A DNA stretch of 64,000 nt from a virus. The stretch is from positions 20,029-84,028 of IMG/VR virus record IMGVR_UViG_3300049043_000244, one strand, 5' to 3'. A program made the position numbers and the translations under genes. The number at the start of each line of letters is the position of its first letter. Position 1 is the first letter of the stretch. This document shows positions 1 through 64,000 of the stretch, in pieces. Below the pieces are notes generated by a model. That model saw nothing but the letters and a program-made list of their open reading frames with translations. It made no database searches and was not told where the DNA came from.

Positions 1-949
1 TTTCCAATTAATTTAAACATACCATCTCGCATTCCATTAATCACAAATTTCATAATGGATGCGACAAGTCTGGCAGTTGATCTGACATTTTGTTGAACAT
101 CAACAATTACGTTTCTAACAGGATCTATAAATCCGAGAGCAGTTTTTTCAAGTCCATTAATTGTTTTTACAAAACTCTGTAAAGATGCTGTTATTTGACT
201 GAGTACATCATTCCCACAACCATTCTCATTTTTTACTGGAGGTTGTTTATCAACCACTGACATAAATGCAGTTTCTCCCATTTCATCATAATATAATTGA
301 TCCGGAGTGATTATTGGTTTTCCAAAGTTTGCTCCGGCTTTATTGTTGGTGTTTGGGGAAAGTGGGACAAATCCTGGACTTAAATCTAAACTTTTTAAAT
401 TTGTTCCAAATTGTGCGTTAGCAAACATTTCAAATTGTGGGTCATTTCCAAATTTTTCTTCTATCTCTTTTGTCGTACCATCTTGTTGTCTTTTATTTCT
501 GGTTCTTTGATTTTTTCCAGTTAAATTTCCTTGTGCTCCCGGAAAAGGATCAAATGGATTTGGATTGGGTACATTTTCAACTATCGGACTTCGATGAAAA
601 CAACCCATTACAACAGGTTGTTGTGCTTCTTCTCCATCTAAGAAAAACCCGACTACAGATTCTCCACCAACCAAAAGAGGTAATTTTCCAAATCCTCCTT
701 GAGTCAGAGCTCCATCCGATGCACTCGTCAACACATCAGTCCAAGGCAAATCATCATCTTTTAATTCATTTCTATCAAAACTGTGATATCCAATAATTCT
801 TACTTTACACCTATATGACCATGCGGATTTCCCTTCATCAATCCGAGTTTTTTCATTACGCCAAACTTTTGGATCAGCAACTTGTCCAATCCACCAAATG
901 AATCCGTCTCTGCCTAAAAAATTTGATTTTACGAAAGCTCGTCTATCAT
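1..949 (-). CDS. gp5: baseplate hub/tail needle gp5, N-terminal OB-fold part (runs off window edge, frameshifted)
   Basis: Reverse translation from 949 reads ...FVKSNFLGRDGFIWWIGQVADPKVWR, typical of the T4-like gp5 N-terminus; lies in baseplate cluster. Confidence 0.8.
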
Positions 950-1161
950 CAGTCTTCGTAAATTTTACATTCTGCAGCGTCTGGATGCGAATCACAATAA
1001 AGTTCCAAAGAAGTTGGATCGTGATCATCATCTGGATGATTTAATTTATATGCTCGTAATGCCTCAAGTTCTTCTTGAGTATGTCTTCTCGCTTGAGGAG
1101 AAGTCACAGGATTGTCAAGAATTTCTTGATCTCTTGCAATGTGTGCGTCGATGTTATTCAT
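949..1161 (-). CDS. cp12: CP12 Calvin-cycle inhibitor (cyanophage AMG)
   Basis: 70 aa ending DPTSLELYCDSHPDAAECKIYED, the CP12 C-terminal Cys-pair motif. Confidence 0.9.
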   Translation of the reverse strand: MNNIDAHIARDQEILDNPVTSPQARRHTQEELEALRAYKLNHPDDDHDPTSLELYCDSHPDAAECKIYED

Positions 1162-2455
1162 TGGTTTGCTCCATATAATCCGTAGGAGTCTCTAACGAGT
1201 TTAAGTGATGATACCATTTGTCCGCTCTCAAAATGATGTCTGATTTCTTTAATTAAATAATTTCCACTTTGTTCAGGATCAACCTCGACTGATTGAGATG
1301 CATCAACTCTTTGAAATTGTGCATAAACAATACTTCCAGCTTGTTAAGTTAACGTTCATAGGTACTACCATATTTAGTGCCTGAGTGAACAACAAGTTAT
1401 AACGAGAAAAGCTTTGCCATGTCAGTATTGTCTCTTCCAGAATCTTCTGTTTTACCCGTTTTATCTAGTATACCAACATCGGTGTGATCTAAAAAGAATT
1501 CTAGATGGTCTATTACCAAACTGTGTGGGGTATTGAAGTCCACGAAGCCACCAAGTTTAGATTTTATTTCTGAGTTTAAACTATAAGTAATACCATCAAT
1601 TCTATTTTCATATAGGTCATAAAAATATGTAATATTTGCATACATTCCAACTCTCAAAGATTTCATCAAATCAATATTTTTTTCAAAGTTATAATTTAAA
1701 ATACTAAAATTTGATTCTATGTTTTCTGATTCAATAACTCCAGGATTGTAATTATATTTGGGTATTGATTCTTTTGCTGTACTAGAAATTTGAGTTTTTG
1801 TTGCAGAAACCAATGTGTCAATACTTCTAAAATGAAATCCATCTTTGTTTTCGTAGAATAAAAATCCTGCAACACCCCTTGCAGTCCTTCCATTATTTCC
1901 TGACGATGATGTTGATGGAATTCCTTTTGGGCCCAACCAAGTTAAAATGTGAAAAGGCTTTTTAAGAGTTCCAATAAAACTGTATGAGTTAGATGTTTTT
2001 TCAATATTATCACTTTTAAATTTTTTTGTTTTTAGAACATCTCGGAGTATTGCAGTAACATGATCATTGATAGGCTTTTTTCATATTTTCTTTGAACCCT
2101 TGCAGTTTCATTTGTAAGAGTCTCTAGAACACAAATGAAGAGTGAAAAACTCTTTGGCACCATCCGAAACAATTCCACTGACTTTGTAAACATACATTGC
2201 ATAGTCACCATCCAATTTAAAATTCCCACTCAAGGTTTCAATGTCGATGGCAACTTTCTCTCCTCCACGAATTGGAAGACTATTAAATATTGAATAAGTT
2301 GATGCAACTTGAATCGTCATTGTCACACATGGAGACAAGATATCTTCAAAATAATCACAAAAAACAATAGAATTTGTTAAATCAATCTTATTCTTTGTTT
2401 CCAAAGATTCAATTATTACCTCATTGTATTGTAATGTAGTTACCGCATTGGACAT
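1158..2455 (-). CDS. baseplate hub-like tail protein (gp27-like), frameshifted
   Basis: ORF pieces DYFEDILSPCVT...LPIRGGEKV and FLFYENKDGFHFRSID; position next to gp5. Confidence 0.6.
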
Positions 2456-2456
2456 A

Positions 2457-4393
2457 TTACGTTCCCGATAAGTTCGTTAATAATATGGTTTTAAATAAAC
2501 TATTTAACACCTGACCTTCAGGAATTGGTGGCATGATTGTTGTTCCTCCACCGCCACCTCTCCAGCAATAACTATGGGTCTCTGTTGGGATCCCCCACCA
2601 CCCATAAGAATTGGCATTAAAGTTATACTTGATTGAGGCAAATCGTAATCGGGATATCGTTCAATTTGTTCTGGCACATGTTGTTGAATTGATGGAACCG
2701 GAACAACCGTTGAAATTGGTTGTTGTTGCAGTACTCATTGGTTTTTCTTTTAACTTCATTTCATTCCAATCATATCCTTTTGACTGAGTCCATGTTTTTG
2801 CTGTTGTTGTTGTTCCGAACTCATCTGTTCCCAAGTAGATTCAATTCTTCCTCTCGCAAGAGGATTATTTCTATACTGCCATGCCATCTCATATTTTTTG
2901 ACCATATCATCACTCTGGCAGTTGAGTTGTGGGATGCGTTTTGGGTTTTTCTGGTTGAGTTTTTTGTTCCGATGGAGCGGGTCTGACCCGCTATGTTTTG
3001 TTGTGGTTTGGCTTTAGGTTTAACCTTTACACTTCCACCAAATCTGAAAATTTTATCTTGATATGGAGTTGGGTCTGTTGTCTTATCTCCAACATCGACT
3101 TCAAAATGCAAATGTGGCCTGTGGAGTGCCAGTGCTTCCTACTTTTCCAATTACCGTGCCTGGTGCAATATCTTGTCCTGCATTAACATTAACTGAACTT
3201 AAATGTGCATAAAAACTACTTATTCCACCCGGATGATCAACTTTTACTTGATTTCCATATCCATTATTCACAAATCCAGCATTTGCAACTTTTCCCGGTT
3301 GAATTACACTAACATCTGTTCCCAATTGGCATCGGGTAATCATTTCCTCTGTGCATTCTATTGACTTTATAAATTGGGTGAAATCTCATTCCATACTTAG
3401 AACCCAACTTTGAACTGGAAAGATCCACCAGAAGATTCAAACTCTTGCACAGTGCCGCTAAGATTACTTGAGGTTGTATCACGAGTCTCCATAATTACTA
3501 TCATCTTCCATTATTTCTTCACTTACCTGTTCATAACTAGTATCAGATACGGATCCAAAAACTCCAAGTGACACGGATTGTTCAAATTTAGTAACGACAG
3601 AATCAAATTTGTTTAATACTTCTGGTAATGTTGTTGTCGTTTTAGTTACAGTCAGGCCTTTTGTTTTTTCTCTTGTTCTTTAAGTTTTATTTTTGTTTTC
3701 TCTTGTACACTTCCTTCTCCAGTTGCTTTTTCGTATGCTCTATCAGTTAAATAACCACCAGCAAAACTCCCTAAAGTACCAACCAGCTGCTCCTAATACA
3801 AAACCAAGTCCAGGTATAGGAACTAATGCTTGCCCAATTGCTCCAGCTCAACGCTGCTCCTGCAAGTCCACCTGCTGCTGCACCAGCAGCTGCACCTCCT
3901 GCACCTGCAGCTGCTTTACCTGTAGATTCTCCTTGTGAAATGCCCTCTGCAAAATCTAATCCAGTTAAACTGCAGATAGAATTGGCAATCCTCTGACTCC
4001 AGGAAGTCTAATTCTTTTTCCTTTTGGAATTGGTTTTCCTGGTTTTGATTTGGGTTTGGGCCTTTCTCTTCTTCTTCCTCCGCCACCACCAAATAAATTA
4101 CCAACCAAACCCGCGACATCTAATGCACCACTACAGCTAAACTGGAGAGTAAACTTCCAGCAGAACCAAAAGTTGAGCTGACATTAATATTGGCCAATCT
4201 TTTTATTTTCTTTTGATCTGGAACTTAATTGCTTCAAGATTTTTTACTTCAACAGTCATAAATCTTAAAAACTCATTATATGATCTTTGTGTAGATCTCA
4301 TTTGAGTTTTAGAACGAGTGATGTTGACAATATTATTGAAAGTGTAGATACTAAAGGTGATTTTAGTGGAGTATCTTTCTTTGGAGCAGCCAT
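2457..4393 (-). CDS. tape-measure/baseplate-associated protein with M23 peptidase domain, frameshifted
   Basis: GYGNQVKVDHPGGISSFYAHLSSVNV...GKVGSTG followed by HFEV (M23 motifs); Ala/Gly-rich helical segments. Confidence 0.7.
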
Positions 4394-4396
4394 ATA

Positions 4397-6176
4397 TTAT
4401 CCGTCCACAATATTATAAACCATTTTAGAATATAATGTAAGGAAGTTATCATAGTTTGATGAAGGTAAGAATGGGACTGATACCCCACCTTTACTCATTA
4501 CTGGTGGGAGCTATGGGTTCACCACCAGATGTTGATTGCGCTTGTGGGTCCTGCCACATTTAATGGAGGAATGTTTATTTGTGCAGACTGCGGTGTCGGA
4601 GTCTTGAAACGGTTTGTGCAATTTGTTGTTGAGTTGATGCAGGAGTTGGTGCAACTGCAACCTTGGGTTTTTGTGGAGGTGGCAGGAATAGTTCCCGTTG
4701 GTTGTGTGCCCAATTTGCCCACTGGGCCCGTAAAATTATAGAACCAATTTCCACCAGACCTAAATTGTATGTCTCCAGATTGTTGTTGAATGCCTCCATA
4801 AAAATTCAAGTGCACCTTTTACATTTTCTCGTGATGCAGCCAAATATTTTGGATCATTTAATACTGTAGCTGCGACACTTGCAGATCCTCCACCAAGAAT
4901 TTGTTGAAGTTTATTTAAACCATCTGGTTCTGCAGTCATCTTGTCGTACATATTCAAATTTTTCTTGAGGAGTATTTCCTGGTAATTTTGCAATAAATAG
5001 GTCCCATATATTCTTTCAGCCTTTTTATCTTCACTTTTACCAAAAATTGCTGCAGAAATAGGAGAAAATTGATCATATGCAGACAAAACACCCTGGAATC
5101 CTTTACCGTACTTACCAGATGCTGCCCGATTTAACATCACTTGCATCGAATCGGCAGTGTTTCTGGAGATGAGGCTTCCATAGTTGCAACAAATGCTGCA
5201 AGTTTCTCATCTCCTGGAAGGTAGAACTTAAGTGGCAGGCAGCTCTCACCACCCCCACCACCAGGAGGTTTCTTTCCGTCTTTTGGTGGTGGAGTAACTC
5301 CTCCAGCTTTTGGAGAGGCTGGTTGGAGGTTTTCTGGTGCTCAAAGAATTTATTGCTGCAGAAAATCTATCTAAAATTGCATTAAATCTATCCAACAATG
5401 CAGTTGGTATCGTCCCTCCTGCCATGGTGCAGCATTAACACCTCCTCCAGTGTCCAACATTCCACTTATAACTTGAGAACCCAAACCGCCAGCTAATCAG
5501 CTCCCTAAGCATCACCTGAAGGTTTACCACGTCTCACCAATCTGGACAAAGTGCCCATTGGGCTCCTTCTGAGATTTCCTCCAGGAATGTCAATATCTAA
5601 GTTTAATCCACCCGCTCCACCAGTTGCGGTAGGTAAATTGGATAATTGTTTTACAATTCTTACGATTGTTTGTCGAATTATTTTTGCAACATTAAACGTT
5701 TCTGCGAATACATTTTGTAAGCTTTTAAATTATCGCCAAGAGTTTTTACATTTTTTCTATTACCTAAAAATTGAATGTATTCGACAAAAGCCGTTTGTAT
5801 AAATTTAAGAAATTTTGTAAAATTGAATTTGGTTCGTAGGATCAATCTGATTCAAATCTTTGTCGATAGTCGGATTGAAATTCACCAAGACTCTTATTGA
5901 CTATCTGAGTTACATTTTGATTTATTGATTGTACTCTATTTTCTACATTTGTTAAAATATTTGATGATAGAGTTTGAATGATTGAAATTAAATCTGGAGG
6001 TTTGGGTGCAACTGCTGTAGGACCTCTTTGAAATCCTACAATTTTATTTGCAGTACTAGCAACAACACCCTCTCCAAGAGGGAGAACCACCAGTAATAAA
6101 ATTTTGACAGCTGCAGCTCGTTTGTCGGTCTCTCTCGGACAATAGTATCTGGTCTAAGTGCGGAACTAACTGCCAC
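4397..6176 (-). CDS. tape-measure/baseplate-associated protein with SleB-like cell wall hydrolase domain, frameshifted
   Basis: MQVMLNRAASGKYGKGFQGVLSAYDQFSP resembles the Hydrolase_2 V.LNR...QFS motif. Confidence 0.55.
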
Positions 6177-6355
6177 GGTTTGCTGCCTGTTGTGCCTTTA
6201 AGTTTTCTTCTTCAATATGTTGTTTCAACAGGGTAAGATAGATATCTCTTTCCCAAGGGATCATGTTTTCAATCTCAGTCAAAGAATATTTATGGAACTG
6301 CATGAGGGTTAAGTTCATGCGAAAATATGACTCAAGATCAATATGAGACCATCAT
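6166..6355 (-). CDS. gp51: baseplate hub assembly catalyst gp51
   Basis: LMQFHKYSLTEIENMIPWERDIYLTLLKQHIEEEN read from reverse strand; follows gp26. Confidence 0.85.
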
Positions 6356-7086
6356 CAGCCGAAAAAACTTGTCAGACCCTCCAGAGTTACAGTATTTTCA
6401 ACTTTAGTGTTTGGATTGGTGACTGTAAAAGTATGCGATAGTTTAGGGTATAGTCTCAAAAAATCTTTCAATTTTCTTAAACTGCTCTGCATTCATACTT
6501 TCAATAAACTCAATCAATTCTTTTTTGGTCACATCAGACACAGTCCAGTGCTATCTTCCGTAGTAAAATGGATTCAATGCAGGAGGAAATAATATCAAAA
6601 GATTTTTCAATGGTTGACAATGATTCTTGAGTAGTGAAATCAAAATTATTTTTGATAAATTGTTCTAATGATGGATACTTCATTTTAATGATGATTTGAT
6701 CATCAATTTTTATTTCTGTTGAATGATCTTCGTCTTTTTGAACTTTAATCTCATCTACAAAAACTTTAACAGGAACCTCTGTTGTACCATCATCAGAACA
6801 AGTTACAATTAAATCTATAGATTCTCCAACGGACTTTCCACGAACATTCAAGAAAATATATTCAATATCAAAAGATGGTAGTTCTTCTACTTTGATTCCT
6901 TTGGTGAGAATACAATCTTTTAAAACCGATTTAAGGCTAAGAGTAATTTGTTTTACCTCTTGACTTTCGAAATCCAAAATTAAAACTTTCTCTTCTTTAA
7001 CTAAAAATGGTCTATATTTTATGAGTTTTCCTGTTGATGGTAATTCCAACTCATAGGTGGGTGTAGGATCTTGGGGTAATGGATAT
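6355..7086 (-). CDS. gp26: baseplate hub subunit gp26
   Basis: PTYELELPSTGKLIKYRPFLVKEEK...FDIEYIFLNVRGKSVGE...LEGLTSFFG. Confidence 0.9.
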
Positions 7087-7109
7087 AATGATGTAATCAG
7101 ATAGTTTTA

Positions 7110-8074
7110 TTTAGAGAGGTTGAAACGAGGGGGAAACATCAAGGAGAGTTAACTCCAAAAGTTGGATTGGTAAATGTTTCATCTAAACTACTTCCCCAGG
7201 CAATAGTAGGAGTGGAGAGACTTATGTCTGGCCAGTTTCGGTGACATTTGTATCTTGATAATTATTTTGACCGATACCAAAGTGATTTAATATCACATAA
7301 CGATCATAATTAAAACTTACCGTTGTTTTCGTAATTGTGCTTCCTTCGTAAGTTACTGGAAGTGCAGTTAAATTTGTTGGAAATGAATTGATAAATTTAT
7401 AAGTTAACATGGAAGGAGTTTTTCTAACTTCTTTAGTGTTTGGATCTACGTATATATCTCTTTCAAATTTAGTTATCGCAAGATCTCTTCTATATGTGTT
7501 TGGATATCTAAATCTAAAAATTGATCATCACTAAATTGGCCCACACCCCTCTTGGATTTCCAGTGACCAATCTGCCTCTTGTACTATAAAGTGGATTAAT
7601 AAAATTCATCCACTCTTCAAATAAACGAATAATTCCATACTCTGCATCCACATAGAATGTCATTGTAATTTCCGGAAATTCTTCTAATTGGAAATCTTTC
7701 TACAACTCCTTGTCTACTTCCAGTTTCTTCGACGAGACTAAGTGACACTCCGGGAAGAGTGGTTTCGTTGCACATAAACTCATAACGAAGTGAATTTAAA
7801 GACGAAAATCCACCATTAAACAAGTTTGATCCCAAAACTCCACAAGTAACTAACCAAGCATTAATGTCAGAATCTGATTTTGCAGTTGGAAAAGTATCTC
7901 CAAGAAAAAGAGTAACTTTAAATTGACTTGTAACTGATAGTTCACCAAAAAGATCACGAACTCCAGGAAAGATCCCCGACCATCATTCGTATTCCTAGGC
8001 AGAGTCATCCTTGCATAGATTGGATCCACTCTGTACTGATTTGCGGGGAAGTCAGGTCTAAATGGTTCAGCCAT
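7110..8074 (-). CDS. baseplate tail-tube initiator (gp54-like), frameshifted
   Basis: FMCNETTLPGVSL and YKFINSFPTNLTALPVTYEGSTITKTTVSFNYDRY; divergent from gp4. Confidence 0.65.
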
Positions 8075-8075
8075 C

Positions 8076-8083
8076 TATAAATA
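8076..8083 (+). promoter_or_regulatory. T4-type late promoter TATAAATA
   Basis: Exact TATAAATA about 25 nt upstream of gp4. Confidence 0.7.
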
Positions 8084-8108
8084 TTACTTAAGGATCTATA
8101 GTATGTAT

Positions 8109-8543
8109 ATGAGTTATAAGGGAAAATACCGTCCAGAAAACCCACGGAAGTATAAAGGTGACCCCACAAATATTATCTATCGTTCTTTGTGGGAACGCAA
8201 ATTCATGAAATATTGTGATTTAAACGAAAATGTAAACCAGTGGAATCTGAAGAATTTTGGATTCCTTATAAATGTCCTCTTGATGGTAAAGTTCATAGAT
8301 ATTTCCCAGATTTTTTTGTGAAATATAAAGATAAAAATGGAAATACACGAACAGTTGTCATAGAAATAAAACCCAAGAAAGAAGTAGAAATGCCAGAACA
8401 AAATCCCAAAAGACGAACAAAGGCATGGGCATACAAAGTACAAACTTGGGTTAAGAATCAAGCAAAGTGGAAGTGCAAAAGAATATTGTGCAGATCGTAA
8501 CTATGAATTCCGAATCATGACTGAGGAGGATTTAAGAATATGA
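8109..8543 (+). CDS. gp4: head completion nuclease gp4
   Basis: YKGKYRPENPRKYKGDPTNIIYRSLWERKFM...HRYFPDF...EIKPK. Confidence 0.92.
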
Positions 8544-9068
8544 CTTGGAGAGACGAACCTTATCTTGACAATAAAGGTTTTGGATATGATTTACTGAAAC
8601 AGCTAAAGGAAAAAACAAAAGTGGAGATTGGTTTTCTGGACAACTTCGTCAATATCTTGGAGAACTTGATCAGTCAGACATTAACTTACAAGATACTGGT
8701 GGTATCGAAGTTGGACGAATGTATTTCTTCATTTATGGTGCCAACACACAAGACCTTAAGTTTTTTGATAGACAACCTCTTACATATATTACTGAAATTG
8801 ATTATAACAAAAACTATTTTATTGGAATTAATTTACATTATCTCAACAGACAATATCGTGAAGGAATCGCAAAAGGCCTAATAAATAATCACAGTACCGT
8901 AGGTATACCTCGTAATACGATTCATCGTTACTTTTTTTCTGGAGTTGCTGGAGGATTTTTAAGAGTTCCAGAAAAAGATTGGCCCTCCGTTGCACTATTA
9001 CCCACTGAAAAATTTGTTGATACAAGAGGTCAGCCTTTTCCCAATCATAAAGCCTGGACGAATCTTAA
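8540..9068 (+). CDS. gp2: DNA end protector gp2-like
   Basis: MYFFIYGA...FFDRQPL...FIGINLHYL...IHRY; follows gp4. Confidence 0.7.
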
Positions 9069-9069
9069 G

Positions 9070-10687
9070 CGCGTATCAAAACCTCAGAACGGGATTAGTT
9101 ACTAAAAATGGAGTTGCATATAATCTCCAATATGATTCTGCCACTGGCAATGTTCAGATTATTCAACAAAATGCTCCTGCAGGAACAAATCCAATTTATC
9201 AAGATGGTAGTTGGAACGCATCATCAACTGAACTTGGATTTACAACCAACGAAAAAAATCAATTACACATAGAAACAATTATATCAGTTCAGGCAGCTTA
9301 TAGAAACATTGGAGGAGTTGCTTCTGGGGCAAAACTACCTCGAATGGGCGAGCTGAAAATTTTTCAAACGGAACTCCTGGACAATCATCAATCAATCCAC
9401 AAAATTCCGTTTCGGGAACTGTTGGTGGAAATGGAGGTATCGGAACTAGGGGAGTACATCAACTGCGCTGGAGGAGGAACAACTGGTGCCCGGTGGAACT
9501 GGAGGAACAACAGGAGGATCAAGCTGGAACCACTGGAGAAGTGGAGGTGGAGGACTTGGGGCTTTGTTTGGATTTTTGCAAGACCCCAATCAACTTTATG
9601 AAAATTTTGCAGTGAATGGAAACAATTTTGGAGTCGGAAACGAAAAAAACTTATTTGGAAAAGATATGAAATATCCTGAAGATTTGATGACTCAACAACA
9701 GGATCATTTTGTAATTTCCCAATATAGATATAAACCATCAAAATGGAAGTTCAATTTTTGGTGGAACTGCAGCTGCAGTAAGAACATTATCTGGAGGACT
9801 TCAAACTACATTCAAATTTAGCTGAACATTATTGGAACAGTTTTCTCCTATGCCAAACAGTGTTGCTGATAGTAATAATGTTAGTTGGGGAGAAGACTCG
9901 ATGAGTAATATTGCAGCTGCAGTAACTGCACAAACACTAGGAAATATGAAAGGTAGTGCAGCGAACTGCATCCATAGGAGCTATTTTGGTTCTCTTCTGG
10001 GTGCTGGTGCTGGAAAAGGCGGCGGAACTGCTCTTCTAATCAAAAATTTAGACGCACTGGTCAGAGATGGTCGTGCAGGTGGACCAGTAACTAGGACGTT
10101 ATTGGGAAGTGAACTTACATCAATGCTTTTAAAAATCGAAGGACTAGGAGTAGAATCCGAGTCAATTCTTGCAAGAGGTGCAGGAATTGTTCCAAACTCA
10201 AACTTAGAATTATTGTTTAATGCACCAACACTCAGAAGTTTTACTTTCAATTACCGAATGTCTCCAAGAAGTGCAAGAGAAGCTGAAATGGTTAGAAGAA
10301 TCATAAGATTTTTTAAACAAGGAATGTCAGTTAAAAAGATGCGAGGAAAATCTGGACAATCATCTTACTTCTTAGGAACTCCAAATGTTTTCAAATTACA
10401 GTTTAGAAATGGAAGAACTAATGAAATTGCTGGCGTAAATAAATTTAAAAGTTGTGCATTAACAAGCTTCAGTTGTAACTACACTCCAGACGGTTTATGG
10501 GACTGCATACGAAAAAGGTCAACCAGTTTCGACAATTATGCAAATGACATTTAATGAACTTGAACCAATTTATGATACAGATTATCAACAGGGCAATATT
10601 TTTGGTGTTGATAGTCGAACTGGTAAAGTAGATGATATTAATAGGAACGATTTGTCTTCCGTAAGTTCAAACTCGGTAGGATACTAA
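9070..10687 (+). CDS. gp48: baseplate tail-tube cap gp48 with Gly-rich N-terminal extension, frameshifted
   Basis: NLELLFNAPTLRSFTFNYRMSPRS...FFKQGM...KFKSCALTSFSCNYTPDG. Confidence 0.85.
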
Positions 10688-10688
10688 G

Positions 10689-13034
10689 ATGGCATACTTT
10701 AGCGAATTACCAGATCTTCAAGTTCTCAATAGAACTAAAAATCAAGTATCAAATGATGAAAAACTTATTGTAAAAAATATCTTTAAAGAGACCGAAACTG
10801 AGAGAAGATATCGCTTCAGCGGTTTCTGCTTTTGAATATTATTTAATTGCTGAAGATGAAAGACCTGACCAAATTGCAGAAAAAATATATGGAGATCCGG
10901 AAGTTAGATTGGGTAATATTAACAACCAATAATATTATTAACCTTCAAGATCAATGGCTCATTAAATCTTGATAATTTTAATAATTATATGTTAGATAAG
11001 TATGGATCTGAAAGTGCATTTACTCAAATTCATCATTACGAATCAATTTCTACCAGAGATTCCTTTGGAAGAGAAGTTTTTCCTAGTGGACTACTTCTTG
11101 ATGAGACTTTTTACAATACTCCAGAGTATAGAGACTTAGAAGAACAACCTCCGGGAATTACTTTTCCTGACATTTATGTTCCAGGAACTCAAGCAGTACT
11201 AACTCCCACAATAGGATTTGGTAATAGTATATCATCCATTCAAATTACAAATCCTGGATTTGGTTATCAACAATTTCCTACGGTTACAATTTCCAACCCT
11301 CCAGTTACTAGTAATGCTTCCGCAAGTTGTCTAGTATCTAACTTCAGAGTATCTTCAATAGTAAGTTTAGTCGGAGGTCAAGGATATAACATTCCTCCAC
11401 AAGTCACTTTTTCAAGTCCAATTGAATCAGTTCAGGCAACAGCTGTATGTGATTTGGGAACAGGAATTTTTGCTGATCAAGTTACGTCTATTAATAATTT
11501 AGTTGGAGGAATAGGATATGGACTTACCGCTCCATCAGTAACATTTTCTCCTTCTCCCAGAGTTGTAGTAGGATCATATGTCAATCAATCTACTAATACT
11601 GTTGGAAATAGTGTAGAAGGATTTTATCTTAGTTCTAATGGTATTTACTTATATACTGCAAGTTTTACTGGAGTAAATCAAATTAAACAATATACGTTTA
11701 GTAATGGTTGGGAAGTTTCTACAATATCACTAACATATCAACTTGACGTAAGTGCAGATTTTAATTATACAACAGGAGTTGAGTTTAAACCAGATGGAAC
11801 TTTAATGTATGTAAGTGGTGGAGTTGGATTATCTTACAAAATTGTTACATATCAGTTAAGTTCTGCGTGGGATCTTTCAACTGCAACAAAGATAAATCAA
11901 ATAACTATAGCTTCTCCTGGTGGATTAAGGTTTAAATCAGATGGAACCTCAGTTTTTATTCTAGACTTTTCCAATCCCGACATAATTAGAGAATATTCCA
12001 TTGGAACTCCATGGGACATCACTACAAGAAGTGGTTCATCCGTAAGTAGTTTAAATATCACTACACCTACGGGAGACAATAATATTCTAGGATTTACTTT
12101 TAATTCCGATGGAACTAAATTATTCGCTACAGCTGGAAGTGCACTTCTAGGATTTATGAATTTAGATTGCAGTCACCTGGCAAATTAAAGATAGGAACGT
12201 ATGAATATGCTTTTTTCGTTGGAGATAGAATTGCATCTCCGAGTGATATTTTCATTAAGTCAGACAGAGAAAAATTTGTAACCGCAGGCGGGACTATTGA
12301 TAAAATTTTTGAGTATGATTTAACTTCAACTGGCAAAAGGAGTTGCCCAACTGACAAATGGATCAGTAAGTGGTATTATTATTACAAATCCTGGAATTGC
12401 ATACACAATAACTCCCACCATTACGATTGGAAATCCATATCCGGCGGTCAGAGGAACAGGAACAGGCAAATCTAACGAGCTGGTGGTGTTATTACTAATA
12501 TTACCGTGAATAATGCTGGATTTGGTTATACTGTTGCACCAACGGTGTCTATTCAAAGTGCTCCAATATCAAGAAACGCAACAATAACATATGAACTATC
12601 AAATACCTGGCATAGGAACGGTAAGAGTTATTGATGGCGGTCAAAACTATGTGACAACTCCGACTATTACTGTAAGTTTACCGAAGAAGTTCTAAATGTA
12701 GAAATTGACGAACTATATCAACAAAATCAAAAAACTTGGAAATGGAATGGAACTGAACTGGCAGGAAAAAGTTACGGAAGAATTTCAATATTTTGATCCA
12801 ACTACAAATTCCATAATAAAACTTCCAGGATCTACACTTTGCAAACCAGTGACAAATTATGAGTATGAGTCAAAATTAAATGAAGAAAAAAGATTGTTAT
12901 TAATTTTAAAACCAGAATACTTGTCGGTAATTGTTACTGATTTTAGAAATATGATGATTTATAATGAAGAGGATCCAAATTTTATTAATGAAAAACTTAA
13001 GAATACTTATAATGAAAAAGTTATGAGAATATAA
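10689..13034 (+). CDS. gp53: baseplate wedge gp53 with large internal insertion
   Basis: N-term MAYFSELPD...ERPDQIAEKIYGD...WVILTTNNIIN..DQW; C-term PVTNYEYESKLNEEKRLLLILKPEYL; about 550 aa of extra beta-rich sequence between them. Confidence 0.8.
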
Positions 13035-13058
13035 AAAGGAGGGGATTTGCCCCTCCTC
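13034..13058. terminator. hairpin terminator between convergent gp53 and gp32
   Basis: AAAAAGGAGGGG-ATTTG-CCCCTCCT inverted repeat with A/T tract. Confidence 0.8.
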
Positions 13059-13065
13059 TGAACTA

Positions 13066-13999
13066 TCAGGACTCTGCAAGTTTCTGGAAGTAACTCAGAG
13101 CATCATCTGAATCTTCATCATCATCTTCTTCTTGAACTGCAGGACGAGAAATCTCAAAGGAAGGTGAGGAACGCTTTGGTGCATATCCACCCAATCCTTT
13201 GTTATCATCTACAAGTTCGTCTTCTTCCGAAACAGTTTCGGAATCTTGTCGTGCAGGGAGTTTTCCTCCCAACACATAGTCCAGACGCTCTTCAGTTCAT
13301 CATAAGTCTTGAAGTTTGATGCAGCACTGAACTCGTTAAGATCATTCAGATTCTTATAGATCTTCTCCAGTTTGTCATCATCATCCAGAAGAGCAGAAGG
13401 TTTCTCAAACTCAGACTTATCGTAGTTCCAGTAACCTTCAACCTTACGAATCTTCAGTTTGAAGTTCGCACCAGTCCAGAAGTCAAAAGGATTGAGCAGC
13501 TTCTTCATCTGCAAACTGGGGTTGCATCGCTTCGGTAATCTTGTCATAGATCTTCTTACCGAACTTGTAGAGGAACACCCGACCCTCATTCTCGGGGTGT
13601 GCGGGATCATTCACCACATAAATGTTTGCGTAGTAGGAGAGTTTGCGTTTTTGTTTCCGAGCAATCTCCTTATCACGATCAGATCCAGAGTTCCATAGAA
13701 CACGATTGTGTTCGGACACAGGATCTTTCTGTCCCAGAGTCGTCAGAGAGTTTTCGATGTACCAACCACCAGGGCCTTGGAACGCATGGCTCCAAACTTG
13801 TGCCCAAGGAAGTTCACATCCTTCGGGTGCAGGGAGGAATCGGATGACCGCATAACCATTTCCGGCTTTGTCTACTTCGGGTTTCCAGAAACGATCATCA
13901 GCATCCACCTTCTCCACTATTCAGTTTTTCGACTTGTTTGATCAACTTTTCAGTTAGTGAACCAGCACGGGACTGTTTCTTAAGATCAGCAAAAGACAT
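13066..13999 (-). CDS. gp32: single-stranded DNA-binding protein gp32
   Basis: MSFADLKK...DDRFWKPEVDKAGNGYAVIRFLPAP...acidic tail ending LSYFQKLAES. Confidence 0.97.
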
Positions 14000-14055
14000 T
14001 TGTATTCTCCGTATTGAGTGTATTTGGCTTTTGGGACGACTTTATCTTACACGAC

Positions 14056-14786
14056 GTAAGAATGGTTGTCAGTCCTGGTTTGAGATTATTTTTCTTTGTT
14101 GGTTTTGCAACTGCAGTAGGTTGTGGTGCATTACGAACATAAACTTTTTGTTTACCAAATTGTTGAGAAGAAATATTTGGTTTTCCTGCAACATCTCTTG
14201 CAGTTATAAAGAGACAAATCATAACTTGTTTGTTTATTATAATTTCCAGCAGGTCCAAAATTTCCTGTATCTTGGACGGATGTTGATGCAACGGGGGTGT
14301 TCGTTCCAGTGGTTTTGCAGTTATATTGTAATTTTGTTCCAAATGGAGTTGATGGTTTGGAACTTGTCTTTAGACGCATAAGGAACTGCAACTAGTCTTT
14401 GTTTATTATCAAACTTATGTCCACTTGCAGTCAATGTACCAGGAGTATCTGCTTTACTATAAGAACTTACATTTACTGGTTTCCAACCATATCTTTTTTG
14501 TTCCGAACCAGTATGAGATCTTTGAGTAAATTGTCCTGTTGATTTATTCTAATTCTCCAGGTTGATAGTTCTTATATGCAAGAACTTTTGTATCTGGTTT
14601 TGGTTGTGGTTTTGGTTCCATAAACCCAAAGAGTTCTTGGATTTTTTCATCTTTCCACCCCTTTGACTTTGTTGTTTTGACTACCTTTTTATTCGCACCA
14701 ACATCTTCTACTTTCCACCCAATTGGTTTATCCGTATAAATTTTTACTTTCTTTGCTTCATCTAAGAATTGTTTAAAAGTTTTCAT
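14056..14786 (-). CDS. putative internal virion protein with RlpA-like double-psi beta-barrel (lytic transglycosylase) domain, frameshifted
   Basis: N-term MKTFKQFLDEA; manual translation VSSYSKADTPGTLTASGHKFD...PFGTKLQ...VQDTGNFG...YDLS..TAR. Confidence 0.6.
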
Positions 14787-15055
14787 TAGTCTTTGGGAAG
14801 TTCTTCTGGATTTTCTATTTGTAAATCAAATAACAATGGGTGGCATTCTTCATCAATCAAATAATTAGACCACCTATACATATCCTCAGTAGTATATTCG
14901 TAATTATTTTCTGCCTCTACCTGTATATATGGATCTTCCTGCATAATCAGAGGAAGATCATCAAATGTAAAGGGAATTCCATTTATGAAATACATATCTA
15001 CAATCTCACCATTATGGTAACAATAAGAGGAGGTGATCTTGTGGTAGTAAGACAT
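14786..15055 (-). CDS. conserved cyanophage hypothetical protein
   Basis: Intact 89 aa ORF in gene-dense run. Confidence 0.6.
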   Translation of the reverse strand: MSYYHKITSSYCYHNGEIVDMYFINGIPFTFDDLPLIMQEDPYIQVEAENNYEYTTEDMYRWSNYLIDEECHPLLFDLQIENPEELPKD

Positions 15056-15386
15056 TTACATATCTGCGATTTTGTCTAGACGAGTTAAAGTATTTTCCAT
15101 CTCCGCAAACAATTCATTAACGTTATTTCCATCAAATCCCAGAAATTTAGCAGCATCTTGAATTCTTTCTTTCATTTCAAGTGCTTCTGGATCATCAGAT
15201 AAGGAGAGACGAAAGTAAAGATTCTTTTGTTTCTCCAGAAAAGTTTTCATGAGTTCTACATGTTCCTTCTTTTGTTCTCTTACTCATAATAGGAGCTTTG
15301 AAGGTATCTTGAATAATTCGTTGTTGAAGTTCTTCCATCTCTTTGATGGCTTCCCTTACAATTTCGGATTGAAAAAATCCACTCAC
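15056..15386 (-). CDS. DUF1825-like protein
   Basis: FFQSEIVREAIKEM...FRLSLSDDPEALEMKERI. Confidence 0.7.
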
Positions 15387-15976
15387 AGTACGATCTCCTT
15401 TAATGTTTGTGTGTACTTCTCCCTATCAATATTTAGGAAAGACTTGTATTTTTTTATACGTAAACTGACAGATTCCCACACTGGATCCAATAAGTTTTTT
15501 ATCAAATTTTTTAGAAAAATTTAATATCATATCTAAAATTACAAAAGTTTCTATGGATAATGGCATTTTGTAAATACTTTTTAAGAATTTCTGGATGAGA
15601 AGATCCATTAACCTCAAACAATGAGTCAAAAGAATCTTTATGAAGAAACACTTTAGTCTCTGTTTTGAAGAGATAAAAGAGACTTTGCGATCTTTTTAAC
15701 CAGTTTGAATAATTCTTTTCACCTGACTCAATAATTTCACCGATCCACAGTTTTGCAGGATCATCACATTCTACAAAGTTAGTCGAAGAAATATTGACGA
15801 ATTTCATCGTCAGACTTCTGACGAGACATGCGTTCAAAAAAGTAACGATCTTTTCTCTTGTTGAACGATTCTTTGGAAGCTCGTGACTTCCCACAATATT
15901 GAAAGTAATCGTAGTTTGGTTTAGTGAAATGATTCTTGAATGCCAGGTATGTTTTGTATACCTCGATTGGTGTCAT
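15383..15976 (-). CDS. gp59: helicase loader gp59
   Basis: MTPIEVYKTYLAFKNHFTKPNYDYFQYCGKSRAS..SFNKRKDRYFF. Confidence 0.9.
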
Positions 15977-16242
15977 CAGAACATCAAATTTGAGCAACGA
16001 CTTGTTTTTTTAAGAAAATTAAGTTGAGTTGCCTCACATCTAATTTTTTCTTTAAGTGGTTTTGAAATAAGTTTCGACACAGATTCAAATTCAATTCCAT
16101 TTTCTTCACAATATGTGACAATAGCTTCAATATAATTGATTTTTGAAGTGGAGACTAGATATTCAATATCCTGTGCAAACTTAGACTGACAGAGAAATTT
16201 TTCTTTTATGAGTGAATTTACATCTTCAGTGTTATTCTGCAT
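15976..16242 (-). CDS. gp33: late transcription coactivator gp33
   Basis: FAQDIEYLV...INYIEAIVTYCEENGIEFESVSKLISKPLKEKIRCEATQLNFLK. Confidence 0.9.
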   Translation of the reverse strand: MQNNTEDVNSLIKEKFLCQSKFAQDIEYLVSTSKINYIEAIVTYCEENGIEFESVSKLISKPLKEKIRCEATQLNFLKKTSRCSNLMF

Positions 16243-16918
16243 GAGTTCTTGTTTCTGTTTTGTATGTGACAAATTCTCTAATGTACTTGGTAAGAAGTTT
16301 AATATAGTGACCCTTGTTTCTTTTTTCATAGACGAAGCATTCTCCATTGTCAGCGACCATAATAGTAATCAATTTTTGGACTGGAATACCAGTCATTTCA
16401 TAATACATGCAAGCATATGCTGTTTCCTGGACAAAATAGTTTTCAATCCATTCTTCAGGTTTAATTTTCTTCGAAGTCTTGAAGTCAATAACTGCGAGCT
16501 CTCCCTCGTACTCTGCGATGCAATCAACTCTGCCCGCAAGTCCCAAGTAGTCACTATAAAGTGACTTTTCTAAAGCATGTATATTATTTATACGATCTAG
16601 ATAGGGTTTAGCTGCAAGAAAGAGAAACTTTGTAACAGGAAGAGGATTGTATTTGTCAATGTCTTCATTTAACAAATACTTCTCAACAATATCATGGAAC
16701 TTGGTTCCACGATCTGTTGCAACCTTAGTGATCTTATTGGCTTCTTCCTCACCAACTTTCTTACGCCACTCAACAAATTTCTGTCTGCCATAGAAACTGG
16801 TCACAGAAGTAATAGAAGGGTATAACTTACCAGAAGGAACTCGATAAAATCGAGTCCCCTCTATCATTTCTAACCTCCAAATCAACTTCTTCTTTTAAAT
16901 AATCTAAGTGAACAAACA
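16232..16918 (-). CDS. PD-(D/E)XK exonuclease (cyanophage exonuclease A-like)
   Basis: YPSITSV...RGTKFH...LAGRVDCIAEYEGELAVIDFKTS; next to phoH. Confidence 0.9.
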
Positions 16919-17678
16919 TTACATACCTAAACCTAATTTAGCAACAATATAGTTTTTGACAAGTCCAGAACGAACGATATCATCAACTCCAAATTCTACC
17001 ATGGAAAAATCATATTCCATTGCACGAATAATTTTCATAAAATCAAGAATCCCATTTTTTTCATGGGTTTTAACAAGATCGGATTGAGTAGCATCACCAC
17101 AGAATACAATCTTACTATTTTCACCAATACGAGTAATTATACTATCTAATTCGTGAAAGTTCAAGTTTTGCATTTCATCAACTAACACGATTGCATTATC
17201 GAGAGTTGTACCACGAATAAAACTTGTTGACCAGAATGAAATCGTCTCTTGAGCTTTCAGATTACTATAGAGCATCTCGAAGTCCGCATCTGAAGGCAAC
17301 TCAAACATGTACTTACACATGTTCTTATATGGAATTTGGTAGAGTGAAGATTTATCTTCATGATCTCCAGGAAGAAAACCGATTTCTCTTGTAGACACAA
17401 GAGATCTTACAATATAAACCTTTTCATAGGGTGTTCTTTCATCTAGAACATCTTTAAGTGCAAGATAAAGCCCAACGAATGTTTTTCCTGTTCCTGCGGC
17501 ACCATAGGCAAAAATATTTTTGCCTTTTTTATATTCATCAAAAAAGATTTTTTGATTATCAGTTAACGGAGAAATGTCCGTCATTGAATCAGAATTAATT
17601 GGTTTTTTACGGCGCATTTGTTTTGCGCTCATACCGATACCAATGTTGCCGTTTGGAGGACTTTCTTGATCTTGGCAT
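16919..17678 (-). CDS. phoH: PhoH-family ATPase
   Basis: GAAGTGKT Walker A, REIGFLPGD, FIRGTTL, DEMQNL, GDATQSDL. Confidence 0.97.
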
Positions 17679-17679
17679 A

Positions 17680-17929
17680 CTAGATCTTCTTTACTCGTGA
17701 ACCAGGTGCTTTTCGAGCTTCAGTGAGAACATCATTCCAGCCTGGATTTCTGGAAATGAGTTTGTCTTTCCACTCGCCGACTTCACCCGCATTAGGGCAT
17801 GTAGATGGATCGCTCCAATCTCTGTCCCAATTCCGGATTATTCCTCTTCCACTGATCCCAGTCGTGAACACTCATCGACACTTCTTTCTGTTCGCCAGTG
17901 GATTTATTAATAACAGGATAAGTCGCCAT
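17680..17929 (-). CDS. conserved cyanophage small protein upstream of phoH, frameshifted
   Basis: MATYPVINK.TGEQKEV...WDRDWSDPSTCP..GEVGEWKDKL. Confidence 0.65.
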
Positions 17930-17962
17930 GAAATTTAATGTAGTTCAAGTTATAATTATTTA

Positions 17963-18808
17963 TTACAAAACCTTATGAGCAATGTAACTCTGAGAGGAGA
18001 TTTGTTCTATGTTCCACTTTATTATAGGCTTTACATAATAATCGTCATCCTTTTTTAATTTAAATTTTTTGTAGTTGATTCTATTGTGTTTTTCTAAAAT
18101 TAATTTATGAACAACATTATCATCATCAACATTGTTGTACTTTTTGATGTGATCTCTAATTGCGACTTCTAAATGTTTTTTCTCATTGTATGCTTGAAAT
18201 TCTTCCACTCTTTTCTTGGTTAAATGTGGCAAAGAAAAGAGAGTTTTTTCATCAAATTTGATATTCACGTGTTTTAAACCTAAGAGTAAAATTCTCTCAT
18301 AAATTTCAGTATCTTCCCAGGCAGCAATTTATTCATGTTTTCATTGTATCCACCAATTTTAAAGTAATTTTCTTTTGATATGTACAAAGTACCCCAAAGT
18401 GGTTTTAAATACTTATAATTTTGATAGACATGTTTTGGATCAGACTTTGCATTTGTAAAATGCCAAGACTCATCTGTACCTGTTAAAAATGACTTATCAT
18501 CAATAGTATGATGATCAAAAAAATTGAAGTATGGATTCATGACAGTATCTGAATCCAATTTTAAGATATAATCACTCTCAACTAAAGATGCGGCTAAGTT
18601 TAATGGTTGAGGTTGATTGAAATATGGTTCTTTTGGAACAGTGATGATCTTAATTCGACTATCTAATCGAGTTAAATGATTGACTGGTTTATCAGAATTC
18701 CAATCTGTTACGATGATTTCATTAACCTCGTCAAACTGAATCCATGAACTTATAGAAATTGTTAAAGCTTCACCCTGTTTTTACAGGCAGATATTATCGA
18801 AATACTCA
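17963..18808 (-). CDS. GT2/GT7-like glycosyltransferase (paralog 2), frameshifted
   Basis: YFNQPQPLNLAASL, LKLDSD, LWG.LY...IGGYNEN; paralog of upstream gene. Confidence 0.7.
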
Positions 18809-19650
18809 TATTTTGACAGTTCGTATAATTGATCACTTATTTGGATGACTTCCCATTTATAAATTGGTTCCGAATACCAATCTACGTTTATTTCTTCATC
18901 TGGATTTTCTTTTGGTTCTAAATTAAGAACTTGAGTCATTCTAGATGATATTGGATATACATTATGATTTTTATCTTTAGATAATTTTGCAATATATTTG
19001 TAGAGATCGTCACCCACCAAATCTTTTCCAAATTCACTTAAAATTTTAGTTATACTATTAAAGGATTCAAAATTTTTTACTCGATCTTGATCTGTATGAG
19101 GAATATGTAGGGCAGAACACTTTTGTATATCAATTAGAATTGGATCGAGGCCATAGGATATTAATCTTACAGCCAACTCATCATCTTCCACTGCATAATA
19201 CTTCCCATTATTTTCATTATATCCACCAACTTTTCTAAAAGTTTCGGTTTTTACATACAACAACCCCCAAAGAGAGTGTAAAAAATGAAAATCCATTCCT
19301 TCTAACAAATTGTTAGATCCTGACACAAAAGATTTTTCTGTAATTTTATGAATATCAAAAAAATTAAAATACGGATTTAGTATGTGATCACAATCCAATT
19401 TGAGAAGGTTTTCATTTTTAACTAAAGATGCAACTAAGTTTAATGGTTGAGGTTGATTAAAGTATGGTTCATTTTTTACATTAATAATTTTTATTTTTTC
19501 ACTTAAAATTGTTAGATGATCTATGGATTCATCCGAATTCCAATTTGTTACAATAATTTCATCAACCTCATCAAATTGCATCCATGAAGCCATGGACATG
19601 GCTAGGGGCTTATTTCTATTTTTACATGCGGATATTATTGAAACTGACAT
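18781..19650 (-). CDS. GT2/GT7-like glycosyltransferase (paralog 1)
   Basis: MSVSIISACKNR...LKLDCD (DxD)...VGGYNEN..YYAVEDDELAVRL. Confidence 0.8.
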   Translation of the reverse strand: MSVSIISACKNRNKPLAMSMASWMQFDEVDEIIVTNWNSDESIDHLTILSEKIKIINVKNEPYFNQPQPLNLVASLVKNENLLKLDCDHILNPYFNFFDIHKITEKSFVSGSNNLLEGMDFHFLHSLWGLLYVKTETFRKVGGYNENNGKYYAVEDDELAVRLISYGLDPILIDIQKCSALHIPHTDQDRVKNFESFNSITKILSEFGKDLVGDDLYKYIAKLSKDKNHNVYPISSRMTQVLNLEPKENPDEEINVDWYSEPIYKWEVIQISDQLYELSKYEYFDNICL

Positions 19651-19865
19651 TTTATCGGCTGATTTCAAGTTCTGAATAATCTAATTTTTGAAGTTCTTCT
19701 GGTTTAATTTCTTGAGTTTTGAACTCTCCGTTTTCAGTATATTCAATGATATATTTGTCGGGCGTCAGCTACGATCGTGCATGAAGTCCAAACTTTGTCT
19801 TTTGTTACTGCCTGTGTTTGGTAATACATGTTACCTCCTTAGGGGGCATTGGTATATATCACCAT

Positions 19866-20495
19866 TCAAGCCTCAGAAACTGAAGGAAATTGTTGTTTAA
19901 AAACTTCTTTACAATCAAGAGCAATATCCATATGTTCTTTCTGAGTTCCATGAGCAGAACGAAGGTTGATATAATGAATCCAGTCTACCGACAAGATCCC
20001 GTCATATAGATGCGTGTGGGGGTCGCCAAGGGCAATACAAACCTCGCGCACTCCTTTGCTACCCCAGCTCCAACATCCTCTTGTAGAGGTTATTAGAGTG
20101 CGTAAACAGTTCAGCAATTTCTGTCTGAAATTTGAGTTTTACATAATCACCAAGATCATCTGTAGAATTTTGACGATTCTTGGTGTCCTGACGACGAAGA
20201 TCGGGAATCGGGATGTTTTCCGTCAATAAGGTAGTAATCAGCGATATCGTTGAGAGAACTCTTGAAATGTGAAACTACGATGGCGTAGGATCTGTGCCTG
20301 CAATACCACGAGTCGTCTCAATCTCAAGGGTCATAGAAGACTGTCTCAAACACAGACCAATGATTATGCTTAATACAATAAGCAATGCAACTTGGCATAG
20401 TTTTCGTTGTCTTGATTCGCAGGATTGCTAACTCGTGCAATAAACGCCATTGTTTTTTCTGCATCGGGAGTTACCGAAATAAGTTTTACTGTCAT
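19866..20495 (-). CDS. thyX: flavin-dependent thymidylate synthase, frameshifted
   Basis: [24 protein letters not shown] motif, [17 protein letters not shown]. Confidence 0.93.
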
Positions 20496-20507
20496 TTAAT
20501 TCCTCAA

Positions 20508-20675
20508 TCAGGGTAAGCCGTCATCATCTTCAAAGACCTCATCATAATCAGAGATGTGATCTTTATGTTGTTTTATTTGTTTATAAGAATCTAGATCAGA
20601 ATAAATTTCTGATTTTAATGCATTTAGAAGCAATTCCATGTTTCTTACAATCAATTTAAGTCTTTCTTTATCCAT
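20508..20675 (-). CDS. conserved hypothetical protein
   Basis: MDKERLKLIVRNMELLLNALKSEIYSD read from reverse strand. Confidence 0.55.
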   Translation of the reverse strand: MDKERLKLIVRNMELLLNALKSEIYSDLDSYKQIKQHKDHISDYDEVFEDDDGLP

Positions 20676-20706
20676 GATTATGCATAATCTCTAACTATTT
20701 TACTAC

Positions 20707-20732
20707 AAAAAAAGGAGGGTGTAAACCCTCCT
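20707..20732 (-). terminator. intrinsic terminator closing the riboswitch-DUF4278 transcript
   Basis: AGGAGGGT-GTAA-ACCCTCCT hairpin with U-tract on minus strand. Confidence 0.8.
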
Positions 20733-20836
20733 GAGTATCATCTCGTTCCAACTAAATGTACGATTTTCAGCTTGGTGACGACGATCTTCTTTTTGTTTTT
20801 GTTCTTTAATAAGTTGAAGGAAGTTAAGTTTTTTCA

Positions 20837-20998
20837 TTTTAAACCTCCCTTTGACTTTTCCATTGAAAACTTATATCCGTTTTCATCTACCCAGAACATC
20901 GTTCCACGATAGATTTCCACATGAGGTTCTCTTTTAAAAGTTTGGTTTGGGCGATCGTTGGTGTCATATTCCACACCACGATATACGACTTTAGACAT
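20837..20998 (-). CDS. DUF4278-family small protein (family includes GS-inactivating factor IF17-like proteins)
   Basis: MSKVVYRGVEYDTNDRPNQTFKREPHVEIYRGT with two YRG motifs; AGGAGA RBS. Confidence 0.75.
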
Positions 20999-21028
20999 TA
21001 GGTTTCTCCTTAATTTTGAGGCTGAAGA

Positions 21029-21248
21029 GCGTTCCTTCAGTCGGCTTTTTGCGTCTATGAAAAACTTACAAGTCTTTGGAGATCCTTCTTTAAAAATCTG
21101 AATGAGTTCAGATCTTTCAGCTCATCCATTTTTAGTTTTACATTACCAATAAGTCTTTGACTTGTACACAAGTCCAGAGAATTGTTTCCATAGATGAACG
21201 ATCCGTTCCGAGTCGGCTTACTTCCGTCTGGTTTTCCAGATGAACGAT
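21029..21248 (-). ncRNA. tandem glnA-motif (glutamine riboswitch)-like RNA; second unit has ~130 nt expanded P2 loop
   Basis: Minus strand: AUCGUUCAUCUGGAAAACCAGACGGAAGUAAGCCGACUCGGAACG, then AUCGUUCAUCUAUG...CAUAGACGCAAAAAGCCGACUGAAGGAACG; directly upstream of DUF4278. Confidence 0.8.
21037..21191 (-). CDS. ~50 aa ORF nested inside the riboswitch (METILWTCVQ...ELIQIFKEGSPKTCKFFIDAKAD), with read indels
   Basis: ATG inside 5' strand of P2; TGA stop within the conserved GCCGACUGAAGGAACG. Confidence 0.55.
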
Positions 21249-21254
21249 AGGAAT

Positions 21255-21308
21255 ATTATACTTCCCGTGATCTTATATAGTCAAGTACTTTTGTAACTTT
21301 TGTTACAA
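21255..21308 (-). promoter_or_regulatory. sigma70-type promoter (TTGACT-18-TATAAT) with upstream NtcA box TGTA-N8-TACA
   Basis: -10 at 21255-21260, -35 at 21279-21284, TTGTAACTTTTGTTACAA at 21291-21308. Confidence 0.75.
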
Positions 21309-21559
21309 TTTTATTTAACTTTGCTGGATAATTGTGACTCCAACTCATTGATACGACTGAACTCATAATCAAGCTGTTCCGATTTCTCGTGAAGAATATC
21401 CATGAGATCATCGTAAACCACTTCAATATCTACATAGTCATTGAAATAAGTTTCAAGGCTACCCGAAGATATCTTTTACGATTCCATTCTGGGGAATAGG
21501 GTTTATATTCCATGATAAAAATATTGTATGCGATTATTATAGGTTATTTGGTGATTATT

Positions 21560-21880
21560 GTCAATCTCTTTGGCACAGTCGTCTGGTTTATCTTCAGTCC
21601 ACCAGTCAACCATATCATCTACACTGTCAAATCCACGTTTACCAAAACGATCAAATCCAGTTCCACCAATATCAAGTTGGTTCAAAAAATCATCCATATC
21701 TCCTTCTTGCATGTTGGGATTTTCGGATGTTCTTCTAGCCTGACGAAGCAGTGTTCCCGCAGTGCGATTTTACCTTTCCAAGTTTCTCCACCAAATCATA
21801 TCTTCCAAACTCACCTCTTCATGTTTAGCAATTTTATTGCAAATACCTTCTAAACGTAGGCGATATTGTGTAGAGAGCAT
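21560..21880 (-). CDS. conserved cyanophage hypothetical protein
   Basis: MLSTQYRLRLEGICNKIAK...DDFLNQLDIGG. Confidence 0.65.
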
Positions 21881-21902
21881 AATTAATCTCCATATAAGGT
21901 TA

Positions 21903-22619
21903 TTTAGATTGTACTAAGTACATCAATGGTCGGAAACCATCCAATACTTTTCATGAGAGAAATGTCTACAACGTTGTCTTCCCTCTCTCCTGGAGTTTCT
22001 TCTAGAACTGGAAGATGTCCTTGTCCAAATGCTTTTCCAAGATCTCTTACAGAAACAGATTTTCCAGTTCCAATCGTAACTGGGCCCAGTGATCATCACT
22101 ACTTGCAAGATGCCGAATTGCACGACAAACATCTTTTACGTGAATCCAATCGCGTTTATGATTGGTTACATATTTTGCCTTTCCGTCCTTTAATAGATCA
22201 TACATCATGTTTCCACGACCACCAGGGCCGTAAACAGTTGTAAACCTCATACCAACTGAATTGGAGGAGCCATTTGTTCATTAATCCACTTAGTCATCGC
22301 ATATGGATTAGTCCAGTATCTTTCTTCAACTGCGCTTGAAGAAGCATAAAGAAGTCTAGTATTAGTTTTTCTACACCACTCAAACAAAGGTTTTGCAAAT
22401 GCAACATTGTTTTCGTAATATTTTTGAGGATTTTCTTGACTTTCACGAATGTCCGCATATGCAGCTAAATGAATCACAAGATCATAATCTCCCCCAGAAA
22501 AATCTCTAACATCGTCTGGACGATCCAATCCAGTTACCCATTGATTATGAGTTTCTCTCCAATCATTAAAAACATGTTTACCAATAAATCCTTTATGTCC
22601 AGGTGATTAAAACTTTCAT
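21903..22619 (-). CDS. NAD-dependent sugar epimerase/dehydratase, frameshifted
   Basis: MKVLI.GHKGFIG, VIHLAA, YASSS, YAMTK (YxxxK), RDWIHVKDV. Confidence 0.85.
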
Positions 22620-22632
22620 AAAATATTATCTT

Positions 22633-22954
22633 TCAATATAACTCAAAGTATGATTTGATAGCATTTAATTGTTCTATAATTATATCACAACCAATCTTTG
22701 GATCGCAATCACCACAGGTATAAACATCACATGCGGCTTTACCATCTTCTGGCCATGTATGGATACTTATGTGACTTTCGGATAATAAACAGAGAACCGT
22801 TACTCCTTGAGGATCAAACTTTTGAAATATCGTCTGAAGTACAGTTGCACCACTCAGCTGATGCTGCACTACTCCAAAAGATCCATAAGAAATGCTCATC
22901 GTTCAGGTGACCGAATGAGCATCCAAATAGGTTAAGAAGATAGTGTTTGCCCAT
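22633..22954 (-). CDS. speD: S-adenosylmethionine decarboxylase
   Basis: KFDPQGVT..LLSESHISIHTWPE...DVYTCG. Confidence 0.93.
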
Positions 22955-23128
22955 CTATGTAGGATTATCCTCCTGATCCTTGAGTAAACGACTGACGATT
23001 TGTTCTCTCCCGTCCATCATAGACTGCTGTGTAAATAGAAGATCTCATATACCTTTTAATTTTTTTATACTGTTTTTTAACTTCTTTAAGAGCATCAAGA
23101 TTCATCTCAATGTTCATATCACCAGAAA

Positions 23129-23386
23129 TCACCTCTTTCTCTTCTTGTCTGGGGGTTGATAATTCCAAGTTTTTGGATTGATTGTTCCTTCTGTCCATTT
23201 AATACCTCTTACATCCCTATATTTGTCCCAATAAAAATTAAAAATGTCATACTGAGATCCAGCCTGAACAATATCATATTGCGTTTCTTCATCTACACCA
23301 TAAGATACTAAATACGAATTTCGTGGTAAATCACGATTTTTAGCAGCAGATGGATCACAATCCACATGAATAATATTCACGGACAT
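23129..23386 (-). CDS. conserved cyanophage hypothetical protein
   Basis: IIHVDCDPS...LPRNSYLVSY...DIFNFYWDKY. Confidence 0.6.
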   Translation of the reverse strand: MSVNIIHVDCDPSAAKNRDLPRNSYLVSYGVDEETQYDIVQAGSQYDIFNFYWDKYRDVRGIKWTEGTINPKTWNYQPPDKKRKR

Positions 23387-23387
23387 A

Positions 23388-23900
23388 TCAAGAACGATTC
23401 CCCCACTGAATATCAGGATACGCCTCTGAAACAAGTTCTTTGGTGATATTGTATTTAGTTTGTAATTTTTTATCCTTTACAAGACATAACACTTCAGCTT
23501 CTCCTGGATGAAAGGACTCTAGCATATTGATGAACATCGTTTCTTTGCGAAGTTTGTTCATTGCGTCATTACCACCCTTTACAAAGTTATAGAACTTACT
23601 CCATTCTTTGCGAATGTTTGAGGATGGGGATTTTTCAGCGTTTTCACTTTCTTGAATTGGAACTTCACCTTCAGGAAGAACTGATATAATAGAATCATCA
23701 AAGTTCCAAATCAAGAGAGATTTAAGGAAATTTTCATTGTATTGCTGAAGGATTCCAATTTTTTTATCCTTTGTTCTTTCTCCAACTACAGCTCGCAAGA
23801 ATCTCATGAACATATGATGTTGGGGTGAGTTGAATTTTTTCTACTCGATTTTAAAGCAGTAGAAGTAGTAATATTTTTTGCAACGGGAGATCTCGCAGTT
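23388..23900 (-). CDS. conserved T4-like hypothetical protein
   Basis: LIWNFDDSIISVLPEGEVP...ETMFINMLESFHPGEAEVL; start uncertain. Confidence 0.6.
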
Positions 23901-23912
23901 ATTCTAGATCTT

Positions 23913-24143
23913 CTATTGGTTGTCGTCGTCTTCTTCGTAGTCGTCATGGCTGTTTTCAAATCGTACTGCAATTACTTCGTCTGGAATAAGATTTCCATTA
24001 CCATCAAACATTTCTGGATGAACAAATACTTGTTGTGGAGTAGAAAAAACCACATGTTCTTTCCATAACCATCCAATTATACCACCAATCATTAGGAACA
24101 TGAAAGATACCATGCAAAAGATGGCAACTACTGGTGCTGCTCA
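23913..24143 (-). CDS. membrane-anchored cyanophage hypothetical protein
   Basis: TM segment then HPEMFDGNGNLIPDEVIAVRFEN. Confidence 0.6.
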
Positions 24144-24343
24144 TGAATTTGCCTCCGAGAGATTTACTTGTTTTTTATATCGAATGAAAATTCAAAATAG
24201 ATGTTTATCTCTCGTTTGAGGAGAGTAACCATCTTACCAAAACTAAATTGAAATGTTTTTGGTTCTTCAGGCGTACTCCTCCTTTTTCTTAACAACAACT
24301 CCACACCTTTATTTATGTGGAGCTCATTATCTCCACTCATAAT

Positions 24344-24580
24344 TTAAATTAATGAAAGAACTCTAAGATAGTCAATAGTATCTTTACACCCACCAATATG
24401 TTTATCATCCATCACAACCTGCGGAAATGTAGATCCATTACCAAATTCTGAATAAAATTCTTTTTTAGTAAAATGTTCATCAAGAGTATAAACAACATAG
24501 TCCTTTCCACACAGTTCAAGGACTTTTTTTACTTTATAACAATATGGACAATCTTGTTTTGAATAAACAGTGAACTTCAT
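24344..24580 (-). CDS. nrdC: glutaredoxin
   Basis: CPYC active site, TFPQV, IGG. Confidence 0.9.
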   Translation of the reverse strand: MKFTVYSKQDCPYCYKVKKVLELCGKDYVVYTLDEHFTKKEFYSEFGNGSTFPQVVMDDKHIGGCKDTIDYLRVLSLI

Positions 24581-25323
24581 TTCATTTGTGATATTTTGTA
24601 ATATTTAGAACTGTGAGCTCAGAAATAATACACCAAAATTAATATTATGTCAATATATACTATTCATCCAATGGATACCAGTTCTCCAAGTTTTTGTATC
24701 GGGGGTGTCACATTTTAGATTCCAAGAACGAACTAAAAGTTCCGTGAACAATTCCATTTTTTCTGGGCAGACAGACGCTGGATTATCATTGATTGCATTT
24801 TAAGAGCTGCCAATTCTTTCCATTCTAAATCCGTAAGTTGTTCAGTCTTTGGTTGTGAGTAACTCATTAGGTCTCCTGCGATTGTGTTCAAATTCTAACA
24901 CAATCTTATGTCATTATCTATAAACTTAATAATCTCTTTGGGATTACGTTACATTACTTAATGAACTTATCTAATGCATCAAGATCATCTCGAAGTTCTT
25001 TTTCTTTTTTGATCATGGTAATAAGACCACAGAGCATTATGAACGTCCATAAGGTGATCTACCCAGAAACCAGAGGGATAAATTCCAGAGCATCTTGAAG
25101 ACCACGATGGCTGGTTCCTTCTTCTTCTCCCTACACATAATGTAGCAGATTGCCTGAATCATATCAAGTTTATCTTCTTCAGAAAGCATAAAATACTTTC
25201 CTACTGCTCTCTCCTTTGCCTCTTCATTTGACTTCTGAAGTTGTTTGTAAGCATCTGAATCCCACCACTCTTGTAGTGCATTTACCAAGATTATTTGGTT
25301 TTTGTAGTTCTTCTGGATTTATC

Positions 25324-25808
25324 ACTGGTTGATTTTCATCCATAATGATACTGTCTCCATTCTTCAACATTGGTTCGTTTCGAGATCAAAAATTATTTTG
25401 TTTAGTGGGGCTTTTGGTTTTCGCATTAATTTCATTCCCGTATGTTCCAAAAGCGTATTCCTTTTTGGTGTTACAAGAACTACATGCAACTACTAGATTT
25501 TCCCAAGAATCATCTCCACCCCGAGAGCGAGGAACTATATGATCTATAGTCAATTTAGATCTAGCTCCACAATACTGGCAAGTATTATTATCTCGTTTGT
25601 AAATCATTGAACGAGATGGAGAAATGTCCATTATTTTAGATAATGGCAATTTCACATAGTCTAGGAGTCGTATCACTCTACTTGAAAGCACTTAACTTTT
25701 CTTTGAGGAGAAGAACAATAACTCTTTCCAGTTTGTAAAATTGATTGGTTCATAACTAGAATTTAAAACCAATACCGTTTTATGTGGTTCTATTGGTAAC
25801 TCATGCAT
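25324..25808 (-). CDS. HNH endonuclease (McrA-like)
   Basis: [10 protein letters not shown]...[37 protein letters not shown]. Confidence 0.9.
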
Positions 25809-26984
25809 GACCTTTTATAGGACTATCATTAACTATCTAGTCAAGTTCCAAACGGACCCCAACGACCCCTTTTACCATCCTCATCACCATTCATTCTGCA
25901 CTTCAAGTTTATCAAGAATAGAATCCGTTGTCATTACAGATTCAATACGATCTCGATAAGCATCTGCAATCACGCTTACCAAACCATCGGGCGTTCTTGA
26001 CGAGCAGCATACGCAAGTGCGTTGCGAAGAGCTTTGTTCTGACTTCTTTAAAGATTCTTCAACAGATTGTGATAGTACAGTTAATTTAAGTAGTAATTTT
26101 TGATCGGATTTGTTGGAATTCTTCCACAATTTCCAGAATTCTTCTAGATGTTTTCTTTCCTCTTCTTCATTCCAACTGGGTTGAGAAACACTTAAAAGAT
26201 AATGATAAATTTCATCTGAAATTGCATCTATAAGTTTATCGTAATTAGTCATTTTTTTGCATTGTATAAAAAATTGTGGTAACGAAAGAACCTCTGTATT
26301 TTCTAGATCCTTACAACGAGGATAATAAAATCCAGTCACTATAACAAGCATCTTCTGGGTCTTGTTTATCATATTTTAACACATAGTTCTGGTAGTTGTC
26401 TAAAATTACAGAGTTCTCCTTGCATCTTGATGAAGTTATCAACGCATAGTCTACTTACAAACAGCAATCCCGCGAGAAACAGTAACCGAAGTCAGCATCA
26501 ACACCCATACATTCCAAGTGGTTCAGTTACCTTCTGGGGGTAAGCAGAACCATCACCTTGATCCACCCATTACATGTGACCTTCTATCAATTTACAGCTA
26601 ATGATCAGGGATGATACACAATAACATTTCATCAGGTAATCTTTGACTTCAACGACAGATAAGAACCCACTTCTACCCTGTATCCACCCATTCAATCATA
26701 TCACCTTCTTTCAGATTTGGCTACAGTCTTACCAATCATCGGGAGACTGATACGCACATATACATCTTCAGTCGAGTTGGATCATTTCATCTTGTGGAAC
26801 CCATTCTACAGCGACAGAAGCCATTTTCGACTTTCCCCGTTTATATTCTTCTGGATAATAATTCTCTTCCCAGAAAGTCATTCCAAGATTTTTGACACTC
26901 TGAAGATGGATCATCTTTATCGCAAAGAGAAACTTCCAGTTGAAGTGTATTGATGTTCTGTATCACCATCCACGCATACATCAC

Positions 26985-27210
26985 CTACAGATCTCTACAC
27001 TTCCAAGCATCCTTGAACTTTTCATCAAACTCTGCAAGGTAATACTGAAGGAATTCATCAACTGCATTAAGAAGATGTTCTACCTTTTCATGTTTGTGTT
27101 CTTGGTGTGCATCAATCGCACAATCCAAGATTTCACGGGCAGAACAAATCTTTGAAGTCACTGTTTCCAGTTCATTCATCGTGTTCCATACATTTTGATA
27201 CTTAACAGGC
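26985..27210 (-). CDS. hypothetical protein
   Basis: Helical ORF MNELETVTSKICSAREILD... Confidence 0.5.
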
Positions 27211-27399
27211 ATAATTAAAACCAAGAACCTTTCAATGATTTGTGTGATTGTTTCATTCCTTATAGAGTTTTTTAATCTCCGTATAGGCATCTTCAGGAAC
27301 TCATCTTACCACCGATTCCATCTTCGTCAAGTAGGAGACGTGATGTGAGAAGTTATTGAGATTGTTGATTGTTGCAATATCCAGAAAACTCATATTTGC

Positions 27400-27689
27400 A
27401 TCTGGATTGATTGGAGGCATTGGATACAAAAACTCTTCTTTTAGCTGTTTTTGGGTGTTGTCATTTATCCAAAGAGAATTGACTCATAGTATAGGGTTCT
27501 GCAGGATGTCAATACGAGCAGTCCAGTGCCTACATTTTCCATCAGTTCATAGATGAGATTTGTGTTTTCTATATTTTCTTCTTCCAGTCTTTTAATATCT
27601 TCCAGAGCACCTTGATATTTCTCTTGAAGTTCTTCGATTAAATCAAGAAGATTTTGATCGCTTCCATATTTTTGATACTCAACTGGCAT
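27400..27689 (-). CDS. coiled-coil hypothetical protein, paralog of 38024-38260
   Basis: LQEKYQGALEDIKRLEEENIENTNLIYELMEN; 3' end approximate. Confidence 0.55.
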
Positions 27690-27854
27690 CTTCACAATTT
27701 TCAAGTGACACTCAATTATACACTTAACTTCATCATCTGTCAAGCCATTCATCCATGACCACCTTTCGTCTTTTGGATCCCACTCAAAAGCAAAAGAACC
27801 ATCTGGATTTTGAATAATGTTTAAGCCAGATTCATGTATTTTTGTTTTTTTCAT

Positions 27855-29394
27855 TTATTTACTAAGTAATTGATGAGTTTTTTCAAACCAAAGATAATCT
27901 CAGATGTGAATTATTTAGAGTGTTAAGTGCATCCTACCGGAGTTTCCACTAGAGGTTGGTCTACTGACAAATTAAAACTGGTGTTTAAAAGTATTCCATA
28001 CCCAGACAATTTTTTAAACTTCAGACAAAGCTCATGTAAATAACCATCTATTTTCGATATCGTTTGAATTCTACATGTATTGTCGATGTGAGTTATTCCA
28101 GGTAACATTTTAACATACTTTTCTGTTACTGGGAAACATATTGTCATATGTGGACTCGATTCAATTCTACCCATATCAAAGTAAATATTAGCATCCTCTT
28201 CCAATACTACACAAGCAAAAGGTCTATACCATTCCCTTTTTTAATTTGATTTACAATTTCTTTTGCATCTTGGATTTAGTGCATTAAAAAGGATGGAACG
28301 ATTTCCAAGTGCTTCTTTGACCAGCTTCTGCAAGACCACTATAAACTGCAACCGACTTATTTTGATTTAATAACTTGGCAACATCTTGCACAGATAACAT
28401 AATTCCTTTATACGAAGAAACGTCGTAATTGAATCCATGAAAGAAAGTTGTTTCAATCGAATTGGGAGATTTTCCAGTCAATTCAATATAAGAATTAATT
28501 GCAGCACCTATACTTACTCCATTATCATTACATAGTGGTTCAAAATAAAACTCTATATCAGGAAATCTTTGCAAGTAATAGTAATTTGCAACGATATTCA
28601 TACCGTAACCACCAGAGATACATACTTTTTTAATTCCTGTTTTTTCTATCGAGTCTTGTATTAAATCGCCAATTGATTTTTGTGTTTGTTGTTGGACTTC
28701 ATAACAAAAGTCGGCATATAGTTGATAATTATCAACTTTTACCTTTTCAATGGGTTTTATATTTGGATTTTGTTTGTAAAAGTAAATTTTGAAACAATTC
28801 ATTTGAAGATCCATAAGATGATAGTCCCATTGCTTTTCCACAATCATCTGGGGTGTTTCCAATTAATACTCAAAGCCATATCATACAATCCACCCACCCC
28901 AACTTTACCCAAGGAAAATCAAAAGATGAAAATGATTCTACAGCGTTTTTATAAATCAATGTATTTTTTTGACGATTAAATACAAAAACACTCTCCACTT
29001 CCACCAAGTTATCTTTTATTTCCGATCCAGACCCATCAGCTACGATGACCAAACTCTCATCAAATTTACTATTGCAAAAAGCGAGAGAAGCATGATTTAA
29101 ATGATGATCTTGTTGTAATACTAACTTTACATTTGAATTATATTTTTTACATTCTTCAAAAATTGTCGTTATAAACTTATCTCCCTGGGGAGGGTTAAAA
29201 TTAGATACACAAATTATATCAAGAGATTCTTCTAACTCACTACAAATTTGTTTTATTAGATGTAAAATTGAATTTTTGTCGTAATCATGCTTTTTTCTAG
29301 TAAATCTTTCAATTAAAAAATATTTTTTTACACTACCATTCTCCAGAACACATATCGAAGAATTATGCCCCAGATGAACACTTAATATTACCAT
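27855..29394 (-). CDS. O-carbamoyltransferase (CmcH/NodU/TobZ family), frameshifted
   Basis: HNSS..., IERFTRKKH, HHLNHA, VADGSG, SGGYGMN, DNGVSIG, THIDNTCRIQT, LLNTSFN. Confidence 0.9.
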
Positions 29395-30249
29395 TTTTCC
29401 AAAAATTCTTTTATATCCTTGAGAGGCATTTTCATAATCATTTCTTTATCATTTGGTTTATCATAAGTGAAGAAATCTTCCAATAAAAATTTATAATGAT
29501 GATTTTTCCACCACTCTTCTATTAGTCTACTACAAATTACATCCATAGGATACATTTTATTATTGTTGATAAGATTGTCTCCGTTTAGACTCGTATTAAG
29601 ACTGAAAAGAGGTATTGAATACGTAATTCCAATATCAAATAAATTTGCATCATGCAGCTATTTCTACTTTACTGTGTTTCATATGATATGAATTATCCCT
29701 AAAAGTTAATCTATATTTACCATCACGATACAATAAGTCTTTCAGTTTTTTGGCATATGAACGATTGATTAAGTATGCAGCTCCAGATCCAGACAATTTT
29801 CTTCGTTTATGTAAAAACATGGGAATAGATAATCCATCTTCAGAATATGCACTACAAAAATAAAGTTGAATACATTCCCAATTTTCTGGTAAGTTATTCT
29901 CAAAATAAGTCCAATCAAAATTCCAATACTTTATATCTAACTAATGATAGATCATCTTCCATCATTAAACATGTTTCAGATGGATGAGTATCGTACCAAT
30001 TTATAATGGTTTCTATATTATTCAGTGCAACCGACATTACCGATAAGGATTCCAAAATTTCCTTTTCCACCACTACATCTTTCCACTCATCGTACTTGGA
30101 AACATGATACTTAGAAGCATTAACTCTATGGTAATTTGTTATGCCCAATAATTAAATTGGGATTCCATCGATCCTCTTCTATCAGTCCTATGTTCTAGAT
30201 TGATATAATATATTGGAGGAAGACCTTTGAGTTTATTTTCTAAGTCCAT
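29388..30249 (-). CDS. GT25-like glycosyltransferase (paralog 4), frameshifted
   Basis: LKGLPPIYIINLEHR.DR...CLMMEDDL...WECIQL...GAAYLINRSYA. Confidence 0.75.
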
Positions 30250-31213
30250 TATTCTCTTTCAAGATCCAATGTAACACAGTGAAAACAACCACTTAAAGTT
30301 CTTGAATATCTCATAGGAAGCATTACACACTCTATTCCATGTTTTTCCAGTTCTTTTCGAGTAGGTTCTTGTCTTTCCTCTAAAGCAACTAAATTTGGAT
30401 TCACACTAAAAAGATTCATGTTACACCATTCTGAGGCATGGTTGTAACCTGGAAAATAACCAATATCCACGGGTTCTGGACACCAAACCACATCCCAGTT
30501 CCTAAAAGGTTCTGGAAGAACATCAACAGACTTAATTCTTCCCGGATTTAACAACATTAAACCTTCACGAAGAAATGCAATCGTGGTATCAATGTGCATA
30601 TAACTATAAACACCCTCAAGAAGATGTACTTTTGCACGATCTCCAAGCATTTCTTGCAGTAAATCGAACTCCTGCAATATTTCCACTATTCGATACAAGA
30701 TACAAAATATCATCATTTGCACGAATGATATTGACTGCATCAAAAGCAGGAGTAATCTCAGGTCAATGCAAGAGTATCTTTGTCTCCTACACAATTCTCA
30801 TTGTAAAGTTCTTCCTGATGTTTGCAAGGAACAATGATAGTAGTGTTTAAACGATCAATTAGAGGTTTCCATGCATCTTTTCTGCACTCCAAAGGCATTG
30901 GAGTTGCAATAGTAAGATCCTTATGAGTAAAAATTACATCTCTGGGACAAAAATTGTAATAATCGGTAGGAGTTCTCTTTGGTCTTACAACTTCTACACC
31001 TTCACCCAACAGAAATTTAACAAAATTCTCTAAATCCTCGTTGGCTTCGTCTATAACCTGTTGGGGATACAATCCTACGGGAACATCGGAAATATCACTT
31101 CTGTCTGCATAATTGATTGTACGAACACTCAGATCAACTTCAGGAACTCTTGCATAATCTGCAACACCTACGATTACCTTTTTTAATTTATCCCACTCAT
31201 TCTGACTTTTCAT
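30249..31213 (-). CDS. amidinotransferase, StrB1 (inosamine-phosphate) type; one frameshift
   Basis: NEWDKLKKVIVG, CPRD, FDAVNIIR..DILYLVSNSGN, HIDT, SRTLSGCFHCVTLDL (Asp/His/Cys triad motifs). Confidence 0.9.
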
Positions 31214-31710
31214 TTCAAAACCCCAGTAACTTGAATCGCATATCGGTCTTTCATACTAAAGTTATAAAATGCATGTATTTCGTCATACTTCCAATAAAAA
31301 CAATCTCCACTCTCCAAGTACAGTGTGCAGTATCTTTAATTTGCAAAATTTGTCCCGGAGAACTATCCTCCAACATAACCATACATCTCATCACTTTATC
31401 AGAATCTACATCATTTATTTCCACATACTTACCATATAAATCCGTGTGAAGAGGCAAATATTGACCAGGTTTAAAATAGTTTACTGCACACGCAACTTTA
31501 TCCCAAAAATCAAAGTGAGGAATAATATGTTCATCCACACATTTGGGCATAGGGTTGGGTAACTGGTACTTATAAATCGAGAGTTTTTCCTTATTATGAC
31601 CTGAATTTAGATATTGATTCACCAACTCCTCATCTTTATGAGTTGCTAAAAATATAGTCAAGATCATAAAAATCTACAATATTCCAATTAGGTTTGATAT
31701 GACTAATCAT
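31210..31710 (-). CDS. 2OG-Fe(II) oxygenase/cupin
   Basis: PGQYLPLHTD (HxD)...distal IHAFYN...R after correcting indels. Confidence 0.7.
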
Positions 31711-32294
31711 TTAAATACTGACATCTGTGTTAAATCGGGGTAATCCCTGTGGCTCCATTTTTACCAGGAGTTTTTTTCCGCTCATTTCAGTAATTCAATA
31801 CCGGTTTTGGCCACCTCGGGAGTCATGTAATAATGATACCCCATAGTAGTTATGTCCTGTTCAGCCCATGGACGACTGGGATCACGACCATCATATGACA
31901 TTTTTTTAAGTGTATCATAATCCTCTTTATTTTGCAACAAGATCGCACCACCTCTTCCGAGATTCAAATGTTTCTTAAACTGAAAACTTAAACACATGAA
32001 TGTTCCAGGAATATATGTGTTCTCACCCCAAAGAACGGCAGCATCAATGATATTTGTACCTCCCAAATAGTAGTAATCCGACCACTCTTCTTCTCTCCAA
32101 CTCCATTCCAACTTAAGTTTCATACAAGTCATTGGAACTGAAACATAAGTCCTCTTAGGAATTGTAATATAATCTTCGTGAGTGTATCTCAGACAAAGTT
32201 CAAGTGCATGAGTACACGAATCAGTAGCCATTGCATGTGGAGCTCCAAAAAACTCTGCAATTTGAGATTCAAACTCAGTAACGTACTCAAACAT
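31707..32294 (-). CDS. short DegT/DnrJ/EryC1/StrS-family PLP aminotransferase
   Basis: FESQIAEFFGA..AMATDSCTHAL, IIDAA, CLSFQFKKHLNLGRGGAIL, GYHYYM. Confidence 0.85.
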
Positions 32295-33150
32295 CTTCAA
32301 ATTCTCCTGGTAAAATTATTCTATCATTTGACTTGCCATAAGTAAAGAAGTCTTCCAAAGTATATTGGTCTCGGAGTTCTTTCCACCATTTTTTGCAGTT
32401 TATAAGAGAATGCTAGGTCTGTCCTCTCCTCTTTTCTACAAACATTTTGAGCCAACTACCAAGACTTGCATTTACAGAAAATAATGGTATACAATATGTT
32501 TTGCCATTATGTCCAAGAAAATAATCGGTGGTAAAATTTGGCATTCCCAACCCCTCATATTTACCAATTGCTTGACTAGACCATTTATAGTTACAAATTT
32601 TTTGAGAAAGGTCAAACTTACCATCTTTATAGTGAAGACTTATTATTTTTTCTGCATATCTTCTATTGATCAAAGAAGCACCAGTATCATGTCCATACAT
32701 AATTGGATGCAAAAAACAGGGACAACATTCTTCATTCTCAAAAGTCATTTGAATACAGTCCCAATCGTATGGAATGTGATTCATTAGATATTCCCAATCA
32801 AAATGCCAATAATCAATAAAACTAAGATCGTAATCATCTTCCATGATGATAACATATGGATCATTGGTTGTTTCTAACCAATTTTTAATGTTAATTAGAT
32901 GAGAAAGAGTGATAGAAATTTCAGCAATATGAAAGTTTCTTCTATGATAGTCTTCAAATGAATTTAAAATAACCAGATCTTTCCACTCTTCATATGTTGA
33001 AAGTTGATACTTCGACCCCGATACTTTGGTGTAATTTTTAATTCCCCAATAATCGTATTGAATTTCAGTATATTCTTGTTTATCAGGCCTCTCATCAATT
33101 GTTGCTAAAATGATAGGAGGAAGTCCCTTCAGTTTATCTCTCAAATTCAT
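32287..33150 (-). CDS. GT25-like glycosyltransferase (paralog 3)
   Basis: LKGLPPI...LSHL..IK.W...IMEDD...WDCIQM...LINRRYA. Confidence 0.75.
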
Positions 33151-33958
33151 GATGTACTTCTATAATTAATTCTTTTTGTTTTATTGAATTTAAATAAAAA
33201 ATATCATCCAAAGTATAATTTTGACATTTATTTTTCCACCAATCAAAAACTAAAAGATCACAATTTTTAGCCATGTGATTTATTTTTCCATTTCTAAATC
33301 CATCACTTATAAAATTATAATTAGTGGTAAAAATTGGAATTGAATATGTTATTCCTACTTGATATAAAACAAAATCTACAGACTGATAGTGATATTCTGG
33401 CCAATTTTCTGTATATCCATAATTAGAATACAATTTAAATTGATTATTTGTGTAATGAAGTTTGATTAATTTTTGTGCATAAGATCTGTTAATGAGTATA
33501 CAACCCGTAGAATGGTTATTCCGAGTCCATTTAGACAAATTCATTTTAATAAATTGTTCTCCAATAATGTGGAGTTGTACGCACTCCCAATTACATGGCA
33601 AATGATCAATGAATGTTGGCCAATCAAAATTCCAATACTTAACAGTGTCTAAGGAAATATCATCTTCAACTATTAGACAAGTTTCAGAGACATTAGAGTC
33701 ATACCAATCAATTATACCATGAATTCTATCAACTAAGGTAGCGAGAAACCACACTTGAGTTCTAAGTTTGTCGATTAAAACTTCCGATTTCCAATCATCG
33801 TAGTTATCCACAGAATATCTAGAAGAATCAACTCTATGATAATTTGTTATACCATGATTCAAAAATTGTGTTTCAAGATATTCTCTACGATCTGTTCTAT
33901 GATTTAGATTAAAATAATAGATTGGAGGAAGTCCATCTAATTTGGAATTAATTATCAT
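33134..33958 (-). CDS. GT25-like glycosyltransferase (paralog 2)
   Basis: LPPIYYFNLNHRTDRR...IVEDD...WECVQL...LINRSYA. Confidence 0.8.
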   Translation of the reverse strand: MIINSKLDGLPPIYYFNLNHRTDRREYLETQFLNHGITNYHRVDSSRYSVDNYDDWKSEVLIDKLRTQVWFLATLVDRIHGIIDWYDSNVSETCLIVEDDISLDTVKYWNFDWPTFIDHLPCNWECVQLHIIGEQFIKMNLSKWTRNNHSTGCILINRSYAQKLIKLHYTNNQFKLYSNYGYTENWPEYHYQSVDFVLYQVGITYSIPIFTTNYNFISDGFRNGKINHMAKNCDLLVFDWWKNKCQNYTLDDIFYLNSIKQKELIIEVHHEFER

Positions 33959-34749
33959 TGGAAATTTACCCTTTCGACCATTTCATAATCATTTTTCTTT
34001 CCATAAGAAAAAAAGTCTTCTAAAGAAAAATTATCTCTTTTATTTTGCCACCAATCATAGTATATATCTCTACAAATAAAATGATGTTCTTTTGGAACTT
34101 TGTCCAAATGTGGATTTTGAGTTATTAAAGGTAGTTGATATGTAACTCCCAAAAAACAAATAAAAGTGTCCAATGAAACTACTCGATGTCCTTTGTTAAG
34201 TGGATATGCACCATACTTACGAACCAATAAGTATTTTTCTTTTATATAATGCAAATTAATTAACTTTTGAGCAAAATGTCTATTAATTAAAATTGGCCCA
34301 TAAGCACTTGTTTTGTCTTTAGGATGAAGAAAAAACCGAATATATTTTGTAGATTCAAATCCCAATTGAATGCAATCCCAATCATAAGGAATGTTTTTGA
34401 TTAAATATTCCCAATCAAAATGCCAATATTCGATTAGATCCAAATCGTAATCGTCTTCAAATAAAATTAAGTGTTTCTCATCAGTGGTTTCTAACCAATA
34501 ACGAATCATTTCAAGAGTAGAGAGTGATCGAGCCGCAAGTCGATGACTCTCTTCAACAATTATTTGAGGGTAGTGCAATATTTCTTTCCAGTCGTCATAA
34601 TTTTCTACCAAATAATTTGATCCAGAAAATCTTGTTACGTTGGTCAAATTCCATTTTTCAAATTGTTTCTCCATGTATTTTCTTCTATCTACGTCAAAAT
34701 CTAGATTCAGATAGTAGATACTTGGAATTCCTTTGAGTTTATTAGACAT
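33955..34749 (-). CDS. GT25-like glycosyltransferase (paralog 1)
   Basis: IYYLNLDFDVDRRKYM...LFEDD...WDCIQLG...LINRHFA. Confidence 0.8.
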   Translation of the reverse strand: MSNKLKGIPSIYYLNLDFDVDRRKYMEKQFEKWNLTNVTRFSGSNYLVENYDDWKEILHYPQIIVEESHRLAARSLSTLEMIRYWLETTDEKHLILFEDDYDLDLIEYWHFDWEYLIKNIPYDWDCIQLGFESTKYIRFFLHPKDKTSAYGPILINRHFAQKLINLHYIKEKYLLVRKYGAYPLNKGHRVVSLDTFICFLGVTYQLPLITQNPHLDKVPKEHHFICRDIYYDWWQNKRDNFSLEDFFSYGKKNDYEMVERVNFQ

Positions 34750-35914
34750 ACCATGTAATAATTGAATATCGTGTCCCAGAGGTTACAGGCATGATTTCAT
34801 GTGGATACATGAAGTTAGATGGAAACATGATAATAGATCCTTTCGATCCACTTATTATAATTTCTCGATCGAAAAATGCGAACTCACCGCCTTCGTAATC
34901 ATCATTTAAAAGAAAAGAACAACTTACAGATCTTTGTTGATTTTTAAATGAATCGGTATGTTGTACATAAAACTGGCCCTCTCTATATCTCAACAAACCA
35001 TATCCAGTATCAATTTCTGAGCTGACATTGGGAAATAATTTTCGATATTCATTTATCGACTCTGAGGCACAAACATAGAAATCTTCATCTATTTTTTTTC
35101 TAACATCAAAATTTTTTTCAAGAACCACACTTTCAGAGATGTTGATGGTATCACAATTTCTAATTTCATGGTTAAGATTTCCAGATCCTACCGTGGTTGG
35201 AGACCAAAAACTACAGTCTCGATACTCTTCAATAATTCTATTGCACAATTCCTCTGAAACAACATTATCTAATGTAAAAATATAATCTTCTAAAGATTTT
35301 TTACTTCTTGGTGAAGTTGTTTTTGTTTCAGTAATGATCTGTTTAATATCAGTATTGTCAGTTATAGGTTTCTCCGTCTCATTTAGTTTATCAAAATATG
35401 TATAAGAACAATCTCCCCGACTTCTGACATAGTGTAAAAAGACCTGAGTATAATTTTTTCCCTGGTAGGGCCCTCTCCAATGAACTGCATTCCTACCCAA
35501 GTAAATCATGGCATCACCAGGATTCAATTTAACGCAACGTTTCTCTCCAGACGGAGTTTCTATCCATATAGGCCAACTAGAATCTCCATCTAGATGTAAA
35601 GTTACTGATATTTCACAAGCATCTCTATCGGTATGAGCCAATAGTTCACTTCCATTTTTATATACTCTGGAATAAACATAAGTTGGTAAAACAGTTTCTT
35701 CGATTAAAGAAGAAATTTCTGGAGTTTTTTCACAAAGTAATTCCAAAAATGAAATATAATTATAAGTAGAATAAGAATTTGGAGCCTGTGAATCTCCATC
35801 TACATTATTTTTTTCACAATGACTTAAAAACTCTGCGGAAAGATCTATGGATCTTTCTTTTGAAATAAAATTTGGCAGTATGATATAATTATTTTCAATT
35901 AATTGTTTGTTCAT
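34742..35914 (-). CDS. double-domain 2OG-Fe(II) oxygenase (prolyl-hydroxylase-like)
   Basis: Domain 1 HTDRDACEISVT...HWR; domain 2 HTD...YEGGEF...FPSNFMYPHEIMPVTSGTRYSIITW. Confidence 0.9.
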   Translation of the reverse strand: MNKQLIENNYIILPNFISKERSIDLSAEFLSHCEKNNVDGDSQAPNSYSTYNYISFLELLCEKTPEISSLIEETVLPTYVYSRVYKNGSELLAHTDRDACEISVTLHLDGDSSWPIWIETPSGEKRCVKLNPGDAMIYLGRNAVHWRGPYQGKNYTQVFLHYVRSRGDCSYTYFDKLNETEKPITDNTDIKQIITETKTTSPRSKKSLEDYIFTLDNVVSEELCNRIIEEYRDCSFWSPTTVGSGNLNHEIRNCDTINISESVVLEKNFDVRKKIDEDFYVCASESINEYRKLFPNVSSEIDTGYGLLRYREGQFYVQHTDSFKNQQRSVSCSFLLNDDYEGGEFAFFDREIIISGSKGSIIMFPSNFMYPHEIMPVTSGTRYSIITWYV

Positions 35915-35938
35915 ATTATATAAATCAATAACTTATTA

Positions 35939-36461
35939 TTAAATTTCTCTTAAAAGTTCTTCAATATCATAGAATAAATCTTCATCTTCATCTTCTTCTT
36001 CCTTATTTTTGTTCTCTTCAGCATATGTTAAGGATTCGACTGGAGGAATATGTGTTGGCGTCGGAGGAATATTAGGAGTTTCAATTTCTTCATTGAGCTG
36101 CAAGGTGATCAAGATATAATCCATAATCCTCTTCAATTTCATCAAAATAAACAAACTGGGATTTCAAACGTTCTTCCTCTTCTTTTTTGCGTTTTTTCTA
36201 GTTCTAGTTGTTGTTTCATAAAGCATCTTCCTCTTCTTTTTTTTCATTCCATAAATCGATAGCCTTTTCAAAGATGCCTAACTCACCAATTTTTAAATTT
36301 TCATAAGGGCCAACAAACTCTACTTCACCACTATCATCAATCCATTGAACTGCGTGAACTTTTTTTCCATCAATATCAGGAACCCAATCGAGATCCATAT
36401 GACTATAACCAACTCCCTCCATGTAAATGGTATTATCTGAGGGGATAATTGTCAACCTCAT
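35939..36461 (-). CDS. putative tail-fibre assembly/chaperone-like protein, frameshifted
   Basis: MRLTIIPSD..IY...VHAVQW...GEVEF; downstream of fibre genes. Confidence 0.5.
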
Positions 36462-36465
36462 GATT

Positions 36466-36809
36466 TATTCTCCCGAGTTTTCTGGTAATGTGTGCGTACT
36501 AGTTAAAGAAGTTACATTTACTGGTAAAAATGCCATTTTGTTGAATCATATCAATATATAGTTGTCTGTTTTCATTATTAGATTTTACCACTTCATTTCT
36601 AAAAGATTCAACAGCTGCACCAGTTTGTCTTTGTTGTTGAGAATTTTCAATCGTTAACATGGGCATCCAGGTCACAGCACATGACCAATGATCTACCTCT
36701 TGCCCAGTATTTGGATTCATTCCCCTCACATGCATGTACCAAGAACACTTATGTTCTACGCAATCTTTTCTAATAAGGGGCAAAAATTACCAGATTCGTT
36801 TTTTTTCAT
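36466..36809 (-). CDS. Cys-rich conserved phage protein associated with tail-fibre genes
   Basis: CPLIRKDCVEHKCSW...CAVTWMPMLTIENSQQQRQTGAAVESFRNE. Confidence 0.6.
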
Positions 36810-36842
36810 ATTAACAAAGTATTTTTCACATTATATCACAAA

Positions 36843-37360
36843 TTAATTAAAACTACAAACAATAACATCTATGTATTGAACTCTTAAATCAACATTTGCA
36901 GAAAATGCGGACTGTTCCAGACCAAGGGTGACTATGCAGCTCACCGCCACCAGCAGGCTCCTGGTAGCCGGAAAACTTCTTGACGAACCTGGACCAGCCA
37001 ACATCACCTCCGCCTGGAGACAGTCCGACAAATCCACCATTAGGATGACTATGACTGGTATTTGTGAAGTAGTTAGAGTAGTATTACCAACAGTTCCCGT
37101 CATTGGTACAGACGCTGCTGTTATTGTTCTAAATGAGTTTGGAAATACTGTAGTAAAAGAAGACGTGCCTCCAGATCCGCCGCCCGTTCCATTAACAACT
37201 CTAAGAGTCTTGTCATCATGCGTTGTAGATTTTGTCCATCCAGTAGGAGCAGCTTGCTTGAAAAAATATAGACACCGAACTTTGTGGAACAATACCATAC
37301 TTTGAATTTAAAACCGTTGAGTCACCAAAAGTCACTCCTGCTGATGTTAATTTCAGCCAT
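36843..37360 (-). CDS. tail-collar/short fibre protein (paralog B)
   Basis: AAPTGWTKSTTHDDKTLRVVNG.GGGSGG...TTLTTSQIP...DLRVQYIDVIVCSFN. Confidence 0.75.
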
Positions 37361-37397
37361 TTTATATGATGTAAACTACAGATTTTATCTAAAGTAT

Positions 37398-37957
37398 TTA
37401 TCCATCAAAAGTACAGACAATTACATCTACATATTGGACTGCAATATTGAGAGTTTGTGTTGGAACAGATCCAGAAACAGAAACCGGAATGTAAATGTGA
37501 ACCATTAGATCCTTCAGATCCAGTTACGGGAGAATTTCTAGTCCACCCACCAGGTACGAACCACGTCTCCACCATTCCATCCAGTAAATCCGCCATCAGG
37601 ATTGAAATTGGCAGGAACTTCGTTCCATAAGCTACACCATTACTAGGATGAGTGTGACTAGGAAGTTGAGGAGTCGTTAATGTAGTTCCACCAGTAGCAT
37701 CAGAAGAAGCTAATGTTCCATCAGCAACACTCAACGTGCTCATAGTAGTTGTAAAAGAATTTGTTCCAGGCAGATCCGCCACTGCTTCCTGATACCACTC
37801 TAAGTGCTTTATTATTTTGAGTTGTATTTTGAGTCCATCCAATGGGTGCTGAGGACTGATAAAAAATCCAAGCTGTACTTTGTGGAAAAATTCCTCTTCT
37901 TGAATTTAATTGAGTTAAATCACTAAACGTAATACCATTTGCAGTCAACTCAGCCAT
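37398..37957 (-). CDS. tail-collar/short fibre protein (paralog A)
   Basis: FYQSSAPIGWTQNTTQNNKALRVVSG...TTLTTPQLPSHTH...VQYVDVIVCTFDG. Confidence 0.75.
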
Positions 37958-37989
37958 AGTTTATGGTGGGATATTACTTGCTTTTAGAA

Positions 37990-37997
37990 TATTTATA
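37990..37997 (-). promoter_or_regulatory. T4-type late promoter TATAAATA heading the fibre/glycan island
   Basis: tatttata on + strand, about 33 nt upstream of fibre A start. Confidence 0.7.
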
Positions 37998-38023
37998 AGT
38001 CAATATAATTAATCCTACAATGT

Positions 38024-38260
38024 TCAGCAAGAATATCTATACGAGCATTCCAGAGAGTTTTCAAGACGATAAAGTTCATTTGTAATAGAAATGTTTTCTT
38101 CTTCTAATCTTTTAATATCTAAAAGTGCCGCATAATATCTTTCTTGAAGATCTTTAACAACAATTTCTAATTGTGATAGACGATTATAAACATCATCCAT
38201 CGGGATTTCTTCTTTAATTTTAATTCCCCATTTTTTATGGAACCAATACGGATCAATCAT
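38024..38260 (-). CDS. coiled-coil hypothetical protein, paralog of 27400-27689
   Basis: LQERYYAALLDIKRLEEENISITNELYRLENSL. Confidence 0.55.
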   Translation of the reverse strand: MIDPYWFHKKWGIKIKEEIPMDDVYNRLSQLEIVVKDLQERYYAALLDIKRLEEENISITNELYRLENSLECSYRYSC

Positions 38261-38271
38261 AATTTTTTAAC

Positions 38272-39297
38272 TTAATATAAAATCCAATGATTATTTTTAA
38301 GAGACCACTCAACAACTTCTGCAATTCTCTCTCGTACAGATTTTGCAGGTTTCCAGTCCCATCTGTTTCATTTTATCACTATTCAAAGCATAACGCAAGT
38401 CATGCCCAGGCTCAGAGAATGAAAGTCAACCAATTCATATTTTAATTCTTTCTTTTGAACTTGAGCAATAATTTGTGCAAGTTCAAGATTGTTTAATTCT
38501 TCTGCACCAATAATGTTAAATTTAGGGCACCTAATATCTCCATACGTTATTTTAAACTTGCCCGAGTAATTTAATAAAAATAAAACACTAGATGCAACAT
38601 CTTCTGCATGAATGTAGTGTCTTGATCCAGGAATAGTTTTGGTTGCATCACTGTGAATCATAATAGATTCTCCATCCCGAATCTTCCGAATGCACATTGG
38701 GATATATTTTTCGGGATGTTGGCGTTCACCAAAGACATTCATCGTGTGAGTAATATAGATGGGAAGACCGTAGGTATTTTCGTAAGCAACCCGCAGTCTT
38801 CTCCACCAGCTTACTTGCACTATAAGGATTTGTTGAATTATATCGATCATTCTCTTTGTATTTGATTCCATGAGGAAGTGACAAACACTTCATCCGTACT
38901 GAAGTAAATAAATCTTTCTAAATTGTCTTTCTGGGTTCTTGCAAACTCAAGAATGTTACATGTTCCCACAACATTATCCATTACAAATTCCATAGGATAC
39001 TTAATACTTCGATCCACATGAGAACCAGCCGCAAGATGAAGAATGTAATTAACTGTACCGATTTGACTACAAACTAAAGAATTTAGTTCGGATTTAAGAT
39101 CATGATAAACTATTTTTACACGTCTACGAACTTGTAAATCAAAAGACATCATTATCTCATCAAGACGATTTAAGTTACCACTATAATCAAGACGGTCAAG
39201 GGAAACGATGTCCCAATCAGTGTGAGTTAGGAGATAACTAATCAAATGATGTGCAATAAATCCTGCACCGCCAGGTAATAAGTACTTTTTTACTCAT
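38272..39297 (-). CDS. dTDP-glucose 4,6-dehydratase (RmlB-like), frameshifted
   Basis: GGAGFIAHH, HLAAGSHVDRSI, YFSTDEVF, MNVFGERQHPEKYIP. Confidence 0.9.
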
Positions 39298-40212
39298 AAC
39301 TCACAGAATGCCAACTTCTTTAAGAAATTTTCGATACGCCATAAATCTACGAAGTGAGGGTTGTCCTGGTATAGGACCCTAGACTTTCACATATTTCACA
39401 GTAACATAACCAGTCATACCATGGAGTCGTTGGGTCAAGTGCTGGATGCGGCTTGTTTGCGTGTAATTCTTTAAGTTTAAGGAGTTCAACCAATTCTGAA
39501 ATTTCATTAGATATTTTATATTAAAGTTCTGTCAATTGTGATTTATCTTTAATTTCAATATAAATTGATGGAGCAGGATCATTCCAATGTTTAATGACTC
39601 CAGCTACGATAAAACAATTCGTAATTAAATATGTGAAAAATATTAATGTTCTTATTTGAGCAACATGATCGGACTCTCTATCATTTTGCGAGGCTTCTCT
39701 CCAAGTGATTTTGCCCACATCCTCCACAATGGATTCCCCCAGAGATTTTTCTTTTTCTTCATCATAAATTGATGGTCTTGATTTTACATAGATGAGTTCT
39801 TTCCATTGACTATTATAACACAATACTAATAAACGTTCGTTAGCATGAATTGAACAATCCCTATAATTAACATCATTTTTACGTCGAACAAACAGTTCAA
39901 TCGTAATATATTCTTTATCCTTAAAATACACCCAACCTTCAATGTCGTTTTTCCAAATCACATAATCATTAACTTGCGGTTCATACATTATCCTTAACTG
40001 TAAGAGTATAATCTTTTTTCTTAAGTTTATGTTTGTAAATAAACTTATCCACATGAGCTGACACTCAAACCAACAAACTCGATTATCTTTTCCCTCTTTT
40101 AGGTCAAGACGAATGGGAAAGGAAGAATATGGAAACTTTTCCGTTGTAGGAGCGATCATAGAGTTAAGTGGAGTGTTTCGTACTTTGAGTATAGACCAAA
40201 AAGAAATAAATG

Positions 40213-40914
40213 TCAATAGAATTTAAGGTTGAACTCTCCTTCTTTTTCCAAAATTGCAGAACAAGTGTCTACAAAATCTCCACAACACATGTATTCAATT
40301 TTATCAAATTTACGGATATTTGCATGATGAATGTGTCCACAAATTACCCCTCGGAAATTTCCTTTTTGGCGACAATAACTTGCAAGATCAGTCTCGTATT
40401 GATTGATATATCTTTTTCCACGAATAGTATTTTTCAAAGCATAAACCAATGAAAAACGAAAAATCTTTTCCAAAAACAAACTTAATGGTGTAATTAACTC
40501 GTATCCTTTATTAAATACTAATTGTTTCCAAGATCCAGAAGAAAATTCGGAATGTTGATCTCCGTGAGTGCAAAGATACTTATCACCATTTTTTGTTTTA
40601 TATACATATTCTTCAATCATCTTGAAGTTTTTATGTTCAAATAAACAGTATCTTCTTAACATTCCTTCATGATTCCCTGGAATGTATATAATCTCAACAC
40701 CTTTTTTAGCAAGGTTCATAATTTGATGTACACACTCGGTATGTTCTTTTTTCCAATGTGTGTTGTATTTTTCCATGCAGTAGATATCAATAATATCTCC
40801 GACAAAAATTAGTTTTTTAGTTTTTATTTGTTTCAGAAATTTATTAAATTTCTTTACATTACATCTGGTAGTTCCGAGATGGACATCTGAAACAAAAACA
40901 GCATCGTAGGTCAT
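40213..40914 (-). CDS. metallophosphoesterase (UDP-2,3-diacylglucosamine hydrolase-like)
   Basis: SDVHLG, GDIID, GNHE, HGD, GHIH, CGDFV motifs. Confidence 0.88.
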   Translation of the reverse strand: MTYDAVFVSDVHLGTTRCNVKKFNKFLKQIKTKKLIFVGDIIDIYCMEKYNTHWKKEHTECVHQIMNLAKKGVEIIYIPGNHEGMLRRYCLFEHKNFKMIEEYVYKTKNGDKYLCTHGDQHSEFSSGSWKQLVFNKGYELITPLSLFLEKIFRFSLVYALKNTIRGKRYINQYETDLASYCRQKGNFRGVICGHIHHANIRKFDKIEYMCCGDFVDTCSAILEKEGEFNLKFY

Positions 40915-41199
40915 TTTATTTTTTACTAAAATACGGCTGTAACAACCACCTTAGCGTTTGGATTTCGTGCAAGAGCAACTTCTCTCGCACTCTTTATAAT
41001 CTCCAGCTATCTTCTTCATAGAAAACTTTACCAGCAACATAAAGTTGAACTTTACATTTCATAATAATATCTCGGTCGTAACGGTTATTCATTTATTTGA
41101 TAAACATACACCACTCATTGTATGTATAATAGGACGTTCTTTTGAAGGAAAAAACTGTTTTACGTTCTGGATATTTCGAACATTTTATTTTTAGATTTT

Positions 41200-41450
41200 T
41201 CAAAAAGAGCCATTTCCTAGTCGTTCAAAACAAACACTATTAAATTTTCCTTCTACGCCACGAAGAATCAGTTTTGTGTGAGAGGATTTTACAATTATTT
41301 GTTGAACATAATAAACTCCACCAGGAACTAAAAGGTCTTCGGGATCCGTGTTGTTTCCCCAATTAACTTGTTCTCTAGTGCATCCGGTAAATTTTACATA
41401 ATCTCCTTCACGGATTTCTCCATAAGACAATTCGAGTTTACGAAGGTTTT
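41200..41450 (-). CDS. hypothetical protein
   Basis: ORF with GDYVKFTGCTREQVNWG...HTKL..GKFNSVCF. Confidence 0.5.
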
Positions 41451-42753
41451 TCATTTTTTTGAAATTCTTTTTCAAGGTCTTTTAGGTTTCAGAGATCTCC
41501 TCCATATCAAATATTTTACAATCGGATTTGAAGGATTGTTTAAAAGCCGCCACTTTTTAATTTCGTATTGATTTTTTATTAAGTTGGTGACATAATAAAA
41601 AACTTTAGCAATACTGTCATCTGTAATTATAAAGTATGCAAGTATTGCAAATACAAAAAGTAAGAAATGTTGGTGATTCATTTTAGTTCCAACGAAGAGA
41701 CTTCAGATATTCCAACACAGTCTCTCGTACATCCATGAGTTCATGGTAACATCTTTGATCATGTGTTTGTTGTCTGAGATCATGATCTGGTTTATGTACA
41801 GCTTTCAACGAAAAGATCTAATCCACGATTCCATTTATCTTGTTTAGACTCTGCATCGTAAATGATGTACGGTTCTGTCATGAAACTTGCTCCAATTCTT
41901 CGATAGATGATACTGGTACTTCATGTTCTGCGATTCTATAGTAATGTTCACCCTCTCGTACACCAAGATATTCTATATCATCACAACGGTGTTCTCTTAA
42001 CCAAGATTGAAGTCGTAAGTGCATCAACTCAGAATTATTTGGAACTTTCATATTAAATCACTAAACACTTAATCATTATAAGTTATTTAGCCCATTTTGT
42101 CAAGAGTGGAGAATAAGAGAATCAAACTCCCAATAAGTACTGCAAAACACCCATTGTATCGTTTAACTAATTCACGATAAAAAGTCCTAAGACTTTGCAG
42201 GAACAAATTCAACTTCAGTCTTCCATTTGAATCCAGGAGTATCCCAAGTTTGATTGTTATTAAAAATTTTATGATTATTTTCTTTCTCTTCTTCAGTAAT
42301 ATCAGATTTTGAAGAAGGAACCAAGTCAGAAAAAGTATTACCAGAATAAATCTCATCAATTCTGGAACGTTCTGGATAATGTTTTAGAAGACTGTGGCAG
42401 ATAACCTAACTTTTTCGGGAACACTTGGAATTTTTTTGACGTTCATTAAATCAATAAGAAACTCTCTAGTAGCAATTAGAGAGTTATGTTCTTGTTGTGG
42501 CAAAGTCATAACTTAACGAGAATATTGTTCTATTATGAATAATACTTCATTTAAGTATTTTTCGGCAATTTGTTTTCCTGATAATCACACCCCTCATTAT
42601 ATAAATCATTTTTTAACTTTAAAACTTTAATTTGCATTTCTTGTTTTGTCAATGCATTTCTTGGCATAATAATTCCGCGACAACATATTTATAAATCATC
42701 GTGCGAGGATTTTTTACCGGAGAAATTTTCAAGGACAAAAATTAACCGAAAAT

Positions 42754-43969
42754 TTAATTTTGTAAAACCAGAGATTTATTATTCCACAAGTTTCCTAACT
42801 CTGGAAAAATTTTAGAAGTGTTTTCATTTCTAATCGAATCTAACGCAGAGCAATATTTTATAAACATCGGAATTAAATGAGATTCGTCTTCAAGGTTTAT
42901 ATAATTAATCATACTTTCATAATCATTAATTGAAATTAAAGATCCGGAAGGAACTAAAAAATTTTTAATATGATCATTTATTTTTTTACACAATTTTTGT
43001 TTTGTTTGATTGTCTAAAATTTGTAGGGACAAAAAATTAGGTTCATTTAAAAATTGCAATCTAAAGTCATCGACATTTTTTAGTAATCCAGAATCAAATA
43101 ACTTTCTTTGCGTATTCATTATATGAAATCCATTTAATGACTTGGACTGTAGATCCAATTGTATATTTTGCTTGGGGGCATTTTCTTTAATAAGGGTTAG
43201 GTTTTTTAAAAAAGTATTCCATTTCATTCCATTTCTGATTACTTCACCCCTTTTAGCATGTCCATCAAGACTAACTCCTATGATTATATTATTAAAGTTT
43301 TTCCAAATATCAAAAATATTTTTTCCTTTGTATTTAAGTGTACTTAAATTTGCAGACTGTAAACTATAGGAATATTAGTTTTTTTAAACTCAATCAATTT
43401 ATCCAAAATATAATAATGTTCATCCATTATTAATGGTTCACCACCAGCAAAATATATCTCCTCTACACTTTCAAATAAAGGATCTAATTCTCTTAACACA
43501 TCAATCTTTTCGACTTTTCCCCCATTATAATTGACTCCAAGTAAAGTTTGATAGTCTTCATACCAAGAAGTCTACTTCACAGGCCACACATTCTACACTT
43601 GAAGTTACAAAAATTACTAAATCTAAAATCCCAATAAACTACATTTAATTTATTGACCGTTCCGTCATTTTTTGTTGTTTTTACAATATCAAAATGATGA
43701 CTATATTTTCTGTTGATAAGTTGTCTAGGAGATTCTTGACCAACATCCTCGACGGCATAACAATGCCTACAATTTGAGGACTTGACATTATTCAACATGT
43801 TAAGTCTAAGATTTTTTATTTTTTGAGAATTCCAAACCTCATACAAAGAAGATCCACTAAGAGACAATCCCAAAGGAGAAGAGTTGCAACAAGGCAGAAC
43901 TTCTCCGTCTGGTTGAACACTCAAGTGAACCCAAGGAAACATGCAAAAAGTTTTTGAATTTTCAATCAT
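42754..43969 (-). CDS. radical SAM protein with N-terminal twitch/SPASM domain, frameshifted
   Basis: CMFPW...DGEVLPCC...CRHC then CNFKCRMC (CxxxCxxC), IYFAGGEP, VSLDG. Confidence 0.88.
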
Positions 43970-43981
43970 TTATTCACACAA

Positions 43982-44290
43982 TCACAGGTTCTCCTTGACC
44001 TTCTGAGAGAACAAGTGGACTTCCATCTTCGGGAGTATCTGAGTACATAGAGTCAAGATACTCCTGTTGAATTCTTTCATAGACTGGTACTGAAAGATTA
44101 GAAGTTGGCAGTACCTTGGAATCTCCACATCCACAACAGGCCCCATCAGAAACTTGTTGTGAGTATAAGTTCTATTCTCAGGATCAAAAGCAACCATCGT
44201 AAGAGCATCTATTTCATCACCACAATCTAAAAGTTTCTTTCCAGTATTTTTGTTGAGAACTGAAAAGTATTCTTCATTATATTTTTTCAT
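43982..44290 (-). CDS. hypothetical protein
   Basis: ORF track, gene-dense context. Confidence 0.45.
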   Translation of the reverse strand: MKKYNEEYFSVLNKNTGKKLLDCGDEIDALTMVAFDPENRTYTHNKFLMGPVVDVEIPRYCQLLIFQYQSMKEFNRSILTLCTQILPKMEVHLFSQKVKENL

Positions 44291-44291
44291 T

Positions 44292-44489
44292 TTAAAATCC
44301 TTTTGACTTTTGTTTCTTTTCTTTATGATCTAGAACTTCAATATAACCTAATAGTTGATGTGGTGTTTGAAACCACGTCCTTTGAACATCTTCATAGTTA
44401 TCAAAGATAACAGATTTTCCGTTTGCAAAAATAACCTTATAGTCATGACGAAGATAAGGTTCATCCGATGTTTGTTTGAAGGTTTCCAT
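44292..44489 (-). CDS. conserved cyanophage hypothetical protein
   Basis: FKQTSDEPYLRHDYKVIF...IEVLD...SKGF. Confidence 0.6.
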   Translation of the reverse strand: METFKQTSDEPYLRHDYKVIFANGKSVIFDNYEDVQRTWFQTPHQLLGYIEVLDHKEKKQKSKGF

Positions 44490-44668
44490 TGTCCTTTGTG
44501 TTTTTCTTATTATAGAACACTTTGGTGGGTCTGTAAAGTCTGGCCCAAGTATCTCTTATAATTTCTGCAAGTTTGTATGGTGTTTCTGAGGATATCATAA
44601 GTCTTGTGTGACTGACATTATGAAAAGAAAAGTCCAGAAGAGTTGGAAGAGGAGGAGTATGAGGAGCA

Positions 44669-45102
44669 TTAGTCTTGGTTCCTCTGTAGGTATTTAATCA
44701 TTTCTTCTAATACAGAAGAATTCTCACCAACATATCCCATAGTCCTATTGCATATATTGCAAAGCAATCCTCTTACTTTTCCAGTTTTATGGTCGTGATC
44801 AACATAAAAAACATCAACACCACCACCTCTTCCAGATTTTCTTCCTTTTTGGATCTGTGTCCTTCACAAATAGCACAACAATTATTTTGTTGTGTCTTAA
44901 TAGTTCATTATATTCATTAATACCAATTCCATAAACTCTTTTTAAATTTTCATCTCTTTTTCAGTTGGATCATATATTTCTTGTTAGCTTTTACATAACA
45001 AGTCTTACATTTCCCGTGATATCCATAAGGACTTCCATTTCTTATCGTCTGATAAAAATCAGTAAGAGGTTTTGTTTGATTACAGATTTTGCAGGTTCTC
45101 AT
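44669..45102 (-). CDS. Endonuclease VII-family homing endonuclease (F-CphI-like), frameshifted
   Basis: MRTCKIC...KCKTC...CAIC...VDHDHKTGKVRGLLCNICNRTMG; immediately downstream of psbA. Confidence 0.85.
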
Positions 45103-45157
45103 AAGTTTTATAGTTGATTAAAGTTATTATACCATAACTTTAACTATTTCAGCGAAT

Positions 45158-45181
45158 AAAAAAGGAACCCGAAGGTTCCTT
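45158..45181 (-). terminator. psbA terminator
   Basis: AAGGAACC-UUCG-GGUUCCUUUUUU on minus strand. Confidence 0.85.
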
Positions 45182-45205
45182 AATTGGGGATTATATTTTT
45201 TTATA

Positions 45206-46296
<1,091 letters not shown>

Positions 46297-46329
46297 TTGT
46301 TCTTTAAAGGGTAAGTAAGATCCAGGCAG

Positions 46330-46425
46330 GGAACTGGTAATACATTATACTCCACAGCACCCTCCACTGTGGACATGAGAGACTGGTGTTTAACCTCCCC
46401 ATAGGTCTCGGTTAGGTAGAGGAAC
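46330..46425 (-). ncRNA. PhotoRC-II-like cis-regulatory RNA in psbA leader
   Basis: Minus strand CCGAGACCUAUGGGGAGG...GUCUCUCAUGUCCACAGUGGAGGGUGCUGUGGAG, with two stems and GAGGG loop. Confidence 0.7.
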
Positions 46426-46465
46426 AATGTTAAGAAATATGAGGATTTCGTAACATTTGTTTACC

Positions 46466-46499
46466 TATTTATAATACCATGCGGAAAACCGACTGTCAA
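46466..46499 (-). promoter_or_regulatory. overlapping sigma70 (TTGACA-17-TATTAT) and late (TATAAATA) psbA promoters
   Basis: Minus strand TTGACAGTCGGTTTTCCGCATGGTATTATAAATA. Confidence 0.8.
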
Positions 46500-47178
46500 G
46501 GGATTACCACTGAAGAGTTGGATGTTCCAATCATTTGAAAAATCAAATATGCACCAGTCCAAGATGTCCATGTGGAATAGGGAACAGTATTATCATATCC
46601 CCCCTGTTGACCTACTGATGGATTAAATGATGTTATTGTTAAAGATCCTGAACTACCACCAGACCGGAAGTAGTCCAATATAACTAGTTGCTGAAGTTGC
46701 CGAGGATGCTTTTCTTAAAAAATATCCCCTTGCACCACCGGTTGGAGCATTAGGTGAATTAGAAATTGCAGTATAAGTTCCTCTAAAAGTTGTGGAAATA
46801 AGTGGAGTTGTAGTTCCACCACCTTGATTTCTTGATATAAATCCTATCAGATAGGTATTTGCAGGAACTGTTCCTATCGTTGATGGAAATGCTCTGGGCA
46901 AATGCAGTAGACCAAGCAGATCCATTCTCTGCAACTTGAGCGTCAGTAAGTCCGTATTTGGTAATAGATGTTAAACCAGAAACAACCGCAGTATAATCAC
47001 TCAAACTTACAGAAAACCAATTATCTGTTGCAGCAGCATCATAAGCACTTTGTCCACTTGCACTTAATAATGAACGCATTGTAGTTCCAGCTCACAACTA
47101 CCGTACTGGCACAATTCTCCTTTTTCTTGGTGAAGAGTCGCCTTGAGAACGAGAACTAATTCTAGAAATAAAAGACAT
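46496..47178 (-). CDS. Ser/Thr/Gly-rich putative virion/fibre protein, frameshifted
   Basis: ORF pieces 46783-47079, 46653-46934, 46496-46678. Confidence 0.45.
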
Positions 47179-47181
47179 CAG

Positions 47182-48008
47182 TTAAATCCTCCATTTATAC
47201 TTCCAAGAACGGCATAATTTGCAGTTGTACTTGCAGAACCAACCGTATTGATTCCAGTAAATGTAAAGATATCAAATCCTGTTGATGTGGAAACTCCGGA
47301 GTAATGCATTTGCAAGAGAACCTCCTGCCCACTTAATTGTTCTGGAAGTACCGTTGAGTGTAATTGCTGTACAAGTCCTTGCAGTTCCTGTCTGATTTAC
47401 TACAACTGAGAATGAAATACTGTGATTATCAAATGTACTATCCGTTGGAATGCCAGTTACATTTAAAGTAATATCTCCAGAAGGACTTGTGCAGAGAGCA
47501 ATATTTCCACCACCAGTATTGAAAAGCAAGCTACAGTATTTCCAGGAACAAGTGTAGTTTTTTCTGCAACAGATCTTGTTCTTAACTGTGTAGGAATAGA
47601 AATTGTAGATGTAACTATTCCAACATTAATATCAGGAGTTCTGTAAGTCCTTGAATTATAGCTCGCTAGGAGTAGTAGCGTAGGTTGGTACCAGTGAAGT
47701 GTTTGAGGTTGCATAAGCGCAGTTGCAGTTGTACTTAGTTGCATAAGCTGCAATTCCTGCAGTTGGCGTAGGTTGCAATACCACTTGAGGTTGCATATCG
47801 AAGTAGTCCAGTTCTTGCAGTTCCAGTGAGATTTCCTACAAATCCTCCACCAACAGTAAGTGTATTTGTATCTGTTCTATAAGTTAAATCAACATCTGCT
47901 CTTAAATATTGACCTGTTGTTCTATCCTCAACAAATGTTGGATAATAAATGGTAGTTAAACCATTTGTATTCGTAATGTCAATAGTTTCTGATGTTGTTG
48001 CAGTTCCA
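47182..48008 (-). CDS. tail-fibre-like protein C-terminal part (truncated by chimeric junction)
   Basis: A/T-rich short repeats, P.INVGIVT, GGGNIALCTSPSGDITLNVTGIP. Confidence 0.65.
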
Positions 48009-48978
48009 CGTGGTGCAGGACGTTTTCACGCGCTACGCCTTCGCCGAGCTCATGCGCACGCAGGCGGACGCGACGACCGCGATGGCCGCGGTGCTCGCGA
48101 AAGCGCAGCGCCAGGGCCACAAGGCGCCCACGCAGCTCATCACGGACGCCGACGGGGTCTTCAAGGCCCCCGCCTTCGACGCCCTGATGCGGAAGCACGA
48201 CATCGCGCACACCTTCAAGGCGTCCAAGAACGACATCGGCACCGTCGACCGCCTCATCAGCACGATCCGCCGGGCCCTCGCGCAGGAGTCCGCGGAGAGC
48301 GGGGAGAACGACTGGGCGACGCAGCTGGACAAGGTGGTGCGGGGCTACAACGAGGCGCCCCACCGACGACTCTTTGGGGCGTCGCCGACGGACGCGAGCA
48401 AGCCGCCCCAGACGGAGCACGAGAAGGAGCTCGTCTTCGACCTGCGCTACCGCGGGGCTCAGGAGGTGGCGCAGAACCAGCGGCGAGATCGACGAGCGCA
48501 GGGCCAAGCTCGAGAGGGCCGGGGCCTTCCGAACGCTCGTGCAGGCGCCCGAAGCTCGGGAGGCGAGTCTACAAGAACGTCTGGTCCGAGCGCATCCACC
48601 GCCTCTCGGGCTTCGACGAGACCGGGGCGCAGAGCCAAGGACGAGGAGGGCAAGCATGTTCCTGACTGAAGGAGCTCCTCCCCGTCCACCCCGACGAGCA
48701 CGACGACGAGCCTCGCCGACGGCCCAGGTGAAGCCGGCCAACGAGAAGACGAGGGGCATGCTGCGGAAGTATGCCGACAAGGTCACGGCGCCACCTGATG
48801 GCCAAGCCGGGTCGGCAGGAGGCCCTGTGGCGCGTGGCCCAGACGCTCGACAAGGCTGGGCAACTGGCGGGAGGCCACGAAGCTTGCGGGGCTGAATCAG
48901 AAGCGTCAGATGGCGGCGCTGCTCGAGCAGTTCCCGGAGCTCTTCGAGATCAAGGGGAGCGAGGTGGCGCTCAAGTGA
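48009..48978 (+). CDS. retroviral-type (rve) integrase, 5'-truncated, frameshifted
   Basis: VVQDVFTRYAFA...LITDADGVF...TVDRLISTIRR...W...LDKVVRGYNEAPHRRLFGASP. Confidence 0.8.
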
Positions 48979-50077
48979 CTCTCCTCGGCGTACCACCCCT
49001 CCCGACGAAGGTCGGCGATGCACCTGAAAGCGTAGTCGTACTCGAGAGCGACGTTGTACATGTCGTACCGCAGAGCCCTCGCGCGAACGTAGGCCCGATC
49101 GAAGCGACCCTCCAGGGCCAGCCGGACGCCCAGGCAGTAGTCTGCCAGGGTGTGGCAGAGGAGACCCGTCCGGAGATGCTCCACTGTCTCCGCGAAGGCT
49201 CCGGCGTCCGGGGCGATGACGGGGGTGCCGCAGAGCTGGGCTTCGACGTTGACCCCACAGAAGGGCTCCAGGTAGACGCTGGGGGTAAGGAGGCAGGTGA
49301 GCTGACTCAGGAAAACACCCCGGTCGCGACCATGCAGTGGCGGCTGATAGCGGAGGTTGGGGCTCCGATGCGTGTATGCGTCCTCTCCCTGACCGCAGAC
49401 GACGAAGTCGACGTCCGGAAAGCGCCGTGCGACCTCGCAGACGACGTCAAGACCCTTGATGTGGCATATGCGACCGAAGTAGCCGACGAGCGGCTTGGTC
49501 GGGGTTCCGAAGGGCCACTCCGAAACGTCGTAGTAGTTAGGCACTACAAACCAGTAGTTGTGCGGCGGCACCTGCTCGCGGCCACACACCCACGCCTTCT
49601 GAGCGTGCGACTCGAAGATCCGAAAGGGCAGGAAGCTCTGAGGGTACCCGATGCCAGACTCCACGGCCAGAAGCCCCAGGCCCTCGATGGCCTCCCGGTG
49701 GGCCTCGCCGAAGGGTAAGCAGACGATGTCGCCCTCGCGATAACGCTCCAGAAGCGCTGCGCGGAGCCGGCGGTTGAATTCTTTGTAGAGCGGCGTGCCT
49801 ACGTTGGCCAGATCGCCTACGAAGCCCCGGGCTGCGATTCCCTATCGGGGTAAAGCTCGCGGTGCGACTCCAGGCGAAGCTGCTCCCACTCCTCCCGCGA
49901 CAGGAGGTCGACGTTGTCGCTCCCGAGACTGCCGCAACCCTCCACCCCATAGTGGATCACCTCATAGCCCCGACTGCGCATCATCGGGGCGAAGCGCAGG
50001 ACCTTCCCCGTGAACGCGCAGTGCGAGAATTCCGGCGAGGTGATCGTGTGCGGGATGGCCGGCAGATGCAGGCGCAT
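48971..50077 (-). CDS. GT4-like (GT-B) glycosyltransferase, frameshifted
   Basis: MRLHLPAIPHT...CAFTGKV; ESGIGY; YFGRICHIKGL; PSVYLEPFCGVNVEAQLCGTPVI..D.GAFAETV. Confidence 0.85.
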
Positions 50078-50084
50078 TTAATGA

Positions 50085-52021
50085 ATGCAGAGACGCTTGA
50101 CTGTCTTCGACCCCCTCATCGACACCGCCGCCATCGGGCCCACGGGAGTGGGGCCCGGTCCGATGGGGCCCTCTGGCCTGACCGGCGAGCGGAGTGCAGG
50201 AGCCTCTGGTCCGACCGGAGCGACCGGCAGTTGCCGGTGGCGCTCGGAGCGACCGGAGCGACCGGAGTGGCCCGGTGGAGTCGGTGGGCCTCGGAGCGAC
50301 CGGAGCAACCGAGGCGGTGGCATCGGTGGGGTCGGAGCGACCGGGCATGCGGCTCGGGTGGAGTCTTGGAGCGACCGGAGCGACCGGAGTGGCCGGTGGA
50401 GTCGGATCGGGCCTGGCGCGACCGGAGTGGCCGGTGGAGTCGGACCGGCGTCGCAGTGGTCTTGGAGCGACCGGAGCGACTGCAGGCTGGTGGCGTCGGT
50501 GGCGTTGGAGCGACAGGAGCGACCGGAGTGGCCGGTGGAGTCGGAGCGACCGGAATCGCAGGTGGCCTCGGCGGCGACAGGAGCGACCGGAGTGGCCGGT
50601 GGAGTCGGGGCGTCGGAGCGCGACTGGAGCGACCGGCGGATGGCGCTCGGTGGCGTCGGCAGGACCGGAGCGACTCGGAGTGGCCGGTGCGTTGCTGGCC
50701 TGCTGGCAGCACCGGTCCGCCGGCCGGGCAGTCGACGGAGCGATCTGGGCTTGCCGGCAGCACCGGCCCGCGGCCCGGTCCAACAGTCCCTGGCCCGACC
50801 GGCGACCGGCAATATCAACACGCCAGATCACGCAGCTCTATCAGAATTTCAGCTTGTCCGGCGGAGGCACGCTCACCGTCAAAGTCGTCAGCAACCAAGT
50901 GAAGATCCGATGGGACGCGCGGGTGATTGCCACCCCCCTGATGGGGAAGGCGACTTCTTCCCTGTACGACATTCGTATGTCCCACAAGCGGCACGATTGG
51001 CACTGGGCAGATCGCCGACGCCGACGGCATTCCGCTGGGCGCGAACAGCGACAATCTCGCGACGCTGTACTACGTGCTGCCAACGGCCTCGTCGAACGCT
51101 CAATTCCTCAACAACTTCCGCGATCATTACATCAACCAATACGACCGACCAACCTTGATTCGAGGTGGATGGCCCTAGCTACGCTCAACACCGACGCAGG
51201 GTCAACCCTCAAATGGCTACCGGGCGCGGTCGCCCTGCCTCTCCCCGACTAACGGGCAGCAGATCCAGTGGGGCAGCGACGCGCGGCAGCTTGGGCGGGG
51301 CGCCAGCAAGATAATTCTGGATGGTGGGACCGGCAATGCGGCAATCCCTGGCGTCCTGACTTCGAGCAACACTGACATCGGCAGCTTCGTTGCACACGAG
51401 CGTACGACCGCTTACGGCAATCCATCCGGTCGATGACATCCGCTTTGCGCGGGATATCAACTGACACGAGCACCGGATTACACCGGTAACCGGCGACGGC
51501 ATGACTGCACGGTTGCGTGGAATTTGGCGGCACGCTGGCGCTTCCGACAAGTGACAGCGCCTCCGACGACACTGCTCTTCGGAATCACGCCAGCAACGTC
51601 TTCTACAAGAGCGTCGCCCTGGAGCATGATCACCCTGGATTCCTGCACCGTGATTACGGAATTGATCGACGATCGTCGGACAGCTGTACCGCGTGCACGA
51701 AGATCACACGCGTACGGTTATCTCCTGGCAGCGATCCCGTATCCAAGCGGCGGCCATTGCATCGTCCATCCAACAGCCACTGGCAAGGCGAACTTCATCA
51801 CCGATCGAACCGGCAGAACCTCTGCAGGTGAGCGCGGTATAAAACTGGCGACCATGACGCCTCCACACCCCGCAGGGGCGAACGTCACACCGATGGCGAT
51901 CTCGGCAGCCGCCGGACGTGTAGTCGTGCATCGTGGTCCCATGATCGGCAACTCCGCGGAAACTGTAGGGCCCGTAGCACCGTTGCTGACTCGGCGAACA
52001 ACATCGACTTCTACTTGCTGA
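50085..52021 (+). CDS. collagen-like fibre protein with C-terminal globular domain, frameshifted
   Basis: Gly-X-Y repeats (GATGVAGGV), then beta-rich domain. Confidence 0.7.
50135..50810 (+). repeat. tandem 9/27-nt collagen-coding repeats GGAGCGACCGGAGTGGCCGGTGGAGTC
   Basis: Unit recurs many times with indels. Confidence 0.85.
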
Positions 52022-52783
52022 TCCTCTAGGAGCAGCCGGTGCTCGAAGCGAATCCAAAAGATGTCTTCAGGCTTCTTGGCCTCCAGCCTTACGTACAGAA
52101 ACGAGTAGGGCTCCTCGGTAGCCTCGCGGTAAAACTGCATGACGGTCTTCTTGTCGACAAGAGCCGACACCTCCTCGCAGAAAGCGTCTAGCTCCATCTG
52201 GGAGCGAAGCCGAAACACGAAGAGGGCCGTCGCCTGCGACCGAATGGCCGGCGAGATCGCCTTCCACTTCTGCGTCGAAATCAGCGTGCTGATCTTGGCG
52301 TGACGGCCTCTGAAAAACAACTCCCAGACCAGCGTCTCAGTCCGAGTGAAATCGGGCCGATCTGCGAAATCGTCAACGATGATAAGGATGTTGAACAACG
52401 TCTTCAGCTTCGCTTCCTTGGCTCGGCGAATCACTTCCTTCTGCGTCTGAATGACCCGCTGTAGGTCGTCCGGCTTATAAGATTGGAACAGGAACTGCTC
52501 CCTGTCGTTGTCTTGTCCTAGCTCAGTCTTGCACATCTTGATCACCGGCTCCCAGACGGTATCTACGAGCACCGAGGGCGACCAGATGTAGATCCGAGCG
52601 AAGACGCTCCGGCCCCGCCGACGGAAGAAGTCGCAACACATCGCCTGGATGAGCTGAAGTCTTGCCGGACCCGCTGGGCCCGAGGAGAGCCATGCGGGCG
52701 GGGATGCTCGGCAGAATCTCGTGCTCAGGCTGCTCCGTGTGCCACTCCTTGACCTTCTTAGGGACGACTTTCGGCGGCTCCAT
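52012..52783 (-). CDS. A32-like/FtsK-HerA DNA packaging ATPase
   Basis: LLGPSGSGKT (Walker A), LIIVDDFAD (Walker B), FFRGRHAKISTLISTQK...AIRSQ; 3' end approximate. Confidence 0.9.
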
Positions 52784-52806
52784 TTTCCGGGGCCCTTTAC
52801 AAAAGC

Positions 52807-54047
52807 ATGGCGAGCATTCGCAAACTCTACATCGACTCGAGGTTCGGCATCGGGCCGCCCAACGATTTCACCGTCGAGCTGCCCTTGCAGGTGACCACGA
52901 CCAAAGGAGCAAGGCCTTGTCCTGGGGCAGTTCAGCATTCCGAACGTGTTCGGGAGCGTCATGGCCGGGTACAACGACCGACTCTATTGGCGGGTGGACG
53001 GCGTGGACACTCCGAACACCATACAGACCGGGGTCAACGACCGCTTCTACTGGGGGTGGGACGACGGACAGCAAAACTGGATCATCACCACCCTGCCGGC
53101 CGGCACCTACACCGCCGCGCAGATGGCCACGCTCCTGGCCGTCCGGATCAACAATGTCATTCCGAATCTGGTCGCGACGGCTGGCCCCCGCAATACGACG
53201 CGCCGGTCATCCAATGGAACTCCACCACCCACGCGCTCTACCTCCCCTCGTACCAAGACATCACCGACCCAACGTGGCAGCGGAACGTGTGGCGCGGGGC
53301 CGCGTACAACGTCCTGGACAGCAGAAGCGTCGGGTGCATCCACAACGAAACGCCACAGTGGCAGCGGGACTGGACCGTCGTCATTCACGAGCCCAGCGCC
53401 TTCATCGACTACAACATCTGCAACACCATCGCGCCTGGGACCTACACCGGAGCCGACTTCGCGACGCAGCTGCAGAGCACGCTGAGCTTCGGGGCGGCGA
53501 CCACCGGCAACACCCCCACCTGCACCTACATCCCAGACGAGGGCGTCGTGAGGATCCAGGGCAGCAAGGCCATCATGATCTTCGACCCGAGCCTACTGGA
53601 CAGCCCGAGGTGGCTCGCGGACGAGTGGTTCGCGCCGAAGTACAGGCGACTCGGACAGACGCTGATCCCGGGCGACCTCCGGATCCGCCAACCACATCGC
53701 CTGGGGGCCCCAGGCCGTTCAGCACCGACTTCCTGACCTACCACCTCGATCTCAGCGGCATCCGAGAGGTCTACGTCCATTGCTCAGTGTCGGACAACAT
53801 GACCCTATCGATCTCGGGCATGCGCGACGTGATCGGCTGCGTCCAGATCGACGAGAGCTGGGGGAGCGTCATCACCTATCGGCCCTACAGTCTCGCGGAC
53901 CAGGACATCATACCCCTCCAAGACGGCGTCCTGGGCCCCACGATGCGCTTCTACCTCACGGACGCCTACGGCAAGCCCCTCCCCATCGGCCAGAGCTACG
54001 TCTTCATCCAGCTGTCCATCGTCCCACTCAACACGATGGAGACCTAA
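52807..54047 (+). CDS. minor capsid (penton) protein with insertion domains, frameshifted
   Basis: N-term RKLYIDSRF...NDFTVELP; C-term DLSGIREVYVHCS...LTDAYGKPLPIG...IQLSI, a single jelly-roll penton pattern. Confidence 0.7.
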
Positions 54048-54055
54048 GAGAAAAA

Positions 54056-54189
54056 TGGCGTGGCACCCGCCGTCCGTCCAACACGCTCTGCAGAAAGCCG
54101 TCCAGCTGGGCAGCGCGGCTCACACCGCCTACCAGGTGGGGAAGGGCATCTACACCGTGGGGAAGTTCCTAGCGCCGCTGTTACTATAA
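54056..54189 (+). CDS. small amphipathic peptide (~44 aa)
   Basis: MAWHPPSVQHALQKAVQLGSAAHTAYQVGKGIYTVGK..APLLL. Confidence 0.55.
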
Positions 54190-54195
54190 AGCACA

Positions 54196-54417
54196 ATGGC
54201 GCTCCACACCACCCGTCGGCTGGCACGACAGGGGTGGCAGCACGCGAAACGAGCCATCGGAACGGTGTCCGCGGCGGCCGACAAGGCCACCCCGTTCTAC
54301 ACCAAGTACGTACACCCAGTGCTGGACGCGAATCCAGAAGACGCGAACCCTCGCGAAATACGTCCACTCCGGCCTGATGGTCAACCGCGCGGCCGGAACT
54401 ACCGCCGACGCGTATGA
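54196..54417 (+). CDS. small basic amphipathic protein
   Basis: MALHTTRRLARQGWQHAKRAIGTVSAAADKATPFYTKYVHP. Confidence 0.55.
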   Translation: MALHTTRRLARQGWQHAKRAIGTVSAAADKATPFYTKYVHPVLDANPEDANPREIRPLRPDGQPRGRNYRRRV

Positions 54418-54466
54418 GCGCATCCGGGGTTCCCTGGGCCGCTGAGTTTTTTTCCGTCACCAATAA

Positions 54467-54889
54467 ATGGATGGCGGAGCCAGACCAAAACGAGGTAGAG
54501 CCGGAGCCGGAGCCGGAGCCGGAGGAGCCGAAGGAGGAGCCGAAGGAGGAACCAAAGCCCGAAAAGAAACCAAGAGGGCGACCGCGAAAGGAACCGACGG
54601 AGGAGCCGAAGCCAAGAGGGCGACCGCGGAAGGAGCCAAAGCCGGAGCCAAAGCCGGAGCCAAAGCCGGAGCCGGAGCCAAAGCCGGAGCCAAAGCCAAA
54701 GCAGCGGAACGGAGCCAACGCCGAAGGAGCCAAAGGAGCCAAAGCCGACCGCGAGCGGAGCCAAAGCAGGAGGCAAGAGTCACGTTTGAGGAGGACACCA
54801 TGGCGCAGCTGGCGCAGCTCCTCAAGCAGCACGCCGAAGACACCAAGCTGAAGCGCCGACAGCACATGCAGACCCTCCTGGGACTCTAA
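54467..54889 (+). CDS. Glu/Pro/Lys-repeat protein with AT-hook motifs
   Basis: EPEPEP, KKPRGRPRKE, KPRGRPRKE; C-term MAQLAQLLKQHAEDTKLKRRQHMQTLLGL. Confidence 0.65.
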   Translation: MDGGARPKRGRAGAGAGAGGAEGGAEGGTKARKETKRATAKGTDGGAEAKRATAEGAKAGAKAGAKAGAGAKAGAKAKAAERSQRRRSQRSQSRPRAEPKQEARVTFEEDTMAQLAQLLKQHAEDTKLKRRQHMQTLLGL

Positions 54890-55568
54890 GAGAAAATGAA
54901 GAAGCCCAAGGCGCTTGGCATCAAGCGACGCATCACCATCCTCGACAGGATGGACGCCGTGAAGCGACTACAGAGCGTCGGCGAGGAGCGGAAGGCGCAG
55001 CTGCTGGCGGAGCCAGACCAAAACGAGGTAGAGCGGAGCAGCAGGAGCCGGAGCCGAAGGAGGAGCCGGAGCCGAGGAGGAGCCGGAGGAACCAAAGCCC
55101 GAAAAGAGACCAAGAGGACGACCGCGAAAGGAACCGAAGGAGGAGCCGAAGGAGGAACCGAAGCCAAGAGGGCGACCGCGGAAGGAGCCGGAGCCAAAGC
55201 AGTCAGCAAGAGCCAAAGCAGACACAAGAGCCAAAGCGGCGACCGCGGAAGGAGCCGGAGGAGCCGAAGCCCCCAAAGCCAAGAGGGCGACCGCGGAAGG
55301 AGCCGGAGTCAAAGGAGCCAGGGCCGCGAGAGCCGGCAAGAGTCACGTTTGAGGAGGACACCATGGCTCAGCTGGCGCAGCTCTTGAAGCAGCACGCCGA
55401 AGACACCAAACACAGGCGCCGGCAGCTCATGCAGAATCTCCTGGGACTCTAAAGAGAAAATGAAGAAGCCTAAGGCGCTTGGCATCAAGCGGCGCATCAC
55501 CATCCTCGACAGGATGGACGCCGTGAAGCGACTACAGAGCGTCGGCGAGGAGCGGAAGGCGCAGCTGC
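54472..55568 (+). repeat. imperfect tandem duplication (~530-560 nt unit)
   Basis: TGGCGGAGCCAGACCAAAACGAGGTAGAGC at ~54472 and ~55005; MKKPKALGIKRRITILDRMDAVKRLQSVGEERKAQLL at 54896 and 55460. Confidence 0.9.
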
Positions 55569-55705
55569 TCCACCGCTCCACGAAGGACGAGATCGATCGA
55601 CTTCGCGGCGTGCTGCACCACACCATGCCGACGAACTCGCGAGCGGTCATCGAGCACTTGGCGCACCTGAACCACGAGCTGAGTAAGATGAAGCAGTACA
55701 AGTAA
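55460..55705 (+). CDS. basic helical hypothetical protein
   Basis: Intact 81 aa ORF; truncated copy at 54896. Confidence 0.65.
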   Translation: MKKPKALGIKRRITILDRMDAVKRLQSVGEERKAQLLHRSTKDEIDRLRGVLHHTMPTNSRAVIEHLAHLNHELSKMKQYK

Positions 55706-55707
55706 AC

Positions 55708-55973
55708 ATGGCGCGCAGAGTCATCGGACCAGGGCTCCATGTGGTCCCACGGTTCGAAGACATGCTGCAAAACAAGACGACGCTCCACGAGCCCCACGCC
55801 CTCAAGCACACCGAGATCATGGAGAGCCCCGCGTACCAAAACCTCTACGCACACTTCAAGAGCATCGAGACGACGCAGGAGCTCCTGGCGCAGCAGCAGC
55901 TCCTGCACGCCACCCTCACGCAGATCGCGGCCAACATCAACATGCCCGTCGACGTCATCCGCGAGACGCTCGG
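55708..55973 (+). CDS. hypothetical protein truncated by adapter junction
   Basis: High-GC3 ORF running into adapter-like sequence. Confidence 0.55.
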
Positions 55974-55994
55974 GCAATACTAAACTGACGAGTA
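55974..55994. other. degraded Oxford Nanopore adapter (chimera junction)
   Basis: GCAATACTAAACTGACGAGTA vs adapter reverse complement GCAATACGTAACTGAACGAAGTA, at a composition switch. Confidence 0.7.
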
Positions 55995-58900
55995 GCATCC
56001 AAAACACTTACTATTGTCTTGATGATGTTCAATTGCAGGGAGGCTGCATACTGGGACAGTTTTGTTGTGGCGAAAGAATGTCGGGCGTGCCACCACCATA
56101 GCATAGATGAGTTCCCCAATGGCCGCTCGATATGAGAACCCAGCTTGGGTTTGTATGTGGTCTTGGTCTTTGGGGGTAGATGGGCATGTGACAGTTTCCA
56201 GGGTGCGCTGGTACGATAGAGTCGTCCCGCATTGGCAATGGCTTGTGTGCTGCATGGAGTGATGTCCAGTTGTGGGTGTTCAAGGAGTTTGACGATGTAG
56301 TCCTCGCAGGAGATTTTAATAAATTGTCGGGTTTGCTGGACATTGACGCCATTGAACTTGCGAATGATGCCCAGATCGTTAAAGTGGTACAGTGAGGTGG
56401 CAACCAATGTCCCAAGATGGTTTGTTGGCACGTTGCCTGGTCGATCGCCGCAATGGCAAAGTCGTCGACTTGTCGTAGGAGCATTTGGAGACCAGCGTTG
56501 GTTGTCCCATCCCGCTCTGACATACAAGCATTTCTGTGCGTTGTAGGTGTAAAGTGTAAGGATTTTGCAAAGGATCTCGTGTAGATGCGTTTCCCAAAGG
56601 CGAGGAGCTTCTGGGTGGCCCTGTAGCATGTTGGACGGGCAGGACGTACCCAACTGGAATAGGCGGTAATTTCCGATAGTCCGTCCACCATCCATTCACC
56701 GCATTGGTCGTCAATCGCCATATAGAATGGATCCACTGGGTGGCGCTTCTGCAAACGCGTTGCCAGCATCAGCGCCCATAACAATTAGGTTGGTGCTTGC
56801 AGCCAAACTCCAGAATAGGCGACATGCTGGTTGTTCCACACAAGTAGCATATGTTTCGGCGATTGTGACTGCCTTGCCGATCGGCTTGCCCCATTTGCAC
56901 GTGCCTCGTGCCTTTAGGATGGCTGCACCTGATTTCGGATCCTCCTTGATGACATAAGTCCACACAAAGGGAAGCACTGTGGCGTTGCCGTGCGAGGACA
57001 TGGCTCACCGAACATTTGTTGTTTCTGATATTTGTTGTGCTGTTGCCATTCGGCTTTGTGCTACTTGTCGTAATCGTCACGTTGCTTTAGTTGAGTGCGA
57101 GTTAGAGCAATCACATGTTCGAAGTCTGTAGGTGCTGTAGATTGAGCATGGTAGTGATTGAGGTGACGAAGTTGGTCAAATGAAGCTGGGGAATGTCTTG
57201 CTCATTTGTGAACGGGACTCCAGTTTTGCGATTCAATCGTGACCCTTACACCCACTGGCACGGAGGTCGGAGATGTGGGTGATAAGGTGCTGACTTGTCA
57301 TAATGTCAGTCCCGTTTAGTTTGCGAACTACTGTATGGCGTATGGTCGAGCGCCACCGGGGAATACGGTAGGCCATGGTGCCTTCTTGACAACCCTGTAC
57401 CCAGACTCGATGAGTGTCAGTATCCTCCACCACCTGGAGGCCGAGGGTCGGAAGACGGTTCATAAGTAGTTCGACTGTGATAGGGTCGCTAGCCAATAAG
57501 CGTCATGCGAAACTTGGAGGTGTATGATTTCCTCTAGGCGGCGCTCTTCATTGTCCATTGAGCAAAGAGTTTGGCCGCCGCAGCAGTGATAGGTTCTCGT
57601 GTGGAGGTGGTTTGGTCATGGTGGTGTAGTGTCTTGACCTCGTCTAAAGAGGGGCTAGTGTCCTTGGTTTCCACATAGGCACCCATGTCCAACTTGTCCG
57701 CTGTAGTTGTGCACCGACCATATCTATGTGCGTGCGGCAGGCAGGTGTCCAGTAGTAATTGGGCCCCGGAGGGGCGGTGCGTGGATCCATAGTGGAATTC
57801 GTCAACAAGGCAGTGACGAGCCATCTTTTCGCGATGCGTGACCATATCAAAGTAGACTATGTTTTTCTCCGTTGCCCCAAATCGTAGGAAGATGCCAGAT
57901 AGTGGTGTGGATCTGCTTTGGTGGGTCGCAGGCCGCTTTTTCGTACCGTGACATGGGGCCTCCGAATGCGCGTAGGTGTCGCAGGTTAGCTCGTTGGCCT
58001 GTCCACACCGTGTACGGTACTGCATTGATTCCGGAATGGTAGAGGCGGTTGTAGATGTAGGCTGCATAGACAAGTGCGTCTGCCCAAAATGCAGTGTTCA
58101 GTCCCGCCGAATACAGCAAGCATCGAGGACCATCGTGCCAAGGGTGCTATGTGGTCGCTCCGCCATTCCGTTTTGGGCGGATGTGTCTGTGGCCGTAGAC
58201 TGTACCGTATAGCCTCGTTGCGCAACCGTCTGACGAAACTGTGTAGACAGTGCGAGAGAGCCTTCGCCGTCGCTTCGTATGTATCGTTCCCTTGCAGACA
58301 CTGTGGACCCGTGTGTCTCAAGGAACTTGTCGATAAGCGTGGTTTTAATCGATTTCGATCGGAGGGGAAACACCCAAATGTAGCGCGATTTTCTTGTCGA
58401 TGATCAGTAAGTAGCATACGAACCCTTGACGGCTTTCAATGAGCTTCGTGTGGGCCTCCTCGCGCCGGTCAACTGCTGCCTCTAAGTTGGTCGGGCCCCT
58501 GATGTAACCCTATGTCCATCTGGAAAATTTGTCCTGGTTGGAGGTTGGGGGGGGCTTCAAGTTCCGTGGGGCCTCTAGGGGCTTTGCGCAGTTTCGCAAT
58601 GTCGCAGGCCCGACATGTGACCACCGGAGGGATTGCACCATGTTTGAAAGGTGGGATGCCATCCACATGTTTTTGTGTGGCCCGCAGTTTGGACTCGGAG
58701 CAGTGAGCCAGTCGTTGGTGCCACGTGTGGAAGTGAATGACATCTTGTTCCAGAGTGGGTTGGCTACGGGGCTGTGTCATGTCAGTGTGCGTGAGAGCGT
58801 ACAACGGACTGATTTAGTGGTTGAGTTTTGTGAGCCCAGTAAGTATGAGTAGTGCTCGGAGTCAATTTCCACGGTGTAGTCAGACGGTATCATAGCGGAC

Positions 58901-61298
58901 AGCACGGTAGTACTGGTAATGTCCCTTACAAGTACTAGGAGCTACCATGTGTCGGCTGTGTCTGTGGTGGTACTGGTGATTGTGGTACCGGCCACTGCTG
59001 ACGGTGCGGAGCTTAGTAGTCGACACGGTTGTATTGTCGTGTCGGTCAGGTACAAGGATGCAGTGTGAGGACGAGGCGCCGTGGTATTTGCTGTACTGGC
59101 ACTGTGCCGGAGTATTGGCATTGCAGCTGGCGGGTGCCGGGACGGGGATGAATTCTAACTCCTGAATGTAGTAGAGACCCGGACGTCGTGTCGTAGGGTA
59201 CTTGCTTGGCCACGATTTTGTCCGTATCATCGTAGAATATGATCGCAGCCCGATTCCGTACTGGGAGTAGCCTCCTGGCTCCATCTATGGATCCTGTGGG
59301 TTTGTGCGGGCGTGGTGTTCCAACGAGATTATTGTTCCCTCAATGTCCTTGTCCATATACAAAAAGCATTTCGTCAATCGTGCCTGTCGCACGATTGAGA
59401 ATACGTGCGTACCCCTGTCCATCGGCGGGTTTCCGCGTGCCGTCGTACCCCGTGATTTTAAACTTTGTCTGTGTAGTGAAATCATGGAGAATGTGTGGCA
59501 AGCCCGTAGCACTAACCTGATGCTCCCAGTGTCCGCAAGATCCTGGGACACTGTGGTTCGTGTTATGGTTGTGGTTGCATACGGTGGCGGTAACGTACTA
59601 GTCGTAGGCAGCTCAGGCAGTGTGGGAAGCCGTCAGCATGTGGGGTAGTGATCTACGTACTTGTCAGTAGTCGGTTTTCGAGGAAATTGGACGTAACCCA
59701 GTGGGGGAAATCGGACTGGCTGGACTGACCGCTGAAGTTCCCTGGCTGCCACGGCCAGGCTGACTCCAGGGTCTGGTAGATGGCGGGTGTGTATGTGTCA
59801 TCATGTTCCTTGTTGTCGTCAGTCAGCCTCCTCATACCCGTGCATGTATGTGTCAGTGACAGATGTCTGTGCCCGTGGTGTCATCGAGTATACGGTCAAC
59901 TAAGTCCTCGTACCGGTGTCTGTTTCGCCCAATTTGCCCCTGTAGCACCCGGATCATTCGGTCACGTGTGGCTTGGCGGGCTTCGGGGTGTTGTGCGCGG
60001 CGATAGCTGGCGGAGGACGTCCTTTCCTACCGTCAGGGTCTTCGATGCAAATTCCATGCATGCGAGAGTGCGCGGGAGCCATCGGCAGTCGCCCAGTTCG
60101 TGTCCATAAGTGCCGCAGCCCTGGCACTGTGTGTTTGGGCGGGCCGTATTGGTGCGTCCAGGTTGAGCCGGAACTACCACAGTGGCTACTACTTCGGTGT
60201 TCCGGTGCGGGGCCATTGGTGTCCCGGCGTACAGAACCTCGAGGAGTACTCGGATTGTTACTGGGTCGTCCGCGTCCAGTATTACCAGGTACTGTGTGTG
60301 TCATGTTTATGTGTGCCGCCATGTGTGTTCCGCTCCAAAGTAGGCCTTGCTTTGTTGCGAGCGTTAAGGGGAGGCTGGGGAACATGTACTTTGAGGGTAC
60401 TGTGGACGTGCGAAAAGGTGCAATCTACTCCAACTCCTGAATAAGTTGCGTGGCAGCAGGTGTGTAGGTGCTGACACGTTGCATGCTACTGTCAGGTACA
60501 TCATTGCTTGTTTCCTGTGGTGGGTAGGTTCGGTTGTGGTGCAATTGTCAGTCGGTAGAACTCCGAAGCTGCACGGCATATTCATAAGGATTGGTGCCCT
60601 GGGTTGCCTGTGGGGGGGTGTTGATGATACCAATGTTTTTCGAGTCGACAACCAACGTTGCTGCCAAGAGGGCCTTGAGAAGGCTGTATCCATCTCGTGT
60701 GGAGTTGAACATTTGGAGGAGTCCTTGGTACATGGGATCGCCGGGGTCTAGGGTGCCTTCTTCTTCAAGTCGTGCATAGATTGCAGCACTGTACCGGTCG
60801 CGAAGTTGTTCGTCTGTCAGTGTGTCCATGGGGTACAGTTGTTCCTGTGCACTGTCCAGGTTCTGGATGTGTAGGTGGTCAAAGATTTTGATGGGTACCC
60901 GATACATCTTAACAAAGTCCACAAACAAGTTGTAGAAGGTGACTACAGCCTTGCGGTCGCGTCCGGAGTTGCATTGGTGTTGTCGTCGAGCGGAGGCGGC
61001 CAATTTGGGTATCTCTGATTGTGGTATTTGGTGTCGCTACCATTCCATGGGTGCCGTGGTGCGGTATGGTGATCCTGCTGTCTCTGTTGTGTGGCGGTGG
61101 TGGTATCACCAGGGTAGTGCTGTGCTGGCGCTGTTGGTGTACTACTACTGCTAGCGTCCTGACGCTGCGGTGGAATGTTCACCATGTAGTTGCGCCATCG
61201 GACCCGGGTGGTATCGGTGGTGTTGGGGTGTGTCGGTGGCAAGGAGTGGTCGATGTCGTCCTGATTTGGCGGTTGTTTCGAATTTTGAGTGAAGTCAG
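55995..61298 (-). mobile_element. Ty1/copia LTR retrotransposon gag-pol (diatom CoDi-like), partial, no LTRs visible
   Basis: Domain order gag zinc knuckle CQGCGTYGHELGDC, protease DTG, WHQRLAH..C..C, integrase (MDIG, RSDGEG, QNGMAER), RT (KARGTC, ADAGNAF, LQGHPEAPRLW, QVDDF). Confidence 0.92.
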
Positions 61299-61341
61299 AG
61301 CAATACGTAACTGAACGAACACCGACCAGTTACGTATTGCT
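61299..61341. other. back-to-back Oxford Nanopore adapters
   Basis: AGCAATACGTAACTGAACGAA...CAGTTACGTATTGCT. Confidence 0.95.
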
Positions 61342-61657
61342 GGCGAGGCAGGTGTCTGCGTCCTTGATACCCGCGAGACCCAGTCAGTCCATGCTGGCGT
61401 TGCAGAGTTCGGCGTGCACCAGTACGACTCGTCAGTCTTGATGATACAGGTCTGGAAAAAGCTCGTCTTCACTTTGGCGGCCCCGAGGGCATGATCGTGA
61501 CCCAGGCGCGTTGGAGTACGTCTGCGGTCCGCCGCCACTTACTGGTATACGCTCTCCGTACGCAATCGGTGCCGACGCATTTGACGCTTCCACCGGTGGC
61601 AACGATGCATGTTGCGGAACCCGAGACCGACACGTCGGTGACGCCCGTCAGGGGAGT

Positions 61658-61704
61658 AGCAATACGTAACTGAACGAAGTAATATTGAACAGTTACGTAT
61701 TGCT
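61658..61704. other. back-to-back Oxford Nanopore adapters
   Basis: AGCAATACGTAACTGAACGAAGTA...CAGTTACGTATTGCT. Confidence 0.95.
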
Positions 61705-62022
61705 GATGGAGAGTTACGGCTGGCGTTTTAATCGTTTTGATCGCGGGTGATTATGCCCATGTCATGGAAGAGGCTTCTGAGGACGTTGTCGTCTTCGATG
61801 ATCTTGTAAAGTTCTTCCGGGTCATGCGAGCACGACGGATGGCTTTGCGGACTTCGGCGGGGATGAGGCTTTGTGGTTTGTTCGCTGGAACCATTCGGCG
61901 ACGCGTTCGAGTGCAGCAAGAGCATCGTCGCGGAAGAGATGGAACCTGGACAGCGGGCCCACGATCCTGGAGCCATTGCCACTGCCACTGCCGGCGGCGG
62001 GCGGTTTTGGGGTGCAGAGCCG

Positions 62023-62095
62023 AGCAATACGTAACTGAATCGTTGAACCAAAAACATTTAGTTACCAATTGCTCTCAATTGACTCCGTATGTGCT
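62023..62095. other. Oxford Nanopore adapters (partly degraded)
   Basis: AGCAATACGTAACTGAA...AGTTACCAATTGCT. Confidence 0.9.
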
Positions 62096-62852
62096 ATTGG
62101 TTGGGCTATTGGTTGGGCTTGGGGTTGGGCTGTTGGTTGGGCTTGGGTTCGGTGCTTTCTGAGCGACCCACTATTATACTCTCTTTGTTGAACTTATTAT
62201 TCGGCACTTCGTTCGGGCTTAATCATGACGATGCAAATGCCCCTAGAGGGCCTTACTGTAGTGGCTGCGCCCCGTGCCTCTGCCCCTGCTCCAGGAAGCG
62301 ATGCAGAAACCTGTAAGATCGAAGGTGGAACTATGCATGTGGTGCTTACTTGTTGGTGGTGGGAAGATATTAGCAAAATGAATGAAAAATCAAAATATTC
62401 AATAAAATTGTAATAATATAATAAATCAATAAGAATAAATATTTACATAGATACAAAATAACAATAAATCAAAATATTTCAGTCTAGAATTATATAAACA
62501 TTTCAATAGTTACAATAATAAGAATAACAATAAAATTATTTTAATCAAATTATTATAATAAAATGAAATTAATTAGATGCTTAACTTTTCCATATTGTTA
62601 ATATAACATTATGATATATTAACAATACTTTCTCTTAGTGGTTGTATGTTGGTAGAATTTCAGAAATTTTACTATCAATTCTATGCAATTTCACTAATAT
62701 AATTTGTTGTTGTATTCTAGGTAGATGTTCATAATGTCTTTTTACATTATATTGTATTAATTCTTTTGCTCTGCTCTTGTCTTTTATAAATCATGTTATC
62801 TATTACATTTTCTCTATAATATATATACATACCCAATAAAGCATTTATTTTA

Positions 62853-63254
62853 TTACATATTCTTATTACATTTGATTGTGCAACAGTTCCATGTCAATAA
62901 ATTTTCCATCATATTCAATAAATCAACTAGTGATGAATAACTATGAATATTAGCATCATAAAGTGATGGATATTCTATATCATTTCTATCAATAATTTCT
63001 ACATCTCTTTTGATTTCCCAATAAGTTCTAATTAGCTCATAATGACGACGACAAAATGGACATATATTATTACATGAAGGAACACACCTCACACATAATT
63101 TATGAACACAATTACTTAATTTATATGTTGCTTCACAGTCATAACAAACACCACATAATTTATCTTCTCGCTCTTGAATTCTGAGGTTAATAATCTCAAG
63201 CTCTTTTGCAATCTGACGTTCAAGTTTTTTAATCATCTTAATCTTTGTGTCCAT
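62853..63254 (-). CDS. C3HC4 RING-finger protein in a very AT-rich fragment (NCLDV-like or protist)
   Basis: CGVC...CVHKLCVRC...CPFCR. Confidence 0.75.
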   Translation of the reverse strand: MDTKIKMIKKLERQIAKELEIINLRIQEREDKLCGVCYDCEATYKLSNCVHKLCVRCVPSCNNICPFCRRHYELIRTYWEIKRDVEIIDRNDIEYPSLYDANIHSYSSLVDLLNMMENLLTWNCCTIKCNKNM

Positions 63255-63273
63255 ATCCCTCTCTTTACTATGT

Positions 63274-63311
63274 CATTATGTAACTGAACGAAGAAAACAG
63301 TTATGATTGCT
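63274..63311. other. degraded back-to-back Oxford Nanopore adapters
   Basis: TATGTAACTGAACGAAG...CAGTTATGATTGCT. Confidence 0.85.
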
Positions 63312-63905
63312 CCCACCAACCAAAGAACCAAGCCAACCAGCCGACCAATCAACCTCAACCAGCCCACCAACCAAGCAACCCTAGGGGACCAGCAGATCAA
63401 CCGACCAGCTAACCCGCGGACTAAACGACACTAACCAGAAAGCAACCGATCACCCATTGGTCCAACGCACCGCAACGCAACTCCAGTCCACCCCACCCAG
63501 CCCAGCCCAGCCCGGCCCGGCCGGCCCGGCCCGGCCCGGCCCGGCCCCGCCCGGCCCGGCCTCTGCCCCGCCAGCCTGACCCGACCCGTCGAGACGCGCT
63601 TCCTTGCCGCGCCCGCTTCTGTGAGGCCCTCCTGCAGCGCCGGCCAGTGGGCACTGAAGAGCCGCGCACGGCCCAACCGGCGCCGCTTTTCAAGGCCGGC
63701 AGCACCTCGCCGTGAGCGCCTGAGCAGCTCCTGGGCAGCCACGCCGGCGGAGGGCACGAGGGGAGTGGGAATGCCGGAGGGGGAGGCGCTGGCGGGGGTT
63801 GGGCGGAAGGGCGGGCGGGGGGCGGGTGAGGTGCTATGTGGGAGGGGCAAGTGGGCGGCCTGTGGTTGGGGGTGGTGGGGCGGTGTGGCGTGGGGCGGAG
63901 GGGCA

Positions 63906-63940
63906 AGCAAGACGCAACGGAACCAAAGTTACGTATTGCT
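63906..63940. other. degraded back-to-back Oxford Nanopore adapters
   Basis: AGCAAGACGCAACGGAAC...AGTTACGTATTGCT. Confidence 0.85.
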
Positions 63941-64000
63941 CTGACGGTTATTTAAGCGAAGTGGGATCTGATATTTCGATACCGAGATGGGCGAGAAATC

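Follow-up and report, generated by a model that had tools for sequence, protein, structure and literature searches.

A small-protein gene nested within a tandem glutamine riboswitch in a putative nitrogen-sensing cassette of T4-like cyanophages

Results

Organization of the cassette

The window analysed here, by which we mean the whole stretch of DNA under study, comprises 64,000 nucleotides of a virus (positions 20,029 to 84,028 of IMG/VR record IMGVR_UViG_3300049043_000244). It contains a tandem glutamine riboswitch at 21248..21029 on the minus strand, the strand that also carries the other features of this locus. Together, these features appear to form a self-contained cassette in the order promoter, glutamine riboswitch, DUF4278 (IF17-like) gene, and terminator.

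Sensor unit 1 (21200..21248) reads CGUUCA, a short hairpin 1, ACG-G-AAGUA, AGCCGACU, C, and GGAACG-G. Hairpin 1 (21240..21227) is the compact UCUGG-AAAA-CCAGA that an earlier note on this DNA had picked out as P2 of its first unit. In a scan of the whole window against Rfam, unit 1 matched the Glutamine family (RF01739) at 40.2 bits (E 2.8e-05; gathering cut-off 35 bits). The same note had described a tandem glutamine-riboswitch-like RNA, and this description holds: unit 1 is RF01739, and unit 2 shares its core.

Upstream of unit 1, a consensus scan found a candidate sigma-70-type promoter by pattern only (TTGACT-18-TATAAT, 21255..21284, 11/12 matches), which puts the predicted transcription start close to the first base of unit 1. 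The -35 box is closely preceded by a GTA-N8-TAC palindrome (21293..21306) that resembles an NtcA box. The palindrome recurs at the equivalent place in the related loci L070, L031, and L103 and in phage DSL-LC03; its centre lies at about -51 from the predicted start, which does not match the canonical -41.5.

On the downstream side, the expression platform (21006..21029) carries a strand, CUCUU (21029..21025), that can pair with the Shine-Dalgarno (SD) sequence AAGGAG (21011..21006). Where GGAACG is followed by C, the sequence continues as CUCUU(UAA), complementary to the SD (UU)AAGGAG that precedes the DUF4278-like gene. The window's CUUCAG can alternatively pair with the core CUGAAG in predicted folds, and among the folds of 88 related leaders an 8-bp helix, CUCUUUAA/UUAAGGAG, recurs in relatives with C after GGAACG. 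Judged by its sequence, the CUCUU(UAA)/SD arrangement appears to match the gifB model, in which glutamine turns translation on (PMC6212724).

The DUF4278-like (IF17-like) gene itself (20834..20998) encodes 54 amino acids. Its product contains the YRGV motif, reaches 20.1 bits against Pfam PF14105 (under the 25.3 cut-off), and matches phrog_5049 at E 2.1e-09. The stop codon overlaps, as ATGA, with the ATG of a putative coding sequence of 44 codons, a basic K/R-rich ORF (20703..20837) for which we found no family match. Inside the 3' end of this ORF, a pattern scan located a terminator-like hairpin with a T run (20713..20732), which closes the cassette. Elsewhere in the window, the minus strand carries a PhotoRC-II RNA (RF01717; 46337-46432; 65.5 bits, cut-off 39), a known leader motif of cyanophage photosystem genes.

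A long-range hairpin in unit 2

Unit 2 begins with CGUUCA (21195..21200), the 5' strand of the inner P1, whose partner is the GAACG of either unit 1 or unit 2. It is followed by hairpin 2, in which the 5' strand UCUAUGGAAA (21185..21194) pairs with the 3' strand UUUUCAUAGA (21054..21063). This stem of 10 bp, one of them G-U, closes a 121-nt loop and corresponds to the long-range second stem that had been noticed earlier with its strands about 130 nt apart. Downstream of hairpin 2 lies the core CGCAAAAAGCCGACUGAAGGAACG, whose last base is 21030. The 3' core of unit 2 (21029..21053) consists of CG-C-AAAAA, AGCCGACU, GAA, GGAACG, and the linchpin C at 21029; at the junction, the window has one A more than all relatives. 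An AUG (21191..21189) sits in the 5' strand of the stem and a UGA (21039..21037) inside CUGAAGGAACG, so the two codons are where the earlier note had placed them, in the stem and in the conserved core.

The search with the Rfam glnA model, which had been named as a check on the tandem RNA, recovered unit 1 and left unit 2 unreported: even at E 10, there was no second glutamine match in 20800..21450, because the 121-nt insert is larger than the RF01739 model allows. Cores like that of unit 2 with a short hairpin score 33.5-40 bits against RF01739 in other phages. Weak matches to other families in 20800..21450 at E 10 (HOTAIRM1, bxd, freshwater-2, etc.) were rejected as chance. The predicted fold of the whole element is not more stable than those of shuffled sequences (z -1.58).

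Two scans of IMG/VR yielded 109 distinct long units, and CGUUCA was found 142-199 nt upstream in 107/133 IMG/VR loci with a unit-2 core. CGUUCA, ACG, and GGAACG are present in both units and invariant in relatives; exact-motif retrieval of these loci means that ascertainment fixes the core and the first pairs of the stem. At levels 3-5, the hairpin-2 stem is paired in 100, 95, and 94% of the 109 units, versus 77, 48, and 62% in shuffles, with at least four pair types at each level. Closing stems such as UCUAU/AUAGA, UCCCA/UGGGA, UCCUCA/UGAGGA, and UCCCUA/UAGGGA illustrate the covariation, which the earlier note had asked for and which is evident across the related units.

The nested gene in related phages

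In relatives, the hairpin-2 insert is an open reading frame. An ATG stands at +9 to +11 of CGUUCA in 109/109 distinct long units, the stop is the core UGA in 103/109, and the ORF has 49-66 codons in 108/109, the exception being the interrupted L092. Length differences among the nested ORFs always preserve the frame. Coding conservation, another check named beforehand, was found in the true frame only: the interior codons have a pN/pS of 0.24 and a median dN/dS of 0.15, against pN/pS values of 0.73 and 2.2 in the shifted frames. The nested protein has two invariant cysteines, C8 and C42, and keeps its helix pattern across very divergent members; an AF2 model consists of two helices (pLDDT 78). 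On these sequence comparisons, we conclude that the nested gene is real in the relatives.

Three of the four relatives tested (L047, L131, and L133) matched phrog_504 (E 7e-10 to 3e-4), and the nearest intact relative, L066, had no phrog_504 match at E 0.01. There was no match for the nested protein in Pfam and no usable one in the ESM Atlas, and BFVD gave fold matches to unnamed cyanophage proteins only, all of them weaker than E 0.001. Relatives of the protein fall into at least 153 protein clusters, none of which is reliably named.

The layout is also found in isolates. In DSL-LC03, S-SRM01, and DSL-LC02, the equivalent place is occupied by an intact ORF of 50-55 codons. It extends from the stem AUG to the core UGA in DSL-LC03 and DSL-LC02; in S-SRM01, GGA replaces the core UGA and the ORF is four codons longer. 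S-CREM1 has a short hairpin there instead, annotated as a glnA riboswitch. Prochlorococcus phage P-SSM2 has an equivalent layout with a UAA stop, and its PHROG 504 member, PCMG_00321, is annotated as a 'predicted protein'.

In the window's nearest relatives (L070, L072, and L018), hairpin 1 also contains a gene, a paralogue of 68 codons (L070 5608-5825) with a hydrophobic N-terminus, the C-(D/E)-A-x-x-L pattern that the hairpin-2 protein also has, and the stem UCCUAU/AUAGGA. Hairpin 1 of the window has a 4-nt loop at this place, so nested genes are gained and lost at the tips of the hairpins.

A few further observations concern the wider distribution. S-CAM7 has a free-standing gene of 49 codons (L124 701-850) that is weakly similar to the nested protein (E 0.03) and has no riboswitch around it; this gene may represent a relative that lives apart from the RNA. 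A scan of genome contigs with the tandem-junction pattern gave 120 loci, of which 118 were chance and two were real: L230, binned as an Acetobacteraceae MAG, and L270, from a Prochlorococcus SAG. Both are short contigs with the phage switch and the nested gene, and they are probably phage DNA that was mis-binned into or co-sorted with cellular genomes. The scan is silent on carriage by hosts. Near the glutamine switch of marine relatives, at a distance of a few hundred bases, there is a manA RNA (168-175 bits) along with a tRNA (L142 1071-1268, L162 4460-4732).

The reading frame in the window

The window's own copy of the nested small-protein gene (21037..21191; putative PHROG 504 family) reads as frameshifted. 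From the AUG at 21191, the frame meets a UAA after 17 codons, and the 152 nt from AUG to UGA are not divisible by 3. Pieces of the homologous protein can be read in three frames, with the N-terminus, the middle, and the C-terminus each in a different one; this copy is not translatable in one frame, and its homology rests on DNA and protein alignments. The ORF of about 50 codons described in the earlier note is therefore closed in the window, and it is in the related units that such an ORF is intact.

Relative to the nearest intact relative, L070, the nested ORF of the window differs by -1, -1, +3, and +1 nt. Similar differences extend beyond it: the window has about seven one-base indels per kb versus L070 (80-90% identical), and many L070 proteins (82-285 aa) match the window at 15997-25915 in two or three frames. 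At about seven indels per kb, roughly one is expected in 155 nt, so that three are no clear excess. Short-read DNA and RNA libraries yielded contigs of relatives with the intact version at all three indel sites; one relative's contig from an RNA library covers the nested gene, though contigs of this kind do not prove transcription. At most 12% of the window's words were present in any one sequencing run, and the runs contain relatives at about 92-93% identity. Given the indel rate versus its nearest relative, the breaks in the window's nested gene are most likely assembly errors. More generally, the IMG/VR record (84 kb, 39% complete) resembles an error-prone assembly, and broken genes in it need care. 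Contigs with a short hairpin (13-24 nt) that join 21049 to 21194 occur in runs X1, X2, and X6, which are lake metagenomes, so alleles with and without the ORF coexist there.

The breaks could also be real. In that case, the nested gene would be a true pseudogene in the window's phage, with the RNA scaffold alone kept and its stem lengthened to 10 bp. Three frameshifting indels within 155 nt plus in-frame stops would fit such decay, as would the interruption of L092 (1 of 109 related units) and the ORF-less alleles in the same metagenomes. We regard this as unlikely, however, since three indels are no clear excess at the rate seen versus L070, proteins of L070 match the window in two or three frames well beyond the nested gene, and the short-read contigs of relatives are intact at all three sites. 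Another reading, that the insert is a non-coding structured expansion of the hairpin, could appeal to the lack of an open frame in the window and to the local hairpins predicted there. It is scarcely credible in view of a fold z-score of only -1.58, an ORF kept intact in all but one of the related units with length changes in threes, and a pN/pS of 0.24 in the true frame alone. A further idea is that the ORF is a regulatory leader or coupling device only, where the act of translation and not the protein matters. Its stop, about 25 nt before the SD of the DUF4278-like gene, has the anti-SD strand within reach, and the C-terminal DAKAD is dictated by the RNA core. A function of this kind alone nevertheless seems very unlikely to us: the interior codons are under strong purifying selection, two cysteines are invariant and the helix pattern is kept in very divergent members, a paralogue occupies hairpin 1 of L070, L072, and L018, and S-CAM7 has a weak free-standing homologue outside any riboswitch.

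Interlocked cores or two separate aptamers

In glutamine-I riboswitches, a long-range G23-C60 pair acts as a linchpin (PMC6212724), and the ligand-contact bases of the glutamine riboswitch are C1, G22, C58, and G59, with CGUUC/GAACG as P1 (PMC6698751). The linchpin candidate in the window joins the two units, pairing G21224 of unit 1 with C21029 after unit 2. Across relatives, the position that follows ACG in unit 1 and the one that follows GGAACG in unit 2 carry C-G in 56 and G-C in 46 units, with mismatches in 0/102. These bases switch jointly at least seven times on a tree of ORF interiors; the sign test on well-supported branches has only four pairs (p 0.125), and phage recombination blurs the tree. 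By these alignments, both the hairpin-2 stem and the long-range linchpin pair covary. The parts of loop E are likewise split, with AGUA in unit 1 only and GAA in unit 2 only. Because they belong to different units, a loop E with AGUA opposite GAA is possible only in a swapped, outer fold. In addition, AGCCGACU of unit 1 can pair with AGCCGACU of unit 2, and an A-U to C-G double change in S-SRM01 fits this pairing. P1 and most core bases are invariant, so that local and swapped folds are indistinguishable at those positions.

The sequence patterns thus favour two interlocked sensor cores over two separate aptamers, since the linchpin pair is C-G or G-C in 102/102 units. If the units were instead two ordinary, independent glutamine aptamers in tandem, each folding locally, the second would merely tolerate a long insert. 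Several observations are compatible with this: unit 1 alone is above the Rfam cut-off, unit 2 with a short hairpin alone reaches 33.5-40 bits, tandem glnA RNAs are on record (PMC2864571), and in the C/G class (63 units) both local linchpin pairs are also Watson-Crick. In the window's class (48 units), however, the local pairs would be G-G (or G-A, G-U) and C-C, where the swapped pairs are Watson-Crick, and local folding would leave loop E unformed. Moreover, in short-hairpin relatives Rfam prefers a chimeric alignment of the unit 1 5' half with the unit 2 3' half, which scores higher (41-51 bits). We therefore consider separate local folding improbable and continue with the interlocked cores.

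Discussion

Proposed mechanism

We think it likely that the locus is a nitrogen-sensing cassette of T4-like cyanophages in which the riboswitch consists of interlocked glutamine-I-type cores, hairpin 2 houses a real gene, and the copy in the window was frameshifted, likely by assembly indels. The outer core would be a canonical aptamer to which unit 1 contributes its 5' half and unit 2 its 3' half, with the AGUA/GAA loop E and a G-C linchpin. The inner core, built from the two remaining halves (3' of unit 1, 5' of unit 2), would be circularly permuted and lie at the outer P3 tip. The gene of about 50 codons, whose predicted product is a two-cysteine helical-hairpin protein of PHROG 504, would be enclosed by hairpin 2 of this inner core. 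The AUG lies in the stem, and the last five codons together with the stop make up the aptamer core.

With this geometry, a ribosome on the nested gene would have to unfold both cores, and the folded, glutamine-bound RNA should hide the nested AUG. Points against this model are that a clear Shine-Dalgarno sequence is missing in front of the nested AUG and that, in the window, the gene is unreadable and the unit-2 junction has an additional A. Because a translating ribosome would unfold the sensor, folding and translation should be mutually exclusive, as the earlier note had argued; the argument follows from the geometry, with the start in the stem and the last codons and stop in the core. The footprint of a terminating ribosome should also reach the anti-SD strand and open that helix, as the nested stop lies about 25 nt before the downstream SD. 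As a net result, the nested protein and the IF17-like protein would be controlled in opposite directions or in a coupled manner. Opening of the anti-SD helix by the terminating ribosome could turn both genes on together, so that the switch is blunted.

More tentatively, the RNA might be a two-site interlocked sensor whose hairpin tips dock exchangeable, paralogous genes for two-cysteine helical proteins, with low glutamine yielding the nested protein and high glutamine the IF17-like glutamine-synthetase inhibitor. We find this possible, if doubtful; if true, one RNA would toggle between two phage effectors of host nitrogen metabolism.

Meaning

To our knowledge, the aptamers of riboswitches are regarded as non-coding. 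In this element, codons belonging to a conserved protein gene appear to double as the stem and ligand-binding core of a metabolite sensor, and sharing these bases would make ribosome and ligand compete for them. Marine and freshwater cyanophages commonly have this layout, the classic isolate P-SSM2 among them, and standard RNA-family scans report only half of it; unit 2 is missed in annotation because the cores are split and the insert is long. The cassette offers a testable case of translation-coupled riboswitch logic. It also points to two unstudied phage proteins with a probable effect on the nitrogen metabolism of their hosts, globally important cyanobacteria, in the course of infection.

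Comparison with known systems

The closest known system is the glutamine-I riboswitch (RF01739), as in the Synechocystis gifB/IF17 leader (PMC6212724) and the glnA RNA motif (PMC2864571). The cassette shares with it the CGUUC/GAACG P1, the ACG junction, the linchpin pair, an anti-SD strand beginning at the linchpin C, and tandem occurrence. It also has the AGUA and GAA of a loop E, which come together in the swapped fold only, and a DUF4278-like gene downstream that scores under the Pfam cut-off. It differs in that the canonical features are divided over two units that appear to interlock, that a translated gene, with codons that belong to the core, is housed in one hairpin tip (or in both, in some relatives), and that standard Rfam scans detect unit 1 alone.

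The glutamine-II riboswitch, or Downstream-peptide motif (RF01704; structure in PMC6698751), resembles the element in its CGUUCA-hairpin-ACGCA, GGAACGG, and ligand-contact bases and in its association with short ORFs. Its short ORF, however, lies downstream of the aptamer and not inside it, and its fold is a pseudoknot. RF01704 had no match in the window, and relatives scored 25-28 bits, under the cut-off of 33 bits.

Among catalogued protein families, phrog_504 matches the nested-gene relatives and includes a P-SSM2 member with an equivalent layout, but it is catalogued only as a hypothetical protein, and we found no description of its nesting in a riboswitch. Likewise, we found no paper on a gene inside a glutamine riboswitch in a literature search whose coverage of key primary papers is incomplete. 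Group I intron loops house homing-endonuclease ORFs, and SgrS/SgrT is a dual-function RNA. As in these cases, a protein gene occupies a peripheral loop of a functional RNA and is present or absent between close relatives. Unlike them, the RNA described here would be a metabolite sensor with no mobility function evident, and the ends of the ORF would form the closing stem and the ligand-binding core. Compared with the known glutamine-I riboswitch and its IF17 leader, then, what appears to be new, as read from the sequences, is the interlocking of two cores and the presence of a translated gene inside the aptamer.

Follow-up and report, generated by a model that had tools for sequence, protein, structure and literature searches.

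A nine-gene operon in a lake cyanophage raises the question of what its enzymes build and onto which acceptor the product is placed. The window, i.e., the whole stretch of 64,000 nucleotides analyzed from virus record IMGVR_UViG_3300049043_000244, carries this operon on the minus strand from 35914 to 27923, with all genes co-oriented in the order OO, G1, G2, G3, AT, o, AMD, G4, and CBT. The product is most likely a short sugar chain with a carbamoyl group and a cationic guanidino sugar; no such product has been detected in any virus to date.

Operon organization and enzyme families

The nine genes were found on the strand, at the coordinates, and in the order claimed by a first-pass annotation, with overlapping or abutting start and stop codons where genes are intact (34742/34749, 33955/33958, and 33134/33150), and Pfam, PHROG, profile, and fold matches bore out all nine of its family assignments. 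The intact leading gene, OO (34742-35914), encodes a two-domain 2OG-Fe(II) oxygenase of 390 aa with an HxD...H...R motif in each half and a P4H-type C-terminal half (PF13640, 66.6 bits, 3.9e-18; phrog_3531/2954/61), and is 73% identical to the orthologue in locus L061. When its family profile (A8) was compared with the PDB, the nearest solved relatives were protein prolyl hydroxylases, with the P4H of B. anthracis at the top (5hv0, 1.3e-7), followed by PHD2, P3H1, PiuC, and LH3.

Four GT25-fold glycosyltransferases are encoded: G1 (33955-34749, of GT-A type) and G2 (33134-33958) are intact, G3 (32290-33150) has an in-frame stop at 32413-32415, and G4 (29394-30249) is divided into four pieces by frameshifts near 30145, 29937, and 29657. 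G1, G2, and G3 matched phrog_2835 with E-values of 1e-34 to 1e-37 (1.1e-34 for G1 and 1.5e-37 for G3), as did one piece of G4, and an EDD (DXD) motif is conserved in the family, of whose alignment (A4) G1 is a member. G2, the copy used for modeling, gave an AlphaFold model with a pLDDT of 86.8, the nearest structures to which were GT25 enzymes (Foldseek E 7.5e-9). The closest were mimivirus R655 (9crz, Z 15.7) and ColGalT1 in 8zgc (Z 14.0), at an identity of just 14-16%, and a bacterial lipo-oligosaccharide (LOS) GT25 structure (8xkd/8xc8) was also among the fold matches.

The central genes encode a putative amino- and guanidino-group module. AT (31707-32300, in-frame stop at 31782-31784) is a half-size DegT/DnrJ/EryC1/StrS aminotransferase of ∼195 aa (PF01041, 59.7 bits, 3.9e-16), a size kept by 74 orthologues (194-206 aa). 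The best solved matches of its family profile (A2) were NDP-sugar aminotransferases and perosamine synthetases, including 7b0m (4e-10) and 3bn1, and an invariant K108 in the motif SFQFKK aligns with the PLP lysine. The small gene o (31210-31710, one or two frameshifts near 31650 and 31312) encodes a minimal 2OG-Fe(II) oxygenase of ∼166 aa, the pieces of which are 86-91% identical to the L061 orthologue. An orthologue model (pLDDT 93.6) has the 2OG-oxygenase fold and was best aligned by VIA-align with PiuC (9qn0, Z 13.7), P4H (4iw3, Z 12.8), and P3H (1e5r, Z 12.4), with H88-x-D90...H146...R156 invariant, bringing the operon to three P4H/PiuC-type domains.

AMD (30252-31213) is a StrB1-type, arginine-dependent amidinotransferase of ∼320 aa, whose coding sequence changes frame near 30760 and 30665 and so occupies three frames. 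Its family profile (A1) matched StrB1 (1bwd) with an E-value of 2.3e-73 and 250 bits, compared with ∼140 bits for HsvA, AGAT, and SxtG. The pieces in the window, 90-93% identical to the L061 orthologue, retain the CPRD, FDA(V)N, MHIDT, and FHCVTLD motifs that are invariant in A1, and the Cys/His/Asp site is intact. The last gene, CBT (27923-29394), which breaks near 28871, 28776, and 28330 split into three or more frame pieces, is a NodU/CmcH/TobZ-type O-carbamoyltransferase (PF02543 and PF16861, 4.1e-27; phrog_1601). Its intact L061 orthologue matched 7xb6 (9e-38) and TobZ (3ver, 1e-35), as well as NodU (7e-39), and CBT has the two-domain Carbam_trans_N and Carbam_trans_C architecture of NodU and of TobZ, the nebramycin/tobramycin 6''-O-carbamoyltransferase (PDB 3ven); the orthologue nevertheless scores far below the NCBIfam equivalog cut-offs (134 vs 1000 for NodU).

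Disrupted reading frames

Frameshifts or in-frame stops break six of the nine genes (G3, AT, o, AMD, G4, and CBT). These breaks are most likely sequencing or assembly errors rather than gene decay, because psbA in the same window is also split into at least three frames, relatives ∼93% identical lack single bases at four break points (28776, 28871, 29655, and 29937), and identity of the pieces to intact orthologues is still 67-93%. Relatives X2 and X3 are one base shorter at both 29937 and 29655 in G4, and relatives are likewise one base shorter at 28871 and 28776 in CBT. Read with the L061 orthologues by tblastn, G3 continues through its stop over aa 1-283 at 78% identity, with its conserved C-terminal tail (WWK..DFF.YGK) in-frame beyond it, and G4 is covered across frames over aa 1-284. 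Catalytic residues, the loss of which had been raised as a possibility, are kept in the AMD motifs, the AT PLP lysine, and the HxD...H...R sites of o and both OO halves.

Distribution and synteny

The operon is common to hundreds of uncultured phages and one cultured phage. IMG/VR yielded 228 loci of the cluster, and among the 38 with enough flanking sequence AT adjoins AMD in all but one (37/38), accompanied on the same strand by G (32/38, in two to six copies), o (32/38), OO (30/38), and CBT (21/38), which contradicts independent assortment of the genes. The exact gene order of the window recurs in ∼30 independent loci at 65-80% identity, so the arrangement is not due to chance, and the adjacent trio AT, o, and AMD is a nearly unvarying core of the cluster in hundreds of uncultured T4-like phages. 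In 39 of 42 loci no more than 3.5 kb separates AT from AMD, and the previously suggested logic of transamination followed by amidination holds. SDR dehydratase/epimerase genes are found within or next to variant clusters, where they adjoin AMD, as they also do in minimal AT-AMD loci, and radical SAM enzymes occur in variant clusters.

The cultured phage is Synechococcus phage S-SCSM2R, whose ORF301-310 (PQ898602) are orthologous to the operon: the core runs OO, G, G, G, AT, o, AMD, the proteins are 45-78% identical to those of the window, and the cluster occupies the equivalent place in the genome, downstream of PhotoRC-II and psbA. It differs from the window in having a radical SAM gene and an extra glycosyltransferase between AT and o, a GT2 in place of G4, and a carbamoyltransferase 42 kb away beside wcaG RNA and SDR genes. 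The first-pass annotation was correct that no phage pathway with this enzyme set has been characterized; the genes had nonetheless been annotated piecemeal in 2025, with ORF305, 306, and 309 as unexplained “antibiotic synthesis genes” and the glycosyltransferases handled separately (PMC12801897). A related cyanomyovirus cluster, in the jumbo phages S-SSM6a and S-SSM7, also combines NodU/CmcH-type carbamoyltransferases with 2OG oxygenases, and with cupins, next to polymorphic glycosyltransferase arrays, and was predicted to decorate polysaccharides or synthesize secondary metabolites (Iyer et al., 2021; PMC7824862); unlike the operon, it contains a halogenase, a HemK-like methylase, and HAD phosphatases and lacks the amidinotransferase-aminotransferase pair.

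Proposed pathway and substrate

The earlier interpretation, which likened the operon to streptidine/bluensidine synthesis, was supported in its family calls, linkage, and order of chemistry, but its cyclitol option is less likely. The streptidine branch of streptomycin synthesis (StrI dehydrogenase, StsC DegT-family aminotransferase, StrN kinase, and StrB1) shares the sequence of carbinol oxidation, DegT-family transamination, and arginine-dependent StrB1-type amidination, and AMD aligns end to end with StrB1. However, the phage would carry out the oxidation with a 2OG oxygenase, an SDR, or a radical SAM enzyme, has an AT of half the normal length, and couples the module to GT25-fold transferases; viral AMDs also group in a clade separate from bacterial StrB1-like enzymes. 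An NDP-sugar is a likelier substrate than a cyclitol phosphate, because SDRs travel with the module, genes for an inositol dehydrogenase, kinase, or phosphatase are missing from the operon, and the best solved matches of AT act on NDP-sugars or are perosamine synthetases. Complete cluster-bearing genomes contain SDRs and no sugar nucleotidyltransferase, so precursors would come from the host.

In the proposed route, a host-supplied NDP-hexose would be converted to a keto-sugar by a co-traveling SDR 4,6-dehydratase and/or the small oxygenase o, a role that a radical SAM enzyme may fill in variant clusters. A candidate supplier in the window is a frameshifted gene of the NDP-sugar 4,6-dehydratase/epimerase family (38386-39300, minus strand; PF16363, 2e-20, and PF01370), 2.5 kb upstream of the operon. 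AT would then form an amino-sugar, and AMD would move the amidino group of L-arginine onto the amine, giving a cationic guanidino-sugar such as NDP-4-guanidino-4,6-dideoxyhexose. Three to six GT25-like paralogues, adding one residue each, would build a short oligosaccharide, one hydroxyl of which CBT would O-carbamoylate with carbamoyl phosphate and ATP.

Acceptor and alternative explanations

The acceptor would most likely be a side chain of a phage or host-surface protein, first hydroxylated by OO; the P4H-like and collagen-galactosyltransferase-like folds hint at such a residue. Collagen hydroxylysine O-glycosylation by lysyl hydroxylase LH3 and ColGalT1/GLT25D1 (8zgc) and its viral counterpart, mimivirus L230, R655, and R699 (PMC9546862), likewise pair a P4H/LH-type oxygenase with GT25-fold transferases, which in the phage are encoded side by side. 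The collagen systems lack the amino-, guanidino-, and carbamoyl-tailoring enzymes of the operon. The GT25 fold does not fix a protein acceptor, since such enzymes also act on LOS sugars, and host LOS would be the next candidate. Overall, we moderately favor a conserved viral glycan-tailoring operon with a guanidino-sugar and carbamoyl chain, a protein acceptor, and frames broken by error. Counting against it are the small-molecule activity of some P4H-type oxygenases, the absence of collagen-repeat proteins from two complete cluster-bearing genomes, the missing C-terminal domain of AT, whose aminotransferase activity is predicted, and gene decay, which, though less likely than error, may have caused the six broken genes. 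Searches for promoters, terminators, and signs of expression also yielded none.

The same sugar chemistry could instead serve host-envelope remodeling, with the GT25-like enzymes decorating LOS, O-antigen, or another surface glycan and so blocking superinfection or altering grazing. Cyanomyovirus “LPS” clusters have classically been read in this way, and both earlier papers apply the reading to cyanophage glycosyltransferase clusters (PMC7824862; PMC12801897). Bacterial GT25 members are LOS β-1,4-galactosyltransferases, as in the fold match noted above, and glycosyltransferase copy number and accessory genes vary between related phages, fitting diversifying surface glycans. It is possible but doubtful, given that the best fold matches are protein-acting, that LPS synthesis has no evident use for three P4H-type domains, and that no flippase, polymerase, lipid-carrier transferase, or membrane segment was found in or beside the operon, whose proteins lack a hydrophobic segment typical of membrane enzymes (maximum KD19 = 1.25). 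A free, aminoglycoside-like pseudo-oligosaccharide with guanidino and carbamoyl groups, acting as an antibiotic or signal, was raised by both papers and is implied by the S-SCSM2R labels (PMC12801897; PMC7824862); it would suit the relatedness of AMD and CBT to StrB1 (streptomycin) and TobZ (tobramycin), the DegT/StsC-family AT, and the radical SAM enzymes. We consider it improbable: inositol-phosphate synthase, inosose dehydrogenase, kinase, phosphatase, exporter, and resistance genes are absent from the operon, known aminoglycoside pathways use glycosyltransferases of other folds, the radical SAM proteins do not match BtrN, and a lytic phage has little time to benefit from an antibiotic.

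If AMD acted on a non-sugar amine, for which free or protein-bound lysine or hydroxylysine, ornithine, and polyamines are candidates, there would be no guanidino-sugar and the glycan would come from the glycosyltransferases alone. Similarity to StrB1 leaves the acceptor of AMD unfixed, because the genes of its bacterial StrB1-like relatives occur in a variety of unrelated small-molecule settings. The closest of them have amino-acid, polyamine, or NRPS-type neighbors, which indicates that the family amidinates a range of amines. Bacterial homologues that the phage profile matches with 250-295 bits adjoin Orn/DAP decarboxylase, lysine 2,3-aminomutase plus ATP-grasp, AsnB-like, and NRPS-size genes; HsvA (5wpi), a solved relative in the family, acts on polyamines. 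The nearly constant adjacency of AMD to a sugar-type aminotransferase, often with an SDR too, and the separate viral clade leave this little probability. In a further alternative, the oxygenases, AT, and glycosyltransferases would decorate phage DNA bases against restriction. PLP enzymes, radical SAM enzymes, and glycosyltransferases can all take part in DNA hypermodification by phages. The S-SCSM2R authors speculated that the glycosyltransferases might glucosylate DNA (PMC12801897). Among the virion, LPS, and DNA targets first proposed, DNA is the least likely, and this explanation is very improbable: the oxygenases are P4H/PiuC-type rather than TET/JBP, the fold neighbors of G act on proteins and sugars, and the operon has no DNA methyltransferase, hydroxymethylase, base kinase, or DNA glycosylase-like transferase.

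Genes preceding the operon

Two small, conserved genes on the minus strand, recovered by tblastn with S-SCSM2R ORF299 and ORF300, lie upstream of OO at 36499-36786 (h299-like) and 36216-36464 (h300-like). Neither had a match in Pfam or PHROG searches, and the pair precedes OO in most related loci.

Operon organization and assembly quality

The nine co-oriented genes described in the first-pass annotation were found in the same order on the minus strand, from 35914 down to 27923, and, read from sequence, constitute a real and widespread viral operon with a predicted function in sugar tailoring. The leading genes encode a two-domain 2OG oxygenase (OO, 34742-35914) and three GT25-like glycosyltransferases (G1, 33955-34749; G2, 33134-33958; and G3), all on the minus strand and with overlapping or abutting start and stop codons; OO, G1, and G2 are intact, and G3 reads without a break until the in-frame stop codon at 32413. 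The genes that follow on the same strand are broken: the half-size DegT aminotransferase gene (AT) is interrupted by an in-frame stop at 31782, the minimal 2OG oxygenase gene (o) contains one or two frame shifts, the StrB1-type amidinotransferase gene (AMD) is spread over three frames, the fourth glycosyltransferase gene (G4) lies in four pieces, and the O-carbamoyltransferase gene (CBT) lies in at least three. These breaks are probably not real, because psbA (45.3-46.3 kb, minus strand), which is among the most constrained of phage auxiliary genes and was used as a marker of assembly error, is also split over at least three frames; because every broken operon piece retains 67-93% protein identity to the intact orthologue at IMG/VR locus L061; and because contigs from two other public runs have exactly one base fewer at 28776, 28871, 29655, and 29937, the break points of CBT and G4 (this comparison rests on relatives ~90-95% alike, and the contigs of a 99%-identity lake-water metagenome run, X1, probably the source sample, do not span the break points). 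The operon copy in the window is a poor-quality assembly.

The source is a linear IMG/VR virus record of 84 kb with a CheckV completeness of 39%, of which the window covers the final 64 kb. G+C content rises from ~0.40 to 0.61-0.67 at ~48 kb and then drops to 0.52-0.55 (window 47900-64000), as against 30-39% in the cyanophage part, which makes a chimeric contig probable. A PhotoRC-II RNA precedes psbA (together 45250-46432, minus strand; Rfam, 65.5 bits), and the only other Rfam match in the window was a glutamine riboswitch aptamer (RF01739, 21200-21248, minus strand, 40.2 bits), with wcaG RNA absent. Scans for promoters and terminators returned nothing above chance, including five occurrences of TATAAATA where 3.9 were expected; no RNA data set was listed as containing the window, and the ORFs at 36.8-38.3 kb, upstream of the operon, had no Pfam or PHROG match. 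Two tandem GT2-like genes on the minus strand (17978-19647), one intact and one frameshifted (18-18.8 kb), are homologous to ORF310 of the cultured Synechococcus phage S-SCSM2R, and many related loci also have a GT2 pair a few kb past the downstream end of the operon. A second SDR gene of the epimerase/dehydratase family, in two pieces, is at 22098-22600 (minus strand; PF01370, 1.3e-15).

Enzyme families encoded by the operon

The families named in the first-pass annotation for AMD, AT, and CBT were all recovered in profile searches. The AMD family profile matched StrB1 of Streptomyces griseus (1bwd) end to end (residues 4-319; 2.3e-73, 250 bits), and HsvA, AGAT, and SxtG at ~1e-40 and about 140 bits, with a weak match of AMD to Pfam PF02274 (E 0.059). 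Residues D92, D158, H205, D207, and C311, forming a Cys-His-Asp site, are invariant across 15 orthologues, and the motifs CPRD, FDAAN, MHIDT, and FHCVTLD, invariant in the family, are all retained across the window's three frame pieces. StrB1 proper takes L-arginine as donor and scyllo-inosamine-4-phosphate as acceptor. Bacterial homologues, among the matches listed in a motif scan, scored 250-295 bits against the phage profile and adjoin GlmS-like/ABC, AsnB, ATP-grasp plus lysine 2,3-aminomutase, ornithine decarboxylase, or NRPS-size genes; because these near relatives sit in such diverse contexts, likeness to StrB1 alone fixes no acceptor. In a quick maximum-likelihood tree, midpoint-rooted for drawing only, the viral AMDs formed one clade (SH-aLRT 98) apart from >50 bacterial genome sequences drawn from the matches listed in the same scan.

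AT matched PF01041 at 59.7 bits (gathering cut-off 19.8), and its invariant K108, in the motif SFQFKK, lines up with the Schiff-base lysine of a sugar aminotransferase (7b0m) and of perosamine synthetase (3bn1). The protein is 194-206 aa long, compared with about 360-400 aa for canonical two-domain enzymes, and it aligns only to residues ~35-260 of solved enzymes, the C-terminal domain being absent; because the length is consistently ~195 aa in 74 orthologues, the shortness is genuine and characteristic of the family. For CBT, the window pieces matched PF02543 (36.6 and 25.9 bits) and PF16861 (95.2 bits), so that both the Carbam_trans_N (Kae1-like) and Carbam_trans_C (YrdC-like) domains are present, and an intact orthologue matched TobZ (1e-35), 7xb6, GdmN, and NovN.

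HxD...H...R motifs, combining the iron triad with a 2OG-binding Arg, were found in both halves of OO. Its C-terminal half belongs to PF13640 (66.6 bits), and the OO family profile is nearest to protein prolyl hydroxylases from bacteria and animals (5hv0, 1.3e-7, then PHD2, P3H1, PiuC, and LH3); the N-terminal half, with a motif of its own, falls in a family of viral proteins that often carry the wrong label "ferrochelatase." Sequence searches of Pfam and PDB found no match for the smaller oxygenase, o; its model (pLDDT 93.6) matched PiuC (Z 13.7), P4H (Z 12.8), and P3H (Z 12.4), and H88, D90, H146, and R156 are invariant, the Arg lying ten residues past the distal His. Both proteins fit the P4H/PiuC clade of DSBH-fold 2OG-Fe(II) oxygenases. 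An identity of o as an FdtA/QdtA-type sugar ketoisomerase was considered and rejected, as 133-151 residues align to 2OG oxygenases (Z 12-13.7), small cupins align over only ~100 (Z ~10), and the HxD...H...R motif is present.

The four glycosyltransferases match phrog_2835. Against the Pfam GT25 family, PF01755, the window copies scored 14.6 bits, below the cut-off of 24, and nine of 22 family members matched (best E 6e-7). The AlphaFold model of G2 (pLDDT 86.8) was closest to mimivirus R655 (9crz, Z 15.7), 9u7j (Z 14.2), and ColGalT1 (8zgc, Z 14.0), the last match falling in the catalytic domain of this human collagen hydroxylysine galactosyltransferase; other GT-A families reached a Z of at most 11.6. 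The predicted fold is thus GT-A, nearest to solved GT25 members. An EDD (DXD) motif is conserved in the family, with D99 invariant and D100 present in at least 90% of members. All paralogues additionally end with a conserved tail, WWKN.RD..TL.DFF.YGK.ND (e.g., window 32290-32412), which falls outside the part aligned to R655 (model residues 10-223) and may be a docking motif.

Distribution and synteny

A search of the metagenome protein collection gave 6,192 AMD homologues, with >120 clusters at ≥69% identity on contigs up to 259 kb, and IMG/VR contains 228 loci with AMD; the samples are marine and lacustrine, and the genomes reach about 250 kb. Eighty of these 228 loci were fetched and their ORFs classified against the proteins of S-SCSM2R; synteny was tabulated for the 38 whose flanks extend at least 7 kb on the upstream side and 3.5 kb on the downstream side. 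AT was present in 37 of the 38, glycosyltransferases (two to six copies) and o each in 32, OO in 30, CBT in 21, radical SAM genes in seven, and SDR genes in six, with the tabulated genes all on one strand; these loci are related genomes (AMD identity 65% to 99%), and the counts therefore do not represent independent events. The exact order of the window, beginning with two small genes before OO (h299, h300, OO, G, G, G, AT, o, AMD, G, CBT), was found again in about 30 loci. In this co-occurrence check the operon genes travel together, as the grouping proposed for them in the first-pass annotation had implied, and independent assortment was not seen. A megablast search of cultured phages with the operon as query found no match. 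In S-SCSM2R, ORF301-310 form an orthologous array that occupies the same position, likewise downstream of PhotoRC-II and psbA; with the array present in a phage cultured on Synechococcus WH7803, the system has become testable.

Predicted substrate, acceptor, and product

The most probable product of the operon is a glycan bearing guanidino and carbamoyl groups. Of the earlier proposal that such a glycan is made by streptidine/bluensidine-like chemistry, the gene families and synteny stand and sugar tailoring remains the predicted function, whereas a cyclitol substrate is less likely: inositol dehydrogenase, inosamine kinase, and the phosphatase of the aminocyclitol pathway are absent from the operon, and its nine genes belong to other families. 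An NDP-sugar is favoured over a cyclitol because of this absence and because of SDR genes near AMD, upstream of the operon, and in complete genomes. SDR dehydratase/epimerase genes directly adjoin AMD in variant clusters (L019/20, L063-65, and L069-72) and in minimal AT-AMD loci (L077); in the window, a frameshifted SDR gene (38386-39300, minus strand; PF16363, 2e-20) lies 2.5 kb upstream of the operon; and complete cluster-bearing genomes have two to four SDR matches each. No sugar nucleotidyltransferase was found in these complete genomes, so the precursors would be drawn from the host's own pool. Accessory genes in relatives comprise SDR sugar dehydratases/epimerases, radical SAM enzymes, and GT2. 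An identity of the radical SAM enzymes of the variant clusters as BtrN-like aminocyclitol dehydrogenases was considered but is not supported, their best matches being 7wzv, viperin-like proteins, and MoaA, with BtrN not among the matches listed; a literature search found no paper on 7wzv.

For the acceptor, analogy tilts toward a hydroxylated protein residue as anchor. The pairing of the P4H-type oxygenases OO and o with the GT25-fold glycosyltransferases resembles the LH3/ColGalT1 complex for lysine O-glycosylation and the collagen-modifying set L230, R655, and R699 of mimivirus (PMC9546862). Host LOS, on which bacterial GT25 enzymes act, is a serious alternative; the protein-residue anchor is preferred because the operon proteins have no membrane-type hydrophobic segments and no lipid-carrier machinery was found near the operon. 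A collagen-like protein is unlikely as the dedicated target: two 100%-complete genomes with the cluster lack PF01391, and the window, too, has no G-X-Y runs. A more specific version of the protein-anchored reading is conceivable, if on balance doubtful: widespread aquatic T4-like phages would make a guanidino-sugar (e.g., 4-guanidino-4,6-dideoxyhexose), often O-carbamoylated, and attach it with GT25-fold enzymes to hydroxylated residues of their own virion proteins. If true, a guanidinylated protein glycan would be without precedent in biology, the operon would be a bacteriophage system for collagen-like hydroxylation and glycosylation, and the virions would carry a cationic coat affecting adsorption.

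To our knowledge, guanidino groups on sugars occur only in aminocyclitol antibiotics, and a phage-made, glycan-borne guanidino-sugar would, if true, be new chemistry. Were the acceptor a virion or host-surface molecule, the pathway would matter for adsorption, host range, and the exclusion of superinfecting phages in cyanophage-host systems of global importance. A function would, moreover, be given to three types of auxiliary gene that have been catalogued and left unexplained: 2OG oxygenases (often mislabelled "ferrochelatase"), "Nol-like" carbamoyltransferases, and "antibiotic synthesis" genes. Our literature search found no paper treating AT, AMD, GT25, and CBT as one pathway or testing such a pathway. 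In the S-SCSM2R paper (PMC12801897), ORF305, 306, and 309 are listed under the label "antibiotic synthesis genes," the reason for their presence being given as one that "remains unclear," and the glycosyltransferases are counted apart, as cell-wall genes; a different cyanophage cluster, of carbamoyltransferases and 2OG oxygenases, was predicted to serve polysaccharide decoration or metabolite synthesis (Iyer et al., 2021; PMC7824862).

Other phage amidinotransferases

S-SCSM2R encodes a second, more divergent amidinotransferase, ORF266 (L211, 213353-216336), which adjoins KdsA/KdsB and two 2OG oxygenases (ORF267 and ORF269); ORF266 and ORF269 were both found in the virion proteome of this phage. 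Campylobacter jumbo phages (CP220, F379; H2-H4) also carry an amidinotransferase homologue (32% identity over 109 aa), which places the amidinotransferase family in two or more unrelated lineages of phages.
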